Under the pieces are notes generated by a model. The model was not told the DNA's origin. It made no database searches and saw only the letters and a program-made list of their open reading frames with translations. The position numbers and the translations under genes were made by a program. Positions 1-64,000 of a stretch of DNA of 64,000 nucleotides are shown here, piece after piece. Source of the stretch: Blastocatellia bacterium. GTDB lineage: Bacteria > Acidobacteriota > Blastocatellia > UBA7656. Numbering within the stretch: the stretch's first letter is position 1; every line of letters begins with the position of its first letter. Location: positions 320,001 to 384,000 of the forward strand of contig CAVXWP010000001.1 of the NCBI GenBank assembly GCA_963765495.1, given 5' to 3'.

Positions 1-1094
1 AACCCGAGTACGGCGACTTCGGTGCCGAGCGGGGCGGGCCATTTGAGCAACAACGCAAGCGAAAAATAATAGACCACCACAAGCCCGCGCACGAACTTTT
101 GCAACGTGTAGTAATCTTCCCAGAAGAAAGGAAAAAAGGCCGCAAGCACCGCGCTTGCAAGCACCCAGTTCATCGCGCCCGCAGGCACACGCGCCGCCTC
201 GGTCAGAGGGTAATGCCAGATCAATATAAGCCATATAGGCATTGAATTGCGGAGCCATTTTGCAAGCCGGGCAGGCCGGATCATTGTCAGGTCGGCTATC
301 AGATAAACGTAATAGGCTGCCGCGGGCAGCCAGACTTTAAGATAATCTTCACCCCCCGTCCGGCGCGCTATCAGTACCAGTGTGGCGATGACAGAGACGA
401 TGAGCGGTGCCCATTCGTAACTGCGAATGGGCGAAGGCGGTTGAGCATACCATCGCTCCCACCCCTCGGCTCCGCGCAGGGCCGGAGCAAGCGAGCGATT
501 TATCTTTTCGGTCAACAATCGCATTACCTCGCGCGCATACTCCTTGTCCTCCGTGCGTCCGGCGCGCTCCGCCTCACTCAGCCGCACGGGAGCGTGATAG
601 CGCACGATGATCTTTGCGGGGCGGGGCAGCAGCTTCCACTTAGGCCATGCGCGCGACGCTCCTCCAATGGTGACGGGCACAATCGGGGCTCCCGTCTCGA
701 TGGCCAGTCGCGCCGTCCCCGATTTGAGATCGCCCATCGGTCCCTGTTCCGAACGTTGCCCTTCGGGGAAGATGCCAAGCGCGTGCCCGCCTTCGAGCAC
801 GCGACGCGCTTCGAGATAAGCGGCCTCACCCTTGCCTCGCCTTATGTCAACCGGAAACGCGCCCAATGCCTTTATGACGGGTCCGAGCAGAGGCACTTTG
901 AAGAGCGCATCCCACGCCATAAAACGTATGACTCGCTTGATCGGCAGCGCGACCAGGGCCGGATCGAGATAAGACGGATGATTGCCCGCGATGATCACCG
1001 CGCCGCGTTCGGGCACATTTTCAAGCCCGTGATACTCAACTGAAAAGAGTACCCGGAATATCAATCTTCCTGTGAGTTTTAATAGTGAAAGCAT
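1..1094 (-). CDS. PlsC-like lysophospholipid acyltransferase with C-terminal multi-TM extension (runs off window edge)
   Basis: Not in the ORF track. Manual translation from ATG 1094: MLSLLKLTGRLIFRVLFSVEYHGLENVPERGAVIIAGNHPSYLDP...GIFPEGQRS...PIVPV (NHxSxxD and FPEG motifs), followed by hydrophobic helices, open to position 1. Confidence 0.85.
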   Translation of the reverse strand, partial: MLSLLKLTGRLIFRVLFSVEYHGLENVPERGAVIIAGNHPSYLDPALVALPIKRVIRFMAWDALFKVPLLGPVIKALGAFPVDIRRGKGEAAYLEARRVLEGGHALGIFPEGQRSEQGPMGDLKSGTARLAIETGAPIVPVTIGGASRAWPKWKLLPRPAKIIVRYHAPVRLSEAERAGRTEDKEYAREVMRLLTEKINRSLAPALRGAEGWERWYAQPPSPIRSYEWAPLIVSVIATLVLIARRTGGEDYLKVWLPAAAYYVYLIADLTMIRPARLAKWLRNSMPIWLILIWHYPLTEAARVPAGAMNWVLASAVLAAFFPFFWEDYYTLQKFVRGLVVVYYFSLALLLKWPAPLGTEVAVLG

Positions 1095-1223
1095 GTTTGT
1101 CCGTCGGCCGTTGTCGGTTGCAGATTATAACGATATTCATGTAAAGCCAAAATCCGTTTTCTGACAACGGACAAATTAGAGCCACTGGCGAGCGTTATCA
1201 AGCCGGATTATACTATTTACCGT

Positions 1224-2111
1224 ATGGCACTGGTGGAATTAAAACACGCGGAGAATACGCCCGGGGATTTTTTTGTTGATACCAGTTGTATAGACTGTGA
1301 TCTGTGTCGCCAGATCGCACCCGCCACCTTCTCTGACATTGGCGATCAATCGGTAGTGCATCATCAACCCGAAACTGAGGAAGAGGAATTTGCCGCGCTC
1401 AAGGCTCTGGTCACATGTCCTACGGCATCAATCGGCGCGCTCGGGTCGCACGCCGCCAGGCAGGCGGTTGCCGCCTATCCCGAATTGATTGAGGGTGACG
1501 TCTATTTTTGCGGCTTCGCATCGGAATCGTCTTTCGGCGCGTCAAGCTATCTGATAGTGCGGCCCGAAGGAAATGTTCTGGTGGATTCGCCGCGATTTGC
1601 CCGCCCTCTCGCAAGGAAGATTCAAGAGAGGGGCGGCGTCAGGTGGATGTTCCTCACACATCGCGACGATGTAGCCGATCACGAAAAATGGGCCGCCGAA
1701 TTCGGTTGCGACCGCATCATGCACCGCGATGATATAGGCCGTCTGTCGAGCATCGAGCGACCCCTCTCAGGCAACGATGACATAGTGCTTGATGACGAAC
1801 TGACAGCCATTCCCACACCGGGTCACACGCGCGGACACACCGCGTTGCTTTATAAGAATCGGTATCTCTTTTCAGGCGATCACCTCTGGTGGTCCGACAA
1901 TTACGGCTCGCTTTACGCATCGCCCAATGTCTGCTGGTATTCGTGGCCCCGGCAGATCGAATCCATCGAGCGATTGCTCGGTCACGAGTTTGAATGGGTT
2001 CTGCCAGGACACGGCCGCCGCGCTCACGCAGGACGTGAGCAGATGCGCCTTTATCTTGAAGAGTGCCTTGCGCGCATGAAAAATCACCCGCTCAGAGCAA
2101 GAGCGCTCTGA
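1224..2111 (+). CDS. MBL-fold metallohydrolase with N-terminal ferredoxin-like domain
   Basis: CIDCDLC...CP ferredoxin motif; THRDDVADH, GHTRGH, GDH and PGHG MBL motifs. Confidence 0.88.
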   Translation: MALVELKHAENTPGDFFVDTSCIDCDLCRQIAPATFSDIGDQSVVHHQPETEEEEFAALKALVTCPTASIGALGSHAARQAVAAYPELIEGDVYFCGFASESSFGASSYLIVRPEGNVLVDSPRFARPLARKIQERGGVRWMFLTHRDDVADHEKWAAEFGCDRIMHRDDIGRLSSIERPLSGNDDIVLDDELTAIPTPGHTRGHTALLYKNRYLFSGDHLWWSDNYGSLYASPNVCWYSWPRQIESIERLLGHEFEWVLPGHGRRAHAGREQMRLYLEECLARMKNHPLRARAL

Positions 2112-2193
2112 GCAAAGCGACGCATCTGCTCAGCAACTCCCCGGCCCGATACGCATCATCCGCGATCTATTAACGCCGCCTCTTCTTGCACGA

Positions 2194-5019
2194 TTAATTT
2201 GTTCCGCCGAGCAGGATCGCGTTGAAGAGAAACTTGAACGTGCCCCAGGTCTGCGCCCTGTGCTGAGGTCGAAACCCAAACAGCACCACGTGCCCTCGCC
2301 CCATGCTCACATCGACCAGCGCCGATTTGCCCGAGATATATTCAGGCCCAAGCAGCCATCCCGATCTGAGCGGATTTCCCTCGACATAATTTGCCACCGA
2401 GCGGGCGCGGGTTTGATCGGTGATCTCAAAGGCAAAGGCGCTTACAATCGGCGCGGAAGGAACTCGGGCCGACGCCTGCCCACGCGATGAGGCATCGGGT
2501 GTGGCGGATGTAGAGTCAGGCGCGGCCTCCGGTTCGGGCTGTGCGCGGCGCGTGCCGCTCACAAAATAGAGATCGGCTTTTGCAGCCATCCCGTAGGCTA
2601 CGGGGTTCGACGTGTCCACCGTTGCCTGAAAGATCGAGCCCGGCGCGTAAAAACGATCTCGCTTTAGCCCGTCCAGAACGTTTTTTACCGGCAGATTGAA
2701 TTTATCAATCGCAAGCTCGGATGATGAATCGAGACAGATCAATACGCCGCCCGCCTCCACGAATTGCTTCAGATTGGCAACCCCGGCCTCTGTGATGCCG
2801 CCCGTGTACTGGGCCGGGTATGTGCCCTGTTTGTTGCCTTCGATGATCTGCTGCATGCTCTGGTCGGGCAGTATCACTACGTCGAATTTATCTCGGAGAC
2901 CGCCCACCCGTATATCCTCGTCGTTTATGTTTTTATAATCGAAGCCGAACTTCTCAAGCACCCAGCGGGTCCATCCTTCATCCATAGAAACGGCCCAACT
3001 GCGATAGAGCGCGACGCGCGGCAGCTTGAATCGATCAGAAGACACGGCTGCGGGTTTCGAACCTGACCGTTTATCTGTGATTGTCTGCACGTCGAAGCCC
3101 ACGCCGTATTTTGCCGCTATCGTTCCCACTCCGAACAATTCATTGAGGTCGCTCGCGTACGAGCGCGCCGGTCTTTTTCCGTTTGCCTTTTCAGCGGGTT
3201 TTGGCGTGATGACGAAAGTGCCCGCCGGATAGTCTATATCGCTGATTTCGGCGGGCCGGTTGAGACGCGAAATCGTTACCGTATCGCGCGTCTTCGCAAG
3301 CTCGTTTATAAACGCATAAGCGTTGTTCGCATCCGGTAAAAGATACGCCGTTATCCCGACTGCGTGAGGCGCGGTCAAAGAATTACTGTCGAAACCGACT
3401 ATCTTGTTTGCCGTATCAATCTTCCTCAACTCGACATCGAATCTCTTATCCGCCGCGACATACTCGACGCCCATCTGCATGGGCAGGGTCCACCCGGCCA
3501 CGTCATAAGGCTGCTCGGCAGGCCCGCCCGGATATATTCTGCGGTCGGGGTAGTGCTGGGCTTCAAACAGACATTTCACGTTGGCCCGATAAGGCTGCGC
3601 GAGCAATATTACATAGCTGTTTTTGCCGTACTGCTTCCCCTCGTATGTGAAGTCCGAGGTCGCCACGTGAACCTCTACGCCCTGTTGAATCAATATGTCG
3701 ATCATGTGGTCTGCGGTAGGCTGGTCACGCTGCCAGATCGGCACGATGTAGGCAAAGGGCGCTTCCTGTTTTCCCGCTTCGATGGCCCGTGCGCCCGCGT
3801 CCACGAAATTGCGGATCAACTCTTCGCGATGAAGTGAGGCTTCTTCAAGCGCCGTGCGGCAGGTTATCAATTCCATGTTCAAGATGTCGCGCATGCGCCA
3901 CGTGCCGCCTTCCCACACGGAAGGGAAATTCAAAGCCGGTTCGAGCGGATTCGAAAGCCCACGCGCCGACGAGCGCAGTTGCCCCCGCTTGATATCAATC
4001 GGCGTAGCGATCCGCGCCGACGCCGCCTCCGTCAGTATTCCGACCGAGTTGTGATAATAAGGCGCGCTGCGCAAGCCGCCGTGCCACCACATATCATAGG
4101 TCGAATTCGTGGCCACGCCCTTGAACCCGGCAGCCGTCAGATTCACGGCCATCTGCATCCCGAGCGCCCCCACCTCGCGCAGTATCACGGGGTCTATGTT
4201 TGGATTGGCCGGATCGAAAAACGGCGGCGCAACCATCCGCGAGCCGTATTGCCCCTGCTGATGCACATCGTAGACGATTTCGGGGAACCACTCGCGCCAG
4301 AACAATCGTGAAACTATATGAGTCTCGGTTTGAGTCAGCATGAACCAGTCGCGGTTGTTATCGTGACCCGCGTAGTGATGATAGAGCACGGGCGGGCTCG
4401 TGCCTTCGTGGCTTGTGCCGAGCGTCTTTCTGTACCAGTCGCCGACTATATCAATGCCGTCGGGGTTGACCGACGGCACAAGCACAAGCACGGTGTTTCG
4501 CAGGATTTCAGCCGTTTCTTCCGAGGTATCGCTCGCAAGACGGTAGGCCAGTTCCATCGACATCTGAGAAGCAACTATCTCGGTCGAATGAATCGAGCAG
4601 GTAATGGCAAGGACGGCGGGCGTATCGCGTATAAGGCTCCGGCGTTCGGATTGCTCGGCGATCAACCGGGGATCGGCCAGCCGCGCCTGAGCCTGACGGA
4701 TTCGCGGCAGGTTGCGGAGGTTTTCTTCCGAAGAAATGATTGCGACGATAAAGGGGCGGCCTTCGGTTGAAAGCCCCGCCTGTTGAACCGTCACACGGTC
4801 GGAGGCAGCATCGAGCCGCTTGAAATAATCTACTATATCGGACCACCGGGCAAGCTTGCGATCTTCGCCCGGCTCGAATCCGAGCACATCGCGCGGCGCG
4901 GGAGGCTTTTCATCTCTCGCCGCCTGCCTTACTGGTTTAGCCTCGGCGACCGCCCCCGCGAGCGCAAACAGTATGACAAGCAAAAAGAATTTGAAAAGAG
5001 AGCGCACAATCATATCCAA
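2194..5019 (-). CDS. Secreted M14-family zinc carboxypeptidase with C-terminal GATase-like domain
   Basis: Signal peptide; IHSTE (HxxE), NPDG, DNNRDW and DVHQ motifs; C-terminal DEGWTRW...FDVVILPD...GGVLI. Confidence 0.85.
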   Translation of the reverse strand: MDMIVRSLFKFFLLVILFALAGAVAEAKPVRQAARDEKPPAPRDVLGFEPGEDRKLARWSDIVDYFKRLDAASDRVTVQQAGLSTEGRPFIVAIISSEENLRNLPRIRQAQARLADPRLIAEQSERRSLIRDTPAVLAITCSIHSTEIVASQMSMELAYRLASDTSEETAEILRNTVLVLVPSVNPDGIDIVGDWYRKTLGTSHEGTSPPVLYHHYAGHDNNRDWFMLTQTETHIVSRLFWREWFPEIVYDVHQQGQYGSRMVAPPFFDPANPNIDPVILREVGALGMQMAVNLTAAGFKGVATNSTYDMWWHGGLRSAPYYHNSVGILTEAASARIATPIDIKRGQLRSSARGLSNPLEPALNFPSVWEGGTWRMRDILNMELITCRTALEEASLHREELIRNFVDAGARAIEAGKQEAPFAYIVPIWQRDQPTADHMIDILIQQGVEVHVATSDFTYEGKQYGKNSYVILLAQPYRANVKCLFEAQHYPDRRIYPGGPAEQPYDVAGWTLPMQMGVEYVAADKRFDVELRKIDTANKIVGFDSNSLTAPHAVGITAYLLPDANNAYAFINELAKTRDTVTISRLNRPAEISDIDYPAGTFVITPKPAEKANGKRPARSYASDLNELFGVGTIAAKYGVGFDVQTITDKRSGSKPAAVSSDRFKLPRVALYRSWAVSMDEGWTRWVLEKFGFDYKNINDEDIRVGGLRDKFDVVILPDQSMQQIIEGNKQGTYPAQYTGGITEAGVANLKQFVEAGGVLICLDSSSELAIDKFNLPVKNVLDGLKRDRFYAPGSIFQATVDTSNPVAYGMAAKADLYFVSGTRRAQPEPEAAPDSTSATPDASSRGQASARVPSAPIVSAFAFEITDQTRARSVANYVEGNPLRSGWLLGPEYISGKSALVDVSMGRGHVVLFGFRPQHRAQTWGTFKFLFNAILLGGTN

Positions 5020-5032
5020 TCAGTCCTTTCGG

Positions 5033-5193
5033 TTTCCCAAAATGTAGATTAGGAAAATTGAAACAGGCCACTGACAGACGCGGATTGAGGCGGATTTTCG
5101 CAGATTAGATCATGTAGAACCAAATCCGTGAAAATCCGTCGCATCCGTGTCATTCGTGATCTATTGTCACAAGCCTTTCAATCAAATTTACCT
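5033..5193. repeat. ~160-bp palindromic element with 9-nt (C)GGATT units, copy 1
   Basis: gcggattgaggcggattttcgcagatt...aaatccgtgaaaatccgtcgcatccgtg; flanks match 22153-22310. Confidence 0.8.
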
Positions 5194-5317
5194 TCGGTAC
5201 TTTCGCCGCTTAATGGTGACAAAGGTTAGCATATCTGATAGGCTGGCGGCTAACTGGCACGGAGATCGGCTCCGGTCAGCGACCTTATAATCCGTCTGTG
5301 CGAGGCAAAACTTTCGA

Positions 5318-6055
5318 ATGATGCCGCGTTTGCGAGCGCTTCTTCTGCTTGGTTTCTGGTTCACAAGCATAGCAGTCTTTGCGCCCTTCATGATACTGGC
5401 CACTTTAATCACCGGGAACGAGAATTTCATCTATCGCCCCGTGCGGGTATTCGTCAAATTTGGCCTCGCGATGGTCGGTGTTCGAGTTCAGGTGACGGGG
5501 GCCGAACGACTCACGCCCGGTCAGGCTTATATCTTCACACCCAACCATCAGAGCATGATCGAAGTGCCTCTGCTTGTGACTTATCTGAAACGCAACATCG
5601 CGTATCTGGCAAAGAAAGAGGTCTTCAAGTATCCGATATTCGGCTACGGAATCGGGTTGATGGGCGTGGTTCCGGTTGATCGCAGAAACACGCAATCGGC
5701 GGTCGAAAGCGCGCGACTGGCTACTGAAAACCTGCGAAAGGGCAAGTCTTACGCCGTGTATCCCGAGGGCACGCGATCACCCGACGGGCGGCTTCTCCCT
5801 TTCAAAAAAGGCGCGTTTATTATGGCGGTCGAAGGCCGCGTTCCCGTGGTTCCCGTGAGCATATCGGGCAGCACAAAGATCATGCCTAAGGGCGAAATCA
5901 AAATCTTTCCTTCAACCATTTATATAACCATTCACGATCCCATCGGCACGGAAAATTACTCTAAGGAGAACATAACCGAGTTGATGGAAATCGTGCGCGC
6001 GCGCGTGGTTTCGGCCCTGCCCGAAGAACAGGGAGCCGCACGCGCCGGAAGTTGA
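5318..6055 (+). CDS. plsC: 1-acyl-sn-glycerol-3-phosphate acyltransferase
   Basis: PNHQSMIE, YPEGTRS, PFKKG and PVVPV motifs. Confidence 0.9.
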   Translation: MMPRLRALLLLGFWFTSIAVFAPFMILATLITGNENFIYRPVRVFVKFGLAMVGVRVQVTGAERLTPGQAYIFTPNHQSMIEVPLLVTYLKRNIAYLAKKEVFKYPIFGYGIGLMGVVPVDRRNTQSAVESARLATENLRKGKSYAVYPEGTRSPDGRLLPFKKGAFIMAVEGRVPVVPVSISGSTKIMPKGEIKIFPSTIYITIHDPIGTENYSKENITELMEIVRARVVSALPEEQGAARAGS

Positions 6056-6091
6056 GCGATAAAGCAGGATAAAGCAGGATAAAGCAGAATG

Positions 6092-6288
6092 ATACCAAAT
6101 CTCGTCAGATAGAGACGGATGGGATTACAAAAGTCATATGGTAGGCGAATTTGAGCCGATAGCTCGCGCTAATAGGCCGGGACGGACGCGGATGCGGCCT
6201 ATTTCAAATATACTAATCTGCATCTTAGAGGTTAAAATGGTTCCGCGAATTCGGCTGCCAAACGTCATTATCAAAAAAGATTTGGTAT
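6092..6288. mobile_element. Putative non-autonomous MITE with 11-bp terminal inverted repeats
   Basis: ATACCAAATCT at 6092 and AGATTTGGTAT at 6278-6288, with no ORF between; the left end recurs at 31789; preceded by a GATAAAGCAG tandem. Confidence 0.6.
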
Positions 6289-6296
6289 AAAGCAGA

Positions 6297-8270
6297 TTAG
6301 GGTTTGAGACCGACTTTGCGAATGATCTCTTGAAAGCGCGGGTCAGGACGCAAATTGTCGAGTTCCGGGGTCATCTTTATGTGAATCATCTGATTCTCTC
6401 TCGCCTGATAAGCCTTTTCCAGCCATTCAAGCGCGTGCTCTTTGTCATCAAGGGCGGCGTAGATGACTGCGGCAGCATATATACTTCGCTTTTGTTCGCC
6501 CCCCTTCAACAGGACTTGAAGCATAGCCTCGGCCTCTGCTCGCTGACCACGGCCTGTGTAAGCTTTAGCCAGAAAGGGGGTTCTCTGTATCTCGCCCAGA
6601 CCATAGGATTTCCCAAATTCGCTGATTGCATCGTCAAACATTGATTGGGCCGTATAAATGCGCCCCAGCAGAATGTGCAATTTCGCATCGTTCGGATAGG
6701 CGCTGAGCGCGCTCCGGCATTGATCCAATGCTCGATCATAGCGGCGCGCGTAGAAGAGCATAGAGACATAGCCATAGTTGACGTCGTTCGAGATAGGATC
6801 GAGTCGAAATGCCTTTTCGGCTTCGGCGATTGATTCATCCGAACGACCGAGATCGCTCAACAGAGTGGCCAGATTTATATGAGCATCGGCGTTGTTGGGA
6901 TTCAACTCGATAGCGTGTCTCAGGGATTGCTCCGCGCCCGACCAGTCCCAGAATCCGAGGAACCTGATCCATCCCAGCGCATTATGCGCCTCGTCCAGAT
7001 TCGGGTCCAAAGCGAGCGACTTATTGGCCGCCGCAAGCGCCCGGTCTCGCATCTCTTCAAGGTCAGGTGTTGTTACGGCAAGGGCCAGATAGCCCAGGGC
7101 CAGCCCCGCATAAGCCTGTGGGTAATCCGGGTCTTTTTCGACAGCCTTCCTGTAAAAATCTACCGCCTTCTGGAACTGATACTGAAAGTAATAATATTTA
7201 CCCTGCGTGTAGAGTTGGTAAGCCTCGGTGTCTTCGGTGAAGCGTCTGGACAAAAGCTCCTGCTCGGTTTTGTTCGGCTGTAGCGAGAGCGCCTCCATCA
7301 TCTTTTCCGAGATGGAATCCTGCAACGCAAAGACGTTTGTAAAGAAATCGTCGAATTTGCCCGACCACAGCGTAGCCCCGTCCGATACGCGGAGCAGTTG
7401 CGCCGTGACGCGAATCCTTTTCTCGTCCTGTTGAATTCGCCCGTCAAGCACCGCTTCGACATTCAGTTCTCTTCCGGCGATAAGCGCGTCGGTGCCGGAA
7501 TCTGAGTATTTCAAGACGGCGCTCGTAGGGCGTACGGTTATTTCACTGAGGCTGCTCAACCGCGTAATCAGCGCGTCGGCCATCCCCATCCCAAGAGCCT
7601 GATCCGCCTCGCCCGTCGTCAGAGTCCTGAACGGCAGCACGGCAAGGCTGCGGCTGCTTGCGAAGATCGGGCTCCTGTTTTTCTGACCGGCGGGCCAGAG
7701 CAGAAAAGTTCCGACGCCGCCTATGACCAGAATCCCGAGCGCCAGCGCCAAGAGGCGAAACCTGCGAGCTTGTCCGGGTGACAGTGGTCTGATGGAGCCT
7801 TCTTTGTCCGATTCGGCCGCGCGGGTTTCGGCTTCGTCCGTTTGCCCGCTCTCTGCATCTGCCGGTCCGGCCTGACCCGAAAACGGAGTCTCGGCCTGCG
7901 GATTGACGGGCGGACTGATGAACGATTCATCATCGCTTACGACCTGTTTGGTCACCTCGGCTATGAAGCGGTAGCCGCGTCTCGGAACGGTTTCGATGTA
8001 ACGCGGGTTGGAAGGAAGCTCGCCGAGCGCCTTGCGCAGCGCAGACACGTTTACGCTCAGGTTCACCTCTTCGACAAAACTGTCAGGCCAGAGGGTTTCG
8101 AGCAAATAGTTCTTTTCAAGCAGCTTGCCCGGGTTTTCTATAAGCAGGACGAGCAGATCAAAGACCTTCGCCGTAAGCTCGACCGGTTGCCCCTCCCTCA
8201 GCAAAAGGCGCTCGACGGGGTCTAATCGGAAGGAACTGAATTCGTATAAGCGCTTTGCTTTCTTACTCAT
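6297..8270 (-). CDS. Winged-helix (OmpR/CadC-type) / TM / TolB-like / TPR transcriptional regulator
   Basis: N-terminal YEFSSFRLD...YIETVPRRGYRF; one TM helix; SLAVLPF...GMADALITRL; multiple TPRs. Confidence 0.9.
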   Translation of the reverse strand: MSKKAKRLYEFSSFRLDPVERLLLREGQPVELTAKVFDLLVLLIENPGKLLEKNYLLETLWPDSFVEEVNLSVNVSALRKALGELPSNPRYIETVPRRGYRFIAEVTKQVVSDDESFISPPVNPQAETPFSGQAGPADAESGQTDEAETRAAESDKEGSIRPLSPGQARRFRLLALALGILVIGGVGTFLLWPAGQKNRSPIFASSRSLAVLPFRTLTTGEADQALGMGMADALITRLSSLSEITVRPTSAVLKYSDSGTDALIAGRELNVEAVLDGRIQQDEKRIRVTAQLLRVSDGATLWSGKFDDFFTNVFALQDSISEKMMEALSLQPNKTEQELLSRRFTEDTEAYQLYTQGKYYYFQYQFQKAVDFYRKAVEKDPDYPQAYAGLALGYLALAVTTPDLEEMRDRALAAANKSLALDPNLDEAHNALGWIRFLGFWDWSGAEQSLRHAIELNPNNADAHINLATLLSDLGRSDESIAEAEKAFRLDPISNDVNYGYVSMLFYARRYDRALDQCRSALSAYPNDAKLHILLGRIYTAQSMFDDAISEFGKSYGLGEIQRTPFLAKAYTGRGQRAEAEAMLQVLLKGGEQKRSIYAAAVIYAALDDKEHALEWLEKAYQARENQMIHIKMTPELDNLRPDPRFQEIIRKVGLKP

Positions 8271-8276
8271 AGAAGA

Positions 8277-8317
8277 TTTAGGAACTCTTTAGGAGTTATT
8301 TCGGAGCCGTTTTAAGA
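8277..8317. promoter_or_regulatory. Four phased TTT(A/C)(G/A)GA direct repeats, putative wHTH operator
   Basis: TTTAGGA 8277, TTTAGGA 8288, TTTCGGA 8299, TTTAAGA 8311 (spacing 11/11/12), immediately upstream of the regulator start. Confidence 0.5.
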
Positions 8318-8396
8318 CTTCAGCCCGCCCGCCGAATTATAGTCCATCCGTCGCAAATTGGTACAGCAGCATTAATGGAGATAAGAATGCAGAATA

Positions 8397-8462
8397 GCCA
8401 CGGAGGTACAGAGGCACAGAGAAAATATTACAAAAATCTCTGTGTTTTTGTGTCTTTGTGGC
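8397..8462. repeat. Palindromic element with 8-nt CACAGAG units, copy 1
   Basis: gccacggaggtacagaggcacagag...ctctgtgtttttgtgtctttgtggc. Confidence 0.75.
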
Positions 8463-8498
8463 AAAAATTCTCCCTTTCCGATTTTTGAGAGCCTCAGG

Positions 8499-8942
8499 AT
8501 GAAAATGAAGAGATACATCGGCCAGGCCTCGATAGCAGCAGCGATCACAATCGCGATAGCGGCGGCTCTTCGTCTGGGGGCGGGCGAAGCGGACGGGGCG
8601 AAGATTGTTGCCTCCGGCGCTTTTCATCAGGTAGCCCACAAAGGCAGGGGAGTGGCCACTATCTATCAACTCCCCGATACAAAACTCGTGCTTCGATTGA
8701 CGGATTTCCACACCGACAGCGGACGGGACTTGCAGGTATATCTAATCTCGGCTCTAAATGCGCTGGAAAACGAGACGGTTCAAAAATCGGAGTTCGTATC
8801 GCTTGGCGAGTTGCGGAAAAGCGAAGGCGATCAGAGCTATGAACTGCCTGCGGGGCTGGACCTTACAAAGTATCGAGCCGTAACCGTCTGGAACAGGAAA
8901 TATCAGGTCAACTTTATCACAGCGCCTCTGACCTTGCGGTAG
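8499..8942 (+). CDS. DM13-domain protein (secreted)
   Basis: SGAFHQVAHKGRG...GRDLQVYL...LGELRKSEGDQSYELP...YRAVTVW; start moved to ATG 8499 because the upstream extension is repeat-derived. Confidence 0.82.
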   Translation: MKMKRYIGQASIAAAITIAIAAALRLGAGEADGAKIVASGAFHQVAHKGRGVATIYQLPDTKLVLRLTDFHTDSGRDLQVYLISALNALENETVQKSEFVSLGELRKSEGDQSYELPAGLDLTKYRAVTVWNRKYQVNFITAPLTLR

Positions 8943-8974
8943 GGCGTTTGTGCGATCTGCCAGGAGATGAATTT

Positions 8975-9562
8975 ATGAACTCACCTTGCGTAGCGGTTCA
9001 AAAGTCAGAGGAAGCATTCACGGGGACCGGGATCAGTGAAGAGTCATTCGAAACAGCGGCCCTGCCTCATATGGATGATCTTTTCCGCACGGCCCGGCGC
9101 GTGATCGGAAACCCGGGCGATGCCGAAGACCTTGTGCAGGAGACCTATTTTCAGGCGTGGAAATCCTTTCATCGCTATGAGCCGGGTACCAACTGCCGGG
9201 CCTGGCTCTTCAAGATATTGTTTCACGTAATCCAGCACCATCGGCGCAAGTGGCTCAACTTCAAATTCAGCTCGATCAGCGAAGGCGAAATGCCGCTTGA
9301 AGACACGCTTGTTTATGAACCCCCCGTTCCCGAAGACCTCCGAGATGAAGAGATACTTCGGGCGCTCGATAAAATCCCCCGGCAATACAGAGAAGTGATG
9401 ATACTGGCCGATGTCGAAGAATTCGCTTACAAAGAGATCGCCGCGATATTGAGCATCCCCGTCGGTACCGTGATGTCGCGTTTGAATCGCGGCAGAAAGC
9501 TGTTAAGAACAGAACTTGCCGGGTTTGCCGAAAACTATGGAATCGTGAAATGTCAGATTTGA
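8975..9562 (+). CDS. ECF RNA polymerase sigma factor
   Basis: DAEDLVQETY...AWLFKI (region 2) and YKEIAAILSIPVGTVMSRLNRGR (region 4); RBS CAGGAG at 8961. Confidence 0.92.
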   Translation: MNSPCVAVQKSEEAFTGTGISEESFETAALPHMDDLFRTARRVIGNPGDAEDLVQETYFQAWKSFHRYEPGTNCRAWLFKILFHVIQHHRRKWLNFKFSSISEGEMPLEDTLVYEPPVPEDLRDEEILRALDKIPRQYREVMILADVEEFAYKEIAAILSIPVGTVMSRLNRGRKLLRTELAGFAENYGIVKCQI

Positions 9563-9714
9563 AATCTCAGTGGATGCCCTGAGCGAACCAGGGAAGGGAT
9601 CAACTTTAAGAGGCCGCCGGGCGAGTTTGATCGGAGCTTAAAACCGAGTTGAACCGACGAGCGTATTGAAACCGGCAGAACTATGCTGTATACCCTCTTA
9701 AAGGAGATAAGGAT

Positions 9715-10209
9715 ATGAAGACAGGCAGGCTGATAAAAGCCTTATCGATAATCGCGCTACTGTGTTGGATCGCTATCGCGGGCGCGGCTCAGATGAAAAG
9801 CGTTGCCCCGAAACACGTCGTGGATGCCGAGTTCAAGGCGCTCATAGACAGCTACTATGCCGCGTGGAATACGCTCGATCTCGAACAGCCCGACAAGTAT
9901 TATGCTAAGGACGCGGACCTGACTTTTTACGATATAGCCCCGCTTCAGTACAAGAACTGGGCCGAGTATAAAAACGGCGTCAAGCAGTTGTTCACCCAGT
10001 ACTCCAGTTTCAAACTGATACCAAACGACGACCTGAAAGTAGTTCGTCACGGAGATGTAGCCTGGACACTTTTGACTTTCAAGATTTCGGCAGTGGAAAA
10101 AGATGGCACGCCGTCTGAACTCGTGGCCCGGCATACGGCAATCTGGGAGAAACGCGGCGGCAAATGGCTGATCGTGCACGAACATGTATCGGTGCCGCTT
10201 TCCGATTAG
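9715..10209 (+). CDS. Secreted NTF2/SnoaL-like (DUF4440-type) protein
   Basis: Signal peptide; C-terminal RHTAIWEKRGGKWLIVHEHVSVP; RBS AAGGAG. Confidence 0.85.
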   Translation: MKTGRLIKALSIIALLCWIAIAGAAQMKSVAPKHVVDAEFKALIDSYYAAWNTLDLEQPDKYYAKDADLTFYDIAPLQYKNWAEYKNGVKQLFTQYSSFKLIPNDDLKVVRHGDVAWTLLTFKISAVEKDGTPSELVARHTAIWEKRGGKWLIVHEHVSVPLSD

Positions 10210-10214
10210 GTATA

Positions 10215-10245
10215 ATCTGAGATTTGAAATCTGAAATCTCAAATC
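10215..10245. repeat. 7-nt ATTTGAG/ATCTCAA palindromic repeat
   Basis: atctgagatttgaaatctgaaatctcaaatc; relatives at 9554, 13938, 17031, 43800 and 58291. Confidence 0.75.
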
Positions 10246-10252
10246 AATAGAC

Positions 10253-11641
10253 ATGATAGTGATGAAATTCGGCGGCACATCCGTCCAGGATCAAGCCGCC
10301 ATCAATCAGGTAGCAAGTATCGTTGAGGGTCGAATCGAACATGCCCCTGTCGTGATCGTCTCGGCAATGGCTCGCGTCACAGACGGGTTGCTAAGCGTCG
10401 CGCGCGCGGCCATGAACCGCCAGTTCGATGAAGTGATGCGTGTCGTTACGGAATTGCGCGAGCGCCATCTGATAGCCGCCCGCCAGTTGCTCGCAGATGC
10501 CGTTTCCGAGAGCAGGCTGCTCAATACGACGGAGCAAGCCATCCATGAGCGCTTTGCCGAACTCGAGCGGCTCGTGATGTCTGTGACCACGCTCGGCGAA
10601 CTGACGCCCCGCTCTCAGGATGCGATTGTTTCATTTGGCGAGCGGTTGTCATCGGTGATTGTCGAGGCTGCGCTCAGGGCGCGAGGCATCAAGAGCGAGC
10701 TTGTCGATTCGCGCCAATTCATTATCACCGACGATCATTTCACGAGCGCCTCGCCCCGCGTGCCAGAGACCGAATCTCGCGTCCGACGGGTGTTGCTGCC
10801 TATTATCGAATCCGGCCGCGTGGCCGTAGCGCAGGGTTTTATCGGCTCGACCGAAGACAATGTGACTACGACGATAGGGCGAGGCGGATCAGATTATTCG
10901 GCGGCCCTGATAGGCACGGCTCTCGATGCCCGTTCCATCGAGATATGGACCGACGTTGACGGGCTTATGACCGCCGACCCTCGCGTAATCCCCGAAGCGC
11001 GGCGAATAAGAGTGATTTCGTTTGCCGAAGCGGCGGAACTTTCCTATTTTGGGGCCAAAGTCTTGCACCCGAGCACGGTGCTGCCCGCCGTTGAGAAGGG
11101 GATACCCGTCCACATCTACAACACTCGCAATCCGTCGTGCGAAGGGACGCTGATCATAGCGCGGCCCGCGCCTTCGCGTAACCTCATCAAGTCAATCGCA
11201 TTCAAGCGCGGCGTCTCGATAGTCAATGTCACATCCACCCGGATGCTTATGGCGTACGGATTTCTGCGGGCCATTTTCGATGTCTTTGACCGCCATCAGA
11301 CATCCGTCGATGTCGTGACAACATCGGAGGTATCCGTCTCGATGACGCTGGATAACACCGATCACCTTGAAGCCATCAAAAGCGACCTCTCCCACATAGG
11401 CGGCGTGACGGTTGATCGCGACAAGGCGATTGTTTGTGTGGTTGGAGACAATTTAAAATTCAAGCCCGGCGTTGCCGCGCGACTGTTTCAGGCCGTCAAC
11501 ACTACCAACGTAAATATGATCAGCCAGGGCGCATCAGAGATAAATCTCACTTTTGTTATTGATGACGGGGAAGTAGAACGAGTAGCGCGCTCGCTGCACA
11601 ATGAGTTTTTCAATCAAATTGACCCGGATGTGTTTGCGTGA
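10253..11641 (+). CDS. lysC: Aspartate kinase (LysC/AKIII type)
   Basis: MKFGGTSV, GRGGSDYSA, IWTDVDG and FGAKVLHP motifs; two ACT domains. Confidence 0.95.
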   Translation: MIVMKFGGTSVQDQAAINQVASIVEGRIEHAPVVIVSAMARVTDGLLSVARAAMNRQFDEVMRVVTELRERHLIAARQLLADAVSESRLLNTTEQAIHERFAELERLVMSVTTLGELTPRSQDAIVSFGERLSSVIVEAALRARGIKSELVDSRQFIITDDHFTSASPRVPETESRVRRVLLPIIESGRVAVAQGFIGSTEDNVTTTIGRGGSDYSAALIGTALDARSIEIWTDVDGLMTADPRVIPEARRIRVISFAEAAELSYFGAKVLHPSTVLPAVEKGIPVHIYNTRNPSCEGTLIIARPAPSRNLIKSIAFKRGVSIVNVTSTRMLMAYGFLRAIFDVFDRHQTSVDVVTTSEVSVSMTLDNTDHLEAIKSDLSHIGGVTVDRDKAIVCVVGDNLKFKPGVAARLFQAVNTTNVNMISQGASEINLTFVIDDGEVERVARSLHNEFFNQIDPDVFA

Positions 11642-11711
11642 TGCGTGATTTACCTGTCTTGCGGGTTATCTTTAAGAGGCGACTTCCTGAAAATCACGCA
11701 TCACGCATCAC
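11635..11711. repeat. 7-nt TGCGTGA/TCACGCA palindromic element
   Basis: tgcgtgatgcgtga...tcacgcatcacgcatca; includes the lysC stop. Confidence 0.8.
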
Positions 11712-11715
11712 TGCT

Positions 11716-12819
11716 TTAGCTTCCTTCGCCAAAGCCGGTCAGTCGGCCGTCAAACATCATATCCGGGCCGAGTCGCCGCATCTTGATTGAGGAGAATGTT
11801 ATCGCCTCACTCAGGCGGGTTATGCCCAGTTCGCCTATGGCTTCCCGGCCACGGCCAATTATTTTTGGAGCTATAGCGACAACGAGGCGGTCAACTTTGC
11901 CCGCCGAAAGAAGCGAAGTCATAATACCCGCCCCGCCTTCGACCAGAACCGACGCCACTTTTCGGCGGCCAAGCTCGGCAAGCAACTTCGAGAGGTCTAC
12001 GCCTGAACGTCCGGTTGCTTTGGGCAATCGCAGTACTTCCGCCCCGGCTTTTTCGAGTTCACCGGCGCGAGCGGTGTCGCACAGATCGGTTGTAGCAATC
12101 AGCGTATGATGAGCCGCCCCGCCCGCTATGACACGCGCGCCTAAAGGTATGCGCAGGCGGCTGTCAACGACTACGCGAAGAGGGTCGCGCCCGTTTACAA
12201 GCCTGACCGTCAGGCGCGGGTCGTCGGCAAGGAGGGTTCCAATGCCTACGAGGATAGCGTCGTGCTCGCGCCGAAGTTGATGGGCCAGCTTTAAGGCGGA
12301 GGTGCTGCTTATCCATTGTGAATCGCCGCTAGCCGTGGCGATGCGCCCGTCGAGCGTTTCGGCAAACTTTACCGTCACAAACGGCTCTCCCGTCTTTGAA
12401 AACTTCAGGTATCGTTCATTCGCCTCGCGGCATTCCTGCTCGCACAGACCCGTCTCGATTTTGATGCCTGCCGCTCTGAGTCGCTCAAGCGCGGGGCGAG
12501 CATCCTCCGGGTGATTGAGAAGACCTATCACCAGGCGATCCGGGCGGCATTCGATTATCCGGCGCAGACAGCCTTCTATATCGGTCGAATCGGAGCCCGG
12601 CTCGGCATTGGTGTAGATGGTTGCGCCGCGAGCAAGTGCGCCTGCCCGGTCGAGCGCAGAGACGATGGCGGAACCTTTCTCGCGTGCAAAACCCCGGCCC
12701 ACTACTTGACTGTCGGCCAGAACAACTCCGCCCACGAGAGGCTCACGCGACGGTCTATTTGTGCCCTTGCGCGCCAGGCGCAAAGCTTCGCGCATAAATC
12801 GTTCGTCTGTTGGTTTCAT
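11716..12819 (-). CDS. ribD: RibD-like pyrimidine reductase with degenerate deaminase domain
   Basis: Reductase motifs TLDGRIA, SQWIS, AILVGIGTLLADDPRLTVR and VLVEGG are intact; the deaminase HAE and PC Zn ligands are absent. Confidence 0.85.
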   Translation of the reverse strand: MKPTDERFMREALRLARKGTNRPSREPLVGGVVLADSQVVGRGFAREKGSAIVSALDRAGALARGATIYTNAEPGSDSTDIEGCLRRIIECRPDRLVIGLLNHPEDARPALERLRAAGIKIETGLCEQECREANERYLKFSKTGEPFVTVKFAETLDGRIATASGDSQWISSTSALKLAHQLRREHDAILVGIGTLLADDPRLTVRLVNGRDPLRVVVDSRLRIPLGARVIAGGAAHHTLIATTDLCDTARAGELEKAGAEVLRLPKATGRSGVDLSKLLAELGRRKVASVLVEGGAGIMTSLLSAGKVDRLVVAIAPKIIGRGREAIGELGITRLSEAITFSSIKMRRLGPDMMFDGRLTGFGEGS

Positions 12820-12920
12820 GACTGGACCGATTTCAGTTTAACTCAGCGCCGAGACCACCGTGAAGTCGCTCGCCACTTCGTTTGCAGATCGTTTTGACTT
12901 GCGGATAGAATCAGGTTGGT

Positions 12921-13283
12921 ATGATCGTCGAACTGGTAAAAGAGTTTTCCTTTGAATCTGCGCACCGATTGCCCGAAGTGCCAAAGGGTCACAAGTGCGC
13001 CCGCCTGCACGGACACTCCTTCCGATGTGAGGTTGCCGTGCGCGGCGAGGTGAATCCAAAGACAGGGTGGTTTATTGACTACGCCGAAATAACCGAGGCG
13101 TTCGAGCCTTTGCGCGCTCGACTCGATCACTATTATCTCAACGAGATTGACGGGCTTGAAAACCCTACAAGCGAGAACCTGTCTCGCTGGATATGGGAGC
13201 GGCTGGAAGGAAGGCTTGCGGGACTTCACCGCGTGACGATACGCGAAACCTGTACGGCGCGATGCGATTACTTTGGCCTGTAG
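12921..13283 (+). CDS. queD: 6-carboxy-5,6,7,8-tetrahydropterin synthase
   Basis: FESAHRL, KCARLHGHS, LDHYYLN, NPTSEN and RET motifs. Confidence 0.93.
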   Translation: MIVELVKEFSFESAHRLPEVPKGHKCARLHGHSFRCEVAVRGEVNPKTGWFIDYAEITEAFEPLRARLDHYYLNEIDGLENPTSENLSRWIWERLEGRLAGLHRVTIRETCTARCDYFGL

Positions 13284-13300
13284 CCCGCGCTTTTTACTAC

Positions 13301-13936
13301 ATGCGAATCACCGAGATTTATAAAAGCATTCAGGGCGAATCGAGCTATGCCGGGCTGCCCTGCGTCTTCGTTCGCACTACCGGATGCGATCTGAGGTGTA
13401 GCTGGTGCGATTCGGAATTTACCTTTACCGGCGGCACGCGGATGACGCTTGACGAGATTACAGCCGAAGTCGAAAAGTACGCGTGCGATCTGGTGGAACT
13501 GACGGGAGGCGAACCGCTCTTGCAGCCCGAAATTTTCGAACTGGCCACGCGGCTCGCGGACGCGGGCCACACGGTCCTGATCGAGACGGGCGGGCACCGC
13601 GACATATCAGGCCTCGATGAGCGAGTGATTCGCATAATGGATTTGAAGTGCCCCGCGTCGGGCGAATGCGAAAAAAATCTCTGGTCCAACCTTGATAACC
13701 TCCGCCCGGTCGATGAGGTGAAATTCGTAATTGCCGGTCGCGGCGATTATGAATGGGCTCTGGCCACCATCCGCGAGCATCGCCTCGAAGACCGCGCAAA
13801 GATTTTGATCTCAACCGTATTCGATCAGGTCAAACCGCAAGAGGTTGTCGAATGGATGCTCGAAGACAAATTGCGCGCCCGCTTTCAGCTTCAACTCCAC
13901 AAATACATCTGGCCGGCTGATGCGCGCAGGGTCTAA
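13301..13936 (+). CDS. queE: 7-carboxy-7-deazaguanine synthase (radical SAM)
   Basis: EIYKSIQGES, CDLRCSWCD, TGGEPLLQ and QLHK motifs; ATG at 13301. Confidence 0.92.
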   Translation: MRITEIYKSIQGESSYAGLPCVFVRTTGCDLRCSWCDSEFTFTGGTRMTLDEITAEVEKYACDLVELTGGEPLLQPEIFELATRLADAGHTVLIETGGHRDISGLDERVIRIMDLKCPASGECEKNLWSNLDNLRPVDEVKFVIAGRGDYEWALATIREHRLEDRAKILISTVFDQVKPQEVVEWMLEDKLRARFQLQLHKYIWPADARRV

Positions 13937-13937
13937 C

Positions 13938-13975
13938 GAGATTTGAGACTTGAGAACCGAGATTTGAAATCTCAG
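13938..13975. repeat. 7-nt ATTTGAG repeat between convergent genes
   Basis: gagatttgagacttgagaaccgagatttgaaatctcag; contains the stop of the 13972 gene. Confidence 0.7.
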
Positions 13976-16179
13976 CGCCGTTTTCTGAGTCGTTCCAACC
14001 AGGACAAAGGAGAATGGCCGAGGCTGTTGGCAGGCGGCTTGATGCCAAGCAGATCGGCCACAAACGGAGCCACGTCTATCGAGCGAATAGTCTTTATCGT
14101 TAAGCCGTGTGGCAAAAGCGGCCCCCGAGTGATGAAACTGGCGAGCATCTCATCTCGCGTAGGCCTGAAGCCATGCGCTCCGTAAGGCGCGCGGCTTTGA
14201 GTGACGACATCCCCCGTCAGCGAATCAGAGACGGCGTATCCGGGCGACAGCTCGAAATACACGTCTCCATCTGCCGGGCCGCCGATCCCAAATTCGTCCG
14301 CATACTCTTTAGCCTTGAAGAATCGCGTGAATACCGGTCGCCCGGTTTCAGGGTCTCGCACCTTTCGAAGCGCCCGCTCGACCTCATCGGCTACCGCATC
14401 GCGCTCGCCTGTGGGCACTATGCCTCCGAGCCAGTCTTTTGTGTTTAGCAGCACTGAATACTTCAGGTAAAATGCCTTGGTCCGCGATTGATCAATTCTG
14501 CCCTCGTCATTTACGAAGAGTAGACCGGCATCGCGCAGCGCAACGTTTACTCTCACCTCTTTTGCTATCGGAGACATGCCGTGATCGCTTACAAAGATGA
14601 GGTATCCGCCTGCTCCCGCGAGTTTGTCGAGCAGCGCCACGCGGGTGTCAATTGCCGCGTAGCCCCATCGGCGATAAATATCTATTCGGCGTTTTACCTT
14701 TTGCGCGACTCGTGTTACATCCGGGCGCGCAAGGCCGTACCACGTGTGCTCCATCTCGTCGGGATAGGGGCAATAATCCATCAGCAGGCGAGGGTGATAA
14801 TGGTCATAAAGCCAGTTTGTCAGACGGTTAAACTGGCGTATGACCATCTCCATCCCTTCAAGATAACGCCGCTCCGCCGTTCCATTTCCCCCCGCGTATA
14901 ATTGCTTTCCGAGCAGCCCGTCGCTGTATAGATAAGAAGGCCCGTTGCCGATAAAGCCACCGGCTTCTTTCAAAATGGTCTTTACGACGGCGCGGGAGTT
15001 TTCAGTGCCGTCATACATCGCAAGCTCATAGATGCCCGGCTGGTAAAGAAAGAAATCGCCGCCGTCCCGGGCAAGTTCAAAGAGCCGAAAATAGGCGATT
15101 GTCGGCGTTGCTTTTTCGCCTGCCGCAAGCGGCAACCCCTCGCTGAAATGGCGGGCGAGCGCGCGCGCGCGCGGAGGCGCGCTTTCAAGTGGGGCGGGCG
15201 CTACTCGCACTCGCGGCCCCTTGCGGTCGATAGCCACAAACATCGCCGTGTAGCCCTGTGCCCGGTTCTTTTCGGCTACGAGCGCGCCGTGGAAGGTCAC
15301 ATCTTTTACGGTCCAACTGAAGGCGCGTACGGGCAGCGCAGATTTCGGAAGCGCGGGTGTCCATTCGCCCGAATCTTCCGGCTTCGAATTGGCGGCGCGA
15401 ATGACCGTGCCCGGCGCGAGCATCCGTGGCCCGTACCCGCTCACAAGAACAGGAGCGGGGTCTCTTCCCGGCCCCGTCACCACGGGCGCAAACGGGTAAT
15501 TTTGCGTTGTTTGATGCGCGACTACGCTCACGCCCTGCCGGGCTGCCGTCACCCACAAAGGTTCGGCGCGAAGCAGGTCGCCGTCGTAACCCGAGCGTTG
15601 TTCGAATGCCGTATGCTCGTTTCTGGGCAGGAGCCGGTTCTCAGCCGAAGCGATCCCGTTCACATTGCTGTAAGCTCCTGTCCAGAGGGATGCGTGGCCC
15701 ACGGGTGTGACGCTTGGGAATGCCTGAATCATGCCGCGAGCCGTAACTCCACGGGCAGCTATTCGCCGAAGCGAGCGCAACTGGCTTGTGACCGGGTCTT
15801 TTGACCAGATGTGATAGGCAAATCCATCCAGGCTCGCGAGTATGACTCTTGTCTGCGGGGCACTTGCCTGCGGGGCACTTGTCTGTGGGGCGCTTGACTG
15901 CGACTTCTGGGCATCTGATTCCGGGCGAGCCCCGGCGGCTACGGGAAGAATCCCTCCGCAGACAAACAACGCGATCAGAAGAAGGGATAAGACACTCCCG
16001 GCAAATCTTGAGAGAGAATTATACTCGTTTCCGTTTGACTGTAGGGGCAGCCCTTGTGGCTGCCCGGATCGCGCGTTAGCGCGATGGCAGCCATCGCCCT
16101 TCGGGCGATCCGGGCAAGGACAAGCCTTGCCCCTACATTTGCTCCATATGCATCTGGAAACCGGTCTATTCTTTTGCAT
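13972..16179 (-). CDS. Alkaline-phosphatase-superfamily nucleotide pyrophosphatase/phosphodiesterase
   Basis: SLDG, FPSVTPVGHASLWTG, DEMEH, SDHGM and GAHGF motifs; start uncertain (16179 chosen). Confidence 0.82.
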   Translation of the reverse strand: MQKNRPVSRCIWSKCRGKACPCPDRPKGDGCHRANARSGQPQGLPLQSNGNEYNSLSRFAGSVLSLLLIALFVCGGILPVAAGARPESDAQKSQSSAPQTSAPQASAPQTRVILASLDGFAYHIWSKDPVTSQLRSLRRIAARGVTARGMIQAFPSVTPVGHASLWTGAYSNVNGIASAENRLLPRNEHTAFEQRSGYDGDLLRAEPLWVTAARQGVSVVAHQTTQNYPFAPVVTGPGRDPAPVLVSGYGPRMLAPGTVIRAANSKPEDSGEWTPALPKSALPVRAFSWTVKDVTFHGALVAEKNRAQGYTAMFVAIDRKGPRVRVAPAPLESAPPRARALARHFSEGLPLAAGEKATPTIAYFRLFELARDGGDFFLYQPGIYELAMYDGTENSRAVVKTILKEAGGFIGNGPSYLYSDGLLGKQLYAGGNGTAERRYLEGMEMVIRQFNRLTNWLYDHYHPRLLMDYCPYPDEMEHTWYGLARPDVTRVAQKVKRRIDIYRRWGYAAIDTRVALLDKLAGAGGYLIFVSDHGMSPIAKEVRVNVALRDAGLLFVNDEGRIDQSRTKAFYLKYSVLLNTKDWLGGIVPTGERDAVADEVERALRKVRDPETGRPVFTRFFKAKEYADEFGIGGPADGDVYFELSPGYAVSDSLTGDVVTQSRAPYGAHGFRPTRDEMLASFITRGPLLPHGLTIKTIRSIDVAPFVADLLGIKPPANSLGHSPLSWLERLRKRR
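16041..16136. repeat. GTAG-type REP doublet (REPIN-like), in frame within the CDS
   Basis: GTAGGGGCAGCCCTTGTGGCTGCCC ... GGGCAAGGACAAGCCTTGCCCCTAC; 96 bp. Confidence 0.8.
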
Positions 16180-16246
16180 TTCGTAATAAAGGAATCCCCG
16201 GAATAACCGAGCGAGCAATTGGCAGGTCACTCGATACTCTTTCGAG

Positions 16247-17014
16247 TTACATTCCCATGATGTGATAACCGCTGTCTACGTGAAGGATTTCTCCGGTCAC
16301 GCCGCGCGACATATCGGAAAGCAGAAACATCGCCGCGTCTGCGACTTCGGCCTGATCCACGTTACGGCGCAGAGGCGCGTGATTTCGCATGTGTTCGAGT
16401 ATCTTTGAAAATCCGCCGATGCCTGCCGAGGCAAGCGTCTTGACCGGCCCGGCTGAAATCGCGTTCACTCTTATCCCGCGCGCCCCAAGGTCCCACGCCA
16501 GATAACGCATGCTCATGTCGAGCGAGGCTTTTGCTACGCCCATGACGTTGTAGTGCGGGATGACTCGCTCGCCGCCCAGATAGGTGAGCGTCACTATGGA
16601 GCCGCCCACGCCTTCCATAAGCGGCGCGGCGTGACGGGCGATGGCCGTAAGCGAATAAGAGCTTACCTCTTGCGCGATGCGATACCCGTCCCGAGATGTG
16701 TTTAAGTATTCGCCTTCCAACTCTTCTTTCAGGGCAAAGGCTATGCCGTGAACCACGAAATTGAGTTGGCCGAACTCTTCGCGAATGCGATCAAACACCG
16801 TGGCTACCTCTTCATCCTTGTTGACATCGCAGGGCAGCACCAGCGGGTTATCAATGGTGGCCGCAAGCGCGCGCGCGTTCTCTTCCAGTCGCTCGCCCTG
16901 ATAGGTGATAGCGATCCGCGCTCCCTCTTCGGCTGCCCGCCGGGCGATGGCCCAGGCCAGAGAGCGTTTGTTTGCCACTCCGAAAACTATTCCGGTCTTT
17001 CCGTCTAATAGCAT
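16247..17014 (-). CDS. fabI: Enoyl-ACP reductase
   Basis: GVANKRSLAW, YNVMGVAKASL, RVNAISAGP and HVDSGY motifs. Confidence 0.96.
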   Translation of the reverse strand: MLLDGKTGIVFGVANKRSLAWAIARRAAEEGARIAITYQGERLEENARALAATIDNPLVLPCDVNKDEEVATVFDRIREEFGQLNFVVHGIAFALKEELEGEYLNTSRDGYRIAQEVSSYSLTAIARHAAPLMEGVGGSIVTLTYLGGERVIPHYNVMGVAKASLDMSMRYLAWDLGARGIRVNAISAGPVKTLASAGIGGFSKILEHMRNHAPLRRNVDQAEVADAAMFLLSDMSRGVTGEILHVDSGYHIMGM

Positions 17015-17030
17015 GGTTCTCCTCTGAATA

Positions 17031-17062
17031 ATCTCCGATTTGAGATTTGGGATTTCAAATCC
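17031..17062. repeat. 7-nt ATTTGAG repeat
   Basis: atctccgatttgagatttgggatttcaaatcc, abutting the M28 gene stop. Confidence 0.65.
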
Positions 17063-18937
17063 TTATTGTCGTTTGTCGGGCGTGAGCTTCAGAGTCACTT
17101 CGCGACCGTCGCGACGAACGACGATATCGACTTCCTGTCCGGGGGTCAGTTCGCCAAGCGCGAAGGTATAGTCGTACACGTTTTTGATAGGAAGCCCGGC
17201 CAGTTTCGTGACCACATCGCCTGCGCGCAATCCGGCGCGTTCGGCCGGCGACCCTGCGCGCACTCCGTCAAGTTTTAGTCCTTCCTCTTGATCCGAATAG
17301 TTGGGAACCGTACCGAGATAGACTCGGAAGCCGCGCCCCGTTGGTCTTGATTCCGTTTTGACGCGGGTAAAGGCTATGCGCTCGGGCTCGGATGCAATCG
17401 CCTCGGTAAGGTCTCGCACAAACTCGACTATCTGTTTTTCGCCTTCGAAATTTATCTTATCGGCGGTGTCTGACGGCTTATGATAATCGTCGTGCGTGCC
17501 GGTGAAGAAGAAGAGGACCGGAACGTCTTTCACATAAAAAGATTGATGATCGCTCGGCCCGTAGCCGTCCTGAGAAAACTTCATCTGAAACCGTGCGCTC
17601 TCTTTCGGGCCGTTGAGTTTTTCGAGCAGACTGTTCCAGGCGGGCGAAGTGCCTACGCCGCCGATCATCAGAGAATCTTCGCGGAGGCGACCGACCATGT
17701 CCATATTGATCATCGCAACCGTAGAGGCGAGGGGCACCAGCGGATTTTTGGTATAAGCGGCCGAGCCGAGAAGCCCAAGTTCTTCGCCCGAAAAGGCTAA
17801 AAAGAGGATGCTCCGTCGGGGCCGGTTGCTATCGGCAGATAAGATGTGCGCCAACTCCATCAGCGCAGCCGTCCCCGATGCGTTATCATCGGCGCCGTGG
17901 TGTATTTCTCCTTCCGGGTTTTGCGCGAGCGATTCTGAGCCGCCCAGACCCAGATGATCGTAATGCGCGCCCAGGATTATGTATTCATCCTTGAGTTTGG
18001 GATCGCTGCCGGGCAAAAGGCCGACCACGTTTGCGCTGTTGCCGTCGATCTTTTTCACATCGGTTTTGAACTCGACCGTCACATTCTTGACCGCAAGCGG
18101 CGCGGGCGATTTGACCGCCTGCTTTTCAACCTCGTCAAGCGACGAGCCCGAGGCGCTAAGCAGAGACTGGGCTACCTGCCGAGTTACCACGACAGCGGGA
18201 ACGCCAGCGTCCAGAAAATTCAAATCGTGGCGAAGCCGGGATAATACATCGTCGTGAAAATCCTTTTCGGAGCTGACAAATATCACTCCGCTAGCGCCTT
18301 TCTCTCGGGCCTTGACGGTCTTTTTCTGTATCTCAAGCCCGGGCGCGGTATAGTCGGCAAATCGCCCGTGAGGGTTGTCGCCGTCGGGGCTGCCGCGCAT
18401 TATCATCACGATCTTTCCGGCCGGGTCAACGCCTGCGTAGTTGTCATATTGAAGCTCGGGCGCGCTGATGCCGTAGCCCGCAAAGACCAGCTGACCCGAA
18501 GCGGGCGTGGATGAAGAAAAAGCCAGAGGCATGTAATCTTCCGTTACCTTGAGCGAGCGCGGACCGGCAGCCGTCTTCACCTGAAAGCTGTTCTCGTCTC
18601 CAAGCTCGACGCGCGAAACGAATGTAAAAGGCTGACGATAATTTGTTCCCGGGAGAGGTTGTAACCCGGCGGCGCGAAATTGGCGGGATATATAATCTGC
18701 CGCGCGGTCAGCGCCCGAGGTTCCGGCGCGGCGGCCCTGCAATTTGTCGCTTGCCAGATATACTATGTCGCGCCTGAGCCTGAAAAGCGAAACGCGATTA
18801 TCCCGGGCGGCTTTCGGCGCGTGCTGGCCGTAGACCGCAAAGCTATTTATATTCGTTATTGGCGTAACCGGCGCGATCAGCAAAGCAATCGCCGCGAGCA
18901 ATAGCCCGGCTTTTTTAATCATCGTAAGAACTCCCAT
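17063..18937 (-). CDS. M28 aminopeptidase with PA and PDZ domains
   Basis: GAHYDHLG, GADDNASG, GEELGLLGS, NMDMVG and SDH motifs; C-terminal PDZ (GSPAERAGL). Confidence 0.92.
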   Translation of the reverse strand: MGVLTMIKKAGLLLAAIALLIAPVTPITNINSFAVYGQHAPKAARDNRVSLFRLRRDIVYLASDKLQGRRAGTSGADRAADYISRQFRAAGLQPLPGTNYRQPFTFVSRVELGDENSFQVKTAAGPRSLKVTEDYMPLAFSSSTPASGQLVFAGYGISAPELQYDNYAGVDPAGKIVMIMRGSPDGDNPHGRFADYTAPGLEIQKKTVKAREKGASGVIFVSSEKDFHDDVLSRLRHDLNFLDAGVPAVVVTRQVAQSLLSASGSSLDEVEKQAVKSPAPLAVKNVTVEFKTDVKKIDGNSANVVGLLPGSDPKLKDEYIILGAHYDHLGLGGSESLAQNPEGEIHHGADDNASGTAALMELAHILSADSNRPRRSILFLAFSGEELGLLGSAAYTKNPLVPLASTVAMINMDMVGRLREDSLMIGGVGTSPAWNSLLEKLNGPKESARFQMKFSQDGYGPSDHQSFYVKDVPVLFFFTGTHDDYHKPSDTADKINFEGEKQIVEFVRDLTEAIASEPERIAFTRVKTESRPTGRGFRVYLGTVPNYSDQEEGLKLDGVRAGSPAERAGLRAGDVVTKLAGLPIKNVYDYTFALGELTPGQEVDIVVRRDGREVTLKLTPDKRQ

Positions 18938-19007
18938 TTTGAAATCAGGATTTGTTATTGAACTGAGAAAGCATCATATCGGTGAGCGTGAATCAGTGTC
19001 AATGGGT

Positions 19008-19140
19008 GGGGGCCGGGGGCCAGGGGCCGGGGGCCGGTTTATTGGCGATCTTGGGTGTTGATTATACGATAGCTACTCATATTCGATCAGTTATTTCCAA
19101 ACAGAATTACCGGCCCCCGACCCCCGACCCCCGGCCCCCG
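19008..19140. repeat. 7-nt GGGGCC(A/G) palindromic element, copy 1
   Basis: gggggccgggggccaggggccgggggccgg...ccggcccccgacccccgacccccggcccccg; abuts the mlaD stop. Confidence 0.8.
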
Positions 19141-20247
19141 CTAGAAGAGGCTTACCTTGACGCTCAGGTACTTTCTGGGATTCTGGCGGAAGTCATACAG
19201 AAGCTTTACCACTTCGGTAGACATTTGATTGACATTATTATAGAGCTTCTCATCGTGTAGAAGCTGACCGGCTGTGCCCTGCCCCTGTTGCAGGTTGTCG
19301 GAAATGGTTCGCAGGTTTGCGAGCGTTGCTTCCAGGTCGTTATAGAATTTCTCTTCCTTTACGAATTTGCCAAGTGTGCCGCGTCCTGCTTCGATATCGG
19401 CGGTGATGCGGTCAAACTTCGCTATCATATCGTTGGCCTTTGTCACGGCTTCGGCGGCCTGCTGATACAATCTTTCATCATTGAGCAGTTTCCCGGCCGT
19501 TCCCTTGCCTGCGCGCAAATCCGCAGCGATGACCTGTAACTCGTTGGTCGCTCCACGCAGATCGTTATAAAGGGTCGGATCGTTGAGCAGTTTGGGTATG
19601 GTTCCGTCGCCTTGCTGTATGCGTCTGACCAGCCCTTGAGCATCGACGACTGTGCGATTGAGATTTACATAAAGCGCGTCGTCGTGCAGTAACTGCCCGA
19701 TGGTTCCTTTGCCTTCATTTATGTCTTTTACGAGTTGCTGTAGCTGCTGGCCTACGACGTTGAACTGCACAAGGACATCGTTAGCGCCTCCGAAGACCTG
19801 AGCGAGACCGGCCACATCGGCGCTCTTGATGTCGGCTCCGTTCGGCAGTGGCTCGTAGCCTTGAGTGCCGGGCGTTATGTCGATAACGCGGTCGCCAAGA
19901 AACCCTTGCTGCGCGAGCACGGCCTGCGAGTCGCCCCGGATAAATCCGTCTACTTCACCGGGGTCGACCGTCATCGTCACCACGATTGGTTTCGCATTCG
20001 CGTCCGTAGGGACCTGCGATTGAAAGTCAACCGATTCGACTTTGCCCACGCGCTTTCCTGCCAGCCGCACTTCGTCGCCCGACTTGAGCCCTTCGGCCGC
20101 GTTCAGGTGCGTAGTGTAGGTCCGCGTGCTCTTGAATAATGCTATGTCGCCCGTGACCGACAGTATGAAAACTATCAGGATGACGATTGTCGCGACCGCC
20201 AGCAACCCGACGCGAAGCTCGGAAATTGTGGTCTTACTTCTGGGCAT
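19141..20247 (-). CDS. mlaD: MCE/MlaD-family substrate-binding protein
   Basis: N-terminal TM; GLKSGDEVRLAGKRVGKV; repeated GKGTxGxLLxD helical units. Confidence 0.88.
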   Translation of the reverse strand: MPRSKTTISELRVGLLAVATIVILIVFILSVTGDIALFKSTRTYTTHLNAAEGLKSGDEVRLAGKRVGKVESVDFQSQVPTDANAKPIVVTMTVDPGEVDGFIRGDSQAVLAQQGFLGDRVIDITPGTQGYEPLPNGADIKSADVAGLAQVFGGANDVLVQFNVVGQQLQQLVKDINEGKGTIGQLLHDDALYVNLNRTVVDAQGLVRRIQQGDGTIPKLLNDPTLYNDLRGATNELQVIAADLRAGKGTAGKLLNDERLYQQAAEAVTKANDMIAKFDRITADIEAGRGTLGKFVKEEKFYNDLEATLANLRTISDNLQQGQGTAGQLLHDEKLYNNVNQMSTEVVKLLYDFRQNPRKYLSVKVSLF

Positions 20248-20265
20248 AACTACCTCCTGGCTCTG

Positions 20266-21081
20266 TCAAACTTCAAGCAAGAAATTCTTGATGTAAGGAT
20301 CGGGCGATTCCCAGAGTTCTTCATCCGTACCGCTGAAAATCACCTTTCCCTGTTTGAGCATGATAAACCGCGTGTTTACGAGACACAAATTGCCCTGTTC
20401 GAGTTGAAACGCAACATCTCCGCTCTCGTTGATCGTGGCAAATTTCGATGACAATTGTTTTATGTCGTCTATTCTGTGAGTGACGAATATAGAGCTGACG
20501 CCCTCAAGGTCGCGGAGCTTTATGGCAAGTTCGAGAATCGTGCGGGCCGTCGGAGGGTCAAGCCCCGCCGTCGGCTCGTCGAACAGGACCAGCTTGGGGT
20601 TGCCCACGAGCGCGCGGGCTATGCCTACGCGGCGGCGCATGCCGCCAGATAACTCCGAGGGCATCATATACATGGACTGTTCGAGATTGACGAATCTCAA
20701 CATGCGTCGGACGTTCTCTTCTATTTCCGATTCGGGTACTCCCTGCTCGAACAACCTGTAGCCTACGTTTTCATAGACCGAAAGCGAATCAAACAACGCG
20801 CCGTCCTGAAAGACCATGCCGAGTTTTTGACGGACCTCTACCATCTTGCCTTCCGACAGACCTGTTATCTCTTCGCCGTCAATGAGTATCTGACCCGAAT
20901 TCGGCTTTATCAATCCCAGCACAAGCTTGAGTATGGTTGACTTGCCCGTGCCCGATCCACCCATCACGATCTTTGTTTCGCCCGGATTGACAAAGAAGCT
21001 TACTTCGTCGAGTATCACCCGATCATCGTAAGCCATAGTCACATCGCGAAATTCTATGGCGCTGTGAATCTCTTCAGTCAT
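20266..21081 (-). CDS. mlaF: MlaF-type ABC ATPase
   Basis: [26 protein letters not shown] and [10 protein letters not shown] motifs. Confidence 0.9.
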
Positions 21082-21090
21082 AACTTTTTA

Positions 21091-21208
21091 AGGGGCCAGG
21101 GGGCAGGGGCCGGGGATAAGCGATAGTCCTTTTAATATTTTGAACCGGCCCTGTAAGCAACAATGATGCATAGAGCCAACCGGCCCCCTGCCCCGAACCC
21201 TGGCCCCT
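21091..21208. repeat. 7-nt GGGGCC palindromic element, copy 2
   Basis: aggggccagggggcaggggccgggg...cggccccctgccccgaaccctggcccct, between mlaE and mlaF. Confidence 0.8.
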
Positions 21209-21211
21209 GTC

Positions 21212-21970
21212 TCACTGGCTGAAGGCCAGAATTATCTTTCCCAGGAAAAAATCCGCCGCAAGAATGAGAATATCCGATAACACGACGGCCTGTGTCGTGG
21301 ACCGTCCCACGCCGACCGTTCCCCCGGTTGTGCGCAATCCCGCGCGGCAGCTTACTATGGCTATGATAAAACCAAAGACCAGGGGCTTGACCATCCCGCC
21401 TATGATGTCGCTGTAGGTCAGGGCTTCTTTGGCGGCGCTGATATAGACCGAGCTTGCCACGTTCATCAGCGTGCTTGCCACTACCCAGCCGCCAAAGGCT
21501 CCGACTATGTCGGCTATGAGCGTCAAGGCCGGAGTCATCAACATCAGGGTAAAAAGCCTCGGCCAGACCAGCTTCTTTATAGGGTCGGTCCCAAGCGCTC
21601 GCATGGCGTCTACCTGTTCTGAGACGACCATCGAACCGAGTTCTGCGGCTATGGCGGAACCAACGCGCCCGGCTATCATCAAAGAGGCAAGCACGGGGCC
21701 CATCTCGCGCACGAGCGAAGTCATGACGAGCGTGCCGGTCACTCCGGTCGCGCCGAATGTCTTCAGCGTATCGGCGGTTTGAAGGGCGAGTATGCCTCCG
21801 GTGAAACCACCCGTGAGCACAATAATCATCAATGACCCGACCCCTATCGAGTCCATCTGCATTATGATGTCACGTAAATAGAAGGGCCGGGATAGCGCGC
21901 GCCCGAAGGCGCGGCCTGCCATAAGCGTTGATTCCTGTAGCTCGTATACGGCCTGTATGACTGGATTCAT
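21212..21970 (-). CDS. mlaE: MlaE-type ABC permease
   Basis: REMGPVL, GRVGSAIAAELGSM, EQVDAM and GVGRSTT motifs. Confidence 0.92.
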   Translation of the reverse strand: MNPVIQAVYELQESTLMAGRAFGRALSRPFYLRDIIMQMDSIGVGSLMIIVLTGGFTGGILALQTADTLKTFGATGVTGTLVMTSLVREMGPVLASLMIAGRVGSAIAAELGSMVVSEQVDAMRALGTDPIKKLVWPRLFTLMLMTPALTLIADIVGAFGGWVVASTLMNVASSVYISAAKEALTYSDIIGGMVKPLVFGFIIAIVSCRAGLRTTGGTVGVGRSTTQAVVLSDILILAADFFLGKIILAFSQ

Positions 21971-22152
21971 CTATTCAAGCGTCCCCTGCCGATGAGAGAG
22001 CGAAAATTCCCGACTAATGTGGCTTCATATTGTGTCTCAGGCCGACCGCGCTACACTGGCTGAGTGACAATTATGATGAAGGTTTACAAAACGTCCGTCA
22101 AGTGGAACGGATAAACATAATTGCGTGGCCTCCCTACCCGGAACCATTCAGC

Positions 22153-22310
22153 TTTCCAAAATGCAGGATGGGAAAATTGAAATAGGCCACGGATTCGACG
22201 GATCAGACGGATTATCACGGATTTGGTTCTATAAGGTCTAATCCGCGTAAATCCGTCCGATCCGTCGAATCCGTGGCCTATTCCCACTTGCCTTCCGTTC
22301 AAATTAACCT
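22153..22310. repeat. ~160-bp palindromic element with 9-nt CGGAT units, copy 2
   Basis: aataggccacggattcgacggatcagacggattatcacggattt...aatccgcgtaaatccgtccgatccgtcgaatccgtggcctatt. Confidence 0.85.
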
Positions 22311-22500
22311 GCAAAAATTTTGACGCATATTGTCGGCAACTAAAAAACTGAATGACCCGGCCTGGCTGCTGCTTCCACCTTTTATGACCTGAGTTACGGC
22401 TTGCCTGCGGCAGGTGCCGGGTCTAAAATTCACCCTTGAGTTTATACAACTAAACTTATAAGGCGAGCTATTCCGGCACAGACGAGAAACGGAAAAGGCT

Positions 22501-24252
22501 ATGAAGCAAAAGATCACGATCAGACAAGCCCTCGATGAGGTAGTCAGTAAAATGAGCGCCGTCATGTCGCGCGAAGAGATCGTGTCAGCCGTTCTGGAAC
22601 GTTTTCACTCAAAGGCCAAAAAACCCGCCACTTCTATAATGGAACAGGTCAGATGTCACCCTGATCTTGTGGCGCTCGGGGATGGGCATTATGCGCGAGC
22701 CGATTATGTGCTCGAGGGCGCGAAATTTCGGATCAAACCGGGCAATGATGAGATCGCCGCAGGCATTGTGAATCGCTCGTGGTTTCATCCGTTCGATAAG
22801 GTTATGCCCACGCACGCGAGCATATTCGCGCTCAAAGACGGGAGAGATATTCCCATGACGACCAGAGTGGTCGGGGTCGAGGAGCTTACCGATGAGCAAC
22901 TCAAATCCATGCTCGTCAATCTTGCGGAAAGGTTCCTGGGAGGGGTGGATACGGATGCGCTTGCCGCTCTAAACATATTTCAGGACGACGATCCTGATAC
23001 GGACGAACTTGCTCTGGCAGAACTGTTTTCGCTCGAAGCAGACGACGAGGAATTTGCCGACGAGATGGATGGGGAACTTGCAGAGAAGGAACTGCTTGAT
23101 CAAGCCAGGCAACTGATCAAGGCGCAGGGCGGGCAAGAGATCAAAGGACACAATTTCGAGCCTTTTTTCAAAGAGAATAAAGTGAAGGAAGGCGATTCGC
23201 TCATCGTTACCATCAGCCCTAAAACAAACACCTATATCTTCGAATACGAACCTGCGAGCGAGACTCAACGGCTCATAATCAGGCATCACGACCACGAGAT
23301 CAGCGAGTTTATACACCAGGCAATCAAGCGCGATATGCGTGTCGAGGCGCGTGATCTGATTTTTCAAGCCTACGGCAAATTCGTCTGGCTCAAGCAGTAC
23401 CCTTCAAATCACTGGCGCGAAATTGTCGAAAATGACGACCAGCTTCGTTTGATCACTATATTCGGCGATTACATCGAAATCGCCTCCATCGACTTTCACA
23501 TGATGCTCGATAGCCTGGGCATGGATGAGGTAACCCGGAAGAAACAGCACAAACGGTCGAAGATCATCCAGGAGGAGATCGACAGTTTCTGCGACAGGTT
23601 TGAAGAAGCTTCCAGCGCCGCCTGCGCAGATCTGACTACGGTCATTGATGCAGGCGGATTGGCAAATGTCATCCGTCCTGACCGGCGTCTTTGTGCGCCC
23701 GATGTTTTGCAGGAAGAGAGCGAAACAGATACGGGCGGGGACGGTAACGGCCATTTCGGACCCTTGCGAGTGGTAAAGGATTCAGAGGCCGTGCCGATAA
23801 TGGTTTATGACGAATGTGATTATCAGGCCATCAGCGAACACGATGAAAAGTTGATAGAGCAGTTCTTTGCGGGGATGGGGAAAAAGAGAACCGCCACCGC
23901 TCAGGCTGAAAAGAAAGCAGGCGATGTGGCTTTGTTTGCCGATTTCCTGGCCAGCTATCAGGACCGCGCTCTGGAGTATGCAGATTATGACTGTCTCGAA
24001 GAGTTCTTCTTCATGTGGTATCCGCGAAAGGTGCTAAACTCGTCGCCCGCCCACATCAGGCAAATGTTTACGAACCTGCGCGAGTTTTATCAGTTTCTCG
24101 TAAAAGCGAACTATATTCGAAGCGCCAAATTTGCCGAGGCAATTTTCAACTTGCGAGAGCTGGCCGCCGAAAAGGTCAAATTGTATGACCGGCTGCCGTA
24201 CGGAAACGATTACCACCCGCTGTTTGAAAAGCTTTTTGGCCTGGACTGGTAA
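22501..24252 (+). CDS. Hypothetical acidic protein; possible N-terminal HTH and C-terminal integrase core-binding (SAM)-like domain
   Basis: 583-aa ORF; C-terminus ...LFADFL...LEEFF..W.PRK..SSPAHIRQMFTNLREFYQFL...YI resembles a tyrosine-recombinase N-domain. Confidence 0.7.
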   Translation: MKQKITIRQALDEVVSKMSAVMSREEIVSAVLERFHSKAKKPATSIMEQVRCHPDLVALGDGHYARADYVLEGAKFRIKPGNDEIAAGIVNRSWFHPFDKVMPTHASIFALKDGRDIPMTTRVVGVEELTDEQLKSMLVNLAERFLGGVDTDALAALNIFQDDDPDTDELALAELFSLEADDEEFADEMDGELAEKELLDQARQLIKAQGGQEIKGHNFEPFFKENKVKEGDSLIVTISPKTNTYIFEYEPASETQRLIIRHHDHEISEFIHQAIKRDMRVEARDLIFQAYGKFVWLKQYPSNHWREIVENDDQLRLITIFGDYIEIASIDFHMMLDSLGMDEVTRKKQHKRSKIIQEEIDSFCDRFEEASSAACADLTTVIDAGGLANVIRPDRRLCAPDVLQEESETDTGGDGNGHFGPLRVVKDSEAVPIMVYDECDYQAISEHDEKLIEQFFAGMGKKRTATAQAEKKAGDVALFADFLASYQDRALEYADYDCLEEFFFMWYPRKVLNSSPAHIRQMFTNLREFYQFLVKANYIRSAKFAEAIFNLRELAAEKVKLYDRLPYGNDYHPLFEKLFGLDW

Positions 24253-24360
24253 TGCGTGAATCGTGATGCGTGACTTACAGACGGGCTGCATGTTTTAGAC
24301 AGTTTGCCGACTTTGTAAATCACGCATCACGATTCACGATTCACGATTCACGATTCACGT
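24253..24360. repeat. 7-nt TGCGTGA/TCACGA(T) palindromic element
   Basis: tgcgtgaatcgtgatgcgtga...tcacgcatcacgattcacgattcacgattcacgattcacg. Confidence 0.85.
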
Positions 24361-24388
24361 ATAACAGGCTTCAGGAGGAGGAGAGATA

Positions 24389-25147
24389 ATGGAATATATA
24401 AAGCGCGAAATCGAGGACGGCTTGTTGATTATGACCATGTCCAGAAGCAGGGCCAATGCCTTGAATCGTGATATGGTCGAACAAATGTGCTCGGTACTTG
24501 ATGAAGCGGCTGCGGATGAAAAAATTCGCGCGCTTGTTATTGCAAGCGACCAGCCGAGGTTTTTTTCTGCCGGGTTCGATCTGAAGGAGGTCTTTGATTA
24601 TGACCGGGCTCAGATGACGGAATTCTTTGGCCGCTTTATTGACCTGTACCAGGGACTCAACCATCTGCCGCTGCCTGTGGTGGCTGCCGTCTCGGGCCAC
24701 GCCTTCGCGGGCGGTGCGGTGCTTGCGCTCGCCGCCGATGTCCGCATCCTGGCCGATGGTGATTATGGTTTCGCCTTAAATGAAATCAAGCTGGGGCTTG
24801 TGCTGCCGCCCCGCATGATGAGTATGCTGCTTAATGCGACGGGGCCGGGACCGGCGCGCTGGATTCTTCTCTCAGGCGATGCGCTCTCGCCCTCAGAGGC
24901 GCTCTCCACAAGAGTAGCAAACGAACTTGCCCCGCCCGACTCCGTGCTTGAACGCGCAAAAGCAACGGCCCGACTGCTTTCGGAAAGACCCCCCTCGGCC
25001 TTCGCCGCCTTCAAGCAGGCCCTCGCAGGTGCCGCCGGTCACGCCGAACTTGACGACCATCGCTACCTGTCGGAGTTCATTGACAGATGGTTTTCCGATG
25101 AGGCCGAAGAACGCAAACGCGCCACTGCCGAAACCCTCAAAAGATGA
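24389..25147 (+). CDS. Enoyl-CoA hydratase/isomerase (crotonase family)
   Basis: FFSAGFDL, AVSGHAFAGG and LNEIKLG motifs; RBS GGAGG. Confidence 0.92.
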   Translation: MEYIKREIEDGLLIMTMSRSRANALNRDMVEQMCSVLDEAAADEKIRALVIASDQPRFFSAGFDLKEVFDYDRAQMTEFFGRFIDLYQGLNHLPLPVVAAVSGHAFAGGAVLALAADVRILADGDYGFALNEIKLGLVLPPRMMSMLLNATGPGPARWILLSGDALSPSEALSTRVANELAPPDSVLERAKATARLLSERPPSAFAAFKQALAGAAGHAELDDHRYLSEFIDRWFSDEAEERKRATAETLKR

Positions 25148-25274
25148 AACCCTCAAAGACATCTCCGCGTCGTTTTTGAGCCGCTTCCTGCCCCGTATTT
25201 TGCGTGATTTGAGCATAGGTGAAGTCCAACTCATATTTTTGAGTAAAAACATGTAGAGATATTCAAGAAATGGC

Positions 25275-25303
25275 TTGACACCAAAAGCGAGTTTCCATAG
25301 CAT
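25275..25303 (+). promoter_or_regulatory. Sigma70-type promoter for the monooxygenase array
   Basis: TTGACA-N17-TAGCAT, 59 nt upstream of ATG 25362. Confidence 0.65.
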
Positions 25304-25361
25304 GAGAGGGCTCAAAAATTCAGTTTTTGCGATGTATTCACTCAACCGGCAAGGAGACAGC

Positions 25362-26834
25362 ATGACCTCGAAGAAGTTCCCCCTTTCACTGCTCATAGTT
25401 TTCGGCCTTTTCATAGGCGGGGTCTTCGGCACAAGCAGCGCGGACTCTAAAAAAGCGGACTCTAAAAAAGAAGTGACATTCAGCAAAGATGTTGCGCCGA
25501 TCTTCTTCAGCAACTGCGTGCAGTGTCACAAGGCCAAAGATATAGCGCCGATGTCTCTGGTAACTTATAAAGAAGCGCGTCCGTGGGCGCGTTCGATAAA
25601 AGAGAAAGTCGTGACGCGCGAGATGCCGCCCTGGCACGCCGACCCGCATTACGGTCAGTTCAGCAACGCGCACGTGCTGACCGAAAAAGAGATTGACACG
25701 ATTGCCACCTGGGTAGATCAGGGAGCGAAAGAGGGCAATCCGAAAGACCTCCCGCCCGTGCCCGATTTCGTCAAGGGCGGATGGGAGATTGGAAAGCCCG
25801 ACGTAGTGTTCTCCATGCAGGAAGAGTACACGGTTGAAGTAGACGCGCCCGACAACTACATCAACTTCTTTATCCCTACCAACTTCAAAGAAGACAGATG
25901 GATTCAGGCGGCAGAGATTCATCCGGGCAACAAGACGGTTGTCCATCACGTGATTGCCTTTATACAGACGCCCGAAAAAATGGCCCGGATGAAGGAGCGC
26001 GAGAAAAATGGAGAGACCCGGCGCGAAGAGCAGTCGGGCATCTTTTACAAAGACGGCACGCTCCAGCGCGTCAAGATGGACGCGCCCGTGATTGATGATC
26101 TGTGCAGTTACAAGCCGCCCGAGGGGCAGCAGCGCCGCCGTCGCTCAAATGATGAAGACGGGGCCGATGCCTTTGGCTCTCTGCTTGCGGGTTACGCGCC
26201 GGGCAAAGAGGTTGATCGCTGGCCCGCCGGTATGGCCAAAAAGGTTCCCGCAGGCTCTATCATCATGTTTCAGGTACACTACTCGAACGTATTCAAAGGC
26301 GTCGAGAGCAAGCCGGTCAAGGACCGCACAAGCATAGGGCTCGTCTTTGCGAAAGAGCCGCCAAAGAAAGCCATCGTGACCTTAGGCGTTTCAAACGTGA
26401 TGTTCAAGATACCGTCTGAGGCTGAAAATCATGAGGTCACGGCTTGCTTCACGTTCCCGCGCGATGTCGAGATCATAGATTACATGCCGCACATGCATCT
26501 GCGCGGCAAGGACATGCGCTATGATGTGGTCTATCCCGACGGCAAGACCGACACCTTGCTCTGGGTTCCAAATTTCAACTTCAACTGGCAGACCATGTAT
26601 TTGCCTGCCAGGCCGGTTGCTATTCCGAAGGGAACAAAGCTGATAGTGACCGCTCATTTCAACAACTCGAAGACGAACAGATGGAATCCCGATCCGACGA
26701 AGCCTGTCAGGTGGGGCGATCCTACCTATGACGAGATGATGATTGGCTGGCTCGATTTCGTCGTAGACAATCCGGCGAAACAGGACATGCCAAATCCGCC
26801 GGCTGCGCAGGCTTCTCAGACCGGAAAGCGTTAG
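25362..26834 (+). CDS. Secreted cytochrome c + PHM/DBH-type copper monooxygenase, paralogue 1
   Basis: Signal peptide; CVQCH, MPPW; VVHH, QVHY, PHMH and DEMM copper-ligand motifs; RBS AAGGAG. Confidence 0.8.
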   Translation: MTSKKFPLSLLIVFGLFIGGVFGTSSADSKKADSKKEVTFSKDVAPIFFSNCVQCHKAKDIAPMSLVTYKEARPWARSIKEKVVTREMPPWHADPHYGQFSNAHVLTEKEIDTIATWVDQGAKEGNPKDLPPVPDFVKGGWEIGKPDVVFSMQEEYTVEVDAPDNYINFFIPTNFKEDRWIQAAEIHPGNKTVVHHVIAFIQTPEKMARMKEREKNGETRREEQSGIFYKDGTLQRVKMDAPVIDDLCSYKPPEGQQRRRRSNDEDGADAFGSLLAGYAPGKEVDRWPAGMAKKVPAGSIIMFQVHYSNVFKGVESKPVKDRTSIGLVFAKEPPKKAIVTLGVSNVMFKIPSEAENHEVTACFTFPRDVEIIDYMPHMHLRGKDMRYDVVYPDGKTDTLLWVPNFNFNWQTMYLPARPVAIPKGTKLIVTAHFNNSKTNRWNPDPTKPVRWGDPTYDEMMIGWLDFVVDNPAKQDMPNPPAAQASQTGKR

Positions 26835-26847
26835 AGCGACTTCCAGC

Positions 26848-26898
26848 AAATGTAGGGGCAGTCACAATAAATGTACTCATTCGAGCTGCCCTGCATTT
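26848..26898. repeat. Degenerate GTAG-REP hairpin
   Basis: aaatgtaggggcag...ctgccctgcattt; resembles the 16041 element. Confidence 0.5.
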
Positions 26899-27013
26899 AA
26901 TCTGAATTCGATCATATCGCTACGCGCAAAACCACAGTGGAACCGACCGGACGCGCCTTATTTCAAAGGCTGCGGCCGAACTATCTTTCTCTCCAATCAG
27001 GAGGTGCTTCATC

Positions 27014-28453
27014 GTGAGGAAAAAGCTCGTTGCTTCATTAGCCGCAAGTCTACTTTTAGCGGTTTGCTTTATCGCCCTGCCCGCAAGCCAGGCAAACGAT
27101 GCGAAGAAGGGCGCGAAGTCGGCCGTGACTTTTAATAAAGACGTGGCCCCGATACTCTACAAAGACTGCGCGCAGTGCCATCGGCCCAACGACATAGCTC
27201 CGATGTCGCTGTTGAGCTACAAGGAAGCGCGCCCGTGGGCACGCTCCATCAAAGAGAAGGTCGTAACGCGCCAGATGCCTCCCTGGGACGCGGACCCGAA
27301 ATACGGCGAGTTCTCAAATGTTCATCGGCTCTCGGACCGCGACATTGACACTATATCTCGTTGGGTGGATCAGGGAGCGATAGAGGGCAACCCGAAAGAC
27401 CTCCCGCCCGTGCCCGATTTTGTTGAAGGCGGTTGGGAAATAGGCAAACCCGATGTTGTGCTCTCCATGCAGGAAGAGTACACGGTCGAGGTTGACGCGC
27501 CCGACAACTATATCAACTTCACCATCCCCACAAACTTCAAAGAAGACAAATGGATTCAGGCGGCAGAGATTCATCCGGGCAACAAGACGGTCGTCCATCA
27601 CGTGATCGCCTTTATTATGACGCCTGAGACAAAGGCAAGAATCGGAGCGGCCCTCAAGAAGAACGGGATATTCGGTCGCCCGAAACAGAACCCCGACTCT
27701 ATCTTTTATAAAGACGGCACGCTGCGGCGGGTCAAGATGGATGCGCCCGTCTATGACGACGGATGCTCGGTTGAGGAAGGAGTGCGCTCGGGCACGAGCG
27801 ACGGCAACCGGCTCGGCGCATTGCTTGCCGGATACGCTCCGGGCAAGGGCGTTGATCTGTGGCCCGCAGGGACGGCCAAAAAGGTTCCCGCCGGTTCCGA
27901 CATCGTATTTCAGATGCACTACTCAAACGTATTCAACGGTGTAGCCGAAAAGGCCGTAAAGGACCGCACAAGCATAGGGCTGATCTTTGCCAAAAAGCCG
28001 CCCGAGAAAGAGATCATCACCTACGCGATCTCGAACCACTCTTTCAAGATTCCGGCAGGCGAAGGGGATCACGAAGTCACGGCCTGTCAGACTCTCAAGA
28101 TGGACGCCGAGATTCTGAATTACATGCCGCACATGCACCTGCGCGGCAAAGACATGCGCTACGACGTGGTCTATCCCGACGGCAAAACGGACACGCTGCT
28201 CTGGGTCCCGAAGTTCAACTTCAACTGGCAGACGACCTATTATGTGAAGAAGCCCATAACCATACCAAAAGGAACGAAATTTATAATAACGGCTCACTTC
28301 GACAACTCGACCAAGAACAAGTATAATCCTGATCCCAAGAAAGATGTGCGATGGGGCGATCCCACCTATGACGAGATGATGATAGGCTGGATGGATCTGC
28401 TCATACCGAATCGCGACAAACAGGAGACCGCTGCGAAGGCTGGCGGTAAATAG
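27014..28453 (+). CDS. Secreted cytochrome c + PHM-type copper monooxygenase, paralogue 2
   Basis: GTG start with GGAGG RBS; CAQCH, VVHH, QMHY, PHMH and DEMM motifs. Confidence 0.8.
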   Translation: MRKKLVASLAASLLLAVCFIALPASQANDAKKGAKSAVTFNKDVAPILYKDCAQCHRPNDIAPMSLLSYKEARPWARSIKEKVVTRQMPPWDADPKYGEFSNVHRLSDRDIDTISRWVDQGAIEGNPKDLPPVPDFVEGGWEIGKPDVVLSMQEEYTVEVDAPDNYINFTIPTNFKEDKWIQAAEIHPGNKTVVHHVIAFIMTPETKARIGAALKKNGIFGRPKQNPDSIFYKDGTLRRVKMDAPVYDDGCSVEEGVRSGTSDGNRLGALLAGYAPGKGVDLWPAGTAKKVPAGSDIVFQMHYSNVFNGVAEKAVKDRTSIGLIFAKKPPEKEIITYAISNHSFKIPAGEGDHEVTACQTLKMDAEILNYMPHMHLRGKDMRYDVVYPDGKTDTLLWVPKFNFNWQTTYYVKKPITIPKGTKFIITAHFDNSTKNKYNPDPKKDVRWGDPTYDEMMIGWMDLLIPNRDKQETAAKAGGK

Positions 28454-28503
28454 CTCGAAGCCGAATCCGCAGTCGGCCGTGAGCCGACAGGGAGGCACTG
28501 ATT

Positions 28504-29748
28504 ATGAGGAGACCGCTTAGCGTTTTAGCAGCCGTCGTTTTCCTTGGGGCAGTCTGTTTTATCGCGCAGCCTGTGGGCCGCACGGATGATGCGAAAAAAG
28601 AGGAGAAGCCCCTCGTCACATTCAGCAAAGATGTCGCGCCGATATTTTTCAAGAACTGTGTGCAATGCCACCGTCCCGGAGAGATCGCGCCGATGTCGCT
28701 GTTGAGCTACAAGGAGGCCCGCCCGTGGGCGCGCTCGATAAAAGAGAAAGTCGTTACGGGCGATATGCCGCCGTGGCACGCCGACCCGCATTACGGCGAA
28801 TTTGTAAACGACCGCAGGCTCAGCCAGAAAGATGTTGAAACTATTTCGCAATGGGTCGAGCAGGGGGCAGTAGAAGGCAATCCGAAAGACATGCCTGCCG
28901 CGCCCGTCTTTCTCGACGGATGGAACATCGGCAAACCCGACGCGATCTTCTATCTGCCCGAAGAGTTCGCCGTGCCGAGCGAAGGCGAAGTGCCTTACAA
29001 ATACTTCAATGTGCCCACGAATTTCAAAGAAGACATGTGGGTGCAGGCGGCAGAGATTCGACCGGGCGAGCGTTCGGTCGTTCACCACATAATAGTATTT
29101 TCTCAAAAAGGGACCGAGCGAAAACTGCTTGCGGGGTATGCGCCCGGCGAGCAGCCCGCGATCATTCCAAAAGGGTTGGGCCGCAAGATACCTGCCGGGG
29201 CTACTCTCACCTTTCAGGTGCATTACACGCCAAACGGCAAAGCGACAAAAGACCGTTCGTATATCGGTTTGATCTTTGCCAAAGAGACGCCGAAGCACGA
29301 CATAATGACGCGCCCGATCATGAACGGGAAATTTGTGATTCCGCCGGGCAATCCGAGCTATAAGGTCGAATCGACTTACACCTTCAAGGAAGATGTGCAT
29401 ATCGTATCGCTTATGCCTCACATGCATTATCGAGGCAAAGACTTTGAGTATCGCATCACCTATCCCGACGGCAAATCCGAGGTGATTTTGTCGGTGCCGA
29501 AATATGATTTCGGCTGGCAGAGTTATTATCTGTTGAAGCAATCATTAGCCGCGCCCAAGGGCACGCGCATCGATTGCCTGGCGCATTTCGATAATTCGGC
29601 CAGAAACCGCTACAACCCCGACCCGACAAAAGAGGTCCGCTGGGGCGATCAAACATGGGAAGAGATGATGATCGGCTGGATCAGTTTCACTCGCGATAAC
29701 GAAGAGGAAAAGCAGTCGGATGTGGCTACGGCCGGGCAAAGTCAATAG
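28504..29748 (+). CDS. Secreted cytochrome c + PHM-type copper monooxygenase, paralogue 3
   Basis: CVQCH, VVHH, QVHY, PHMH and EEMM motifs. Confidence 0.8.
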   Translation: MRRPLSVLAAVVFLGAVCFIAQPVGRTDDAKKEEKPLVTFSKDVAPIFFKNCVQCHRPGEIAPMSLLSYKEARPWARSIKEKVVTGDMPPWHADPHYGEFVNDRRLSQKDVETISQWVEQGAVEGNPKDMPAAPVFLDGWNIGKPDAIFYLPEEFAVPSEGEVPYKYFNVPTNFKEDMWVQAAEIRPGERSVVHHIIVFSQKGTERKLLAGYAPGEQPAIIPKGLGRKIPAGATLTFQVHYTPNGKATKDRSYIGLIFAKETPKHDIMTRPIMNGKFVIPPGNPSYKVESTYTFKEDVHIVSLMPHMHYRGKDFEYRITYPDGKSEVILSVPKYDFGWQSYYLLKQSLAAPKGTRIDCLAHFDNSARNRYNPDPTKEVRWGDQTWEEMMIGWISFTRDNEEEKQSDVATAGQSQ

Positions 29749-29772
29749 AAGTATTCAGCCGATGAAATGACT

Positions 29773-29824
29773 AACTTAAAAGGGCCGATCCATCTCACGC
29801 AGATTGGGGAGGCCCTTTTAAGTT
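29773..29824. terminator. Stem-loop between paralogues 3 and 4
   Basis: aacttaaaagggcc ... ggcccttttaagtt, perfect 14-bp inverted repeat. Confidence 0.55.
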
Positions 29825-29865
29825 CAACAGACACGCAAAAGAGTATCTGTTCAGAAAGGAAAAAT

Positions 29866-29925
29866 GCCACAGAGACACAAAGGCACAGAGTTATTTTAAT
29901 AATCTTTTCTCTATGCCTCTGTGGC
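29866..29925. repeat. Palindromic element with 8-nt CACAGAG units, copy 2
   Basis: gccacagagacacaaaggcacagag...ctctatgcctctgtggc. Confidence 0.75.
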
Positions 29926-29961
29926 TAATGCTGAACCCTTTTGCAAAAGGAGAGATAAGGA

Positions 29962-31197
29962 ATGCGACATGCAAAAGCAAAAAGGCAGAGTTACAAATGG
30001 ATGTTTCTTGTATTGTTACTTTTGCCTTTTGCTCTCGTGCTGTGGCCGAACGCCTCAAGCGCGCACGAACCTATCACTACAAAGATATTGTTCAACAAGG
30101 ATGTAGTTCGCATATTCAAGCGAAATTGTCTGGGCTGCCATCATCCGGGAGGAATAGCGCCGTGGTCGCTTGTGACCTATGAAGAGGCCCGACCGTGGGC
30201 CAAGGCCATCAAGGAAGAGTTGCTCGAACAGCGCATGCCGCCCTGGCATCTGATGAAGGGCTACGGCGATTTCAGCAATGCTCCGGCGCTTACACAACGC
30301 GACATTGACATGATAGTGAACTGGGTAGAAGGGGGCGCGCCTCCCGGTAAACTGGAACTCCTGCCGAAAGAGCCTCTGGTTTCGACCGACTGGCAACTGG
30401 GCGAGCCTGATCTAGTATTAAAGGCCGAAGCCGCGCACAAAGTGGCATCAGACGCCGATGAATATTGCGACATCGACTTGCAGGCGAAATTGACCGAAGA
30501 CCGATGGGTCACGGCCGTTGATGTGCAACCGGGCAACGGGTCGGTCGTTCACTGCGCTACGATTTATGTCGAGCCTGAGAAAGGGCCGCGTTATACGCTT
30601 GGCACGTGGATGCCCGGTCAAAGGACCGTTCGATTGCCCGAAGGCACGGCTCAATTAATCCCGTCTGGTGCGCGCGTCAATCTTAAAGTTCACTATCACG
30701 GAGCGGGCGAAGATACCGAAGACCTGAGCGCGGTCGGGCTGTACTTTGCCGATTCGCAGGTTCAAAAGCAGACGCGCGAGGTTGAGGTCACAAACTCGAA
30801 CGCAGTGATACCAACAGGTTCGACGCCGCAGCGCGTCAAGGCCGAATACACCCTGGAAGACGCGGCAGAAGCTGTAGCGGTAAGACCCTCGGTTAATCCG
30901 CTTGTGATTTCGCTTCAGGCCACCGCGTACCGGCCCGACGGCACCGAAGAAGTGCTTGTGTGGACACGCGGCTATAAATTCGACTGGCAACCGACATATA
31001 TCTATAAGCAACCTGTCGCTCTGCCCAAAGGCACTAGAATCGAAGTGATAGCCTATTTCGACAACTCCGAAACGAACAGCAACAACCCGAACACGCCGCC
31101 GAAAGAAGTGCGATGGTCCGAAGTCTCTTCGCAATCGCTCTGCGCGGTCCTGGTCGCAACCAACCTCAACAATAAAGACGTGGCAGGCCGCAGATAA
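29962..31197 (+). CDS. Cytochrome c + PHM-like protein, paralogue 4 (copper ligands degenerate)
   Basis: CLGCH and MPPW kept; VVHC replaces HH, PSVN replaces PHMH, and EM(M) is absent. Confidence 0.75.
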   Translation: MRHAKAKRQSYKWMFLVLLLLPFALVLWPNASSAHEPITTKILFNKDVVRIFKRNCLGCHHPGGIAPWSLVTYEEARPWAKAIKEELLEQRMPPWHLMKGYGDFSNAPALTQRDIDMIVNWVEGGAPPGKLELLPKEPLVSTDWQLGEPDLVLKAEAAHKVASDADEYCDIDLQAKLTEDRWVTAVDVQPGNGSVVHCATIYVEPEKGPRYTLGTWMPGQRTVRLPEGTAQLIPSGARVNLKVHYHGAGEDTEDLSAVGLYFADSQVQKQTREVEVTNSNAVIPTGSTPQRVKAEYTLEDAAEAVAVRPSVNPLVISLQATAYRPDGTEEVLVWTRGYKFDWQPTYIYKQPVALPKGTRIEVIAYFDNSETNSNNPNTPPKEVRWSEVSSQSLCAVLVATNLNNKDVAGRR

Positions 31198-31235
31198 TAA
31201 TCTCGCCGGGCAGGCGAGCAAGAGCGCGGCTTCTG

Positions 31236-31772
31236 TCACGTCTGCTCGGGCTCTGCGCGTTTGTCCGCGTATCGTCTTATAAAAAAGACCGTCAAAAAGA
31301 TCGGGCCGAATATCAGCAATTCATAGAAGCTGATTCTGAAGGCTCTTTTTATCTCGTCGGCGAGCGGCTGGAGATTTGAGCCGGGGAAGAATTCGAAGTA
31401 CTCTATCAGCCCGAGTTTGAAGTCGTGCGTAGAGAAAGGCCACAGCAACATGACTCCGCCCCATGTCTTGCTCGTGGCTGCATCAAGCAATGCGTGCAAG
31501 AAAGTGGCCGATCCAAAGACCACGATTTCTCTGAGGTGAAACCTGCCCATGACGGCGGCGGCCAGAAAGCCTGCGGCTACGGCAAAGGTGATTGAATGAG
31601 AGAAACTGCCGTGCCAGCCTACGCCGAAACCGAGCACCCATCGAAAGAACAGATCGAAGTCGGGGCAGATGCCTATGAAAGCCCCCATCAAAAGAGCTTT
31701 CCAATCGGGGTTGCGCGATGAAGAAGCTACGACGCTTGCCCCCATAAATCCGTGCGCTACGGGAAGTGGCAT
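31236..31772 (-). CDS. Membrane metal-dependent hydrolase (YdjM-like)
   Basis: MPLPVAH, PDFD, HGSFSHS, HALLD and LLWPF motifs; true start 31772. Confidence 0.85.
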   Translation of the reverse strand: MPLPVAHGFMGASVVASSSRNPDWKALLMGAFIGICPDFDLFFRWVLGFGVGWHGSFSHSITFAVAAGFLAAAVMGRFHLREIVVFGSATFLHALLDAATSKTWGGVMLLWPFSTHDFKLGLIEYFEFFPGSNLQPLADEIKRAFRISFYELLIFGPIFLTVFFIRRYADKRAEPEQT

Positions 31773-31788
31773 AGTCGGATGTATCCTA

Positions 31789-31814
31789 ATACCAAATCTC
31801 TTCAGACAGAGGCG
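31789..31814. mobile_element. Partial copy of the MITE left end seen at 6092
   Basis: ataccaaatctcttcagacagaggcg matches 6092-6117 at 23 of 26 nt. Confidence 0.5.
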
Positions 31815-31888
31815 ATAAAGATCATATATCCCCGCAAAGTTTTCCCTGAAAATAAAATGCCGCTGATCGTAAGATGATCGACAGTCGC

Positions 31889-32302
31889 CTACCCGGAGGA
31901 TCTGTCGAGTTGAACAAGAGTGCTTTGCTCGGGTTCGGCTTTTCCCATCTCGACTCGCCACAAGCAATCGGCCACGCCTAATGGACCGTCCATGCTCCCG
32001 TCGTAATCGCGGCACATCTGCGGGCGCGTATCATAGACGCCGCAGACATACTCTGTCATTCCGTTTTCGGTCTTGCGTTCCTGAAGCGCATCGCATCGTT
32101 TCGGGATAGTGAAGTAATAATCGGTCGAAAACTCGCTTTGGACGTAATCGATCTTCAGCCCGTGAAGTTCCATCCAGCGTATTTCATCGCGTGACTCGTC
32201 ATCGACCTCGCCACCGAAAAAGGTCATCGCCCTACAGCACTTGCCGCATTGCAAACAGAGTTCGGATTTTCGCTTTGCCGATAGCCTTTTTGTCTTTTTC
32301 AT
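31889..32302 (-). CDS. YkgJ-family CxxCxxCC cysteine-cluster protein
   Basis: CLQCGKCC...C...CGVYDTRPQMCRDY. Confidence 0.88.
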   Translation of the reverse strand: MKKTKRLSAKRKSELCLQCGKCCRAMTFFGGEVDDESRDEIRWMELHGLKIDYVQSEFSTDYYFTIPKRCDALQERKTENGMTEYVCGVYDTRPQMCRDYDGSMDGPLGVADCLWRVEMGKAEPEQSTLVQLDRSSG

Positions 32303-32319
32303 AGCAACTCAAACAATAG

Positions 32320-32387
32320 CAGGATTAAAAAAAATAGACAGGATAAACATCAATCTTGTTCATCCTGTCTAAACCCTGTGAATCCTG
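32320..32387. repeat. ACAGGAT palindromic element, copy 1
   Basis: caggatt...gacaggat...atcctgtc...aatcctg. Confidence 0.65.
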
Positions 32388-32406
32388 GTCCGGCCTTATA
32401 AATTCA

Positions 32407-35181
32407 TCACGCCGTATGCGAGATCGATTGCTCTGAGCCGAGCGCTGCCTGCGCTGCCGCGAGCCTCGCGATTGGCACGCGATAAGGCGAGCAGGAAACA
32501 TAGCTCAATCCCACCCGGTCGCAGAAGCCCACCGACGAAGGCTCACCGCCGTGCTCGCCGCAGATTCCTACCTTCAAATCCTTGCGCGTTGATCGCCCTT
32601 TTTCGGTTCCCATCTTTACAAGCTGGCCTACGCCCTCCTGATCGAGTACCTGGAACGGATCGTTTTTGAAGATGCGGTTCTCGACATAAAACGGCAGGAA
32701 TTTGCCCGAATCGTCACGCGATATGCCGTAGGTGGTCTGAGTCAGATCGTTTGTCCCAAACGAGAAGAACTCTGCTACTTCGGCTATTTTATCGGCGGTA
32801 AGGGCCGCACGCGGAAGCTCTATCATAGTGCCTACGAGATACTCGATATGCTGTTTGCTCTTTGCCATCACTTCACCGGCGACGCGGCGAACCACATCGG
32901 TCTGAAGTCGCAGTTCGATCACATCCGAGACGAGCGGGATCATGATTTCAGGCAGGACTTTCACGCCGCGAGCCTGCACACGGGCCGCCGCCTCGAATAT
33001 CGCGCGCGCCTGCATCTCGGTTATTTCAGGATAGACGACGCCCAGCCGACAGCCGCGATGGCCGAGCATAGGGTTGGCTTCGTGCAACGCCTGAATTCGT
33101 TCCCAGAGGTGCGCGGGCTTGACCCTGAGCTTGCGCGCGAGCTTGCGCGTCCCCTCTTCGTCGTGGGGCAGAAATTCGTGCAGAGGCGGATCGAGCGTGC
33201 GAATTGTGACCGGCAGTCCGTCCATTGCGCGGAAGATGCCCTCGAAATCCTTTCGCTGAAGCTTGAGCAATTCGGCAAGACCGCCTTTATACAATCGCCT
33301 TGGCTCTTCGATGGCTTTCTTGATTTTCTTGCGCCGCCTCTTAAATTCTTCGAGTTTCTTTGGCGAAGAGGCCCGGCTTATCTCTGCGTCGGCCACCGCG
33401 AGGTCGCGTTCGAGTCGCTTGTATTCGAGCGAGCCGAGTATCATCTGGCGCACATAATCTATGCGGTTTCCCTCGAAAAACATGTGCTCGGTGCGGCAAA
33501 GCCCGATGCCTTCGGCTCCAAACTCGCGCGCTACCTTTGCATCGCCCGGTGTGTCTGCGTTTGTGCGCACGCGCATACGGCGATGCTTGTCGGCCCACTC
33601 CATCAACTGATGGAAATCGTCTCCAAGCTTGGGATCGATGAGCGGGGCCTGACCTTCGATCACGCGACCCGAGGTTCCGTCTATCGTTATCCAATCGCCC
33701 TGTTTGACGCGGGTGCCGTTTACGGCAAATTCGTTTTTGGCATAATGGATCGAGATTTCGCCCGCGCCGACTATGCAGGGTTTGCCCCATCCTCGCGCCA
33801 CGACAGCAGCGTGACTGGTCGGGCCGCCCGTGGATGTGAGTATCGCCTGCGCCGCGTCCATGCCGCGCACATCTTCGGGCGAAGTCTCGTGACGGACGAG
33901 GATTACCGGTTCGCCTTTTGCGGCCCATTCTTCGGCTTCCTTCGGAGTAAACACTACGCGGCCCACGGCAGCGCCGGGGCTTGCGTTTATGCCCTGAGTC
34001 AGGACTTTGACCGCGCCTTTCGGGTCTATCATCTTGTGAAGCAGTTGATCGAGATCGCCCGCAGGTACTCTGAGCACGGCCGTCGGTTCGTCTATCAATC
34101 CTTCGCGGGCCATATCGACCGCGACCTTTACGGCGGCAGGCCCTGTGCGCTTGCCGTTTCTCGTCTGGAGCATCCAGAGCTTGCCACGCTCGATTGTGAA
34201 CTCCAAATCCTGCATGTCGCGATAGTGGCGTTCGAGCTTGTTGGCTACTTCGACAAACTCGTTATAGATTTCGGGCATGTCGTTCTTTAGCTCATCAATG
34301 TGCTTGGGCGTGCGGATGCCCGCTACCACGTCTTCGCCCTGAGCGTTGGTCAGATAATCGCCGAAAAGCTGTTTCTCGCCCGTAGCCGGGTTGCGCGTAA
34401 AAGCTACGCCCGTGCCGCTGTCGTTTCCCATATTGCCGAAGACCATGGTGACTACGTTGACAGCCGTTCCCAGATCATCGGGTATCTTTTCTCTGCGGCG
34501 ATATGCTATAGCGCGGTCGCCGTTCCAGGACCGAAAGACCGCCTTGACCGACTCTTCAAGCTGACGGAGAGGATCGGTAGGGAACTCCGCGCCGGTCTCG
34601 CGCCGAACTATGGCTTTGAAATCTTCCGAGACCTTTTTGAGGTGTTCTGCCGTCAGATCGGTGTCGAGCTTTGCCTTTGCCTTTCGCTTGGTCTCGCTGA
34701 GAGAGTGCTCGAACAACTCTGCGTCTATGCCGAGCACTATCTTGCCGAACATCTGTATAAAACGGCGGTAGGCGTCGTATGCGAACCGCTCGTTTGATGT
34801 GAGCGCGGCCAGACCCTTCAGGGTTTCGTCGTTGAGGCCGAGGTTCAGCACAGTATCCATCATCCCGGGCATCGAGAATTTCGCGCCTGACCTCACAGAG
34901 ACAAGCAGGGGGTTCGAGGGGTCGCCGAATTTCTTGCCCGTGGCGCGTTCTACTTTTGCGAGCGCCTTCAGGGACTGGTCCCACATCCCCTCGGGAAACT
35001 GCGCGCCCACCTCATAGTAGGCATTGCAAGCCTCGGTAGTAATCGTAAAACCTGGGGGCACGGGCAGACCCGCATTGGTCATTTCGGCAAGCCCCGCGCC
35101 CTTCCCGCCGAGCAAATCTTTCATGTCGCCGCGCCCGTCGGCCTTGCCGTTTGCAAACAGATAAACATATTTCTTTGCCAT
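32407..35181 (-). CDS. ppdK: Pyruvate, phosphate dikinase
   Basis: LLGGKGAGLAEM, SVRSGA, TSHAAVVARG, GLCRTEHMF, FSFGTNDLTQ and GICGEHGG motifs. Confidence 0.97.
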   Translation of the reverse strand: MAKKYVYLFANGKADGRGDMKDLLGGKGAGLAEMTNAGLPVPPGFTITTEACNAYYEVGAQFPEGMWDQSLKALAKVERATGKKFGDPSNPLLVSVRSGAKFSMPGMMDTVLNLGLNDETLKGLAALTSNERFAYDAYRRFIQMFGKIVLGIDAELFEHSLSETKRKAKAKLDTDLTAEHLKKVSEDFKAIVRRETGAEFPTDPLRQLEESVKAVFRSWNGDRAIAYRRREKIPDDLGTAVNVVTMVFGNMGNDSGTGVAFTRNPATGEKQLFGDYLTNAQGEDVVAGIRTPKHIDELKNDMPEIYNEFVEVANKLERHYRDMQDLEFTIERGKLWMLQTRNGKRTGPAAVKVAVDMAREGLIDEPTAVLRVPAGDLDQLLHKMIDPKGAVKVLTQGINASPGAAVGRVVFTPKEAEEWAAKGEPVILVRHETSPEDVRGMDAAQAILTSTGGPTSHAAVVARGWGKPCIVGAGEISIHYAKNEFAVNGTRVKQGDWITIDGTSGRVIEGQAPLIDPKLGDDFHQLMEWADKHRRMRVRTNADTPGDAKVAREFGAEGIGLCRTEHMFFEGNRIDYVRQMILGSLEYKRLERDLAVADAEISRASSPKKLEEFKRRRKKIKKAIEEPRRLYKGGLAELLKLQRKDFEGIFRAMDGLPVTIRTLDPPLHEFLPHDEEGTRKLARKLRVKPAHLWERIQALHEANPMLGHRGCRLGVVYPEITEMQARAIFEAAARVQARGVKVLPEIMIPLVSDVIELRLQTDVVRRVAGEVMAKSKQHIEYLVGTMIELPRAALTADKIAEVAEFFSFGTNDLTQTTYGISRDDSGKFLPFYVENRIFKNDPFQVLDQEGVGQLVKMGTEKGRSTRKDLKVGICGEHGGEPSSVGFCDRVGLSYVSCSPYRVPIARLAAAQAALGSEQSISHTA

Positions 35182-35419
35182 TTAATTGGTCTCCTGTGCT
35201 GATCACCTGTCGAAAAGATGATTCGTCAAAGATTGTTGAAAGTAGTAAGAAAAAGTCAAACTTATCGAATACTGGAAAGCGGTGCGGCTTGTCAAGTGGG
35301 CGCGGTTTTGAGCCGCTTAATGTTTGCGGAATTTATCGCGCAAGAAGCAACGCTTATCAATCGAACGAGTCGGGTGCTGCGGGCTGCCAAGCGGGGGCCA
35401 GTGATCTGCGTGCTATCTG

Positions 35420-36910
35420 TTACTTCCCATCCGAAGCCGCCTCAAACGATGTCAGCATATAAGTCATCCCGCCTCGCTTGAGGCGAACCGGAATTCCGAG
35501 CTTTGTCTCTGTCCACCATTCGCTGATCTCTTCGCCGGGCTTGCTTGTGAAATGTTTGGCGCGAAATTCCCCGGCGGGCACGCGAAATGTCTCTTCTCCC
35601 AAACTCTTATAGTCTGTTGAGACAAGCGTGCCCACGGTGGCTGCGAAATCTTGCGGCGCTATAAATTCGGCTAGTCTGTCACGTTCTTTGTCGGATGCCC
35701 GTGCCTGGTTAAACCCTTCGGCCGCTACGGATGGAGAGGAAAATATCATGCGGCCCGGCACGTTCAAAGTTTGCTCTACGGCTCCCGACAGGTTGCCGCG
35801 CAACCTGGCCGTCAAAGTGTCGCCGCCTATGTTATAGCGGGCGCGGGTCACATCGTCCGCGCGATGTTTCGTGATTTCGATGAAGTTCGGCTGGCGGTTG
35901 GCATCGCTTCTTTGAAAGACCTCGGTGGCAAGTTCGCCGGATTCTATCCGACTGTGCAGGAGGTATCCGCCGTCTGATGTGCGATAGAGTTCCCAGGTTT
36001 CGGTTCCGCATTCTTTACTGTCGCTCGTGCGGCAGAGATAAGCGCCGTGAGCGATTTCAGCCCCGCGTGACCATCTGCCTTTATGCTCCTGAAGCCTACC
36101 GGCAAGGATGTCGGCAAGCTCTTTTTCTGCGGTGTCGGCGGCAGGCGTCTCGACCATTCGGCCAAGCTCGTGCCCTTCGCGCTCGACAATCATCGTGGGA
36201 ACATTGATCACACGTCGCGATTGAATCGTATCAAGCGGGTTCTGGAATTGATTGTCTATGCCTATGAGCAAGACGTGCAGGTGATCGTTTCCGGCCGCCT
36301 TTAAAGTCTTGAGCAGTTTCGGCACATAGTTCTTGCTGTCGGGGCACCACGTTCCAAACAGAAGCGTCACGGTAGTATCTTTGTCGGCGGCCTTGAGCGC
36401 GGATACAGTCTCGGGCGCGGGCTTATAATTTTCCATAGCCGCGTGCCAGACGGGCACGGTCTCCCATAATTGCTGTTCGCTCATTTCGCCCACTCTTCCG
36501 GGATGGCGGCGCACGAGCACAGATTTTTTGTTGACCGAAAGCAGGTATGTAGAGCTGTCGAGCCGGGTAAAGGTTCCCGCATTCTGCGCGGGAGCCTCCG
36601 CCTCAGAGGTCGCGGACTCGCGATCCGAAGCGAATCGAAATGCCTCTTTCGCCATCGTAGTGAATGTGCCTTCGGCGGTATTGAGCACGACTGCGCGGTC
36701 GAGTTTCGATGCGATTACAGCCATCTTTTTATGATCATCTGAGAACAAAACCTGCGCGGCAGGGTCAAGCTCTCCTTCGACAAATACATCGCGGGTCGAA
36801 TCGCTCCAACTGCTCGTGCCCGCCTTTCCCGCCTGCGCTGCGGCTGTTTTCAGGCAGACTGTCGTCAAACAGGTGGCTGTCATCAATATCAGGACCGTGA
36901 TTCTCTTCAT
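35420..36910 (-). CDS. Secreted protein with central thioredoxin-like (WCPDS) domain
   Basis: Signal peptide; FGTWCPDS...VPT; C-terminal beta-rich domain (VPAGEFRAKHF). Confidence 0.7.
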   Translation of the reverse strand: MKRITVLILMTATCLTTVCLKTAAAQAGKAGTSSWSDSTRDVFVEGELDPAAQVLFSDDHKKMAVIASKLDRAVVLNTAEGTFTTMAKEAFRFASDRESATSEAEAPAQNAGTFTRLDSSTYLLSVNKKSVLVRRHPGRVGEMSEQQLWETVPVWHAAMENYKPAPETVSALKAADKDTTVTLLFGTWCPDSKNYVPKLLKTLKAAGNDHLHVLLIGIDNQFQNPLDTIQSRRVINVPTMIVEREGHELGRMVETPAADTAEKELADILAGRLQEHKGRWSRGAEIAHGAYLCRTSDSKECGTETWELYRTSDGGYLLHSRIESGELATEVFQRSDANRQPNFIEITKHRADDVTRARYNIGGDTLTARLRGNLSGAVEQTLNVPGRMIFSSPSVAAEGFNQARASDKERDRLAEFIAPQDFAATVGTLVSTDYKSLGEETFRVPAGEFRAKHFTSKPGEEISEWWTETKLGIPVRLKRGGMTYMLTSFEAASDGK

Positions 36911-37107
36911 AAAATCTCGCTTTCGATAAATAAGAATATCGGCTATGGATATACGCGCCGTTTCGATTCGAGGCTACAGCGCCGGACTGATTCAGCATAT
37001 TAAAGCCGTCTCTTGATAGCAAATCGAGGCGCGGTTAAGCTAGAATTCTTCGGGCTCGGGCGAGAAAGGGTTGAAGTTGCCTGCGCCAGTTGAGAGGATA
37101 ATAGCCG

Positions 37108-38091
37108 ATGATTAAAAAAGTTCTGATAGCCAAGCCGCGCGGGTTTTGCGCGGGCGTAGTGCGCGCAATTGATATAGTCGAACGGGCGCTTGAGATGTTT
37201 CCCTCGCCTATTTATGTCTTTCATGAAATAGTTCACAACCGCTATATCGTAGACAGCCTCAGCCAGCGCGGCGTGGTTTTCGTAGACAGCCTCGACGAAG
37301 TGCCCGCCGGAGAGATAGTCATCTTCAGCGCGCACGGAGTTTCGCCCCAGATTCGCGATACAGCCACGGCTAAGACTTTGAACATGATTGATGCCACCTG
37401 CCCGCTTGTTACAAAGGTGCACCTTGAGGCGATCAGATTCGCCCGCCAGGATTATTCGATAATACTCATAGGACATCCCGGCCACGAAGAGGTGGAAGGC
37501 ACTATGGGCGAAGCGCCCATGCAACTGGTAAGCACGGTCGAGGAAGCCGAATCGCTCGAAGTGCCCGATCCCGAAAGGGTCGTCTATATCACTCAAACTA
37601 CTTTGAGCCTGGATGATGTGGCACAGATAGTCGAGGCATTAAAACGGAGATTTCCGAAGCTGAAAGCTCCTGCAAAAGATGACATCTGTTATGCCACGCA
37701 GAACCGTCAGAACGCGGTCAGGGACATAGCCGACCGGGTGGATGTCCTGCTTGTTGTAGGCTCGCAAAACAGTTCGAATTCCCAGCGTCTGCGCGAAGTC
37801 GCTCTGGCCTCGGGCACACCTTCCTATCTGGTCAACGACGAAACCGAGATCGACCCCGAATGGCTGACGGATGCGGAAGTAGTGGGCGTAACGGCGGGAG
37901 CATCGGCCCCGGAAGAGCTTACATCCCGCGTGCTGGAGCATTTGCGCTCGCTCGGCGCTGCCGAGATTGAAGTGATGAGTGGCGAAGACGAAGACGTTCA
38001 TTTCGCCCTGCCGCAGGAATTGTTGAGCACCGTGCAGTTGACGATTGAAAGCAAGCCTAAAGAATTACGAAGATCGTATGAGCAACCCTGA
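37108..38091 (+). CDS. ispH: 4-hydroxy-3-methylbut-2-enyl diphosphate reductase
   Basis: PRGFCAGV, SAHG, DATCPLV, ICYATQNRQ, SSNS and TAGASAPE motifs. Confidence 0.97.
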   Translation: MIKKVLIAKPRGFCAGVVRAIDIVERALEMFPSPIYVFHEIVHNRYIVDSLSQRGVVFVDSLDEVPAGEIVIFSAHGVSPQIRDTATAKTLNMIDATCPLVTKVHLEAIRFARQDYSIILIGHPGHEEVEGTMGEAPMQLVSTVEEAESLEVPDPERVVYITQTTLSLDDVAQIVEALKRRFPKLKAPAKDDICYATQNRQNAVRDIADRVDVLLVVGSQNSSNSQRLREVALASGTPSYLVNDETEIDPEWLTDAEVVGVTAGASAPEELTSRVLEHLRSLGAAEIEVMSGEDEDVHFALPQELLSTVQLTIESKPKELRRSYEQP

Positions 38092-38178
38092 AGACAGGAT
38101 TTACGAGATTTCAAAGGATTGACAGGATTAAGAAAAAATCCTGGTCAATCCATCGGAATCCCGTAAATCCTGTCTTCA
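38089..38178. repeat. ACAGGAT palindromic element, copy 2; its termini are the ispH and cphA stop codons
   Basis: TGAAGACAGGATTTACG (38089-38105) and CGTAAATCCTGTCTTCA (38162-38178) form a perfect 17-bp inverted repeat. Confidence 0.85.
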
Positions 38179-40797
38179 AACGCCCGCCGCGCCCGCCCGC
38201 TCGTCGCGGAATTTTATTATCTGCTCGAAGGTGCGTTTTATGTCATCTGCGGTGATGACGATCAAATCATCCCTGACCGCCTGTTGCAAAGCATAGGCTA
38301 CGGCCCGCTGCTCATCCGTGATTATTTCAATCGCTTCGGCCTTGAGCCCTTCGGCCATCGCTCCGCGCTTGAGCAACTCTGCGGCTTCGCCGTCGGGGCG
38401 ACCTCGTCGGTCGTCGTCTTCTTTTATGATGAGCCTGTCGAAGGCCGTGCCTGCGATCCTTCCCATAGTTTCGATGTCCTGATCGCGTCTGTCGCCCGGA
38501 GCCGCGACCACTCCTATGCGGCGGTCCACGTTCAACTTTTGAATAAAAGTGGCCACGTTGCGATAGGCTGCCGGGTTGTGCGCGTAATCGAGCAATACAT
38601 GAAAATCGCCTATACGCTCCAGATTGAGCCTTCCGGGCGAGAGATAAAAGTGCGTGCCGAAGGTCTTCAGACCCGCCCGTATATCATCAATCTTCACATC
38701 CGATAGATGGGCCGCGAGCGCCGCCGCCATAGCGTTTGCCACGTTGAAGAGTGCGCGCCCGTTAAAAGTGGCCGGGATTGAATTCAGGTTCATCACGGGT
38801 ATTTCCTGCGGCCCGCGCCTTATGATGATCGAGTGATCGACGAGTGCCGCGCCTATGCCTCCCTGCTCTATGTGATTGCGCCACACCTCGTTTTCGACAT
38901 CGAGCGTGAAATAGCAGACCTGCCCTCCCGCCTTTTCGGCTACGGCCACAAGCTGCGGGTCTTCGGCGTTTAGTATCGAATAGCCTTCGGGGCGGACGAT
39001 TTCAGTCACTATTGATTTGACATAGGCGAGGTCTTCGAGAGTTTCGATGCCGCGCATGCCTAGGTGATCTTCCGAGACGTTTGTGATGATGCCTATGTCG
39101 CAGGCATCAAACCCGAGCCCTGCGCGCAGTATTCCGCCTCGCGCCGTTTCCAGAACGGCGAAATCCACGGTCGGGTCTCTGAGCGCCATCTGAGCCGACC
39201 AGGGGCCGGTCAGATCGCCTTGCAGCAATCGCTTCCCGTCTATGTACATTCCGTCGGTGGTAGTAAGGCCGACTTTTTTCCCCGCCATCTTCAGTATGTG
39301 CGCGAGCATTCTTGAGGTCGTCGTCTTGCCGTTTGTCCCGGTGATTGCGACTACGGGTATGCGGCTTGGCGAGCCTTCGGGAAAGAGCATCTCAAGCATT
39401 GCCCCGGCCACATCGCGCGGCTTCCCTTCGGTCGGGTGAACGTGCATGCGAAAACCCGGCGCTGCGTTGATCTCGCATATAGCGCCGCGCGTCTCTTCGA
39501 GCGGGCGCGTTATGTCTGTTGTCAGCATATCGACTCCGGCCACATCAAGCCCTATGATGCGCGCCGCGCGCCTTGCGGTTTCTATATTGGCATAGTGGAT
39601 TTCGTCGGTGCGGTCGATGGCCGTGCCGCCCGTGCTGATGTTTGCCGTAAGCTTCAGCCATACTCTTTTGCCCGCTTCGGGAACTGAATCCACAGTGTAG
39701 TTCTGCTCGGCGATCAGTCTTTCGGATTCTTCATTGATAAAGATTTTAGTCAGAGGCTTTTCGTGCCCTTCGCCGCGCATAGGATTTTTGTTCTCTTCGT
39801 CCAAAAGCTCTTGAATCGTATGCGTGCCGTCGCCCGTGACGTGCGCGGGCAATCGCTCGGCCACGGCCACTACCTCGCCGTTTATTACAAGCACGCGGTG
39901 GTCGCGCCCTTCGATAAAGCGCTCGATGATAATGTCATCCGAATAATCGAGCGCGCGCTCGAATGCCTGTCTCACTTCGTCTTCGGAGTTCAGGTTGATG
40001 GCTACGCCCTTGCCGTGATTGGCATTGAGCGGTTTTACGACCACGGGAAAGCCTATATCGCGGGCCGTTTCCACCGCGTCTTCAACCGCGCTTACTGTGC
40101 GGCCACGCGGAACAGGGACGCCCGCGTCATCGAGCATCTTCTTGGTCAGTTCTTTGTTACAGGCGATGTCGGTAGCGATCAAACTGGTCTTTGATGTGAC
40201 GGTAGCTTCTATGCGCTGCTGATATATTCCATAGCCGAGTTGAACCAGATTTCGATTGTTCAATCGAAGTATTGGAATGTCTCTCTCTTTCGCTTTATCG
40301 ATGATGGCCTGTGTGCTTGGCCCGTAAGCCACGCGGTCGAGTATGCGGCTGAGCGAGGCGAGTTCCTCCGCATAGTCGAGCGGCTTATCATAAGCCAGAT
40401 GCTCGACTATTCTGATCGCAGCACGCCCGGCTTCAAGCCCGACTTCTTCTTCGATATAGGAATAGATGACGTTATAGACGCCCGTCTCTCCGGTCGAGCG
40501 CGATTTGCCGTAGCCGACAGGCGTGCCCACCAGACATTGCAATTCGAGCGCGATGTGTTCGACTATGTGCCCGGCCCACGTGCCGTCTTTCAGCCGGGAT
40601 ATGAATCCGCCCGGCACGCCCTCCGAGCATCGGTGCTCGTAAAGCGAGGGGATCATCTCTATAAGGCGATCTGTGAAATTGTCTATCTTGTTCGAAGGCC
40701 GCTCTTCAAGGTCTTCGATGTCGAGCACTATTCTGATCACAGGGCGCAGGCTGTAAGTGTTCGGCCCGCGAAAGACCTGAGTCTCAAGTATTTTCAT
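38176..40797 (-). CDS. cphA: Cyanophycin synthetase (CphA1)
   Basis: N domain C-x19-H-xx-EH; ATP-grasp (VVKPLNANHGKGV, EINAAPG); Mur-ligase domain (TGTNGKTT, ETARGG, DYAHN). Confidence 0.95.
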   Translation of the reverse strand: MKILETQVFRGPNTYSLRPVIRIVLDIEDLEERPSNKIDNFTDRLIEMIPSLYEHRCSEGVPGGFISRLKDGTWAGHIVEHIALELQCLVGTPVGYGKSRSTGETGVYNVIYSYIEEEVGLEAGRAAIRIVEHLAYDKPLDYAEELASLSRILDRVAYGPSTQAIIDKAKERDIPILRLNNRNLVQLGYGIYQQRIEATVTSKTSLIATDIACNKELTKKMLDDAGVPVPRGRTVSAVEDAVETARDIGFPVVVKPLNANHGKGVAINLNSEDEVRQAFERALDYSDDIIIERFIEGRDHRVLVINGEVVAVAERLPAHVTGDGTHTIQELLDEENKNPMRGEGHEKPLTKIFINEESERLIAEQNYTVDSVPEAGKRVWLKLTANISTGGTAIDRTDEIHYANIETARRAARIIGLDVAGVDMLTTDITRPLEETRGAICEINAAPGFRMHVHPTEGKPRDVAGAMLEMLFPEGSPSRIPVVAITGTNGKTTTSRMLAHILKMAGKKVGLTTTDGMYIDGKRLLQGDLTGPWSAQMALRDPTVDFAVLETARGGILRAGLGFDACDIGIITNVSEDHLGMRGIETLEDLAYVKSIVTEIVRPEGYSILNAEDPQLVAVAEKAGGQVCYFTLDVENEVWRNHIEQGGIGAALVDHSIIIRRGPQEIPVMNLNSIPATFNGRALFNVANAMAAALAAHLSDVKIDDIRAGLKTFGTHFYLSPGRLNLERIGDFHVLLDYAHNPAAYRNVATFIQKLNVDRRIGVVAAPGDRRDQDIETMGRIAGTAFDRLIIKEDDDRRGRPDGEAAELLKRGAMAEGLKAEAIEIITDEQRAVAYALQQAVRDDLIVITADDIKRTFEQIIKFRDERAGAAGV

Positions 40798-40801
40798 GCT
40801 G

Positions 40802-41623
40802 TCACTCCTCAGAGATAACCGCGCGCTTTTTCAAATCGAACTGGCCGCCATGCACAAGCATGTGAAGCGTCAGGTTTGTAAAGGCCAGAGGCGTTCCATC
40901 AGGCGTAGTCGCCGGATTGGCCGATTGCATGTTCGTGCTGTCAACTACGGTCACAGTGCCCCGTCCGAGGACTTTCAGCCGGGCATCGGGAGTGACGACT
41001 GCCGCCGTGTCTTCGTCAACGCCTATGCCGAGCATAGCGGGAAAAGACATCACGGCGGTTATCAAGCGTCCGATGCGGTTGCGCTGATGAAAGTGCTGAT
41101 CGACAAGCAGAGACCGGGTCAGCCCGAGACCAGTTGAGAGTTTAACCATGCCGCTGCGGGGAAAACTGCCGCGCACGCCGCCTCCGATCATCGGATTGCT
41201 GACGGCGGCTGCGCCCGCGCTTGTGCCCGCGACGGTCGCTCCTTTTTCAAAGGCCGACAGTATGGCGCGAAGCGAAGCCGTGCCGTGAAGGACAGAGACT
41301 ATTTTATTTTGATCTCCCCCGGTAAGAAAGATGCCGCGCGCTCGGGCAAGGTCTCTGGCCACGTCGGGCAAATCGGCGTCTTCGCGTTTAAAGAGCGGCA
41401 GCACCTGTACCGATTGCGCTCCGAGGTCCGTAAAGATTTGCTGATAGATCGCTCCGCTCTCTTCGCTTTCAGAGGCCGAAGGCAGAATGGCGAGCCGCGC
41501 GCGTCTGCCGCCGCAATAATCAAAGAAGCTTCTGAGAATAAACTTCTGCTCGAATTTGTCTTCCGCGCCCCCGATCAACATCAACTTCCCCTGCCGGGAG
41601 ACTGCCGCTTTTGCTCTGGCCAT
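40802..41623 (-). CDS. cphB: Cyanophycinase (S51)
   Basis: IGGAEDK, TGGDQ, GTSAGA, DQHFHQRNRIGRL and GVDEDTA motifs; 4 nt from cphA. Confidence 0.93.
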   Translation of the reverse strand: MARAKAAVSRQGKLMLIGGAEDKFEQKFILRSFFDYCGGRRARLAILPSASESEESGAIYQQIFTDLGAQSVQVLPLFKREDADLPDVARDLARARGIFLTGGDQNKIVSVLHGTASLRAILSAFEKGATVAGTSAGAAAVSNPMIGGGVRGSFPRSGMVKLSTGLGLTRSLLVDQHFHQRNRIGRLITAVMSFPAMLGIGVDEDTAAVVTPDARLKVLGRGTVTVVDSTNMQSANPATTPDGTPLAFTNLTLHMLVHGGQFDLKKRAVISEE

Positions 41624-41632
41624 ATTCAACTC

Positions 41633-41717
41633 TGATGCGTGATGCGTAATAGGACAGGTTTACAGGTTGTGTTTTACAGACAAGCCCCTGAGAACCACGC
41701 GTCACACCTTACGCATC
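41633..41717. repeat. 7-nt TGCGTGA family element (degenerate)
   Basis: tgatgcgtgatgcgtaa...cacgcgtcacaccttacgcatc. Confidence 0.6.
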
Positions 41718-41928
41718 GCTTTCCTTTTCCACCTCTTGCGACCTGAAACATTAGCCGTTAATTGCAAGGGTTATCAAGTGGCAATACGATATGCCATCGA
41801 GCCCGAGCGCAATTCGAGGTTCAAAAACGATTCGTCAACCGCTATACTTTATTGCCTGTCAAAAACCTGCCCGCACAAGTTGTAGCATCGTTGCAGCATC
41901 GAGGTGGGAATAACGTATCGGAGGCCCT

Positions 41929-43095
41929 ATGTTTTCTCGACGTTGGTTTATTGGCGTCGCATCTTTATCTCTCACAGTCTCCCTCGTTACGCTCGCCGTG
42001 ATTGAGGGCAGAAAAATATATTCGGTAAAGAATGCGCCCGAAGTTTTGATTCAGGTAGCCGAGGCCGATTCTCTGCAATCTCAATCGCAGAAGACTCCCC
42101 AAAAGCCCGCCACAGAGGATGCAGACGAGATCACTTTTGCAGCGGTCGGAGATGTGATGCTCGGGTCCACGTGGCCGGATGATTCGGGGCTGCCTCCCGA
42201 AGACGGGGCTTATCTGCTCAAGGAAGTCGAGCCGATTTTGCAGGCCGCAGATGTAACGTTCGGCAATCTCGAAGGGCCCATGCTTGAGGGCGGAGTTTCT
42301 GAAAAATGCCCGCCCGATAAATTGAATTGCTATGCTTTCCGCGTGCCGACCCGGTACGGCCGATACCTGAAAGAGGCCGGGTTCGATGTAATGAGCCTGG
42401 CAAACAATCACGCGCTCGATTTCGGCGGCCAGGGTCGCGCAAGCTCAAAGCGCACGCTTGATTCCTTAGGTATAGAGCATTCCGGCGATATAGGCGATAT
42501 CGCCCACCTCACGGTAAAAGGGAAGAAGATCGCGCTCATCGCCTTTGCCACTTATCCGCATTCATACAACCTGAACAATCTGGATGAGGCCCGCCGTGTT
42601 GTTGCGAGTCTTGCGGCATCGAATGATCTGGTCGTCGTCTCGTTTCACGGCGGCGCGGAGGGAGCTACGCGCCAGCGTGTGCCGCAAGGAGCGGAAATAT
42701 TTTTCAGCGAGAATCGCGGCGACCTTCGCTCGTTTTCTCACGCGATGATAGACGCGGGCGCGGCGCTTGTGATCGGGCACGGGCCTCACGTGGTGCGCGG
42801 GATGGAGGTCTATAAGAAACATTTGATCGCTTATTCGCTCGGAAATTTTGCCACCTATGGACGGTTCAACCTTTCGGGGCCGCTAGGGTTGTCGCTTATC
42901 CTGACGGCGCGGCTTGGGAAGGATGGTTCGTTTCTGGGCGGGAGTGTTGAGCCCGTCAAGCAAGTCAAACCCGGCGGCCCGCGTCTCGATCCTCGCGGAG
43001 AGATCATCCCCGTTTTAAGGCAACTTTCAAGCGGGGACTTTGGCGCAAATGCCGTCCGCGTGGGCGAGGATGGAAGACTTTCGCCTCCCTTATAA
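41929..43095 (+). CDS. CapA/PgsA-family metallophosphoesterase-fold protein
   Basis: VGDVML, GNLEG, ANNHALD, SFHGG, GHGPHV and YSLGNF motifs. Confidence 0.9.
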   Translation: MFSRRWFIGVASLSLTVSLVTLAVIEGRKIYSVKNAPEVLIQVAEADSLQSQSQKTPQKPATEDADEITFAAVGDVMLGSTWPDDSGLPPEDGAYLLKEVEPILQAADVTFGNLEGPMLEGGVSEKCPPDKLNCYAFRVPTRYGRYLKEAGFDVMSLANNHALDFGGQGRASSKRTLDSLGIEHSGDIGDIAHLTVKGKKIALIAFATYPHSYNLNNLDEARRVVASLAASNDLVVVSFHGGAEGATRQRVPQGAEIFFSENRGDLRSFSHAMIDAGAALVIGHGPHVVRGMEVYKKHLIAYSLGNFATYGRFNLSGPLGLSLILTARLGKDGSFLGGSVEPVKQVKPGGPRLDPRGEIIPVLRQLSSGDFGANAVRVGEDGRLSPPL

Positions 43096-43199
43096 GCCTG
43101 CCGCGCGCGATTCGTCTTTCATAATTTCCCGCCTACTTTTCGAAAAACCGATGCAAGCGGTTTGAAACTTCTCGACCCGCAATCTATTCTGTTCAGGTT

Positions 43200-43787
43200 A
43201 TGCCTACGCGAACAGATGCCTGGAACCTGCTGTGCGAATATACAAAAGGCGATTCGCTCAGAAAGCATGCCCTGGCGGTGGAAGCCGTCATGAAGGCTTA
43301 TGCCGGAAAGCTGGGCGAAGACGAGGAGAAGTGGGGGATGGTGGGATTGCTCCACGACTTCGATTACGAGATGTATCCCAACCCGCCCGACCATCCTCTG
43401 AAAGGCTCGGAAATCCTCGGGGAGCGCGGCTACAGCGAAGAACTGCGCCGCGCAATTCTCGGCCACGCCAACTACACGGGCGTAGCGCGCGACACGCTGC
43501 TTGCGAAGGCGCTTTATGCCTGCGATGAATTGACTGGTTTCGTCGTGGCGTGCGCGCTTGTACGGCCAAACGGCATCTGGGACCTTGAGGCAAAATCGGT
43601 CAAAAAGAAGCTGAAGGATAAGGCGTTTGCCCGCACCGTGAATCGAGATGAAGTCTATGAAGGTGCCGAGGAATTTTCGATAGACCTCGGCGTGCATATA
43701 GACTTTATCATCGCTGCCCTGCGCGATGTGGCCGCACGCGTTGGTCTGAAGCCGCGCGCTGACAATCAGGGCGACCAGCAATCTTAG
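43200..43787 (+). CDS. HD(IG)-domain phosphohydrolase
   Basis: KHALAV, LLHDFD, H and DELTG motifs; FARTVNR. Confidence 0.88.
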   Translation: MPTRTDAWNLLCEYTKGDSLRKHALAVEAVMKAYAGKLGEDEEKWGMVGLLHDFDYEMYPNPPDHPLKGSEILGERGYSEELRRAILGHANYTGVARDTLLAKALYACDELTGFVVACALVRPNGIWDLEAKSVKKKLKDKAFARTVNRDEVYEGAEEFSIDLGVHIDFIIAALRDVAARVGLKPRADNQGDQQS

Positions 43788-43799
43788 CTCACTTACAGG

Positions 43800-43879
43800 G
43801 GATTTGAGATCTGAAATTTGAGATTTGAGAAATCTGAAATCCCGGATTTCAAATCTCAAATCTCAGTTCTCAAATCTCT
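43800..43879. repeat. Large 7-nt ATTTGAG/ATCTCAA palindromic element
   Basis: gatttgagatctgaaatttgagatttgagaaatctgaaat...atttcaaatctcaaatctcagttctcaaatc. Confidence 0.85.
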
Positions 43880-43904
43880 AGCCAGCAGGCGACGATCCGG
43901 CTCA

Positions 43905-45761
43905 ATGAAATCAAGTCCTATCACCAGAAGTCGCTCGATCATCACAATACTCGTCCTCGCGAGCATCGCAGGCCCTTTCCCCGCCCGGAGCCTCGCCTTT
44001 CAAACTCTAACTTCTCAAACTCTATTTACTTCTCAAACCCTGACCCGTCCTTACGAACCGACGAGCGATGTCTCGGCTCGACTGGCACGCGAAACCTCGT
44101 CGCGTGCCGAAGAGTTGCGGCGCAGATGGGACCTCGATGGCGCGCAGGCGGCTTTTCGCAAAGCCGTCTCTGCCGACCCTTCCAGTCTTGATGCACTGCT
44201 TGGACTCGCAAAAATAGCGCGGGTCAGATTCCACTACGCCGAAGCTCTCCGCCTGCTCGGACGGGCGGCCAGGACTCATTCCGATTCTGCTGATTTGTCG
44301 GCCGAGTATGGAGCGCTTTACCTTGCCGCGGAAGATGTAGAGCGAGCGCGCCGGTATATGGATCAGGCGTTGAAGATAGATGAATCCTGTCAGGCAGCGA
44401 TCATAGGGCGCGCGGCGGTTGATCTTCTCGAACGCGATTACGCGAGCGCGGAAACGCGGCTGCGCAATTACATCGCCCACAACCCTGAATCGAGCGGCGC
44501 AAACTCTTTGCTTGCGCGCGTGCTGCTTGAAAATGACAAGAACGCGGAAGCGGCGGCTAAGGCTGAGCGCGGGGTTGCGCTCGACCCGTTCAATACGGAT
44601 GCCCTGTATCTGCTCGCCTTTGCAAAGGCGACCGATCACAAGACGGATGAAGTGCGCGAGCTTGCCCGCCGCGCGATCAGTCTCGATCCGCTAAACATCG
44701 GAGCGCGGCGGCTGCTCTCGCAGTATGTGGACGGGCGAGCGGGCTATAATCAGAAAGTCTCGATAGAAGCGAGCAGACGCTATGAACAGGGTAAGGCGCT
44801 CAAACGGGCAGGGAGGCTTGAAGAGGCCGTTTCGCAGTTTGAATTGGCGCTAAGTCTTGAGCCTCGCTACTATCGTGCATTGCTCGCGCTCGGAGACATC
44901 TGGTTGAGAGAGGGCGATTACGAGCGAGCGGCGATGGCTGCGCGGCTGGCAATCGAATCCGACGGGGATGGGGCGCTCGCGCACTCGGAATTGAGTTACG
45001 CCTGTTTAGGAATGCAGGAAAGAGCGCGCATCGAAATAGGCGCTTCGGATTTCGCGGCGCTCTATTACGAAGAGCCCGCCGCGCCCAGATACGAACTGAC
45101 CGATGAGATATTTCCAAACTACAAGACGCTCTCTCGCCGCCAGCAGAGAGTCATTGATCGAGCGGTGGCTCCCCTTGCCGAGTTCCTGCCAAAGCTCGCC
45201 GAAAAGGGGGCGCGTCATTACCTGCTGCCTTTTGATGAGCGCGTGAGCGAGATCAAGGGGTTTGACGATATAGTCGATGACAAGACATTCGACGGGCGCT
45301 TTTATGCAAGCATTCGCGGAGTGGGCGGACGCATAACGGTCTCCGGTATAGAGTATATCGAGATGGCTTCACACGGTGGGTTCAACACAATCGCGCACGA
45401 ATTCGCGCATCAGGTCCACATGACAGCCATGACCGAAGAGGATGTCAAGGAGGTGCGAAAGCTCTATAAGAAAGCTACAAAATCGGGTCTTGCGCTCGAT
45501 TATTACGCCGCTTCAAACGAGTATGAATATTTCGCTCAAGGCTATGAAGCCTTCATCTCAGAGCGCAAGCGACCATCGGCGGGCATAACCGCGCGGCACA
45601 CCCGCCGAGAGTTGATGATGCGCGACCCGGACCTCTATCTCTTTCTGGAAAAGCTGACAACCAGGTCGCGTGCTGCCCCGTCAGGTACAGGTAAGTTCGG
45701 TTACGCGCCCTTCGTAAGGATCGAGCCGGTGGTGAATCGGGTGCCGGGCGAGCAGGGCTGA
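43905..45761 (+). CDS. Secreted TPR protein with C-terminal HEXXH zinc-peptidase domain
   Basis: Signal-like N-terminus; many TPRs; IAHEFAHQ...YAASNEYEYFAQGYEAF. Confidence 0.8.
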   Translation: MKSSPITRSRSIITILVLASIAGPFPARSLAFQTLTSQTLFTSQTLTRPYEPTSDVSARLARETSSRAEELRRRWDLDGAQAAFRKAVSADPSSLDALLGLAKIARVRFHYAEALRLLGRAARTHSDSADLSAEYGALYLAAEDVERARRYMDQALKIDESCQAAIIGRAAVDLLERDYASAETRLRNYIAHNPESSGANSLLARVLLENDKNAEAAAKAERGVALDPFNTDALYLLAFAKATDHKTDEVRELARRAISLDPLNIGARRLLSQYVDGRAGYNQKVSIEASRRYEQGKALKRAGRLEEAVSQFELALSLEPRYYRALLALGDIWLREGDYERAAMAARLAIESDGDGALAHSELSYACLGMQERARIEIGASDFAALYYEEPAAPRYELTDEIFPNYKTLSRRQQRVIDRAVAPLAEFLPKLAEKGARHYLLPFDERVSEIKGFDDIVDDKTFDGRFYASIRGVGGRITVSGIEYIEMASHGGFNTIAHEFAHQVHMTAMTEEDVKEVRKLYKKATKSGLALDYYAASNEYEYFAQGYEAFISERKRPSAGITARHTRRELMMRDPDLYLFLEKLTTRSRAAPSGTGKFGYAPFVRIEPVVNRVPGEQG

Positions 45762-46016
45762 ACTGTGGGTTCTATCAAGTTCATAAGAGCATTTGAGTTC
45801 TTGAATTTTGAGTCTTTGCTTGACAAGAAATATGGGCGCGTGCGACTATCAGTCTGGAGCTTTTCCTTTGATTGAAGGTCAGCAACTCCAATAGCGCCGT
45901 GTGCATCCTAGAGTTGCAGCAATTTCAAAAAACAGAGGGCGGAGATGCTTGCAGAGCAGTGAAATAGCTATATTTAGCAAGTCATTAGTAAACTAGTTTA
46001 GGAGGGGTATTTTTAA

Positions 46017-47042
46017 ATGAAAAGGTTGTTGATAATGATGGCAGCGTTTGGGCTGATGTTGGCGCTCGTAGCACCCTTTGCCCTGGCGCAAACAGGGGAA
46101 CCCGCTGGGTCACAGCAAGCCGATCAGGATCAGGATAAGCAAAAAGAAGAATATGCAGTTTACAAGAATTGGTATGATGCTAACGCGGCTAAAGATTTTC
46201 CAAAGGCGATGGGATTTGCCAAAGAGTATCTTGAGAAATTCCCCCAGGGCCAGTACGCCGACTACTTGAAAAAGTGGATCCCGCAGGCCCGAATCTTCCT
46301 CTTCAATGAAGCGATAAAATCAAAGAATACCGAAGCGATGCTCAGCATCGCCAAAGAGGCGATAGGGCAGGATTCAAACGATCTGTTTTATCTCTACTGG
46401 ACCGCGGCCAACCTGCGCCAGAACGAGTTGTCGGCATCGTCTCCAAACTATCAACACGCCGATTTGATAGCCGATTATGCTCAACGGGCCATCCCGCTTA
46501 TCGAAGCCGACAATATTCCGACCGGAGTTGATAAGGCCAAGTGGAATAAGAAGGAAGTTCTTGGATATCTCTATGAGACTCAGGCCCTGATCGCAGAGCA
46601 CAACAAGGATACCGACAAAGCGATTGAGTACTACGGCAAGGCCCAGATGTCTGAACCATCCAAGCCCTCCTATTCGTTCAACTGCGGACGTCTGCATCAG
46701 GAGAAATATCTCGCGGCGGTGCAGAAATATCAGGGAATGCCGGAAGAGGATCGAAATGCTCCCGAAGCGGAGATGAAACCCGAAGTCAAGGCTGCGCTCG
46801 AAAACGTAAATAAGCAGGCCGACGGGGTCATCAATTGCTGGGCGCGATTCCTGGCTCAGACGGCTGAAAAAAATCCCTACGGACCTGAGACGCGCTCAAA
46901 GGTAGAGAAGGCGCTCACAGACCTTTACGAATACCGTCATCCGGGACAGCCCGAAGGATTGCAGAAATTGATCGAGCAATATCGCACCGGCAATGCGTCG
47001 GCTACGACCTCAGAATCGAGCACTGCATCCACAAACCTCTAA
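46017..47042 (+). CDS. Secreted alpha-helical (TPR-like) hypothetical protein
   Basis: Signal peptide ending ALA-Q; AGGAGG RBS; TPR-like helices. Confidence 0.75.
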   Translation: MKRLLIMMAAFGLMLALVAPFALAQTGEPAGSQQADQDQDKQKEEYAVYKNWYDANAAKDFPKAMGFAKEYLEKFPQGQYADYLKKWIPQARIFLFNEAIKSKNTEAMLSIAKEAIGQDSNDLFYLYWTAANLRQNELSASSPNYQHADLIADYAQRAIPLIEADNIPTGVDKAKWNKKEVLGYLYETQALIAEHNKDTDKAIEYYGKAQMSEPSKPSYSFNCGRLHQEKYLAAVQKYQGMPEEDRNAPEAEMKPEVKAALENVNKQADGVINCWARFLAQTAEKNPYGPETRSKVEKALTDLYEYRHPGQPEGLQKLIEQYRTGNASATTSESSTASTNL

Positions 47043-47079
47043 CCGCATGCCTGCGGTCGAAGAAGTTCGATTGTGGCTG

Positions 47080-47114
47080 AAAGAGCCGGCCCTCGCTCAG
47101 GGGGTCGGCTCTTT
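47080..47114 (+). terminator. Intrinsic terminator-like hairpin
   Basis: aaagagccggccc...ggggtcggctcttt. Confidence 0.6.
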
Positions 47115-47196
47115 GCCTGTGCGAAGGACCTCAAAAGCCAGCACTTGCCGGCCTCTGTGTGGTATATTGTAAGGGAAACAGACGCACGGGGGGCTT

Positions 47197-48129
47197 ATGA
47201 TTTCACTTGAACGTGAAAAACTGCTTTCAAAGCTTGAACAGATAATAGGCTACTCGTTTCGCTCGCGCGCGTTGCTGGACCGTGCGCTTACGCATCGCTC
47301 CTTTGCCAACGAGCGCGTAGAGCAGAATTGTCGTCACAATGAAGCTCTGGAGTTTCTCGGCGATTCGGTGCTTGGTCTGGTCGTGAGCGCGTGGCTGTTG
47401 CAACGTTTCCCAGATCTGTCGGAAGGAAAACTGTCAAAGATTAAGGCGTATCTGGTGAGCGAACCAAGTCTGGTAGAGCTTGCCGAAGACATAGACCTGG
47501 GCCGTTACATACTGCTCAACCGGGGCGAGGAAAAGACCGGCGGGCGACAAAAAAGAGCGCTTCTGGCCGACTCATATGAAGCCCTGATCAGCGCAATTTA
47601 TATTGACGGCGGGATGGATGTGGTCGAGCGATTTCTTCGTCGTGAGTTGCGTCAGAAGATGGTTTCAATAGACCCGGATGCAATGATCGGACTCGATTAC
47701 AAATCGGCTTTGCAGGAGCGAATACAGGCCGCGGGCGCGTCCGTGCCCCGTTATGAAATAGTTGAGACACTCGGGCCTGATCACCGACGCATATTTCGCG
47801 TCGAGCTTCGTGTTGCCGGATGCCCGCTTGCCACGGGCGAAGGACGCAGCATAAAGCTCGCTCAACAGGAGGCCGCCCGCAGAGCGCTCTGCGCAACCGA
47901 TGTGCTCGACAACTTTATAGCGGAGCGGTTCCAACAGCGGTCCACCGAAACCGATTATGAAGAGAAGCCGGAATCCTTAGAAGAACAAGAAGCAACCGCC
48001 GAAGAGATTGCCGAACAAGACGTGCCAGGAGCAGCCTCTCCGGCAGAAGCTGACCTCGCGGGAGCAGAGATGTCGCTTGAAGGCGAAAGCGAAGCCGAAG
48101 CCTTTGGCGCTGTCGCCAATGATCTTTGA
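47197..48129 (+). CDS. rnc: Ribonuclease III with acidic C-terminal tail
   Basis: ALTHRS, NEALEFLGDSVL and LADSYEA motifs; dsRBD DYKSALQE...AQQEAAR. Confidence 0.95.
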   Translation: MISLEREKLLSKLEQIIGYSFRSRALLDRALTHRSFANERVEQNCRHNEALEFLGDSVLGLVVSAWLLQRFPDLSEGKLSKIKAYLVSEPSLVELAEDIDLGRYILLNRGEEKTGGRQKRALLADSYEALISAIYIDGGMDVVERFLRRELRQKMVSIDPDAMIGLDYKSALQERIQAAGASVPRYEIVETLGPDHRRIFRVELRVAGCPLATGEGRSIKLAQQEAARRALCATDVLDNFIAERFQQRSTETDYEEKPESLEEQEATAEEIAEQDVPGAASPAEADLAGAEMSLEGESEAEAFGAVANDL

Positions 48130-48164
48130 GTGCTTCGGCGCAAAGGATTTGAGATAATCAAACT

Positions 48165-49163
48165 ATGAGTGACGATTTCGAGACGAGAACACAGGAAGGG
48201 GCGGTACAAACAGAGTCCGCCGAAACACGGGTACAGACAGAGAGTCCTGAAATAGCGCCCGCCGCAGTTGACAGACCCGAACGCGACAAGGAAGAGAGAC
48301 GCAGAGGGGGCGAGCCGGAAGTATTCAAAAAGAGTGTTCCGCGCGAGTATTTCGAATCCGCCGTCGTGACTCTCATCATGGCGCTGTTCGGCATGACTTT
48401 TATAGTTCAGGCGGTAAAGGTTCCTACCGGATCTATGAAAAACACGATCTGGATTCAGGATCACCTGCTTGTGAACAAATTCATTTTCGGCCCGCACCCG
48501 GACCTTAACCTTCCCATTCTGCCCTCGCGAAATATCAGGCGCGGCGATGTCATAGTCTTTAAGTACCCGCAGACGCCGGAGGTAAATTATGTCAAGCGCG
48601 TAATCGGCCTGCCGGGCGAAACGGTCGAGTATAATTCCAGAACCAACCGAATTTATATCAACGGGCAGGAATTGCCCGAACATCGCGTTACGGTCAAGCA
48701 GCAGGAGCCTACCGATCCCAAACCGCTTGAAAACACTGAGGAAGAAGAGAATCCGCCGGGAGCCGAATGGACGGTCTATTATTATGCGGGCGCTCACGAA
48801 AGCGTGGCGGCAAGCTTCAGCGATGAGGAAACCAAGTATGCCGTCAAGCAGCCTTTCAGAATCCCGGTTAAAGACGATCCTATCCCGGATGAGATCATGA
48901 GCGATCCTCAACTTGCCGATATATATGACACAAATCACGACGGACGCTATGATAGCGATCAGTATTTCGTCATGGGTGATAACCGTGATAACAGCCTCGA
49001 CAGCCGATATTGGGGTACGGTTCCTCGCGGACATATTGTCGGACGCGCGATGTTTGTCTACTGGTCAATTGACCGCAGCGAGGGCGAGGGCGGAGGTTCG
49101 AACCCGATATTTGACTTCTTCACAAAATCGCGCTGGTCGCGCACAGGTAAATTCATCAAATGA
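48165..49163 (+). CDS. lepB: Signal peptidase I
   Basis: PTGSM, RGDVIVF, YVKRVIGLPG and MGDNRDNSLDSRYWG motifs. Confidence 0.96.
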   Translation: MSDDFETRTQEGAVQTESAETRVQTESPEIAPAAVDRPERDKEERRRGGEPEVFKKSVPREYFESAVVTLIMALFGMTFIVQAVKVPTGSMKNTIWIQDHLLVNKFIFGPHPDLNLPILPSRNIRRGDVIVFKYPQTPEVNYVKRVIGLPGETVEYNSRTNRIYINGQELPEHRVTVKQQEPTDPKPLENTEEEENPPGAEWTVYYYAGAHESVAASFSDEETKYAVKQPFRIPVKDDPIPDEIMSDPQLADIYDTNHDGRYDSDQYFVMGDNRDNSLDSRYWGTVPRGHIVGRAMFVYWSIDRSEGEGGGSNPIFDFFTKSRWSRTGKFIK

Positions 49164-49227
49164 TGCGTGATGTGTGACCGGAAACGGCATTCATTGCGGG
49201 TCACGCATCACGCATTACGCGTCACGC
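49161..49227. repeat. 7-nt TGCGTGA/TCACGCA element starting at the lepB stop
   Basis: tgatgcgtgatgtgtga...tcacgcatcacgcattacgcgtcacgc. Confidence 0.75.
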
Positions 49228-49245
49228 TTTCTCATCAATAAAGAG

Positions 49246-49611
49246 TTGACACAAGAACGCCTCAAGGAACTGCGCTCGCAGATCAGCGAGATAGGGCAGG
49301 AAATAGACAGCTACAGGACGGTCACTGCCGCAAGCATGGGAGGCGGGGTCTTTCTGCTCTTGCTCGGGCTCGGCGCGGTTTATGATTTATTGACCGGTAA
49401 TACCAGCCTCTGGTCAAAACTGGGTGTGGCGCGAAGTGAATTGTACTGGCTGGCTGGCGCGCTTCTGGCTTTGAGTCTTGTGCTGTTGGCTACGGCTTTT
49501 TTACGCCATAGGCGGCGCGATCTTGAGCGCGAAGCTCATTTGATAGAGCTTGAAGACGAGATGGCTGATTTGCTCGATCAGCAGGACCGGCAATTTCAAA
49601 TCGAGGAATGA
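49246..49611 (+). CDS. Small 2-TM hypothetical protein
   Basis: Coiled-coil, two TM helices, coiled-coil; TTG start chosen because the upstream codons are repeat-derived. Confidence 0.6.
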   Translation: MTQERLKELRSQISEIGQEIDSYRTVTAASMGGGVFLLLLGLGAVYDLLTGNTSLWSKLGVARSELYWLAGALLALSLVLLATAFLRHRRRDLEREAHLIELEDEMADLLDQQDRQFQIEE

Positions 49612-49632
49612 GCGGCCCTGTATTCAAAAGAA

Positions 49633-49660
49633 AAGGACGCGCAACCGATTGCGCGTCCTT
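49633..49660. terminator. Hairpin between convergent genes
   Basis: aaggacgcgcaa-ccga-ttgcgcgtcctt with an A-tract on the left. Confidence 0.7.
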
Positions 49661-49721
49661 CATCCTGGAGCTTTTCCAGGATAACTCACCAAGCATCCAC
49701 CCTACAGATCCAGCGCCCATA

Positions 49722-50153
49722 TTAATGAGCTCGCGTTAACACACCGTTGTCTTTTGCGACAACGCTTATAACTTCCCATCCATCCTGGCCCGGAATAGTC
49801 CAGCCGCGCAAGATAGGTGTGCTTTGTGCGCTCGTTTCATCTATGTTAAACATGAACTTTGTTTTTTCAGGATACTCGCCTGTTTGATACTCTACGCGCG
49901 TGGTTCGAATCATCGCCACCGGCTCGTGCGTCATATCTTCTTCATAAAGCGCGAACAAATTCGGATCATTTGCTTCTATCTGGTAAAGAACATACTTGCC
50001 CATCGGAAGAATGTAATTGCCTACCTGTAATTCGTAAGGCACATTGATCGTATAGTTCAGCCGCTTATTTACGGGTCCCTGTCCAAAACTAAACGTAGCC
50101 AGAGCTGTCACCATCAAGATTGTCGCCAGCATGCTTTTTTTTATTGTTCTCAT
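49722..50153 (-). CDS. Secreted beta-rich hypothetical protein
   Basis: Signal peptide; INVPYELQVGNYILPMGKY; AAGGAGG RBS. Confidence 0.7.
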   Translation of the reverse strand: MRTIKKSMLATILMVTALATFSFGQGPVNKRLNYTINVPYELQVGNYILPMGKYVLYQIEANDPNLFALYEEDMTHEPVAMIRTTRVEYQTGEYPEKTKFMFNIDETSAQSTPILRGWTIPGQDGWEVISVVAKDNGVLTRAH

Positions 50154-50333
50154 TTCCCTTTGCCTCCTTGCTCGTTCCATAAGTACGCTTTTATAGATTG
50201 CAAGGAGCGTGCCAGCCGTTCAGCGCGTAATGAATCGCTCAGTAGGCCAGGGGAAGCTCGAACCTGTCGGGTTTGAGGTCAGGCGCGTATTGTTTTAGTC
50301 GGAGCAAAGGGCAAAGAATTCTTTGCTTTTGCT

Positions 50334-51398
50334 CTATTCGGGAAGGCCGGAATAGTAGATGTCCATATCCTGATCGGCGGCGAGAAAACTCCAGGCCGTG
50401 GGCGAAAGCAGCGTTTCTATCTGTGGGTCCTGTTGTGATGCGGCTACCTGAAAACCGCGTTCCGATCTGGCGATAAAGCCCAGCCGGCGCAGCCTTGAAG
50501 CGATCACCGGGTCCGGCGTCACGCTTATTTCAAGATCGGCGCCGCCTTCTCTTGCAACGTGGTCCAGAAGTAACTGAAGAGTCGCGTCTACTAGCCTCGA
50601 ATCGGCCACGGTGAAAAAATCTACCACTGCCGCGTGCTCGCCCGACAGTTCAAGCGCGACGAAACCTTGAAGCTCGCCGTTTCGGCGGACCGCGAATGGA
50701 ATCTGGCGGCCCGACGGAGCATCCAGATAGCGCCACGTCAAATAACGGCTGTCGCGAACGCAGGCTATAGGGCGGCCCTCTGCCGCGCGCTTGAAGGTCA
50801 GATCGAATTCATCTCCGAATTCAGTGACCCGTTCGAGCGTTATGCCTCGCGCATCGGCTCTGGTCAGCCTGTCGAGCATCATTATTGGGAGGCCCGCGAT
50901 ACGGGCTTCGAGTTTTGAGGGGATTCGAGCGAAGGCCGCGCGATAAACTGCGCGCCCTGTCAGAGGCCGAACCCATCGTTTGAAACTGGTTACTATGTTG
51001 GAACCGGCTTTGACAAGCGCAGAGAGGTTGTTCGGGTTTGGCGGCCCGTACATAAAATCAACGCCGCAGTGTCGCATCCCGGCAAGGCTTTCTATGTGCA
51101 GCCGCGTGGCAAGCCCGCGCCGCCTCACACGCGGTTCGATGTAGCAATCGCCTCCTATCGAGCCTGTTCGCTCGCGCCCGTTTACGATCACTTTCCGAGG
51201 AAAGATAGAGGTGCAGCCCACGGTCTCTCCCGTAGAGCCTTTGATGGCAAGCCAGGTCAGGGCTCGCCCGTGCGGGTTTGACAGGTAAATCCACTCGTAG
51301 CGCGCGGTTATATCCTCGTGCCACATCTTCGATACGAGCGCGATGATACGCTCCCGGTCGTCGTCTTTGGCCTGCCTTATCTCGATTTCGTTTGACAC
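50334..51398 (-). CDS. GNAT-family N-acetyltransferase (tandem GNAT-like)
   Basis: VRRRGLAT acetyl-CoA motif; YGPPNP; RDSRYLTWRY. Confidence 0.8.
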   Translation of the reverse strand: MSNEIEIRQAKDDDRERIIALVSKMWHEDITARYEWIYLSNPHGRALTWLAIKGSTGETVGCTSIFPRKVIVNGRERTGSIGGDCYIEPRVRRRGLATRLHIESLAGMRHCGVDFMYGPPNPNNLSALVKAGSNIVTSFKRWVRPLTGRAVYRAAFARIPSKLEARIAGLPIMMLDRLTRADARGITLERVTEFGDEFDLTFKRAAEGRPIACVRDSRYLTWRYLDAPSGRQIPFAVRRNGELQGFVALELSGEHAAVVDFFTVADSRLVDATLQLLLDHVAREGGADLEISVTPDPVIASRLRRLGFIARSERGFQVAASQQDPQIETLLSPTAWSFLAADQDMDIYYSGLPE

Positions 51399-51556
51399 TA
51401 TTTTCTCAAGCTTCTCAACACTAATCAGATCCTCGCTGGTATGATATTACGAATCGCGCTCAATTCCGGCAATTCTTTTCGGGAGAAGCGCGGCGAGGCG
51501 ATCAAAACGAGCGGGCTTGCGCGCCCGGGATATGAATGGCTGGTATGAGGGGTCAT

Positions 51557-51619
51557 ACGCAAAGGACGGATAGAGGAAGATACCTGTTTGTCATTTATTC
51601 CTCTGCCCGTCCTTTGCGT
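51557..51619. terminator. Long hairpin downstream of the 51651 gene
   Basis: acgcaaaggacggatagaggaa...ttcctctgcccgtcctttgcgt. Confidence 0.55.
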
Positions 51620-51650
51620 GTTTTCTTACACTGAGAGCGCAGATTGTCTC

Positions 51651-52436
51651 TCACTGCCCTGATGGTTTAGTGAATTTCGCATCATCAATAGGCACGTTAT
51701 GCTTGACCTCTTCGACCTTGATATCTATGTCGAAAGAAGGTGTTGACTGTTTCATGGAGAACGGTATCTTGATGCCGTCCACATCCCTGTAATCACTCAT
51801 ATATGCGTGAATGTTTGCCGTGCCCTGAGGAGTTATCCGCACGGAATCAGCACGCACAAGCAGGCCGGTTTGCGTATCGAAATACCACTTTTCAGGGCTG
51901 GCTCCTTCGGGAGTGGCTTCAACTATGTAGACTTCGCGCTCACCAAATTTCTCTTTCCCCTTGAACTCCATTTTGGGATAGAGTTCTTTTAACCTGAGGT
52001 TCTTGAAGAGCTGCGAGTCGATCTTTGTGCTGGCGAGTTCCTCGCCCTCTTTTTCACGAAGCCCGGATTGTGGGTCCTGTGCCCAGGCTGTCTTTCCGTC
52101 GTAGCCTTCCTGTATGGTGCCGTAGCCGGAGACATCAATTACAGCCAGGTTCTTGTCGGGGGCTTTCTCGTAAATCTCTACGGTTCCGCTGGCACCATAA
52201 GCCGCTATCTCGAAAGACCCTTTTGTCACGCGGCTGGTATACTTTTCGATAGCGGCTTTGCCGCCCAGTGCTTCCACATACTTGTTGAGAATCTGATCAA
52301 CGGTCGGAGCAGTGTCGGTCGCCTTCTGAGCGCCCGCTTGCTTCATACCCGTATCTTGTTTGGCCTCCTGCGCGAAGGCGGAAATGGTCGCAAGCGCGAC
52401 AAGCAGAATTACAATCAGCGTCTTTTTCATAAGCAT
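51651..52436 (-). CDS. Secreted LolA-like/DUF620-like hypothetical protein
   Basis: Signal peptide; TVDQILNKYVEALGG...YFDTQTGLL...SDYRDVDGIKIPF...IDDAKF. Confidence 0.7.
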   Translation of the reverse strand: MLMKKTLIVILLVALATISAFAQEAKQDTGMKQAGAQKATDTAPTVDQILNKYVEALGGKAAIEKYTSRVTKGSFEIAAYGASGTVEIYEKAPDKNLAVIDVSGYGTIQEGYDGKTAWAQDPQSGLREKEGEELASTKIDSQLFKNLRLKELYPKMEFKGKEKFGEREVYIVEATPEGASPEKWYFDTQTGLLVRADSVRITPQGTANIHAYMSDYRDVDGIKIPFSMKQSTPSFDIDIKVEEVKHNVPIDDAKFTKPSGQ

Positions 52437-52616
52437 GTCCTTTCCAGATATCGTCTCTTATCACCTTTGATTGCTAAAGATTTTCGGTCTTTAACTGTCA
52501 GGATAGATCATCTTGTACGAGCATATTCTGAATCAGGTTCTCTGTTCAGGCGAATTGCCTGACGATAAGTTTATCGCACCATCTGACATGCAAACAAGAA
52601 ATATGTTTTCTGGAAA

Positions 52617-53324
52617 TTAGATGGAGGAGTTGGATTGTATCAATCGCTCGATGCCCGCTGCGATTGCCTGAGCCATGCGAAGCTGGCCCGATTCGGATTT
52701 GATAAACTCGGCGTCCCTCTTATTGCTTAAGACAACCATCTCGATTGTGACCACGGGGACTTCGGAAAAGATCGAACCTGTGAGCGCGCCCTGTCGCGAG
52801 CCTACAAAGGTTGCGGAATCGCCTCGCACACCACCGTCTTTGAGCGTGTCTTGAAGATTGCTGCTCATCGCTTCGTGCAGAACAAGGGCTGCCCGGTGGC
52901 TGCGGTCTATCACTTCGGGCGAGGGGCCGGTGACGTTTTGCGTCTTTCCCTGTCTGTCGGGATAGTAGAGCGCGAACCCGCTATCGGTGCTCGCGTCACA
53001 ATGGAGTCGGACCATCGCGACCGCGTTTGCTCGATTGGCGATCACAGCGCGGTCGCGGTTTGTAACCAATTCATTCTCAGCCGATTTGGTCATGACCACG
53101 GAGATGCCTTTAGCTTCAAGCAGCGCCCGTAATTTCAGGGCTACAAGCCAGTTGATGTGGACCTCGGTAGTGCCGTTTTGCACTACTTTTCCGCTGCTGG
53201 TTTCAGAGGGGTGGCCGGGGTCTATGCATACGAATGGTTGGGAACTTACCGCTACGTGGCCCGGGGTCGAACACGCAAACAGCAATACGCACAGAAGCGC
53301 GGCCGATACGATTTTCATTATCAT
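52617..53324 (-). CDS. N-acetylmuramoyl-L-alanine amidase (Amidase_3), probable lipoprotein
   Basis: LFAC lipobox; IDPGH, E, LHCD and IEM Zn/catalytic motifs. Confidence 0.85.
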   Translation of the reverse strand: MIMKIVSAALLCVLLFACSTPGHVAVSSQPFVCIDPGHPSETSSGKVVQNGTTEVHINWLVALKLRALLEAKGISVVMTKSAENELVTNRDRAVIANRANAVAMVRLHCDASTDSGFALYYPDRQGKTQNVTGPSPEVIDRSHRAALVLHEAMSSNLQDTLKDGGVRGDSATFVGSRQGALTGSIFSEVPVVTIEMVVLSNKRDAEFIKSESGQLRMAQAIAAGIERLIQSNSSI

Positions 53325-53408
53325 TGATGGCTTATTCCTCCGCTCCAACTGGTTGTTAAGCTCTTCGGCACCGATTAAACTATAGCTTATGTCTACGAGG
53401 AAGAAAAA

Positions 53409-56400
53409 ATGACAACAACCCAGCCTACTACCCAGACAGAACTCGATGATCTCATAGCCGACGAGTTTGGCGTCAACGCCAGCTATGTCGGCAGCCTGCT
53501 TCAGCAATTCAAGAAAAACCCCGCGTCGGTCAACGAAGAGTGGAGGAAATATTTCCGCGAGCTTTTAAGTCAGAACGGCGTGGTTCTTGAACCTGTTGAG
53601 CCCGAAAAGAATGCCGCTGCCAGGCAGCCTCAAACGCAACCTTCGCAGCAATCCGCGCCCGCGCAAACGCAGGAGCCTGCTCCGCAGACACAGCAAGCAG
53701 GTGCGCCAAAGGCCGCGCCAAAAGCGGCCCCTGCGTCTCAACCGGCTGCCCTCGCGCCCAAGCAGGCGGAGCGGATACCGATTCGCGGCCCGGCGCTCAA
53801 AATCGCCGAGAACATGGAGACCAGTCTCCTGGTCCCTACGGCCACTTCACAGCGGGAAATTCCGATCAAGCTGCTGGATGAAAATCGGCGGCTCATAAAC
53901 GAGCACCTCAAGACGAGAGGCCGCAAGGTCTCTTACACTCATCTGATAGCCCGCGCCATCATCAAGGCGCTTGAGAGCTTTCCTCAACTCAACGATTCAT
54001 ATGAAGAGGTGGAGGGGAAAGCTCACCGCGTCCGGCGCGAGGGTGTGAATCTGGGAATCGCTATTGATGTCGCTCGAAAGGACGGGTCTCGCTCGCTTCT
54101 GGTGCCGAGCATCAAGGGCGCAGATCGCATGAGTTTTTCAGAGTTTCTCGATGCCTATAACGACACTGTCGAACGCGCTCGCACGAGCAAGCTCCAGATC
54201 GAAGATTTTCTGGGCACGACAATCAGCCTGACCAATCCCGGCACTATCGGCACTACGGCATCCAACCCGCGACTTATGGCCGGGCAGGGATTGATCGTAG
54301 CCACCGGAGCCATCGAGTTTCCGCCCGAATATCAGGCGATGGCCCCCGAAACGCTTTCGCGTCTGGGCATAAGCAAGGTGATGACGCTCACAAGCACCTA
54401 TGATCACCGCATCATACAGGGGGCAGAATCGGGCGCGTTCCTCGGGCTGCTGGACGAGATGCTCAGAGGCAAGCACGATTTTTATGACGAGATATTCTCA
54501 GACCTCGGGATATATTTCAGACCCTATCGCTGGGCGATTGACCTGAACCCGGCGATACTCGGAGAAGAGCGCCGCCGTGACGAAGTAAGCAAACAGGCTC
54601 GCGTTCTGCAACTGATAAACTCTTATCGGGTGCGCGGCCATCTGATCGCAGACATTGACCCGCTCGGATGGAAAGAGGTTCAGTACCACCCGGAGCTTGA
54701 CATAGAGACTTACGGGCTGACGATATGGGACCTCGACCGCGAATTTATCACAGGGGGGCTGGGCGGAACGGAATCTGCCACCCTGCGCGAGATAGTAGCC
54801 CGATTGCGGCGTTACTATTGCGGCAAGGTCGGCGTCGAATACCGCAACATCTCAGGCCCGGAAGAGAAGGAATGGATTCGCGCGCGAGTCGAAAGAGAGC
54901 AGCCCCCGGTCCCGGTTGAAGTAAAGCAACAGATTTTATGGAAGCTGATTTCGGCCGAATCGTTTGAAAGATTTCTCGGGACAAAATACCTCGGCCAGAA
55001 GCGTTTCTCAATCGAAGGCAACGAAACCGTGATCGCTTTGCTCGATCAGTTGATCGAAAGCTCTGCCCGCCGCTACATCACAGACATAACCATAGGCATG
55101 GCGCATCGCGGTCGCCTGAACGTAATCGCCAACGTCATAGGCAAATTCTGCGAACGGATATTCACAAGCTTTGAAGGCTCGATACATCCTCGTTTCCCTC
55201 ACGATCAGGGCGACGTTAAGTACCACCAGGGCGCGAGCGGTGCGCGAGAAACCGCCGACGGCCGACAGGTATTGCTCGCGGTGGCGTCGAATCCGAGCCA
55301 TCTGGAATTCGTAGACCCGGTGGTCGAAGGGATGGTGCGGGCCAAGCAGGATAAAAGCGACGACCGCGACTCTTTGCTCGCCGTCCTGCTTCACGGTGAC
55401 GCGGCCTTCGCCGGTGAAGGAGTCGTGGCCGAGACCTTGAACCTCATGCAACTGCCGGGTTACAGCACGGGCGGCACGATTCATATAATTTCAAACAATC
55501 AATTGGGGTTTACGACTCCGCCCGAAGAGGGCCGCTCCTCGACCTACAGCACAGACATCGCAAAGATGATTCAGGTGCCGATCTTTCACGTAAACAGCGA
55601 CGACCCGGAGGCGGCTTACAACGTACTCGAAACCGCGCTCGATTATCGACAGAAATTCGGCAAGGACGTGGTGATCGACGTTATAGGCTTTCGACGTCAG
55701 GGGCACAACGAAGGCGACGAACCCACCTATACGCAGCCGGTTATGTACAAGCGCATACGCGAGCATCCGGGAGTGCGGGCGCTCTATGCGCGAAAGATCA
55801 TAAGCGAAGGCGTGATGGATGAACCGGCGGTCGAGGCTCTGGTGCAGGAGCGCATCCGCCGTTATGAAAACGCTCTGCTCGGCGCGAAAGAAATCGTGGC
55901 AAAGGCAGGCACACAACCCGAAATCCCGCCTGAAATCGAAGAGCCAGAACGGCTCGACATACCCGACACGGGTGTGGATCAGGTTACGCTCCGCACCATC
56001 GCTCAGGGGATTACGGCGGTGCCGCAGGGGTTCAATCTGAACCCAAAAATAGTAGGTCTGCTTGCGCGCCGGGCAAAGATGGTCGAAGGCAGCGCGCCGG
56101 TTGACTGGGCTACGGCTGAGGCGCTCGCGCTCGGTTCGTTACTGATAGAAGGGACCACCATAAGAATCACCGGGCAGGACACCGTGCGCGGCACTTTCAG
56201 CCAGCGCCACGCCTCCTTTACCGATATTCAGACGGGTGAAGAGTGGGTGCCGCTGACCACACTTGCATCAGAGGGTTCGCAGTTTCAGATATACGACAGC
56301 CCGCTATCGGAGACCGGGGCGCTTGGTTTCGAATACGGCTACAGCATCACATCGCCGGATGCGCTGGTTTTGTGGGAGGCTCAGTTTGGCGATTTCGCCA

Positions 56401-57137
56401 ACGCCGCGCAGGTGATCATAGACCAGTTTATCTCTGCGGGCGAAGAGAAATGGAATCAGAAGAGCCGCATAGCTCTGCTCTTGCCGCATGGGTATGAAGG
56501 GCAGGGGCCGGAGCATTCAAGCGCGCGGCTTGAGCGATACCTGCAACTCTGCGCCGAAGACAACATGCAGGTAGTCAATTGCACAAACGCCGCGCAGTAT
56601 TTTCACCTGCTGCGCCGTCAGGCAAGACAGGAATCGAGCAAACCGCTGATAATCATGACGCCCAAGAGCTTGCTCAGGCTTCCCGAAGCGGCTTCACCCA
56701 TCGAGCAATTCACAAGCGGCGGGTTTTTGCCCGTACTTCCAGACGATCAGGTGAAGAACGCGACGACAGTCGAGCGCGTGCTGTTGTGCAGCGGCAAGGT
56801 CTATTACGACCTGATTGCCGAGCGCGAGAAACTCGGCGATGAACGTACGGCCATCCTGCGTGTCGAGCAGTTCTATCCGTTTCCAAAGACGCGATTGCCA
56901 AAACAGATAAACCAGTATCCGAACGCGAAAGAGGTTCGATGGGTTCAGGAAGAGCCAAAGAACATGGGCGCGTGGATCTTCATGCAATCGCATCTTCAGG
57001 AATTGCTCGCGCCTGATCAAAAGCTTATCTACGTCGGACGCGCGCCAAGCGCAAGCACCGCCACGGGCTCGCACACCATACACCAGATGGAGCAGCGGAA
57101 GCTTGTGAAGGGAGCTTTTGATAATCGTGAAGCGTGA
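53409..57137 (+). CDS. kgd: Multifunctional 2-oxoglutarate decarboxylase/dehydrogenase (E2-like + E1 fusion)
   Basis: YDHRIIQGAESG; GMAHRGRLN; HGDAAFAGEG ThDP motif; GHNEGDEP; WEAQFGDF. Confidence 0.95.
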   Translation: MTTTQPTTQTELDDLIADEFGVNASYVGSLLQQFKKNPASVNEEWRKYFRELLSQNGVVLEPVEPEKNAAARQPQTQPSQQSAPAQTQEPAPQTQQAGAPKAAPKAAPASQPAALAPKQAERIPIRGPALKIAENMETSLLVPTATSQREIPIKLLDENRRLINEHLKTRGRKVSYTHLIARAIIKALESFPQLNDSYEEVEGKAHRVRREGVNLGIAIDVARKDGSRSLLVPSIKGADRMSFSEFLDAYNDTVERARTSKLQIEDFLGTTISLTNPGTIGTTASNPRLMAGQGLIVATGAIEFPPEYQAMAPETLSRLGISKVMTLTSTYDHRIIQGAESGAFLGLLDEMLRGKHDFYDEIFSDLGIYFRPYRWAIDLNPAILGEERRRDEVSKQARVLQLINSYRVRGHLIADIDPLGWKEVQYHPELDIETYGLTIWDLDREFITGGLGGTESATLREIVARLRRYYCGKVGVEYRNISGPEEKEWIRARVEREQPPVPVEVKQQILWKLISAESFERFLGTKYLGQKRFSIEGNETVIALLDQLIESSARRYITDITIGMAHRGRLNVIANVIGKFCERIFTSFEGSIHPRFPHDQGDVKYHQGASGARETADGRQVLLAVASNPSHLEFVDPVVEGMVRAKQDKSDDRDSLLAVLLHGDAAFAGEGVVAETLNLMQLPGYSTGGTIHIISNNQLGFTTPPEEGRSSTYSTDIAKMIQVPIFHVNSDDPEAAYNVLETALDYRQKFGKDVVIDVIGFRRQGHNEGDEPTYTQPVMYKRIREHPGVRALYARKIISEGVMDEPAVEALVQERIRRYENALLGAKEIVAKAGTQPEIPPEIEEPERLDIPDTGVDQVTLRTIAQGITAVPQGFNLNPKIVGLLARRAKMVEGSAPVDWATAEALALGSLLIEGTTIRITGQDTVRGTFSQRHASFTDIQTGEEWVPLTTLASEGSQFQIYDSPLSETGALGFEYGYSITSPDALVLWEAQFGDFANAAQVIIDQFISAGEEKWNQKSRIALLLPHGYEGQGPEHSSARLERYLQLCAEDNMQVVNCTNAAQYFHLLRRQARQESSKPLIIMTPKSLLRLPEAASPIEQFTSGGFLPVLPDDQVKNATTVERVLLCSGKVYYDLIAEREKLGDERTAILRVEQFYPFPKTRLPKQINQYPNAKEVRWVQEEPKNMGAWIFMQSHLQELLAPDQKLIYVGRAPSASTATGSHTIHQMEQRKLVKGAFDNREA

Positions 57138-57212
57138 AGCGTGAAGCGTGACTTTCAAGGCAGCCTGCCTGTTAAAGACAACTTGCAGTAAATCACGCAT
57201 CACGCATCACGA
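57125..57212. repeat. 7-nt GCGTGA/TCACGC element containing the kgd and cca stops
   Basis: tcgtgaagcgtgaagcgtgaagcgtga...tcacgcatcacgcatcacga. Confidence 0.85.
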
Positions 57213-58561
57213 CCATAATTTTCGGCGGCGGCTAATGCCTCTTCAAGCGTTGTAAGCTTCCCGTCAAGTTGAAGCTCGTATACGTGGCGAAGTATTTCGC
57301 CTATGCGCGGACCGGGCTCGAAACCGGCTGCGATCAGATGTCGCCCTTTGAGCAAAGGCGCGGGCGCGTGATGCTCTACTCCCAGTTGTCGCGCCCTTTC
57401 GATAAACCAGTCTGCCGCTTCTACGCCTGATATAGAATCGCAACCAGCCGCGCAAGCCTTTGCCACACGATAGAGCAGGTCTAATTCGACCTTTATGGAC
57501 AGCCGCCGAAACGCTCCATCCGAGGCGCGCTCGCGGTCTTTGAAGAGGCGAACGGGTTTTTGATGCTCGCTCGTGAGCGCGAGGACTTGCGTCCGCACGT
57601 CGTAGCTGGAAATGGTTTGAATCCCAAGCGTGTCGAGCGTCGCCCGTGCCGCGTCGCCGAGCGCGTGGCAGAGCGTTGCAAGCATAACCGTGATGCGTTT
57701 CTCTTTTGGCAGATCGCGCGAAAGCATTGCGGCCTCATCCAAACTGAGCTTTGTGTGAGTGAATAAATCGCCCTCTGCGCCACATTCATTCGGTTGCGGG
57801 CGAGAAGTGAGCGCGCCAATCTCGGGAAAGAGTTTGTCGAGCACCCCCAGTTCGAGCGCCGCCTGAAACCCGATTGAAGGCTTACGGGCGAGCATCAGCA
57901 ATTTTTCTATCTCGCCCCAGATGCGTTCACGGGGCAAATCCGACAGATTTACCTCCCGGCACAACTCAATCGTCGCGGGATCAATAGTCATCTCAAAGCG
58001 GGCCGCAAGCTGTGCCCCGCGCAATACTCGCAAACTGTCTTCGACGAATGTGTCGGCGGCAACCACACGCAGCACCCGCCGGTTGAGGTCTTCGATCCCG
58101 TTGTAGGGGTCTACGTACTCAAGCGCAAGCGGATCAAAGAGGATGGCGTTAACTGTGAAGTCGCGCCGCCGCGCTGCCTCTTCAAAGCTCATCATCGGAT
58201 CGCCTTCGATGACAAAGCCCCGATGCCCCTGACCCGATTTCGACTCGCGGCGCGGGATGGATACGTCTATCTCAAAGCGATCTTCACTCTCGGATTTGAG
58301 ATTTGAGATTTGAGATTCAGGGCGTCGGTTCGGGCGATAAAAGGCCAGTTTGTAAACCGCGAAATGCTCGCCTACGGTGTTAACCTTGCCGAGTGATTCA
58401 AGCACATTTCGGAGGCGGGCAGGCTCGATTCGGTAGGCTTCTATGTCAAAGTCTTTCGACTCTATTCCGAGAAGATGATCGCGTACCCATCCGCCTACGA
58501 GCATCGCCCGCCCGCCTGCCTCGCGCACAGCTTCGCATATCTTCAACACCTGTGAATCCAT
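57200..58561 (-). CDS. cca: CCA-adding tRNA nucleotidyltransferase (class II)
   Basis: VGGWVRD, DFDIE, RRDFTVNA and EDSLRVLR motifs. Confidence 0.9.
   Translation of the reverse strand: MDSQVLKICEAVREAGGRAMLVGGWVRDHLLGIESKDFDIEAYRIEPARLRNVLESLGKVNTVGEHFAVYKLAFYRPNRRPESQISNLKSESEDRFEIDVSIPRRESKSGQGHRGFVIEGDPMMSFEEAARRRDFTVNAILFDPLALEYVDPYNGIEDLNRRVLRVVAADTFVEDSLRVLRGAQLAARFEMTIDPATIELCREVNLSDLPRERIWGEIEKLLMLARKPSIGFQAALELGVLDKLFPEIGALTSRPQPNECGAEGDLFTHTKLSLDEAAMLSRDLPKEKRITVMLATLCHALGDAARATLDTLGIQTISSYDVRTQVLALTSEHQKPVRLFKDRERASDGAFRRLSIKVELDLLYRVAKACAAGCDSISGVEAADWFIERARQLGVEHHAPAPLLKGRHLIAAGFEPGPRIGEILRHVYELQLDGKLTTLEEALAAAENYGRDA
58291..58320. repeat. In-frame 7-nt ATTTGAG repeat inside cca
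   Basis: cggatttgagatttgagatttgagattcag encodes PESQISNLKSE on the minus strand. Confidence 0.8.
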
Positions 58562-58615
58562 CGTGTCAAAGATAGCGCGCTCTCAGACGATGTGAAAAGG
58601 CGAAGTGCCGCCGAA

Positions 58616-59119
58616 TTATTTGGCGAACGAGCGAATATGAGCGACAAGCGCTTTGATTTCGGCTTCGCTCAATACAGACCCGTAAGGCGGCATGGTCGGG
58701 CTCTTGCCCTGTTTGATCGCCTGAATCATCTGAGCCTCGCTATTTTCTTTTTGCCATTGCGGGTCGGTGAAATTGGGCGCCTCCTTGGCTCTGCCTTTGC
58801 CGTCGGGGCCGTGACAGGTTACGCACCTTTGCACATTGTATATAGTTACGACATCAGCGCCAGTGAGAGTCTTCTCGCCATCATCCTTGCCTTGATCTTT
58901 CTGGGCGCCCCCCTCGGAGGAGGCTGCGGGGTCTGTTTCTGAACTCTTATTGGCATCAGTCTGAATGGAGGAATTGTCGCCCGTCGAGGTTGAATTAGTA
59001 TTAGCGGGCGGCACCGAAACGCTCTGACTCTCGTTCCGGTTTATCGTTTCGGGACTGCTGCAGGAGAGAAAAAAAAGACTCGATAGCATCAATACCAATA
59101 TCGTCTTGAGTGACTTCAT
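58616..59119 (-). CDS. Lipoprotein monoheme cytochrome c
   Basis: FLSC lipobox; S/T/N linker; CVTCHG; MPPY. Confidence 0.88.
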   Translation of the reverse strand: MKSLKTILVLMLSSLFFLSCSSPETINRNESQSVSVPPANTNSTSTGDNSSIQTDANKSSETDPAASSEGGAQKDQGKDDGEKTLTGADVVTIYNVQRCVTCHGPDGKGRAKEAPNFTDPQWQKENSEAQMIQAIKQGKSPTMPPYGSVLSEAEIKALVAHIRSFAK

Positions 59120-59164
59120 GCACGGTCTCCCTTCAATGGGCATGATCGGTGTAGATTGATTATT

Positions 59165-59193
59165 GGCCGGATTCCGAGATTTAGAATCCGGCC
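59165..59193 (-). terminator. Hairpin after glyQS
   Basis: ggccggattc-N9-gaatccggcc. Confidence 0.5.
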
Positions 59194-59203
59194 CCGGGTG
59201 TCA

Positions 59204-60601
59204 TTACAGGGCGATGGACAGGCCAAGTTTCTTCCCAATTATTGATTCGATCTCGATTACGGGTATGCGCTCTTGCTCCATCGTGTCGCGGTCTCGAACC
59301 GTGACCTGATTGTCTTCAAGCGACTGATGATCTACCGTCACGCACAGGGGCGTGCCGACTTCATCCTGACGGCGATAGAGCTTTCCAATCCCTGCCGTGT
59401 CGTCGTAAACCGCGCGCATAGCGCCCGTGCGCTGCAATCGGGCCTTGATCTCTTTGGCGAGCGAGACTATCCCCTCTTTGTTGCGCGCAAGCGGAAGCAC
59501 AGCCACTTTGATCGGGGCCAGATCGCGGTGGAGCTTCAGAACCACCCGCTTGTCGTCTCGCACGGCTTCTTCCTGATAAGCATCCATCAGAAAGGCGAGA
59601 AACGAGCGGCCTACGCCGGCCGAGGGCTCGATCACGTAGGGAAATACATGCTTGTTTGTCTGATGATCGAAGTAGGTGAGATCGGAGGTTGAATCAGGGT
59701 TGAGCCGGTTGCCTTCGGCGTCAACAGATTTTTTCGAGTGGGCTCTCAGATCAAAGTCCCTGCGATTGGCTATGCCTTCAAGCTCGTCCCACTGTTTCTC
59801 TTCATCTTCGCGGTCGGGGAAGAAGCGATATTGCAGGTCCACGGTTCGCTTTGCATAGTGGGCAAGCTCTTCGGGCGGCTGCTCGTAGCGTCGGAGGTTT
59901 TCGGCGCGAAGCCCGAGCGAGATATACCAGTTATATCGGTCTTCGATCCATCGCTCGTGCCACTGTTCGTCGTTCAGGTCGCCGGGTTGCAGGATGTCGG
60001 GCGGCTTGACGAAATATTCGATCTCCATCTGTTCGAACTCTCGCGTGCGAAAGACGAAATTGCCGGGCGTGATTTCGTTGCGAAACGCCTTGCCCGCCTG
60101 AGCTATTCCGAAGGGCAGCTTGCGATTAGTCGAATCCATGACGTTTTTGAAATTGACGAATATTCCCTGCGCCGTCTCCGGCCTCAGATAAGCGAGCCCC
60201 GACTCATCTTCGACCGGCCCAACCGTTGTACGAAACATCAGATTGAACTGGCGCGGCTCGGTCAGGTCAGTAGAGTTGCACACTGGGCATTTGTCGCCTA
60301 TCTTGTCGGCCCGCAACCGGGACTTGCACTTGCGGCAGTCGACGAGCGGGTCAGAAAATGTCTCTTCGTGACCTGAGTATTTCCACACAAGCCTGTTCAT
60401 AAGCAGCCCGGCGTCGAGCCCTACCATGTCGTCGCGCTCATAGACGACCGCGCGCCACCACGCGCGCATGATGTTGTTCTTCAATTCGACGCCGAGCGGG
60501 CCGTAATCCCAGACCGACCCGAGGCCGCCATAAATTTCGCTTGATTGAAAAGCGAAGCCGCGCCGCTTGGCCAGGCTCGCTATAGTCTCTATGTCTGCCA
60601 T
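59204..60601 (-). CDS. glyQS: Glycine--tRNA ligase, homodimeric type
   Basis: [33 protein letters not shown] and IEPSAG motifs; anticodon-binding domain. Confidence 0.96.
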
Positions 60602-60808
60602 TCTAGTTTCGTTCCTTACCCCCATGCCAAAGATTGCACTGAAAAGTATCTCTCGTTGAGATAGCAACTATACATCAGAGACGCGGCAAAGTCGAAATCG
60701 AGAGCCCGCGACTCGACGGCTTTTTGCTGTCCGGCTGAATCCGGCCGTCGATTTGGTTGAAGAAAAGTTTGATTACAGCCATATTACTTTTGAAGCGATC
60801 TGATAGTC

Positions 60809-61420
60809 ATGGACATAGTAAAAACCATCTGCCTCTCTTGCAAAGATACGCTCGAATTCCCGCGAGAATTCGATAACGTAATATGCGCCGGTTGCGGGGC
60901 CGCTTATCGCGTGCAGTCTTATCAGGGAGCAATAAACCTCACCCGAATCGAGCGAGAGCCAGGACAAATCAAGGCGACTGAGACGGGAGCAAACGGGGGC
61001 TCGGAGCTTAAAATCGTGGAGATGAGGCTTGCCGAACTCGATGAGTTGATAGCAAACGCAGCGCCGCAACTTGAAGAAGTAAAAGACAAAGAGCAGTCTG
61101 CGCCGCTTCAACTGGGCTGCGCCGTCTTTGGCATTTTCAGCATGGCCATACTGGTCCTGGCCTTTTACGCCACCGTCGCGCACAGTTATTTCGGCGGCTG
61201 GCTGTTTTACCTCACTATTGCGGCGGTCATAGCTCTGGGGCTGATCAGGTTGCGCGGCAAAATCATTGGCTCTGACGAGATCAGACAGCTTCGCGCTCAA
61301 CGCGCCCTTATGCAAGAGGCGCTCACTCAGCTTGAAACCGAACGCAGAGGCGTCGAGCAACTCAAAGAGAGGCTGGAATCAAATGCGCGGGATACGGCTT
61401 CGGATGATGACGACGGCTGA
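60809..61420 (+). CDS. Hypothetical zinc-ribbon / coiled-coil / 2-TM protein
   Basis: CLSC...CAGC; two hydrophobic helices flanked by coiled coils. Confidence 0.7.
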   Translation: MDIVKTICLSCKDTLEFPREFDNVICAGCGAAYRVQSYQGAINLTRIEREPGQIKATETGANGGSELKIVEMRLAELDELIANAAPQLEEVKDKEQSAPLQLGCAVFGIFSMAILVLAFYATVAHSYFGGWLFYLTIAAVIALGLIRLRGKIIGSDEIRQLRAQRALMQEALTQLETERRGVEQLKERLESNARDTASDDDDG

Positions 61421-61499
61421 GGGGAATCAAGCCCCTCAATCGCCCTCCTTTACCCCGTTTCAACCCCTGTAGCCTACCCTTTCAAAGCAGATCGCTTTG

Positions 61500-61528
61500 T
61501 TGACAGATCGCGCTTTTTTCACTATAAT
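61500..61528 (+). promoter_or_regulatory. Perfect-consensus sigma70 promoter
   Basis: TTGACA (61500-61505)-N17-TATAAT (61523-61528). Confidence 0.85.
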
Positions 61529-61574
61529 GTTTAATGTTACTTAATTATTAATAGAGCTTAAGAGGAGGGAGCTG

Positions 61575-62087
61575 ATGGCGAGACCGACAGAGAAAGAGGC
61601 GGAGGATGTTTTGAACGACTTCGCTGAAAAAATGTTCAAGTTGATGATGGATCATCATCAGTTGCAAATTTCTCGGTTGGACCTGACGATGCCGCAAGCC
61701 CAGGCTCTGAAGGTACTCAGGCAGGGGCCTGTATGCACAGGCGAACTCGCTATGGAGTTGAGCATCTCGGCTCCGGCCGTCAGCCAGTTGACCGACCGGC
61801 TGACGCGGAAACAGCTTATAGTGCGCCGCGCGCATAATAGCGACCGTCGCTCCGTCCTGGTCGCTCTGACCGAAAGAGGCCGCCGCGCAGTAGATCAGGT
61901 GCGCGCGCGCCGACACGAGATATTTTTAGGCGCGCTTGCTTACCTGACCGATGTGGACCGGGAAGAGGTCGTAAGCGCTTTAGGCAAAGTCGTAGCGGCG
62001 CTTGAGCATTTCGAGACCGAGACAGCCTCAAAGCCCGGTAAGGCATCAAACAGGATTAGCCATCCGAGACAGCGGAAACAGGCGTAA
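61575..62087 (+). CDS. MarR-family transcriptional regulator
   Basis: LTMPQAQAL...ELAMELSISAPAVSQLTDRL...DRRSVLVALTERG. Confidence 0.93.
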   Translation: MARPTEKEAEDVLNDFAEKMFKLMMDHHQLQISRLDLTMPQAQALKVLRQGPVCTGELAMELSISAPAVSQLTDRLTRKQLIVRRAHNSDRRSVLVALTERGRRAVDQVRARRHEIFLGALAYLTDVDREEVVSALGKVVAALEHFETETASKPGKASNRISHPRQRKQA

Positions 62088-62179
62088 GATTTTATCGTAA
62101 GTATTTAATAGCGAGAAAAAGAGAATAAGGGGATAAGCAGAAACAGAGCAAGGTAGAGTTTCAGGAGGTAGCAAAAACC

Positions 62180-62734
62180 ATGACTAAATTAATGAGCAAA
62201 ATAATTACACTCGTAGCGGCGCTGGCCATCACAGCTTCAATCGCGGTGGCCCGTCCGGCCTCGTCACAAGATCGGTCGGAGGATCTGTCGCTGACTCAGA
62301 AGAAAGTGCGCCACGAACTGGTAATGATTCCGCGTTACGGCGTGTTCGATAATCTGTCATTTGAAGTTGAAGGCGATACGGTGACGCTCTATGGACAGGT
62401 GGTAAACCCTTCGACTCGGAAGGAAGCCGAGAAGCGCGTCAAGAAGCTTGAGGGCATTGACCGTGTCGTAAATCGGATCGAGGTCTTGCCTCTATCGTCT
62501 TACGACAACACCATTCGCGCGCGCACTTATCGCGCGGTGTTTCGCTCCGGTGGTCTTTACCGCTATGCGATGGGCGCAAACCCGTCCATACACATCATCG
62601 TCAATCGCGGCCACGTGACGCTTGAAGGCGTAGTCTCGAACAAGGGCGACAAGCAACTGGCTTACTTCGCCGCCAATCAGGTGCCGGGCGTTTTTTCAGT
62701 TACCAACAACCTGCGCGTAGAACGCGACAGCTAA
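62180..62734 (+). CDS. Secreted double BON-domain protein
   Basis: TVTLYGQV...VVNRIEV and HVTLEGVV...VTNNLRV. Confidence 0.9.
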   Translation: MTKLMSKIITLVAALAITASIAVARPASSQDRSEDLSLTQKKVRHELVMIPRYGVFDNLSFEVEGDTVTLYGQVVNPSTRKEAEKRVKKLEGIDRVVNRIEVLPLSSYDNTIRARTYRAVFRSGGLYRYAMGANPSIHIIVNRGHVTLEGVVSNKGDKQLAYFAANQVPGVFSVTNNLRVERDS

Positions 62735-62866
62735 CATTTCGACCGGACGAGCCGTATGCGCTCGTCCGGTTTTATCATATAATTCTTATGTGGTTCATCT
62801 CTGATTTGTGATAGGCATCTTTGAGAGAATGGGCCAGTTTTTACACGAACATTGGAGGTAGCAAAG

Positions 62867-64000
62867 ATGGATGTGAAGTTATCCGGCGTCAGCAGCAAGC
62901 TGGCACGTGCCCGCACGCTTGTTGTTGCTCTAACGCTAATGGTGGGAATGGGCCTGGGTTTTTCAATGCATGATGTTGCTTTTGCGCAGCAAGGGCAGCA
63001 GCAAGGACAGCAGATGGCGACGCCCAGCGATCTGTCGCGCGTCTTTATCAACGTAGCCAAACAGGTCAAACCCGCAGTTGTAAACATAGACGTAGTCGAA
63101 AAACCAAAGCGATCCGCCTCGCGCGGGTTCGAGGGCCTGCCACAGATACCGGGATTCCCGCAGTTTGGAGATATGCAGCCCAGAGAGCAGAAAGGGACCG
63201 GCTCTGGCGTCATCATAAGCTCGGATGGTTACATACTGACAAACAATCACGTAGCCGGCGAAGCCGACGAGATCAAAGTCAAACTCGCCGATGGGCGGCA
63301 GTTCAAAGCCAAACGCATAGGCACGGACCCTGAAACCGATCTGGCAGTGGTCAAGATCGAAGCTACGAATCTGCCTTTTGCCAGACTCGGAAACTCGGAA
63401 AATCTGGAGCAGGGCGAATGGGTGATCGCGCTTGGAAGCCCCTTCGGACTTCAGCAGACGATGACGGCTGGCATAGTCTCGGCCACGGGCCGCGAGCTTA
63501 ATGAGGGCGGGCAGTTTACCCGGTTTATTCAGACCGACGCTTCGATCAATCCCGGAAATTCCGGTGGTCCGCTTGTGAATATGCAGGGCGAAGTAGTCGG
63601 CATCAACACGATGATCTACTCGCGCACGGGCGGCAGCGTAGGCATCGGTTTTGCCATACCGTCAAATCTCGTCAATAACGTTTACGCGCAGTTGATTAAA
63701 AACGGCAAGGTCACGCGTGCTTACCTCGGAGTCTTTCCGGGAGAAGTTACACCCGCGATTGCAAGGGCCGCAAGCTACAACGGCGATGACGGCGCGCTTG
63801 TAAACGACATCGTCAGAGAAGACTCTCCGGCGGCGAAGGCCGGTCTGCACAGCGGCGACATCATCACCGAAGTAGACGGCAAATCAATCAAAACGGCCAG
63901 AGACCTGGTTGAGATCGTGGCCAATCTACCTGTCGGCAAGGATGTACCGGTCAAGTATGTGCGCAATGGTCGCCTCCAGACTACGACGGTTAAACTCGCC
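62867..64000 (+). CDS. degP: DegP/HtrA serine protease (runs off window edge)
   Basis: Not in the ORF track. ATG 62867 after GGAGG; GTGSGVII, TNNHV, TDLAVV, QTDASINPGNSGGPL, then PDZ. Confidence 0.93.
   Translation, partial: MDVKLSGVSSKLARARTLVVALTLMVGMGLGFSMHDVAFAQQGQQQGQQMATPSDLSRVFINVAKQVKPAVVNIDVVEKPKRSASRGFEGLPQIPGFPQFGDMQPREQKGTGSGVIISSDGYILTNNHVAGEADEIKVKLADGRQFKAKRIGTDPETDLAVVKIEATNLPFARLGNSENLEQGEWVIALGSPFGLQQTMTAGIVSATGRELNEGGQFTRFIQTDASINPGNSGGPLVNMQGEVVGINTMIYSRTGGSVGIGFAIPSNLVNNVYAQLIKNGKVTRAYLGVFPGEVTPAIARAASYNGDDGALVNDIVREDSPAAKAGLHSGDIITEVDGKSIKTARDLVEIVANLPVGKDVPVKYVRNGRLQTTTVKLA

Follow-up and report, generated by a model that had tools for sequence, protein, structure and literature searches.

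PHM/DBH-type copper monooxygenases serve animal hormone and noradrenaline synthesis and, to our knowledge, have been studied only in eukaryotes, where they depend on ascorbate and where the passage of electrons over ~11 Å between the two coppers is debated. An array of four genes in a soil Blastocatellia bacterium (contig CAVXWP010000001.1, assembly GCA_963765495.1) raises the question of whether bacteria encode enzymes of this type that carry their own haem as electron donor, and of what each member of the array may do. The window, i.e. the whole stretch of DNA that was analyzed, comprises 64,000 nt (positions 320,001-384,000 of the forward strand), and all coordinates are numbered within it.

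Organization of the gene array

The array consists of four co-oriented paralogous ORFs on the + strand (g1 to g4), as the first-pass annotation of this DNA had claimed, with g2, g3 and g4 sharing 69%, 53% and 35% identity, respectively, with g1. Its features are listed below.

25275..25303, +, promoter-like TTGACA-N17-TAGCAT upstream of g1; 10/12 positions match; pattern only
25362..26834, +, g1, 490 aa, long-insert type; predicted monohaem cytochrome c plus PHM/DBH-type core
25515-25529 and 25623-25634, +, g1 CVQCH and MPPW
25938-25949 and 26271-26282, +, g1 VVHH and QVHY
26487-26498 and 26730-26741, +, g1 PHMH and DEMM (putative CuM side)
27014..28453, +, g2, 479 aa, GTG start, long-insert type; predicted architecture as in g1
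27167-27181 and 27275-27286, +, g2 CAQCH and MPPW
27590-27601 and 27911-27922, +, g2 VVHH and QMHY
28127-28138 and 28370-28381, +, g2 PHMH and DEMM (putative CuM side)
28299..28327, +, promoter-like TCGACA-17-TATAAT within the 3' end of g2; 11/12 positions match; pattern only
28504..29748, +, g3, 414 aa, short type
28615-28878, +, g3 predicted haem domain (residues about 38-125)
28657-28671 and 28765-28776, +, g3 CVQCH and MPPW (haem motifs)
28933-29712, +, g3 PHM-like core (residues 144-403)
29077-29088 and 29215-29226, +, g3 VVHH (H194, H195) and QVHY (H240), CuH motifs
29416-29427 and 29659-29670, +, g3 PHMH (H306, H308) and EEMM (M388), putative CuM motifs
29962..31197, +, g4, 411 aa; paralogue lacking copper ligands, haem site retained
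30064..30081, +, g4 HEPITT; its His35 immediately follows the predicted signal-peptidase site
30127-30141 and 30235-30246, +, g4 CLGCH and MPPW (haem motifs)
30544-30555, 30685-30696, 30886-30897 and 31129-31140, +, g4 VVHC, KVHY, PSVN and SQSL (former copper positions)

The array had been taken to begin at 25275, a position where the TTG belongs to the TTGACA hexamer and is not a likely start; the most likely start of g1 is the ATG at 25362, which is preceded by AGGAG. A single TTGACA-N17-TAGCAT promoter had also been proposed for the array. The sequence exists at 25275-25303, but its match is no better than chance: three promoter-like sites were found in 25000-31500, compared to 4.0 +/- 2.4 in shuffled sequence, and the TCGACA-17-TATAAT site within g2, 177 bases upstream of g3, scores above it, so that transcription from one promoter is unsupported.

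A hydrophobic N-terminus, judged by eye, is found in all four products, consistent with the signal peptides previously attributed to them, and all four contain the CxxCH and MPPW motifs. The HH...H and HxH...M motifs were likewise located in g1-g3, as VVHH, Q(V/M)HY, PHMH and (D/E)EMM. The residues of these motifs (C, C, H, M; H, H, H; H, H; and E, M) are invariant in 68/68 distant homologues, a conservation far above chance, and the corresponding CCHM-HHH-HHM string is present in the 143 members classed as intact among the 171 examined (own genome plus 77 loci).

The N-terminal domain is a putative class I cytochrome c: CxxCH and the distal Met are invariant, and the g3 model shows helices at 40-53, 69-85 and 108-119. 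CxxCH would provide the attachment of the haem and the Met of MPPW its axial ligand. Cytochrome c assembly genes (PF01578) are present in the genome. Known models recognize the domain poorly, with just 15-20 bits for Pfam Cytochrome_CBB3 (cut-off 27), weak PDB matches to 4rlr (E 0.004) and to the haem domain of hydrazine synthase (E 0.001), and no NCBIfam model for the family, all matches being far under cut-off.

Homology of the core to PHM and DBH

The first-pass annotation had likened the order of the putative copper ligands to that of PHM and DBH, and had proposed a comparison of predicted structures with the PHM core. Against the Pfam model Cu2_monoox_C (PF03712, cut-off 23 bits), g2 passes with 24.4 bits, g1 and g3 reach 21.1 and 19.9, and g4 gives no match, while in g3 the N-domain model PF01082 reaches 13.8 of the 30 bits required; among the distant homologues, 22/68 match PF03712 at E <= 1e-3. 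Searches of the PDB with family profiles retrieved PHM (E 8e-4, A2 profile) and DBH (E 7e-9, A3 profile, diverse alignment). Sequence identity to PHM is only 14-19%. In the profile alignments vvHH, qvHY and PHmH fall on ligand histidines of PHM and DBH, giving five of the six copper ligands. At CuH, VVHH and Q(V/M)HY of g1-g3 stand opposite VHHM/QVHY of PHM and LVHHM/EVHY of DBH; at CuM, PHMH stands opposite HTH of both enzymes.

The sixth ligand, a Met, lies outside every sequence alignment, as the full-length family profiles end before it, and a profile of the C-terminal domain only (60 sequences) gave no PHM match. The candidate Met belongs to an E-M pair invariant in 68/68 homologues, the M itself being invariant in 60/60 sequences. 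It falls within the stretch matched by the Pfam C-domain model and precedes the end of the structural alignment by 15-16 residues, compared to 14-15 for M314 of PHM.

Foldseek searches with the AlphaFold model of g3 returned PHM (E 9e-14) and DBH as best matches. Superposition by VIA-align of model residues 144-403 on PHM 61-328 gave Z 21.6 and an rmsd of 2.5 Å over 244 residues, and that on DBH gave Z 21.1 over 258 residues; PNGase F, the next fold, reached a far lower Z of 9.1. The likeness in ligand order reflects homology rather than chance, as the Pfam matches, the profile alignments and the superposition of the g3 model all indicate, and judging by the model g1-g3 carry the two-domain beta-sandwich core of the PHM/DBH class.

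With PHM (the PAM core; 1PHM, 1SDW, 6ALA) the family shares two beta-sandwich domains, HH..H and HxH, and has an invariant E-M where the Met ligand would be expected. It differs in being bacterial, in its Sec-type signal, in the fused monohaem cytochrome c where PHM depends on ascorbate, in the absence of a PAL partner, in a Met for the peptide-anchoring Arg, and in Pfam scores at or under the cut-offs. DBH/tyramine beta-monooxygenase (4ZEL) is the best profile match, with the five ligand histidines aligned; it uses ascorbate and has a DOMON and a dimerization domain, whereas the family has a c-type cytochrome and no sign of a phenylethylamine substrate.

g4 encodes a paralogue that keeps the haem site and lacks the copper ligands

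The array had been described as four copper monooxygenases. This description would fit g1-g3, which keep the ligands, and not g4, where VVHC, KVHY, PSVN and SQSL leave 2/6 ligand positions; judged by these residues, g4 is not a copper enzyme. The PHM fold is retained in its model (Z 20.9 against PHM, rmsd 2.8, 244 residues aligned), in which the haem domain is poorly predicted (pLDDT < 55) and the region of the N-terminal His has pLDDT < 50.

Proteins of the g4 type form one clade (20 rows, support 100). Their dN/dS values of 0.09-0.19, only rough because dS is saturated (1.5-3.6), show purifying selection. The possibility that g4 is a pseudogene was rejected on these values and on the intact ORF of 20 full-length g4-type genes. 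Residues H35, P37, T39 and T40 are invariant in 19/19 g4-type proteins, and HEPITT occurs in 24/24 g4-type proteins for which the contig covers the N-terminus, against 0/143 intact members. As His35 directly follows the predicted cleavage site (..ASSA|HEPITT, read by eye), the mature protein is predicted to begin with His. Such a His would be one half of a histidine brace of the LPMO, CopC or PmoB type, in which a second His completes a T-shaped copper site; the fold of the g4 type is not that of LPMOs. A complex prediction of g3 (33-402) with g4 (35-402) scored 0.00 in two runs without controls and speaks neither for nor against a complex.

Gene order and extent of the family

A g4-type gene comes next after the g3-type gene in 24/24 loci, and a long-insert gene precedes the g3-type gene in 22/22 loci with upstream sequence. 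The long-insert clade has 61 rows, the g3 clade 24 and the g4 clade 20. The paralogues had been interpreted as an expanded set, but orthologous positions and gene order are conserved across Blastocatellia, and g1 and g2 are the sole pair in the array that are mutual nearest rows (support 83, modest). A recent expansion of the whole array is ruled out by the clade structure and the gene order. The conservation of the array as an ancient gene order of the Blastocatellia is a new finding of this analysis.

The family is very large, with 18,502 clusters at 50% identity, and is present in 69/301 sampled genomes of the phylum Acidobacteriota. The genome under study has eight paralogues, and arrays of up to six are found in other genomes. 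Databases name the family only as 'cytochrome c' or 'thiol-disulfide isomerase', and the ESM Atlas clusters only as 'Cytochrome c domain-containing protein' and 'hypothetical protein'. The earlier statement that no characterized system has this layout agrees with a literature search outside the subscription journals, which found no publication on the fusion. The accessible part of a PHM review (PMC12164859) mentions no bacterial homologues; in a further candidate (PMC9240420) the accessible text uses 'pHM' for plasmids, irrelevant to PHM.

An AhpC-TSA/redoxin domain is found at the N-terminus of 63/84 long homologues (13/16 + 50/68), and sporadic CBM48/AMPK1_CBM fusions in 3/84. The redoxin-cytochrome c-PHM-like fusions, annotated as 'thiol-disulfide isomerase', resemble the array products in the ten invariant haem and copper positions and the Glu before the Met, and differ in the redoxin domain, which is absent from all eight copies of the present genome, including the array. 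Such fusions could indicate thiol or peroxide chemistry instead of C-H hydroxylation. Along these lines, haem electrons passed to the coppers would reduce O2 or H2O2 with no organic substrate being hydroxylated, and the proteins would serve in periplasmic oxygen or peroxide detoxification or as an electron sink. The frequency of redoxin domains among the long homologues, the array's want of a substrate-related neighbor and the ability of PHM to use H2O2 favor this explanation. We nevertheless consider it unlikely, given the absence of the domain from the window copies and their paralogues, the many diverged paralogues, which fit substrate diversity better, and the His-His-Met CuM site, a hallmark of substrate hydroxylases.

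Proposed mechanism

Our preferred reading is that g1-g3 are probably exported, haem-fed two-copper oxygenases and g4 a non-catalytic haem partner; haem and copper occupancy, the direction of the electrons, the oxygenase chemistry and the partner role of g4 are the parts of it that we infer. Each of g1-g3 would be periplasmic or secreted, as a monohaem cytochrome c fused to the two-domain core of a non-coupled two-copper monooxygenase. Electrons of the periplasmic respiratory pool would reduce the haem c, which would substitute for ascorbate and reduce CuH (H194, H195 and H240 in g3), and CuM (H306, H308 and M388 in g3) would bind O2 and hydroxylate a C-H bond of an extracytoplasmic substrate, presumably not a glycine-extended peptide. 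In g4, the haem and the PHM fold would have been retained, the copper ligands lost and an invariant N-terminal His gained; because it always follows a g3-type gene, g4 may be read as a redox or metal-handling partner.

A bacterial enzyme of this kind, with a covalent and spectroscopically visible haem donor, would be a self-contained model for electron transfer between the coppers, and the family would reveal that soil bacteria possess a large unexplored stock of copper enzymes that activate oxygen. The strict pairing with a copper-less haem paralogue is a concrete clue to how such enzymes are serviced in the periplasm.

A bolder possibility, which we regard as quite unlikely, is that the array forms a self-contained extracellular oxidative machine in which several diverged haem-fed oxygenases attack different C-H bonds of soil organic matter and g4, the obligatory last gene, encodes an accessory that delivers copper or electrons to these enzymes and whose N-terminal His has evolved into a metal site or a haem ligand. 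If so, the system would be analogous to LPMO and CDH acting on recalcitrant soil organic matter, and g4 would represent a novel type of accessory protein in which a PHM fold has lost both copper sites. The analogy is functional only: the cytochrome domain of CDH passes single electrons to an extracellular mononuclear copper oxygenase, LPMOs also have many paralogues per genome, and the N-terminal His predicted for the g4 type recalls theirs. The folds are unrelated, an LPMO has one copper in a histidine brace versus two PHM-type sites, the haem of CDH is of type b and on a separate protein, and the link of the family to polysaccharides consists only of the sporadic CBM48/AMPK1_CBM fusions.

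Genomic neighborhood and candidate substrates

The flanks of the array contain neither a copper chaperone nor an electron donor nor any gene related to a substrate, and the flanks of such arrays differ between genomes. The survey of neighbors proposed in the first-pass annotation, which had suggested peptide amidation as a possible function, found no gene for a PAL-like lyase around the array and no convincing precursor, the ORFs of at least 20 aa overlapping the 179-base and 213-base gaps resembling chance ORFs; RiPP enzymes were absent from the 77 loci. These negative results bear on a role of g1-g3 in alpha-amidation, in which they would act like PHM and hydroxylate secreted peptides at a C-terminal glycine. 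The fold and the set of copper ligands are like those of PHM, but the Arg that PHM has two positions ahead of HxH (YRVHTH; R240, the anchor of the peptide carboxylate) is a Met in the family (lmPHmH), and the Met ligand candidate is followed by M-I-G-W in place of C-N-L-Y, whose Asn and Tyr bind substrate in PHM. Amidation is therefore highly improbable.

Near single-copy members of the family, multihaem cytochromes are encoded in 6/77 loci and PQQ dehydrogenases in 5/77 loci. Such neighbors, together with the constant presence of the haem-only paralogue g4 in arrays, would fit an electron-transfer relay in an extracytoplasmic respiratory chain, or oxidation of a substrate at copper with electrons leaving via the haem. 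Both types of neighbor are absent from the present array, conservation of the His3/His2Met pair matches precisely that of enzymes that activate O2, and we know of no PHM-fold protein that works as an electron relay or dehydrogenase, all of which makes this alternative very unlikely compared to the haem-fed oxygenases proposed above.

A Tat-signal Amidohydro_2 gene follows 13/139 family genes and is found in 19/77 loci, which speaks for an exported context at those loci; a PDB search with its product gave no relative at E <= 0.01. VOC genes are among the recurring neighbors of the single-copy clade, beside the Tat-exported Amidohydro_2 and the PQQ dehydrogenase. No RNA data set was listed with the array sequence, and one soil metagenome DNA run contains 0.67 of the sampled words.

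Gene content and ligand motifs of the array

The ORF listing of the region contains four co-oriented genes on the + strand, as described in the first-pass annotation:

25362-26834, + strand, g1, 490 aa
27014-28453, + strand, g2, 479 aa
28504-29748, + strand, g3, 414 aa
29962-31197, + strand, g4, 411 aa

The intergenic gaps g1-g2, g2-g3 and g3-g4 measure 179, 50 and 213 bases, and the products of g2, g3 and g4 share 69%, 53% and 35% identity, respectively, with that of g1. The listing opens the g1 ORF at a TTG at 25275, inside the TTGACA hexamer of the proposed promoter; judging from the AGGAG ahead of it, the ATG at 25362 is the likely start. All four proteins carry a hydrophobic N-terminus (judged by eye) together with CxxCH and MPPW, and the motifs VVHH, Q(V/M)HY, PHMH and (D/E)EMM were read at the expected places in g1-g3. 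The equivalents in g4 are VVHC, KVHY, PSVN and SQSL, so the earlier description of four copper monooxygenases holds for the ligand motifs of g1-g3 and fails for g4.

The proposed promoter pattern, TTGACA-N17-TAGCAT, is present at 25275-25303. Its role as the single promoter of the array is nevertheless unsupported, because promoter-like sites between 25000 and 31500 are no more frequent than in shuffled sequences (3 versus 4.0 +/- 2.4) and a better match (TCGACA-17-TATAAT, 11 of 12; 28299-28327, + strand) lies within the 3' end of g2, upstream of g3. Terminator-like sites also occur at chance level (8 versus 8.4).

Relationship to PHM and DBH

Pfam Cu2_monoox_C matched g1, g2 and g3 weakly (21.1, 24.4 and 19.9 bits; cut-off 23), the cytochrome c matches of the array proteins were all sub-threshold, and no NCBIfam model was found for these proteins. 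A profile built from 38 close homologues (A2) matched the chains of peptidylglycine alpha-hydroxylating monooxygenase (PHM) in the PDB (E 8e-4), aligning svvHHiivf with dtVHHMLLF, fqvHYtp with LQVHYGD and lmPHmHlrgk with YRVHTHHLGK, and the same three motifs were aligned when a more diverse profile of 54 members (A3) matched human dopamine beta-hydroxylase (DBH; E 7e-9). In PHM and DBH these motifs hold the CuH ligands (His, His, His) and two CuM ligands.

The resemblance to the PHM catalytic core was borne out by the g3 structure predicted with AlphaFold2 (mean pLDDT 82.8), for which Foldseek ranked PHM and DBH first (E 9e-14). VIA-align placed model residues 144-403 on residues 61-328 of PHM (6ALA) with a Z of 21.6 and an rmsd of 2.5 A over 244 residues, and gave a Z of 21.1 for DBH versus 9.1 for the next fold, PNGase F. 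The proposed Met ligand falls outside every sequence alignment to PHM/DBH, and PHM was also missed by a profile restricted to the C-terminal domain. The E-M pair at this position is invariant in 68/68 distant members (M in 60/60), it falls within the Pfam C-domain match, and 15-16 residues separate it from the point where the structural alignment stops, against 14-15 between M314 of PHM and the PHM end. Its prediction as the CuM Met ligand is supported by this invariance, the Pfam match and the distance to the alignment end.

With these predicted metal sites, the best-supported reading is that g1-g3 are probably haem-fed PHM-type oxygenases, in which the haem would donate electrons to CuH in place of ascorbate and CuM would activate O2. 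The peptide amidation suggested earlier is disfavoured and appears highly improbable, since the Arg preceding HxH in PHM is Met in the family and neither a lyase nor a precursor was found at the array. Our full-text literature search, which covered journals outside subscription, returned no paper on a fusion of cytochrome c with a PHM core, and the available portions of a 2025 PHM review (PMC12164859) do not mention bacterial homologues.

Size and distribution of the family

All 8,000 candidates scored from a collection of 5.8 billion proteins were significant; they come mainly from Blastocatellia and other Acidobacteriota and bear source names such as 'cytochrome c', 'mono/diheme cytochrome c family protein', 'thiol-disulfide isomerase' and 'hypothetical'. 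Searched exhaustively, a set of 1.84 billion cluster representatives gave 18,502 matches at E <= 1e-3, 11,826 at 1e-10 and 3,629 at 1e-30. Among the best 150, 84 representatives exceed 520 aa, and 63 of these (13/16 + 50/68) have an N-terminal AhpC-TSA/redoxin domain; sporadic other fusions include EF-hand, CBM48/AMPK1_CBM, esterase, GDSL, PQQ propeller, TPR and ankyrin domains. The frequent redoxin fusions would suit an oxidase or peroxide-handling role, which we consider unlikely. The 68 long homologues show no variation at the four haem and six copper positions or at the Glu that precedes the Met.

Within the phylum, 69/301 sampled genomes (60/275 high-quality) gave a match at E <= 1e-20, a tally that takes in one genome flagged unpublished (G024); one taxonomic family of the window's class had such a match in 0/16 genomes. 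The window's own genome (7.3 Mb, 17 contigs, 98% complete) encodes cytochrome c assembly genes and eight family copies, four in the array and four on contigs 7, 9 and 14, all intact except g4 and none (0/8) with a redoxin domain. Some genomes of the phylum (G044) yielded up to 71 first-look candidates, with six scored per genome, which suggests paralogue sets far larger than these eight.

Conserved gene order and a copper-less last gene

Comparison of 77 loci from species-representative genomes revealed one family member in 48 and two to eight in 29. Read as ten columns (haem ligands, CuH His x3, CuM His-His-Met), CCHM-HHH-HHM is complete in 143/171 members of the own genome and these loci. 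One otherwise intact member (L044:9986-11248) reads HHR-HHM, with the third CuH His replaced by Arg. In multi-gene arrays of the window's type, the last gene always keeps CCHM and has lost most copper ligands (HCH-SNL, RSH-LNL and HSR-LF-, for example).

In a FastTree of 158 members of at least 390 aa, g4 and the copper-less last genes formed one clade (20 rows, support 100), though mutual attraction of the long basal branches (own_C7a, own_C7b and the g4 clade) is a possible artefact in this tree. The g3 clade comprised 24 rows (support 89; sub-clades 100 and 99), and the long-insert clade, to which g1 and g2 belong as mutually nearest members (support 83), 61 rows (support 94). A family gene directly follows 24/24 g3-clade genes; 20 of these followers belong to the g4 clade, and the other four, truncated or fragmented sequences below the length used for the tree, carry the g4 motif. 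A long-insert gene precedes all 22 g3-clade genes with upstream sequence. Long-insert, g3-type and g4-type genes thus form a conserved order with a copper-less last gene. Three contigs labelled 'uncultured Clostridia' or 'Heliobacteriaceae' (L015, L047, L048) carry members nested within Blastocatellia clades, L015 being syntenic with the window, and these MAG labels look wrong.

The g4 gene is a maintained, non-copper family member and not a decaying copy, because the ORF is intact in all 20 full-length clade members, pairwise dN/dS is low (0.09-0.19 versus 0.07-0.13 for g3; rough values, with dS saturated at 1.5-3.6) and the PHM fold is retained (Z 20.9, rmsd 2.8 A, 244 residues; core pLDDT about 90). 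In 19/19 aligned g4-type proteins, HEPITT directly follows the hydrophobic signal region and small residues (SSA|HEP, GSA|HEP, AFA|HEP), with H35, P37, T39 and T40 invariant; the pattern H[ED]P[IV]T is present in 24/24 g4-type proteins with the N-terminus on the contig and in 0/143 intact members. Signal peptidase cleavage at the site implied by this pattern would leave the His as the mature N-terminus; its region has pLDDT <50 in the g4 model. Histidine-brace copper proteins use an N-terminal His as a metal ligand, and in cytochrome f the haem is ligated by the N-terminal amino group. By analogy, and speculatively, the g4 His would be compatible with an accessory role in handling copper or electrons.

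Genomic context

Single-copy members of other clades, including that of the contig-14 copy, are surrounded by a recurring cluster (L036:5182-12398, L049:9905-18802 and own-genome contig 14, 90699-96683, for example).

Genes recurring near single-copy members, in loci of 77
Amidohydro_2 with twin-arginine signal, 19 loci, directly downstream of 13/139 family genes
Glyoxalase/VOC protein, 12 loci
Uncharacterised 323-aa protein, 9 loci
Multihaem cytochrome, 6 loci
PQQ dehydrogenase, 5 loci

The contig-14 copy adjoins the 323-aa protein, a CocE/NonD hydrolase and Amidohydro_2. The cytochrome and PQQ neighbours would agree with a pure electron-transfer or dehydrogenase role, which we regard as distinctly unlikely. 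The cluster points to extracytoplasmic catabolism, without naming a substrate, and may represent a periplasmic catabolic pathway.

The neighbours of the array within the window are unrelated to it: an enoyl-CoA hydratase upstream and, downstream on the opposite strand, YdjM, a CxxCxxCC protein and pyruvate phosphate dikinase. Just upstream lies a 583-aa ORF (22501-24252, + strand) with 0 Pfam/NCBIfam matches. Array flanks differ among genomes, the dikinase adjoining in five loci of close relatives. The L022 dikinase (15396-19421, - strand, 1341 aa) contains intein and LAGLIDADG homing-endonuclease domains, both absent from the window orthologue (32407-35181, - strand, 924 aa).
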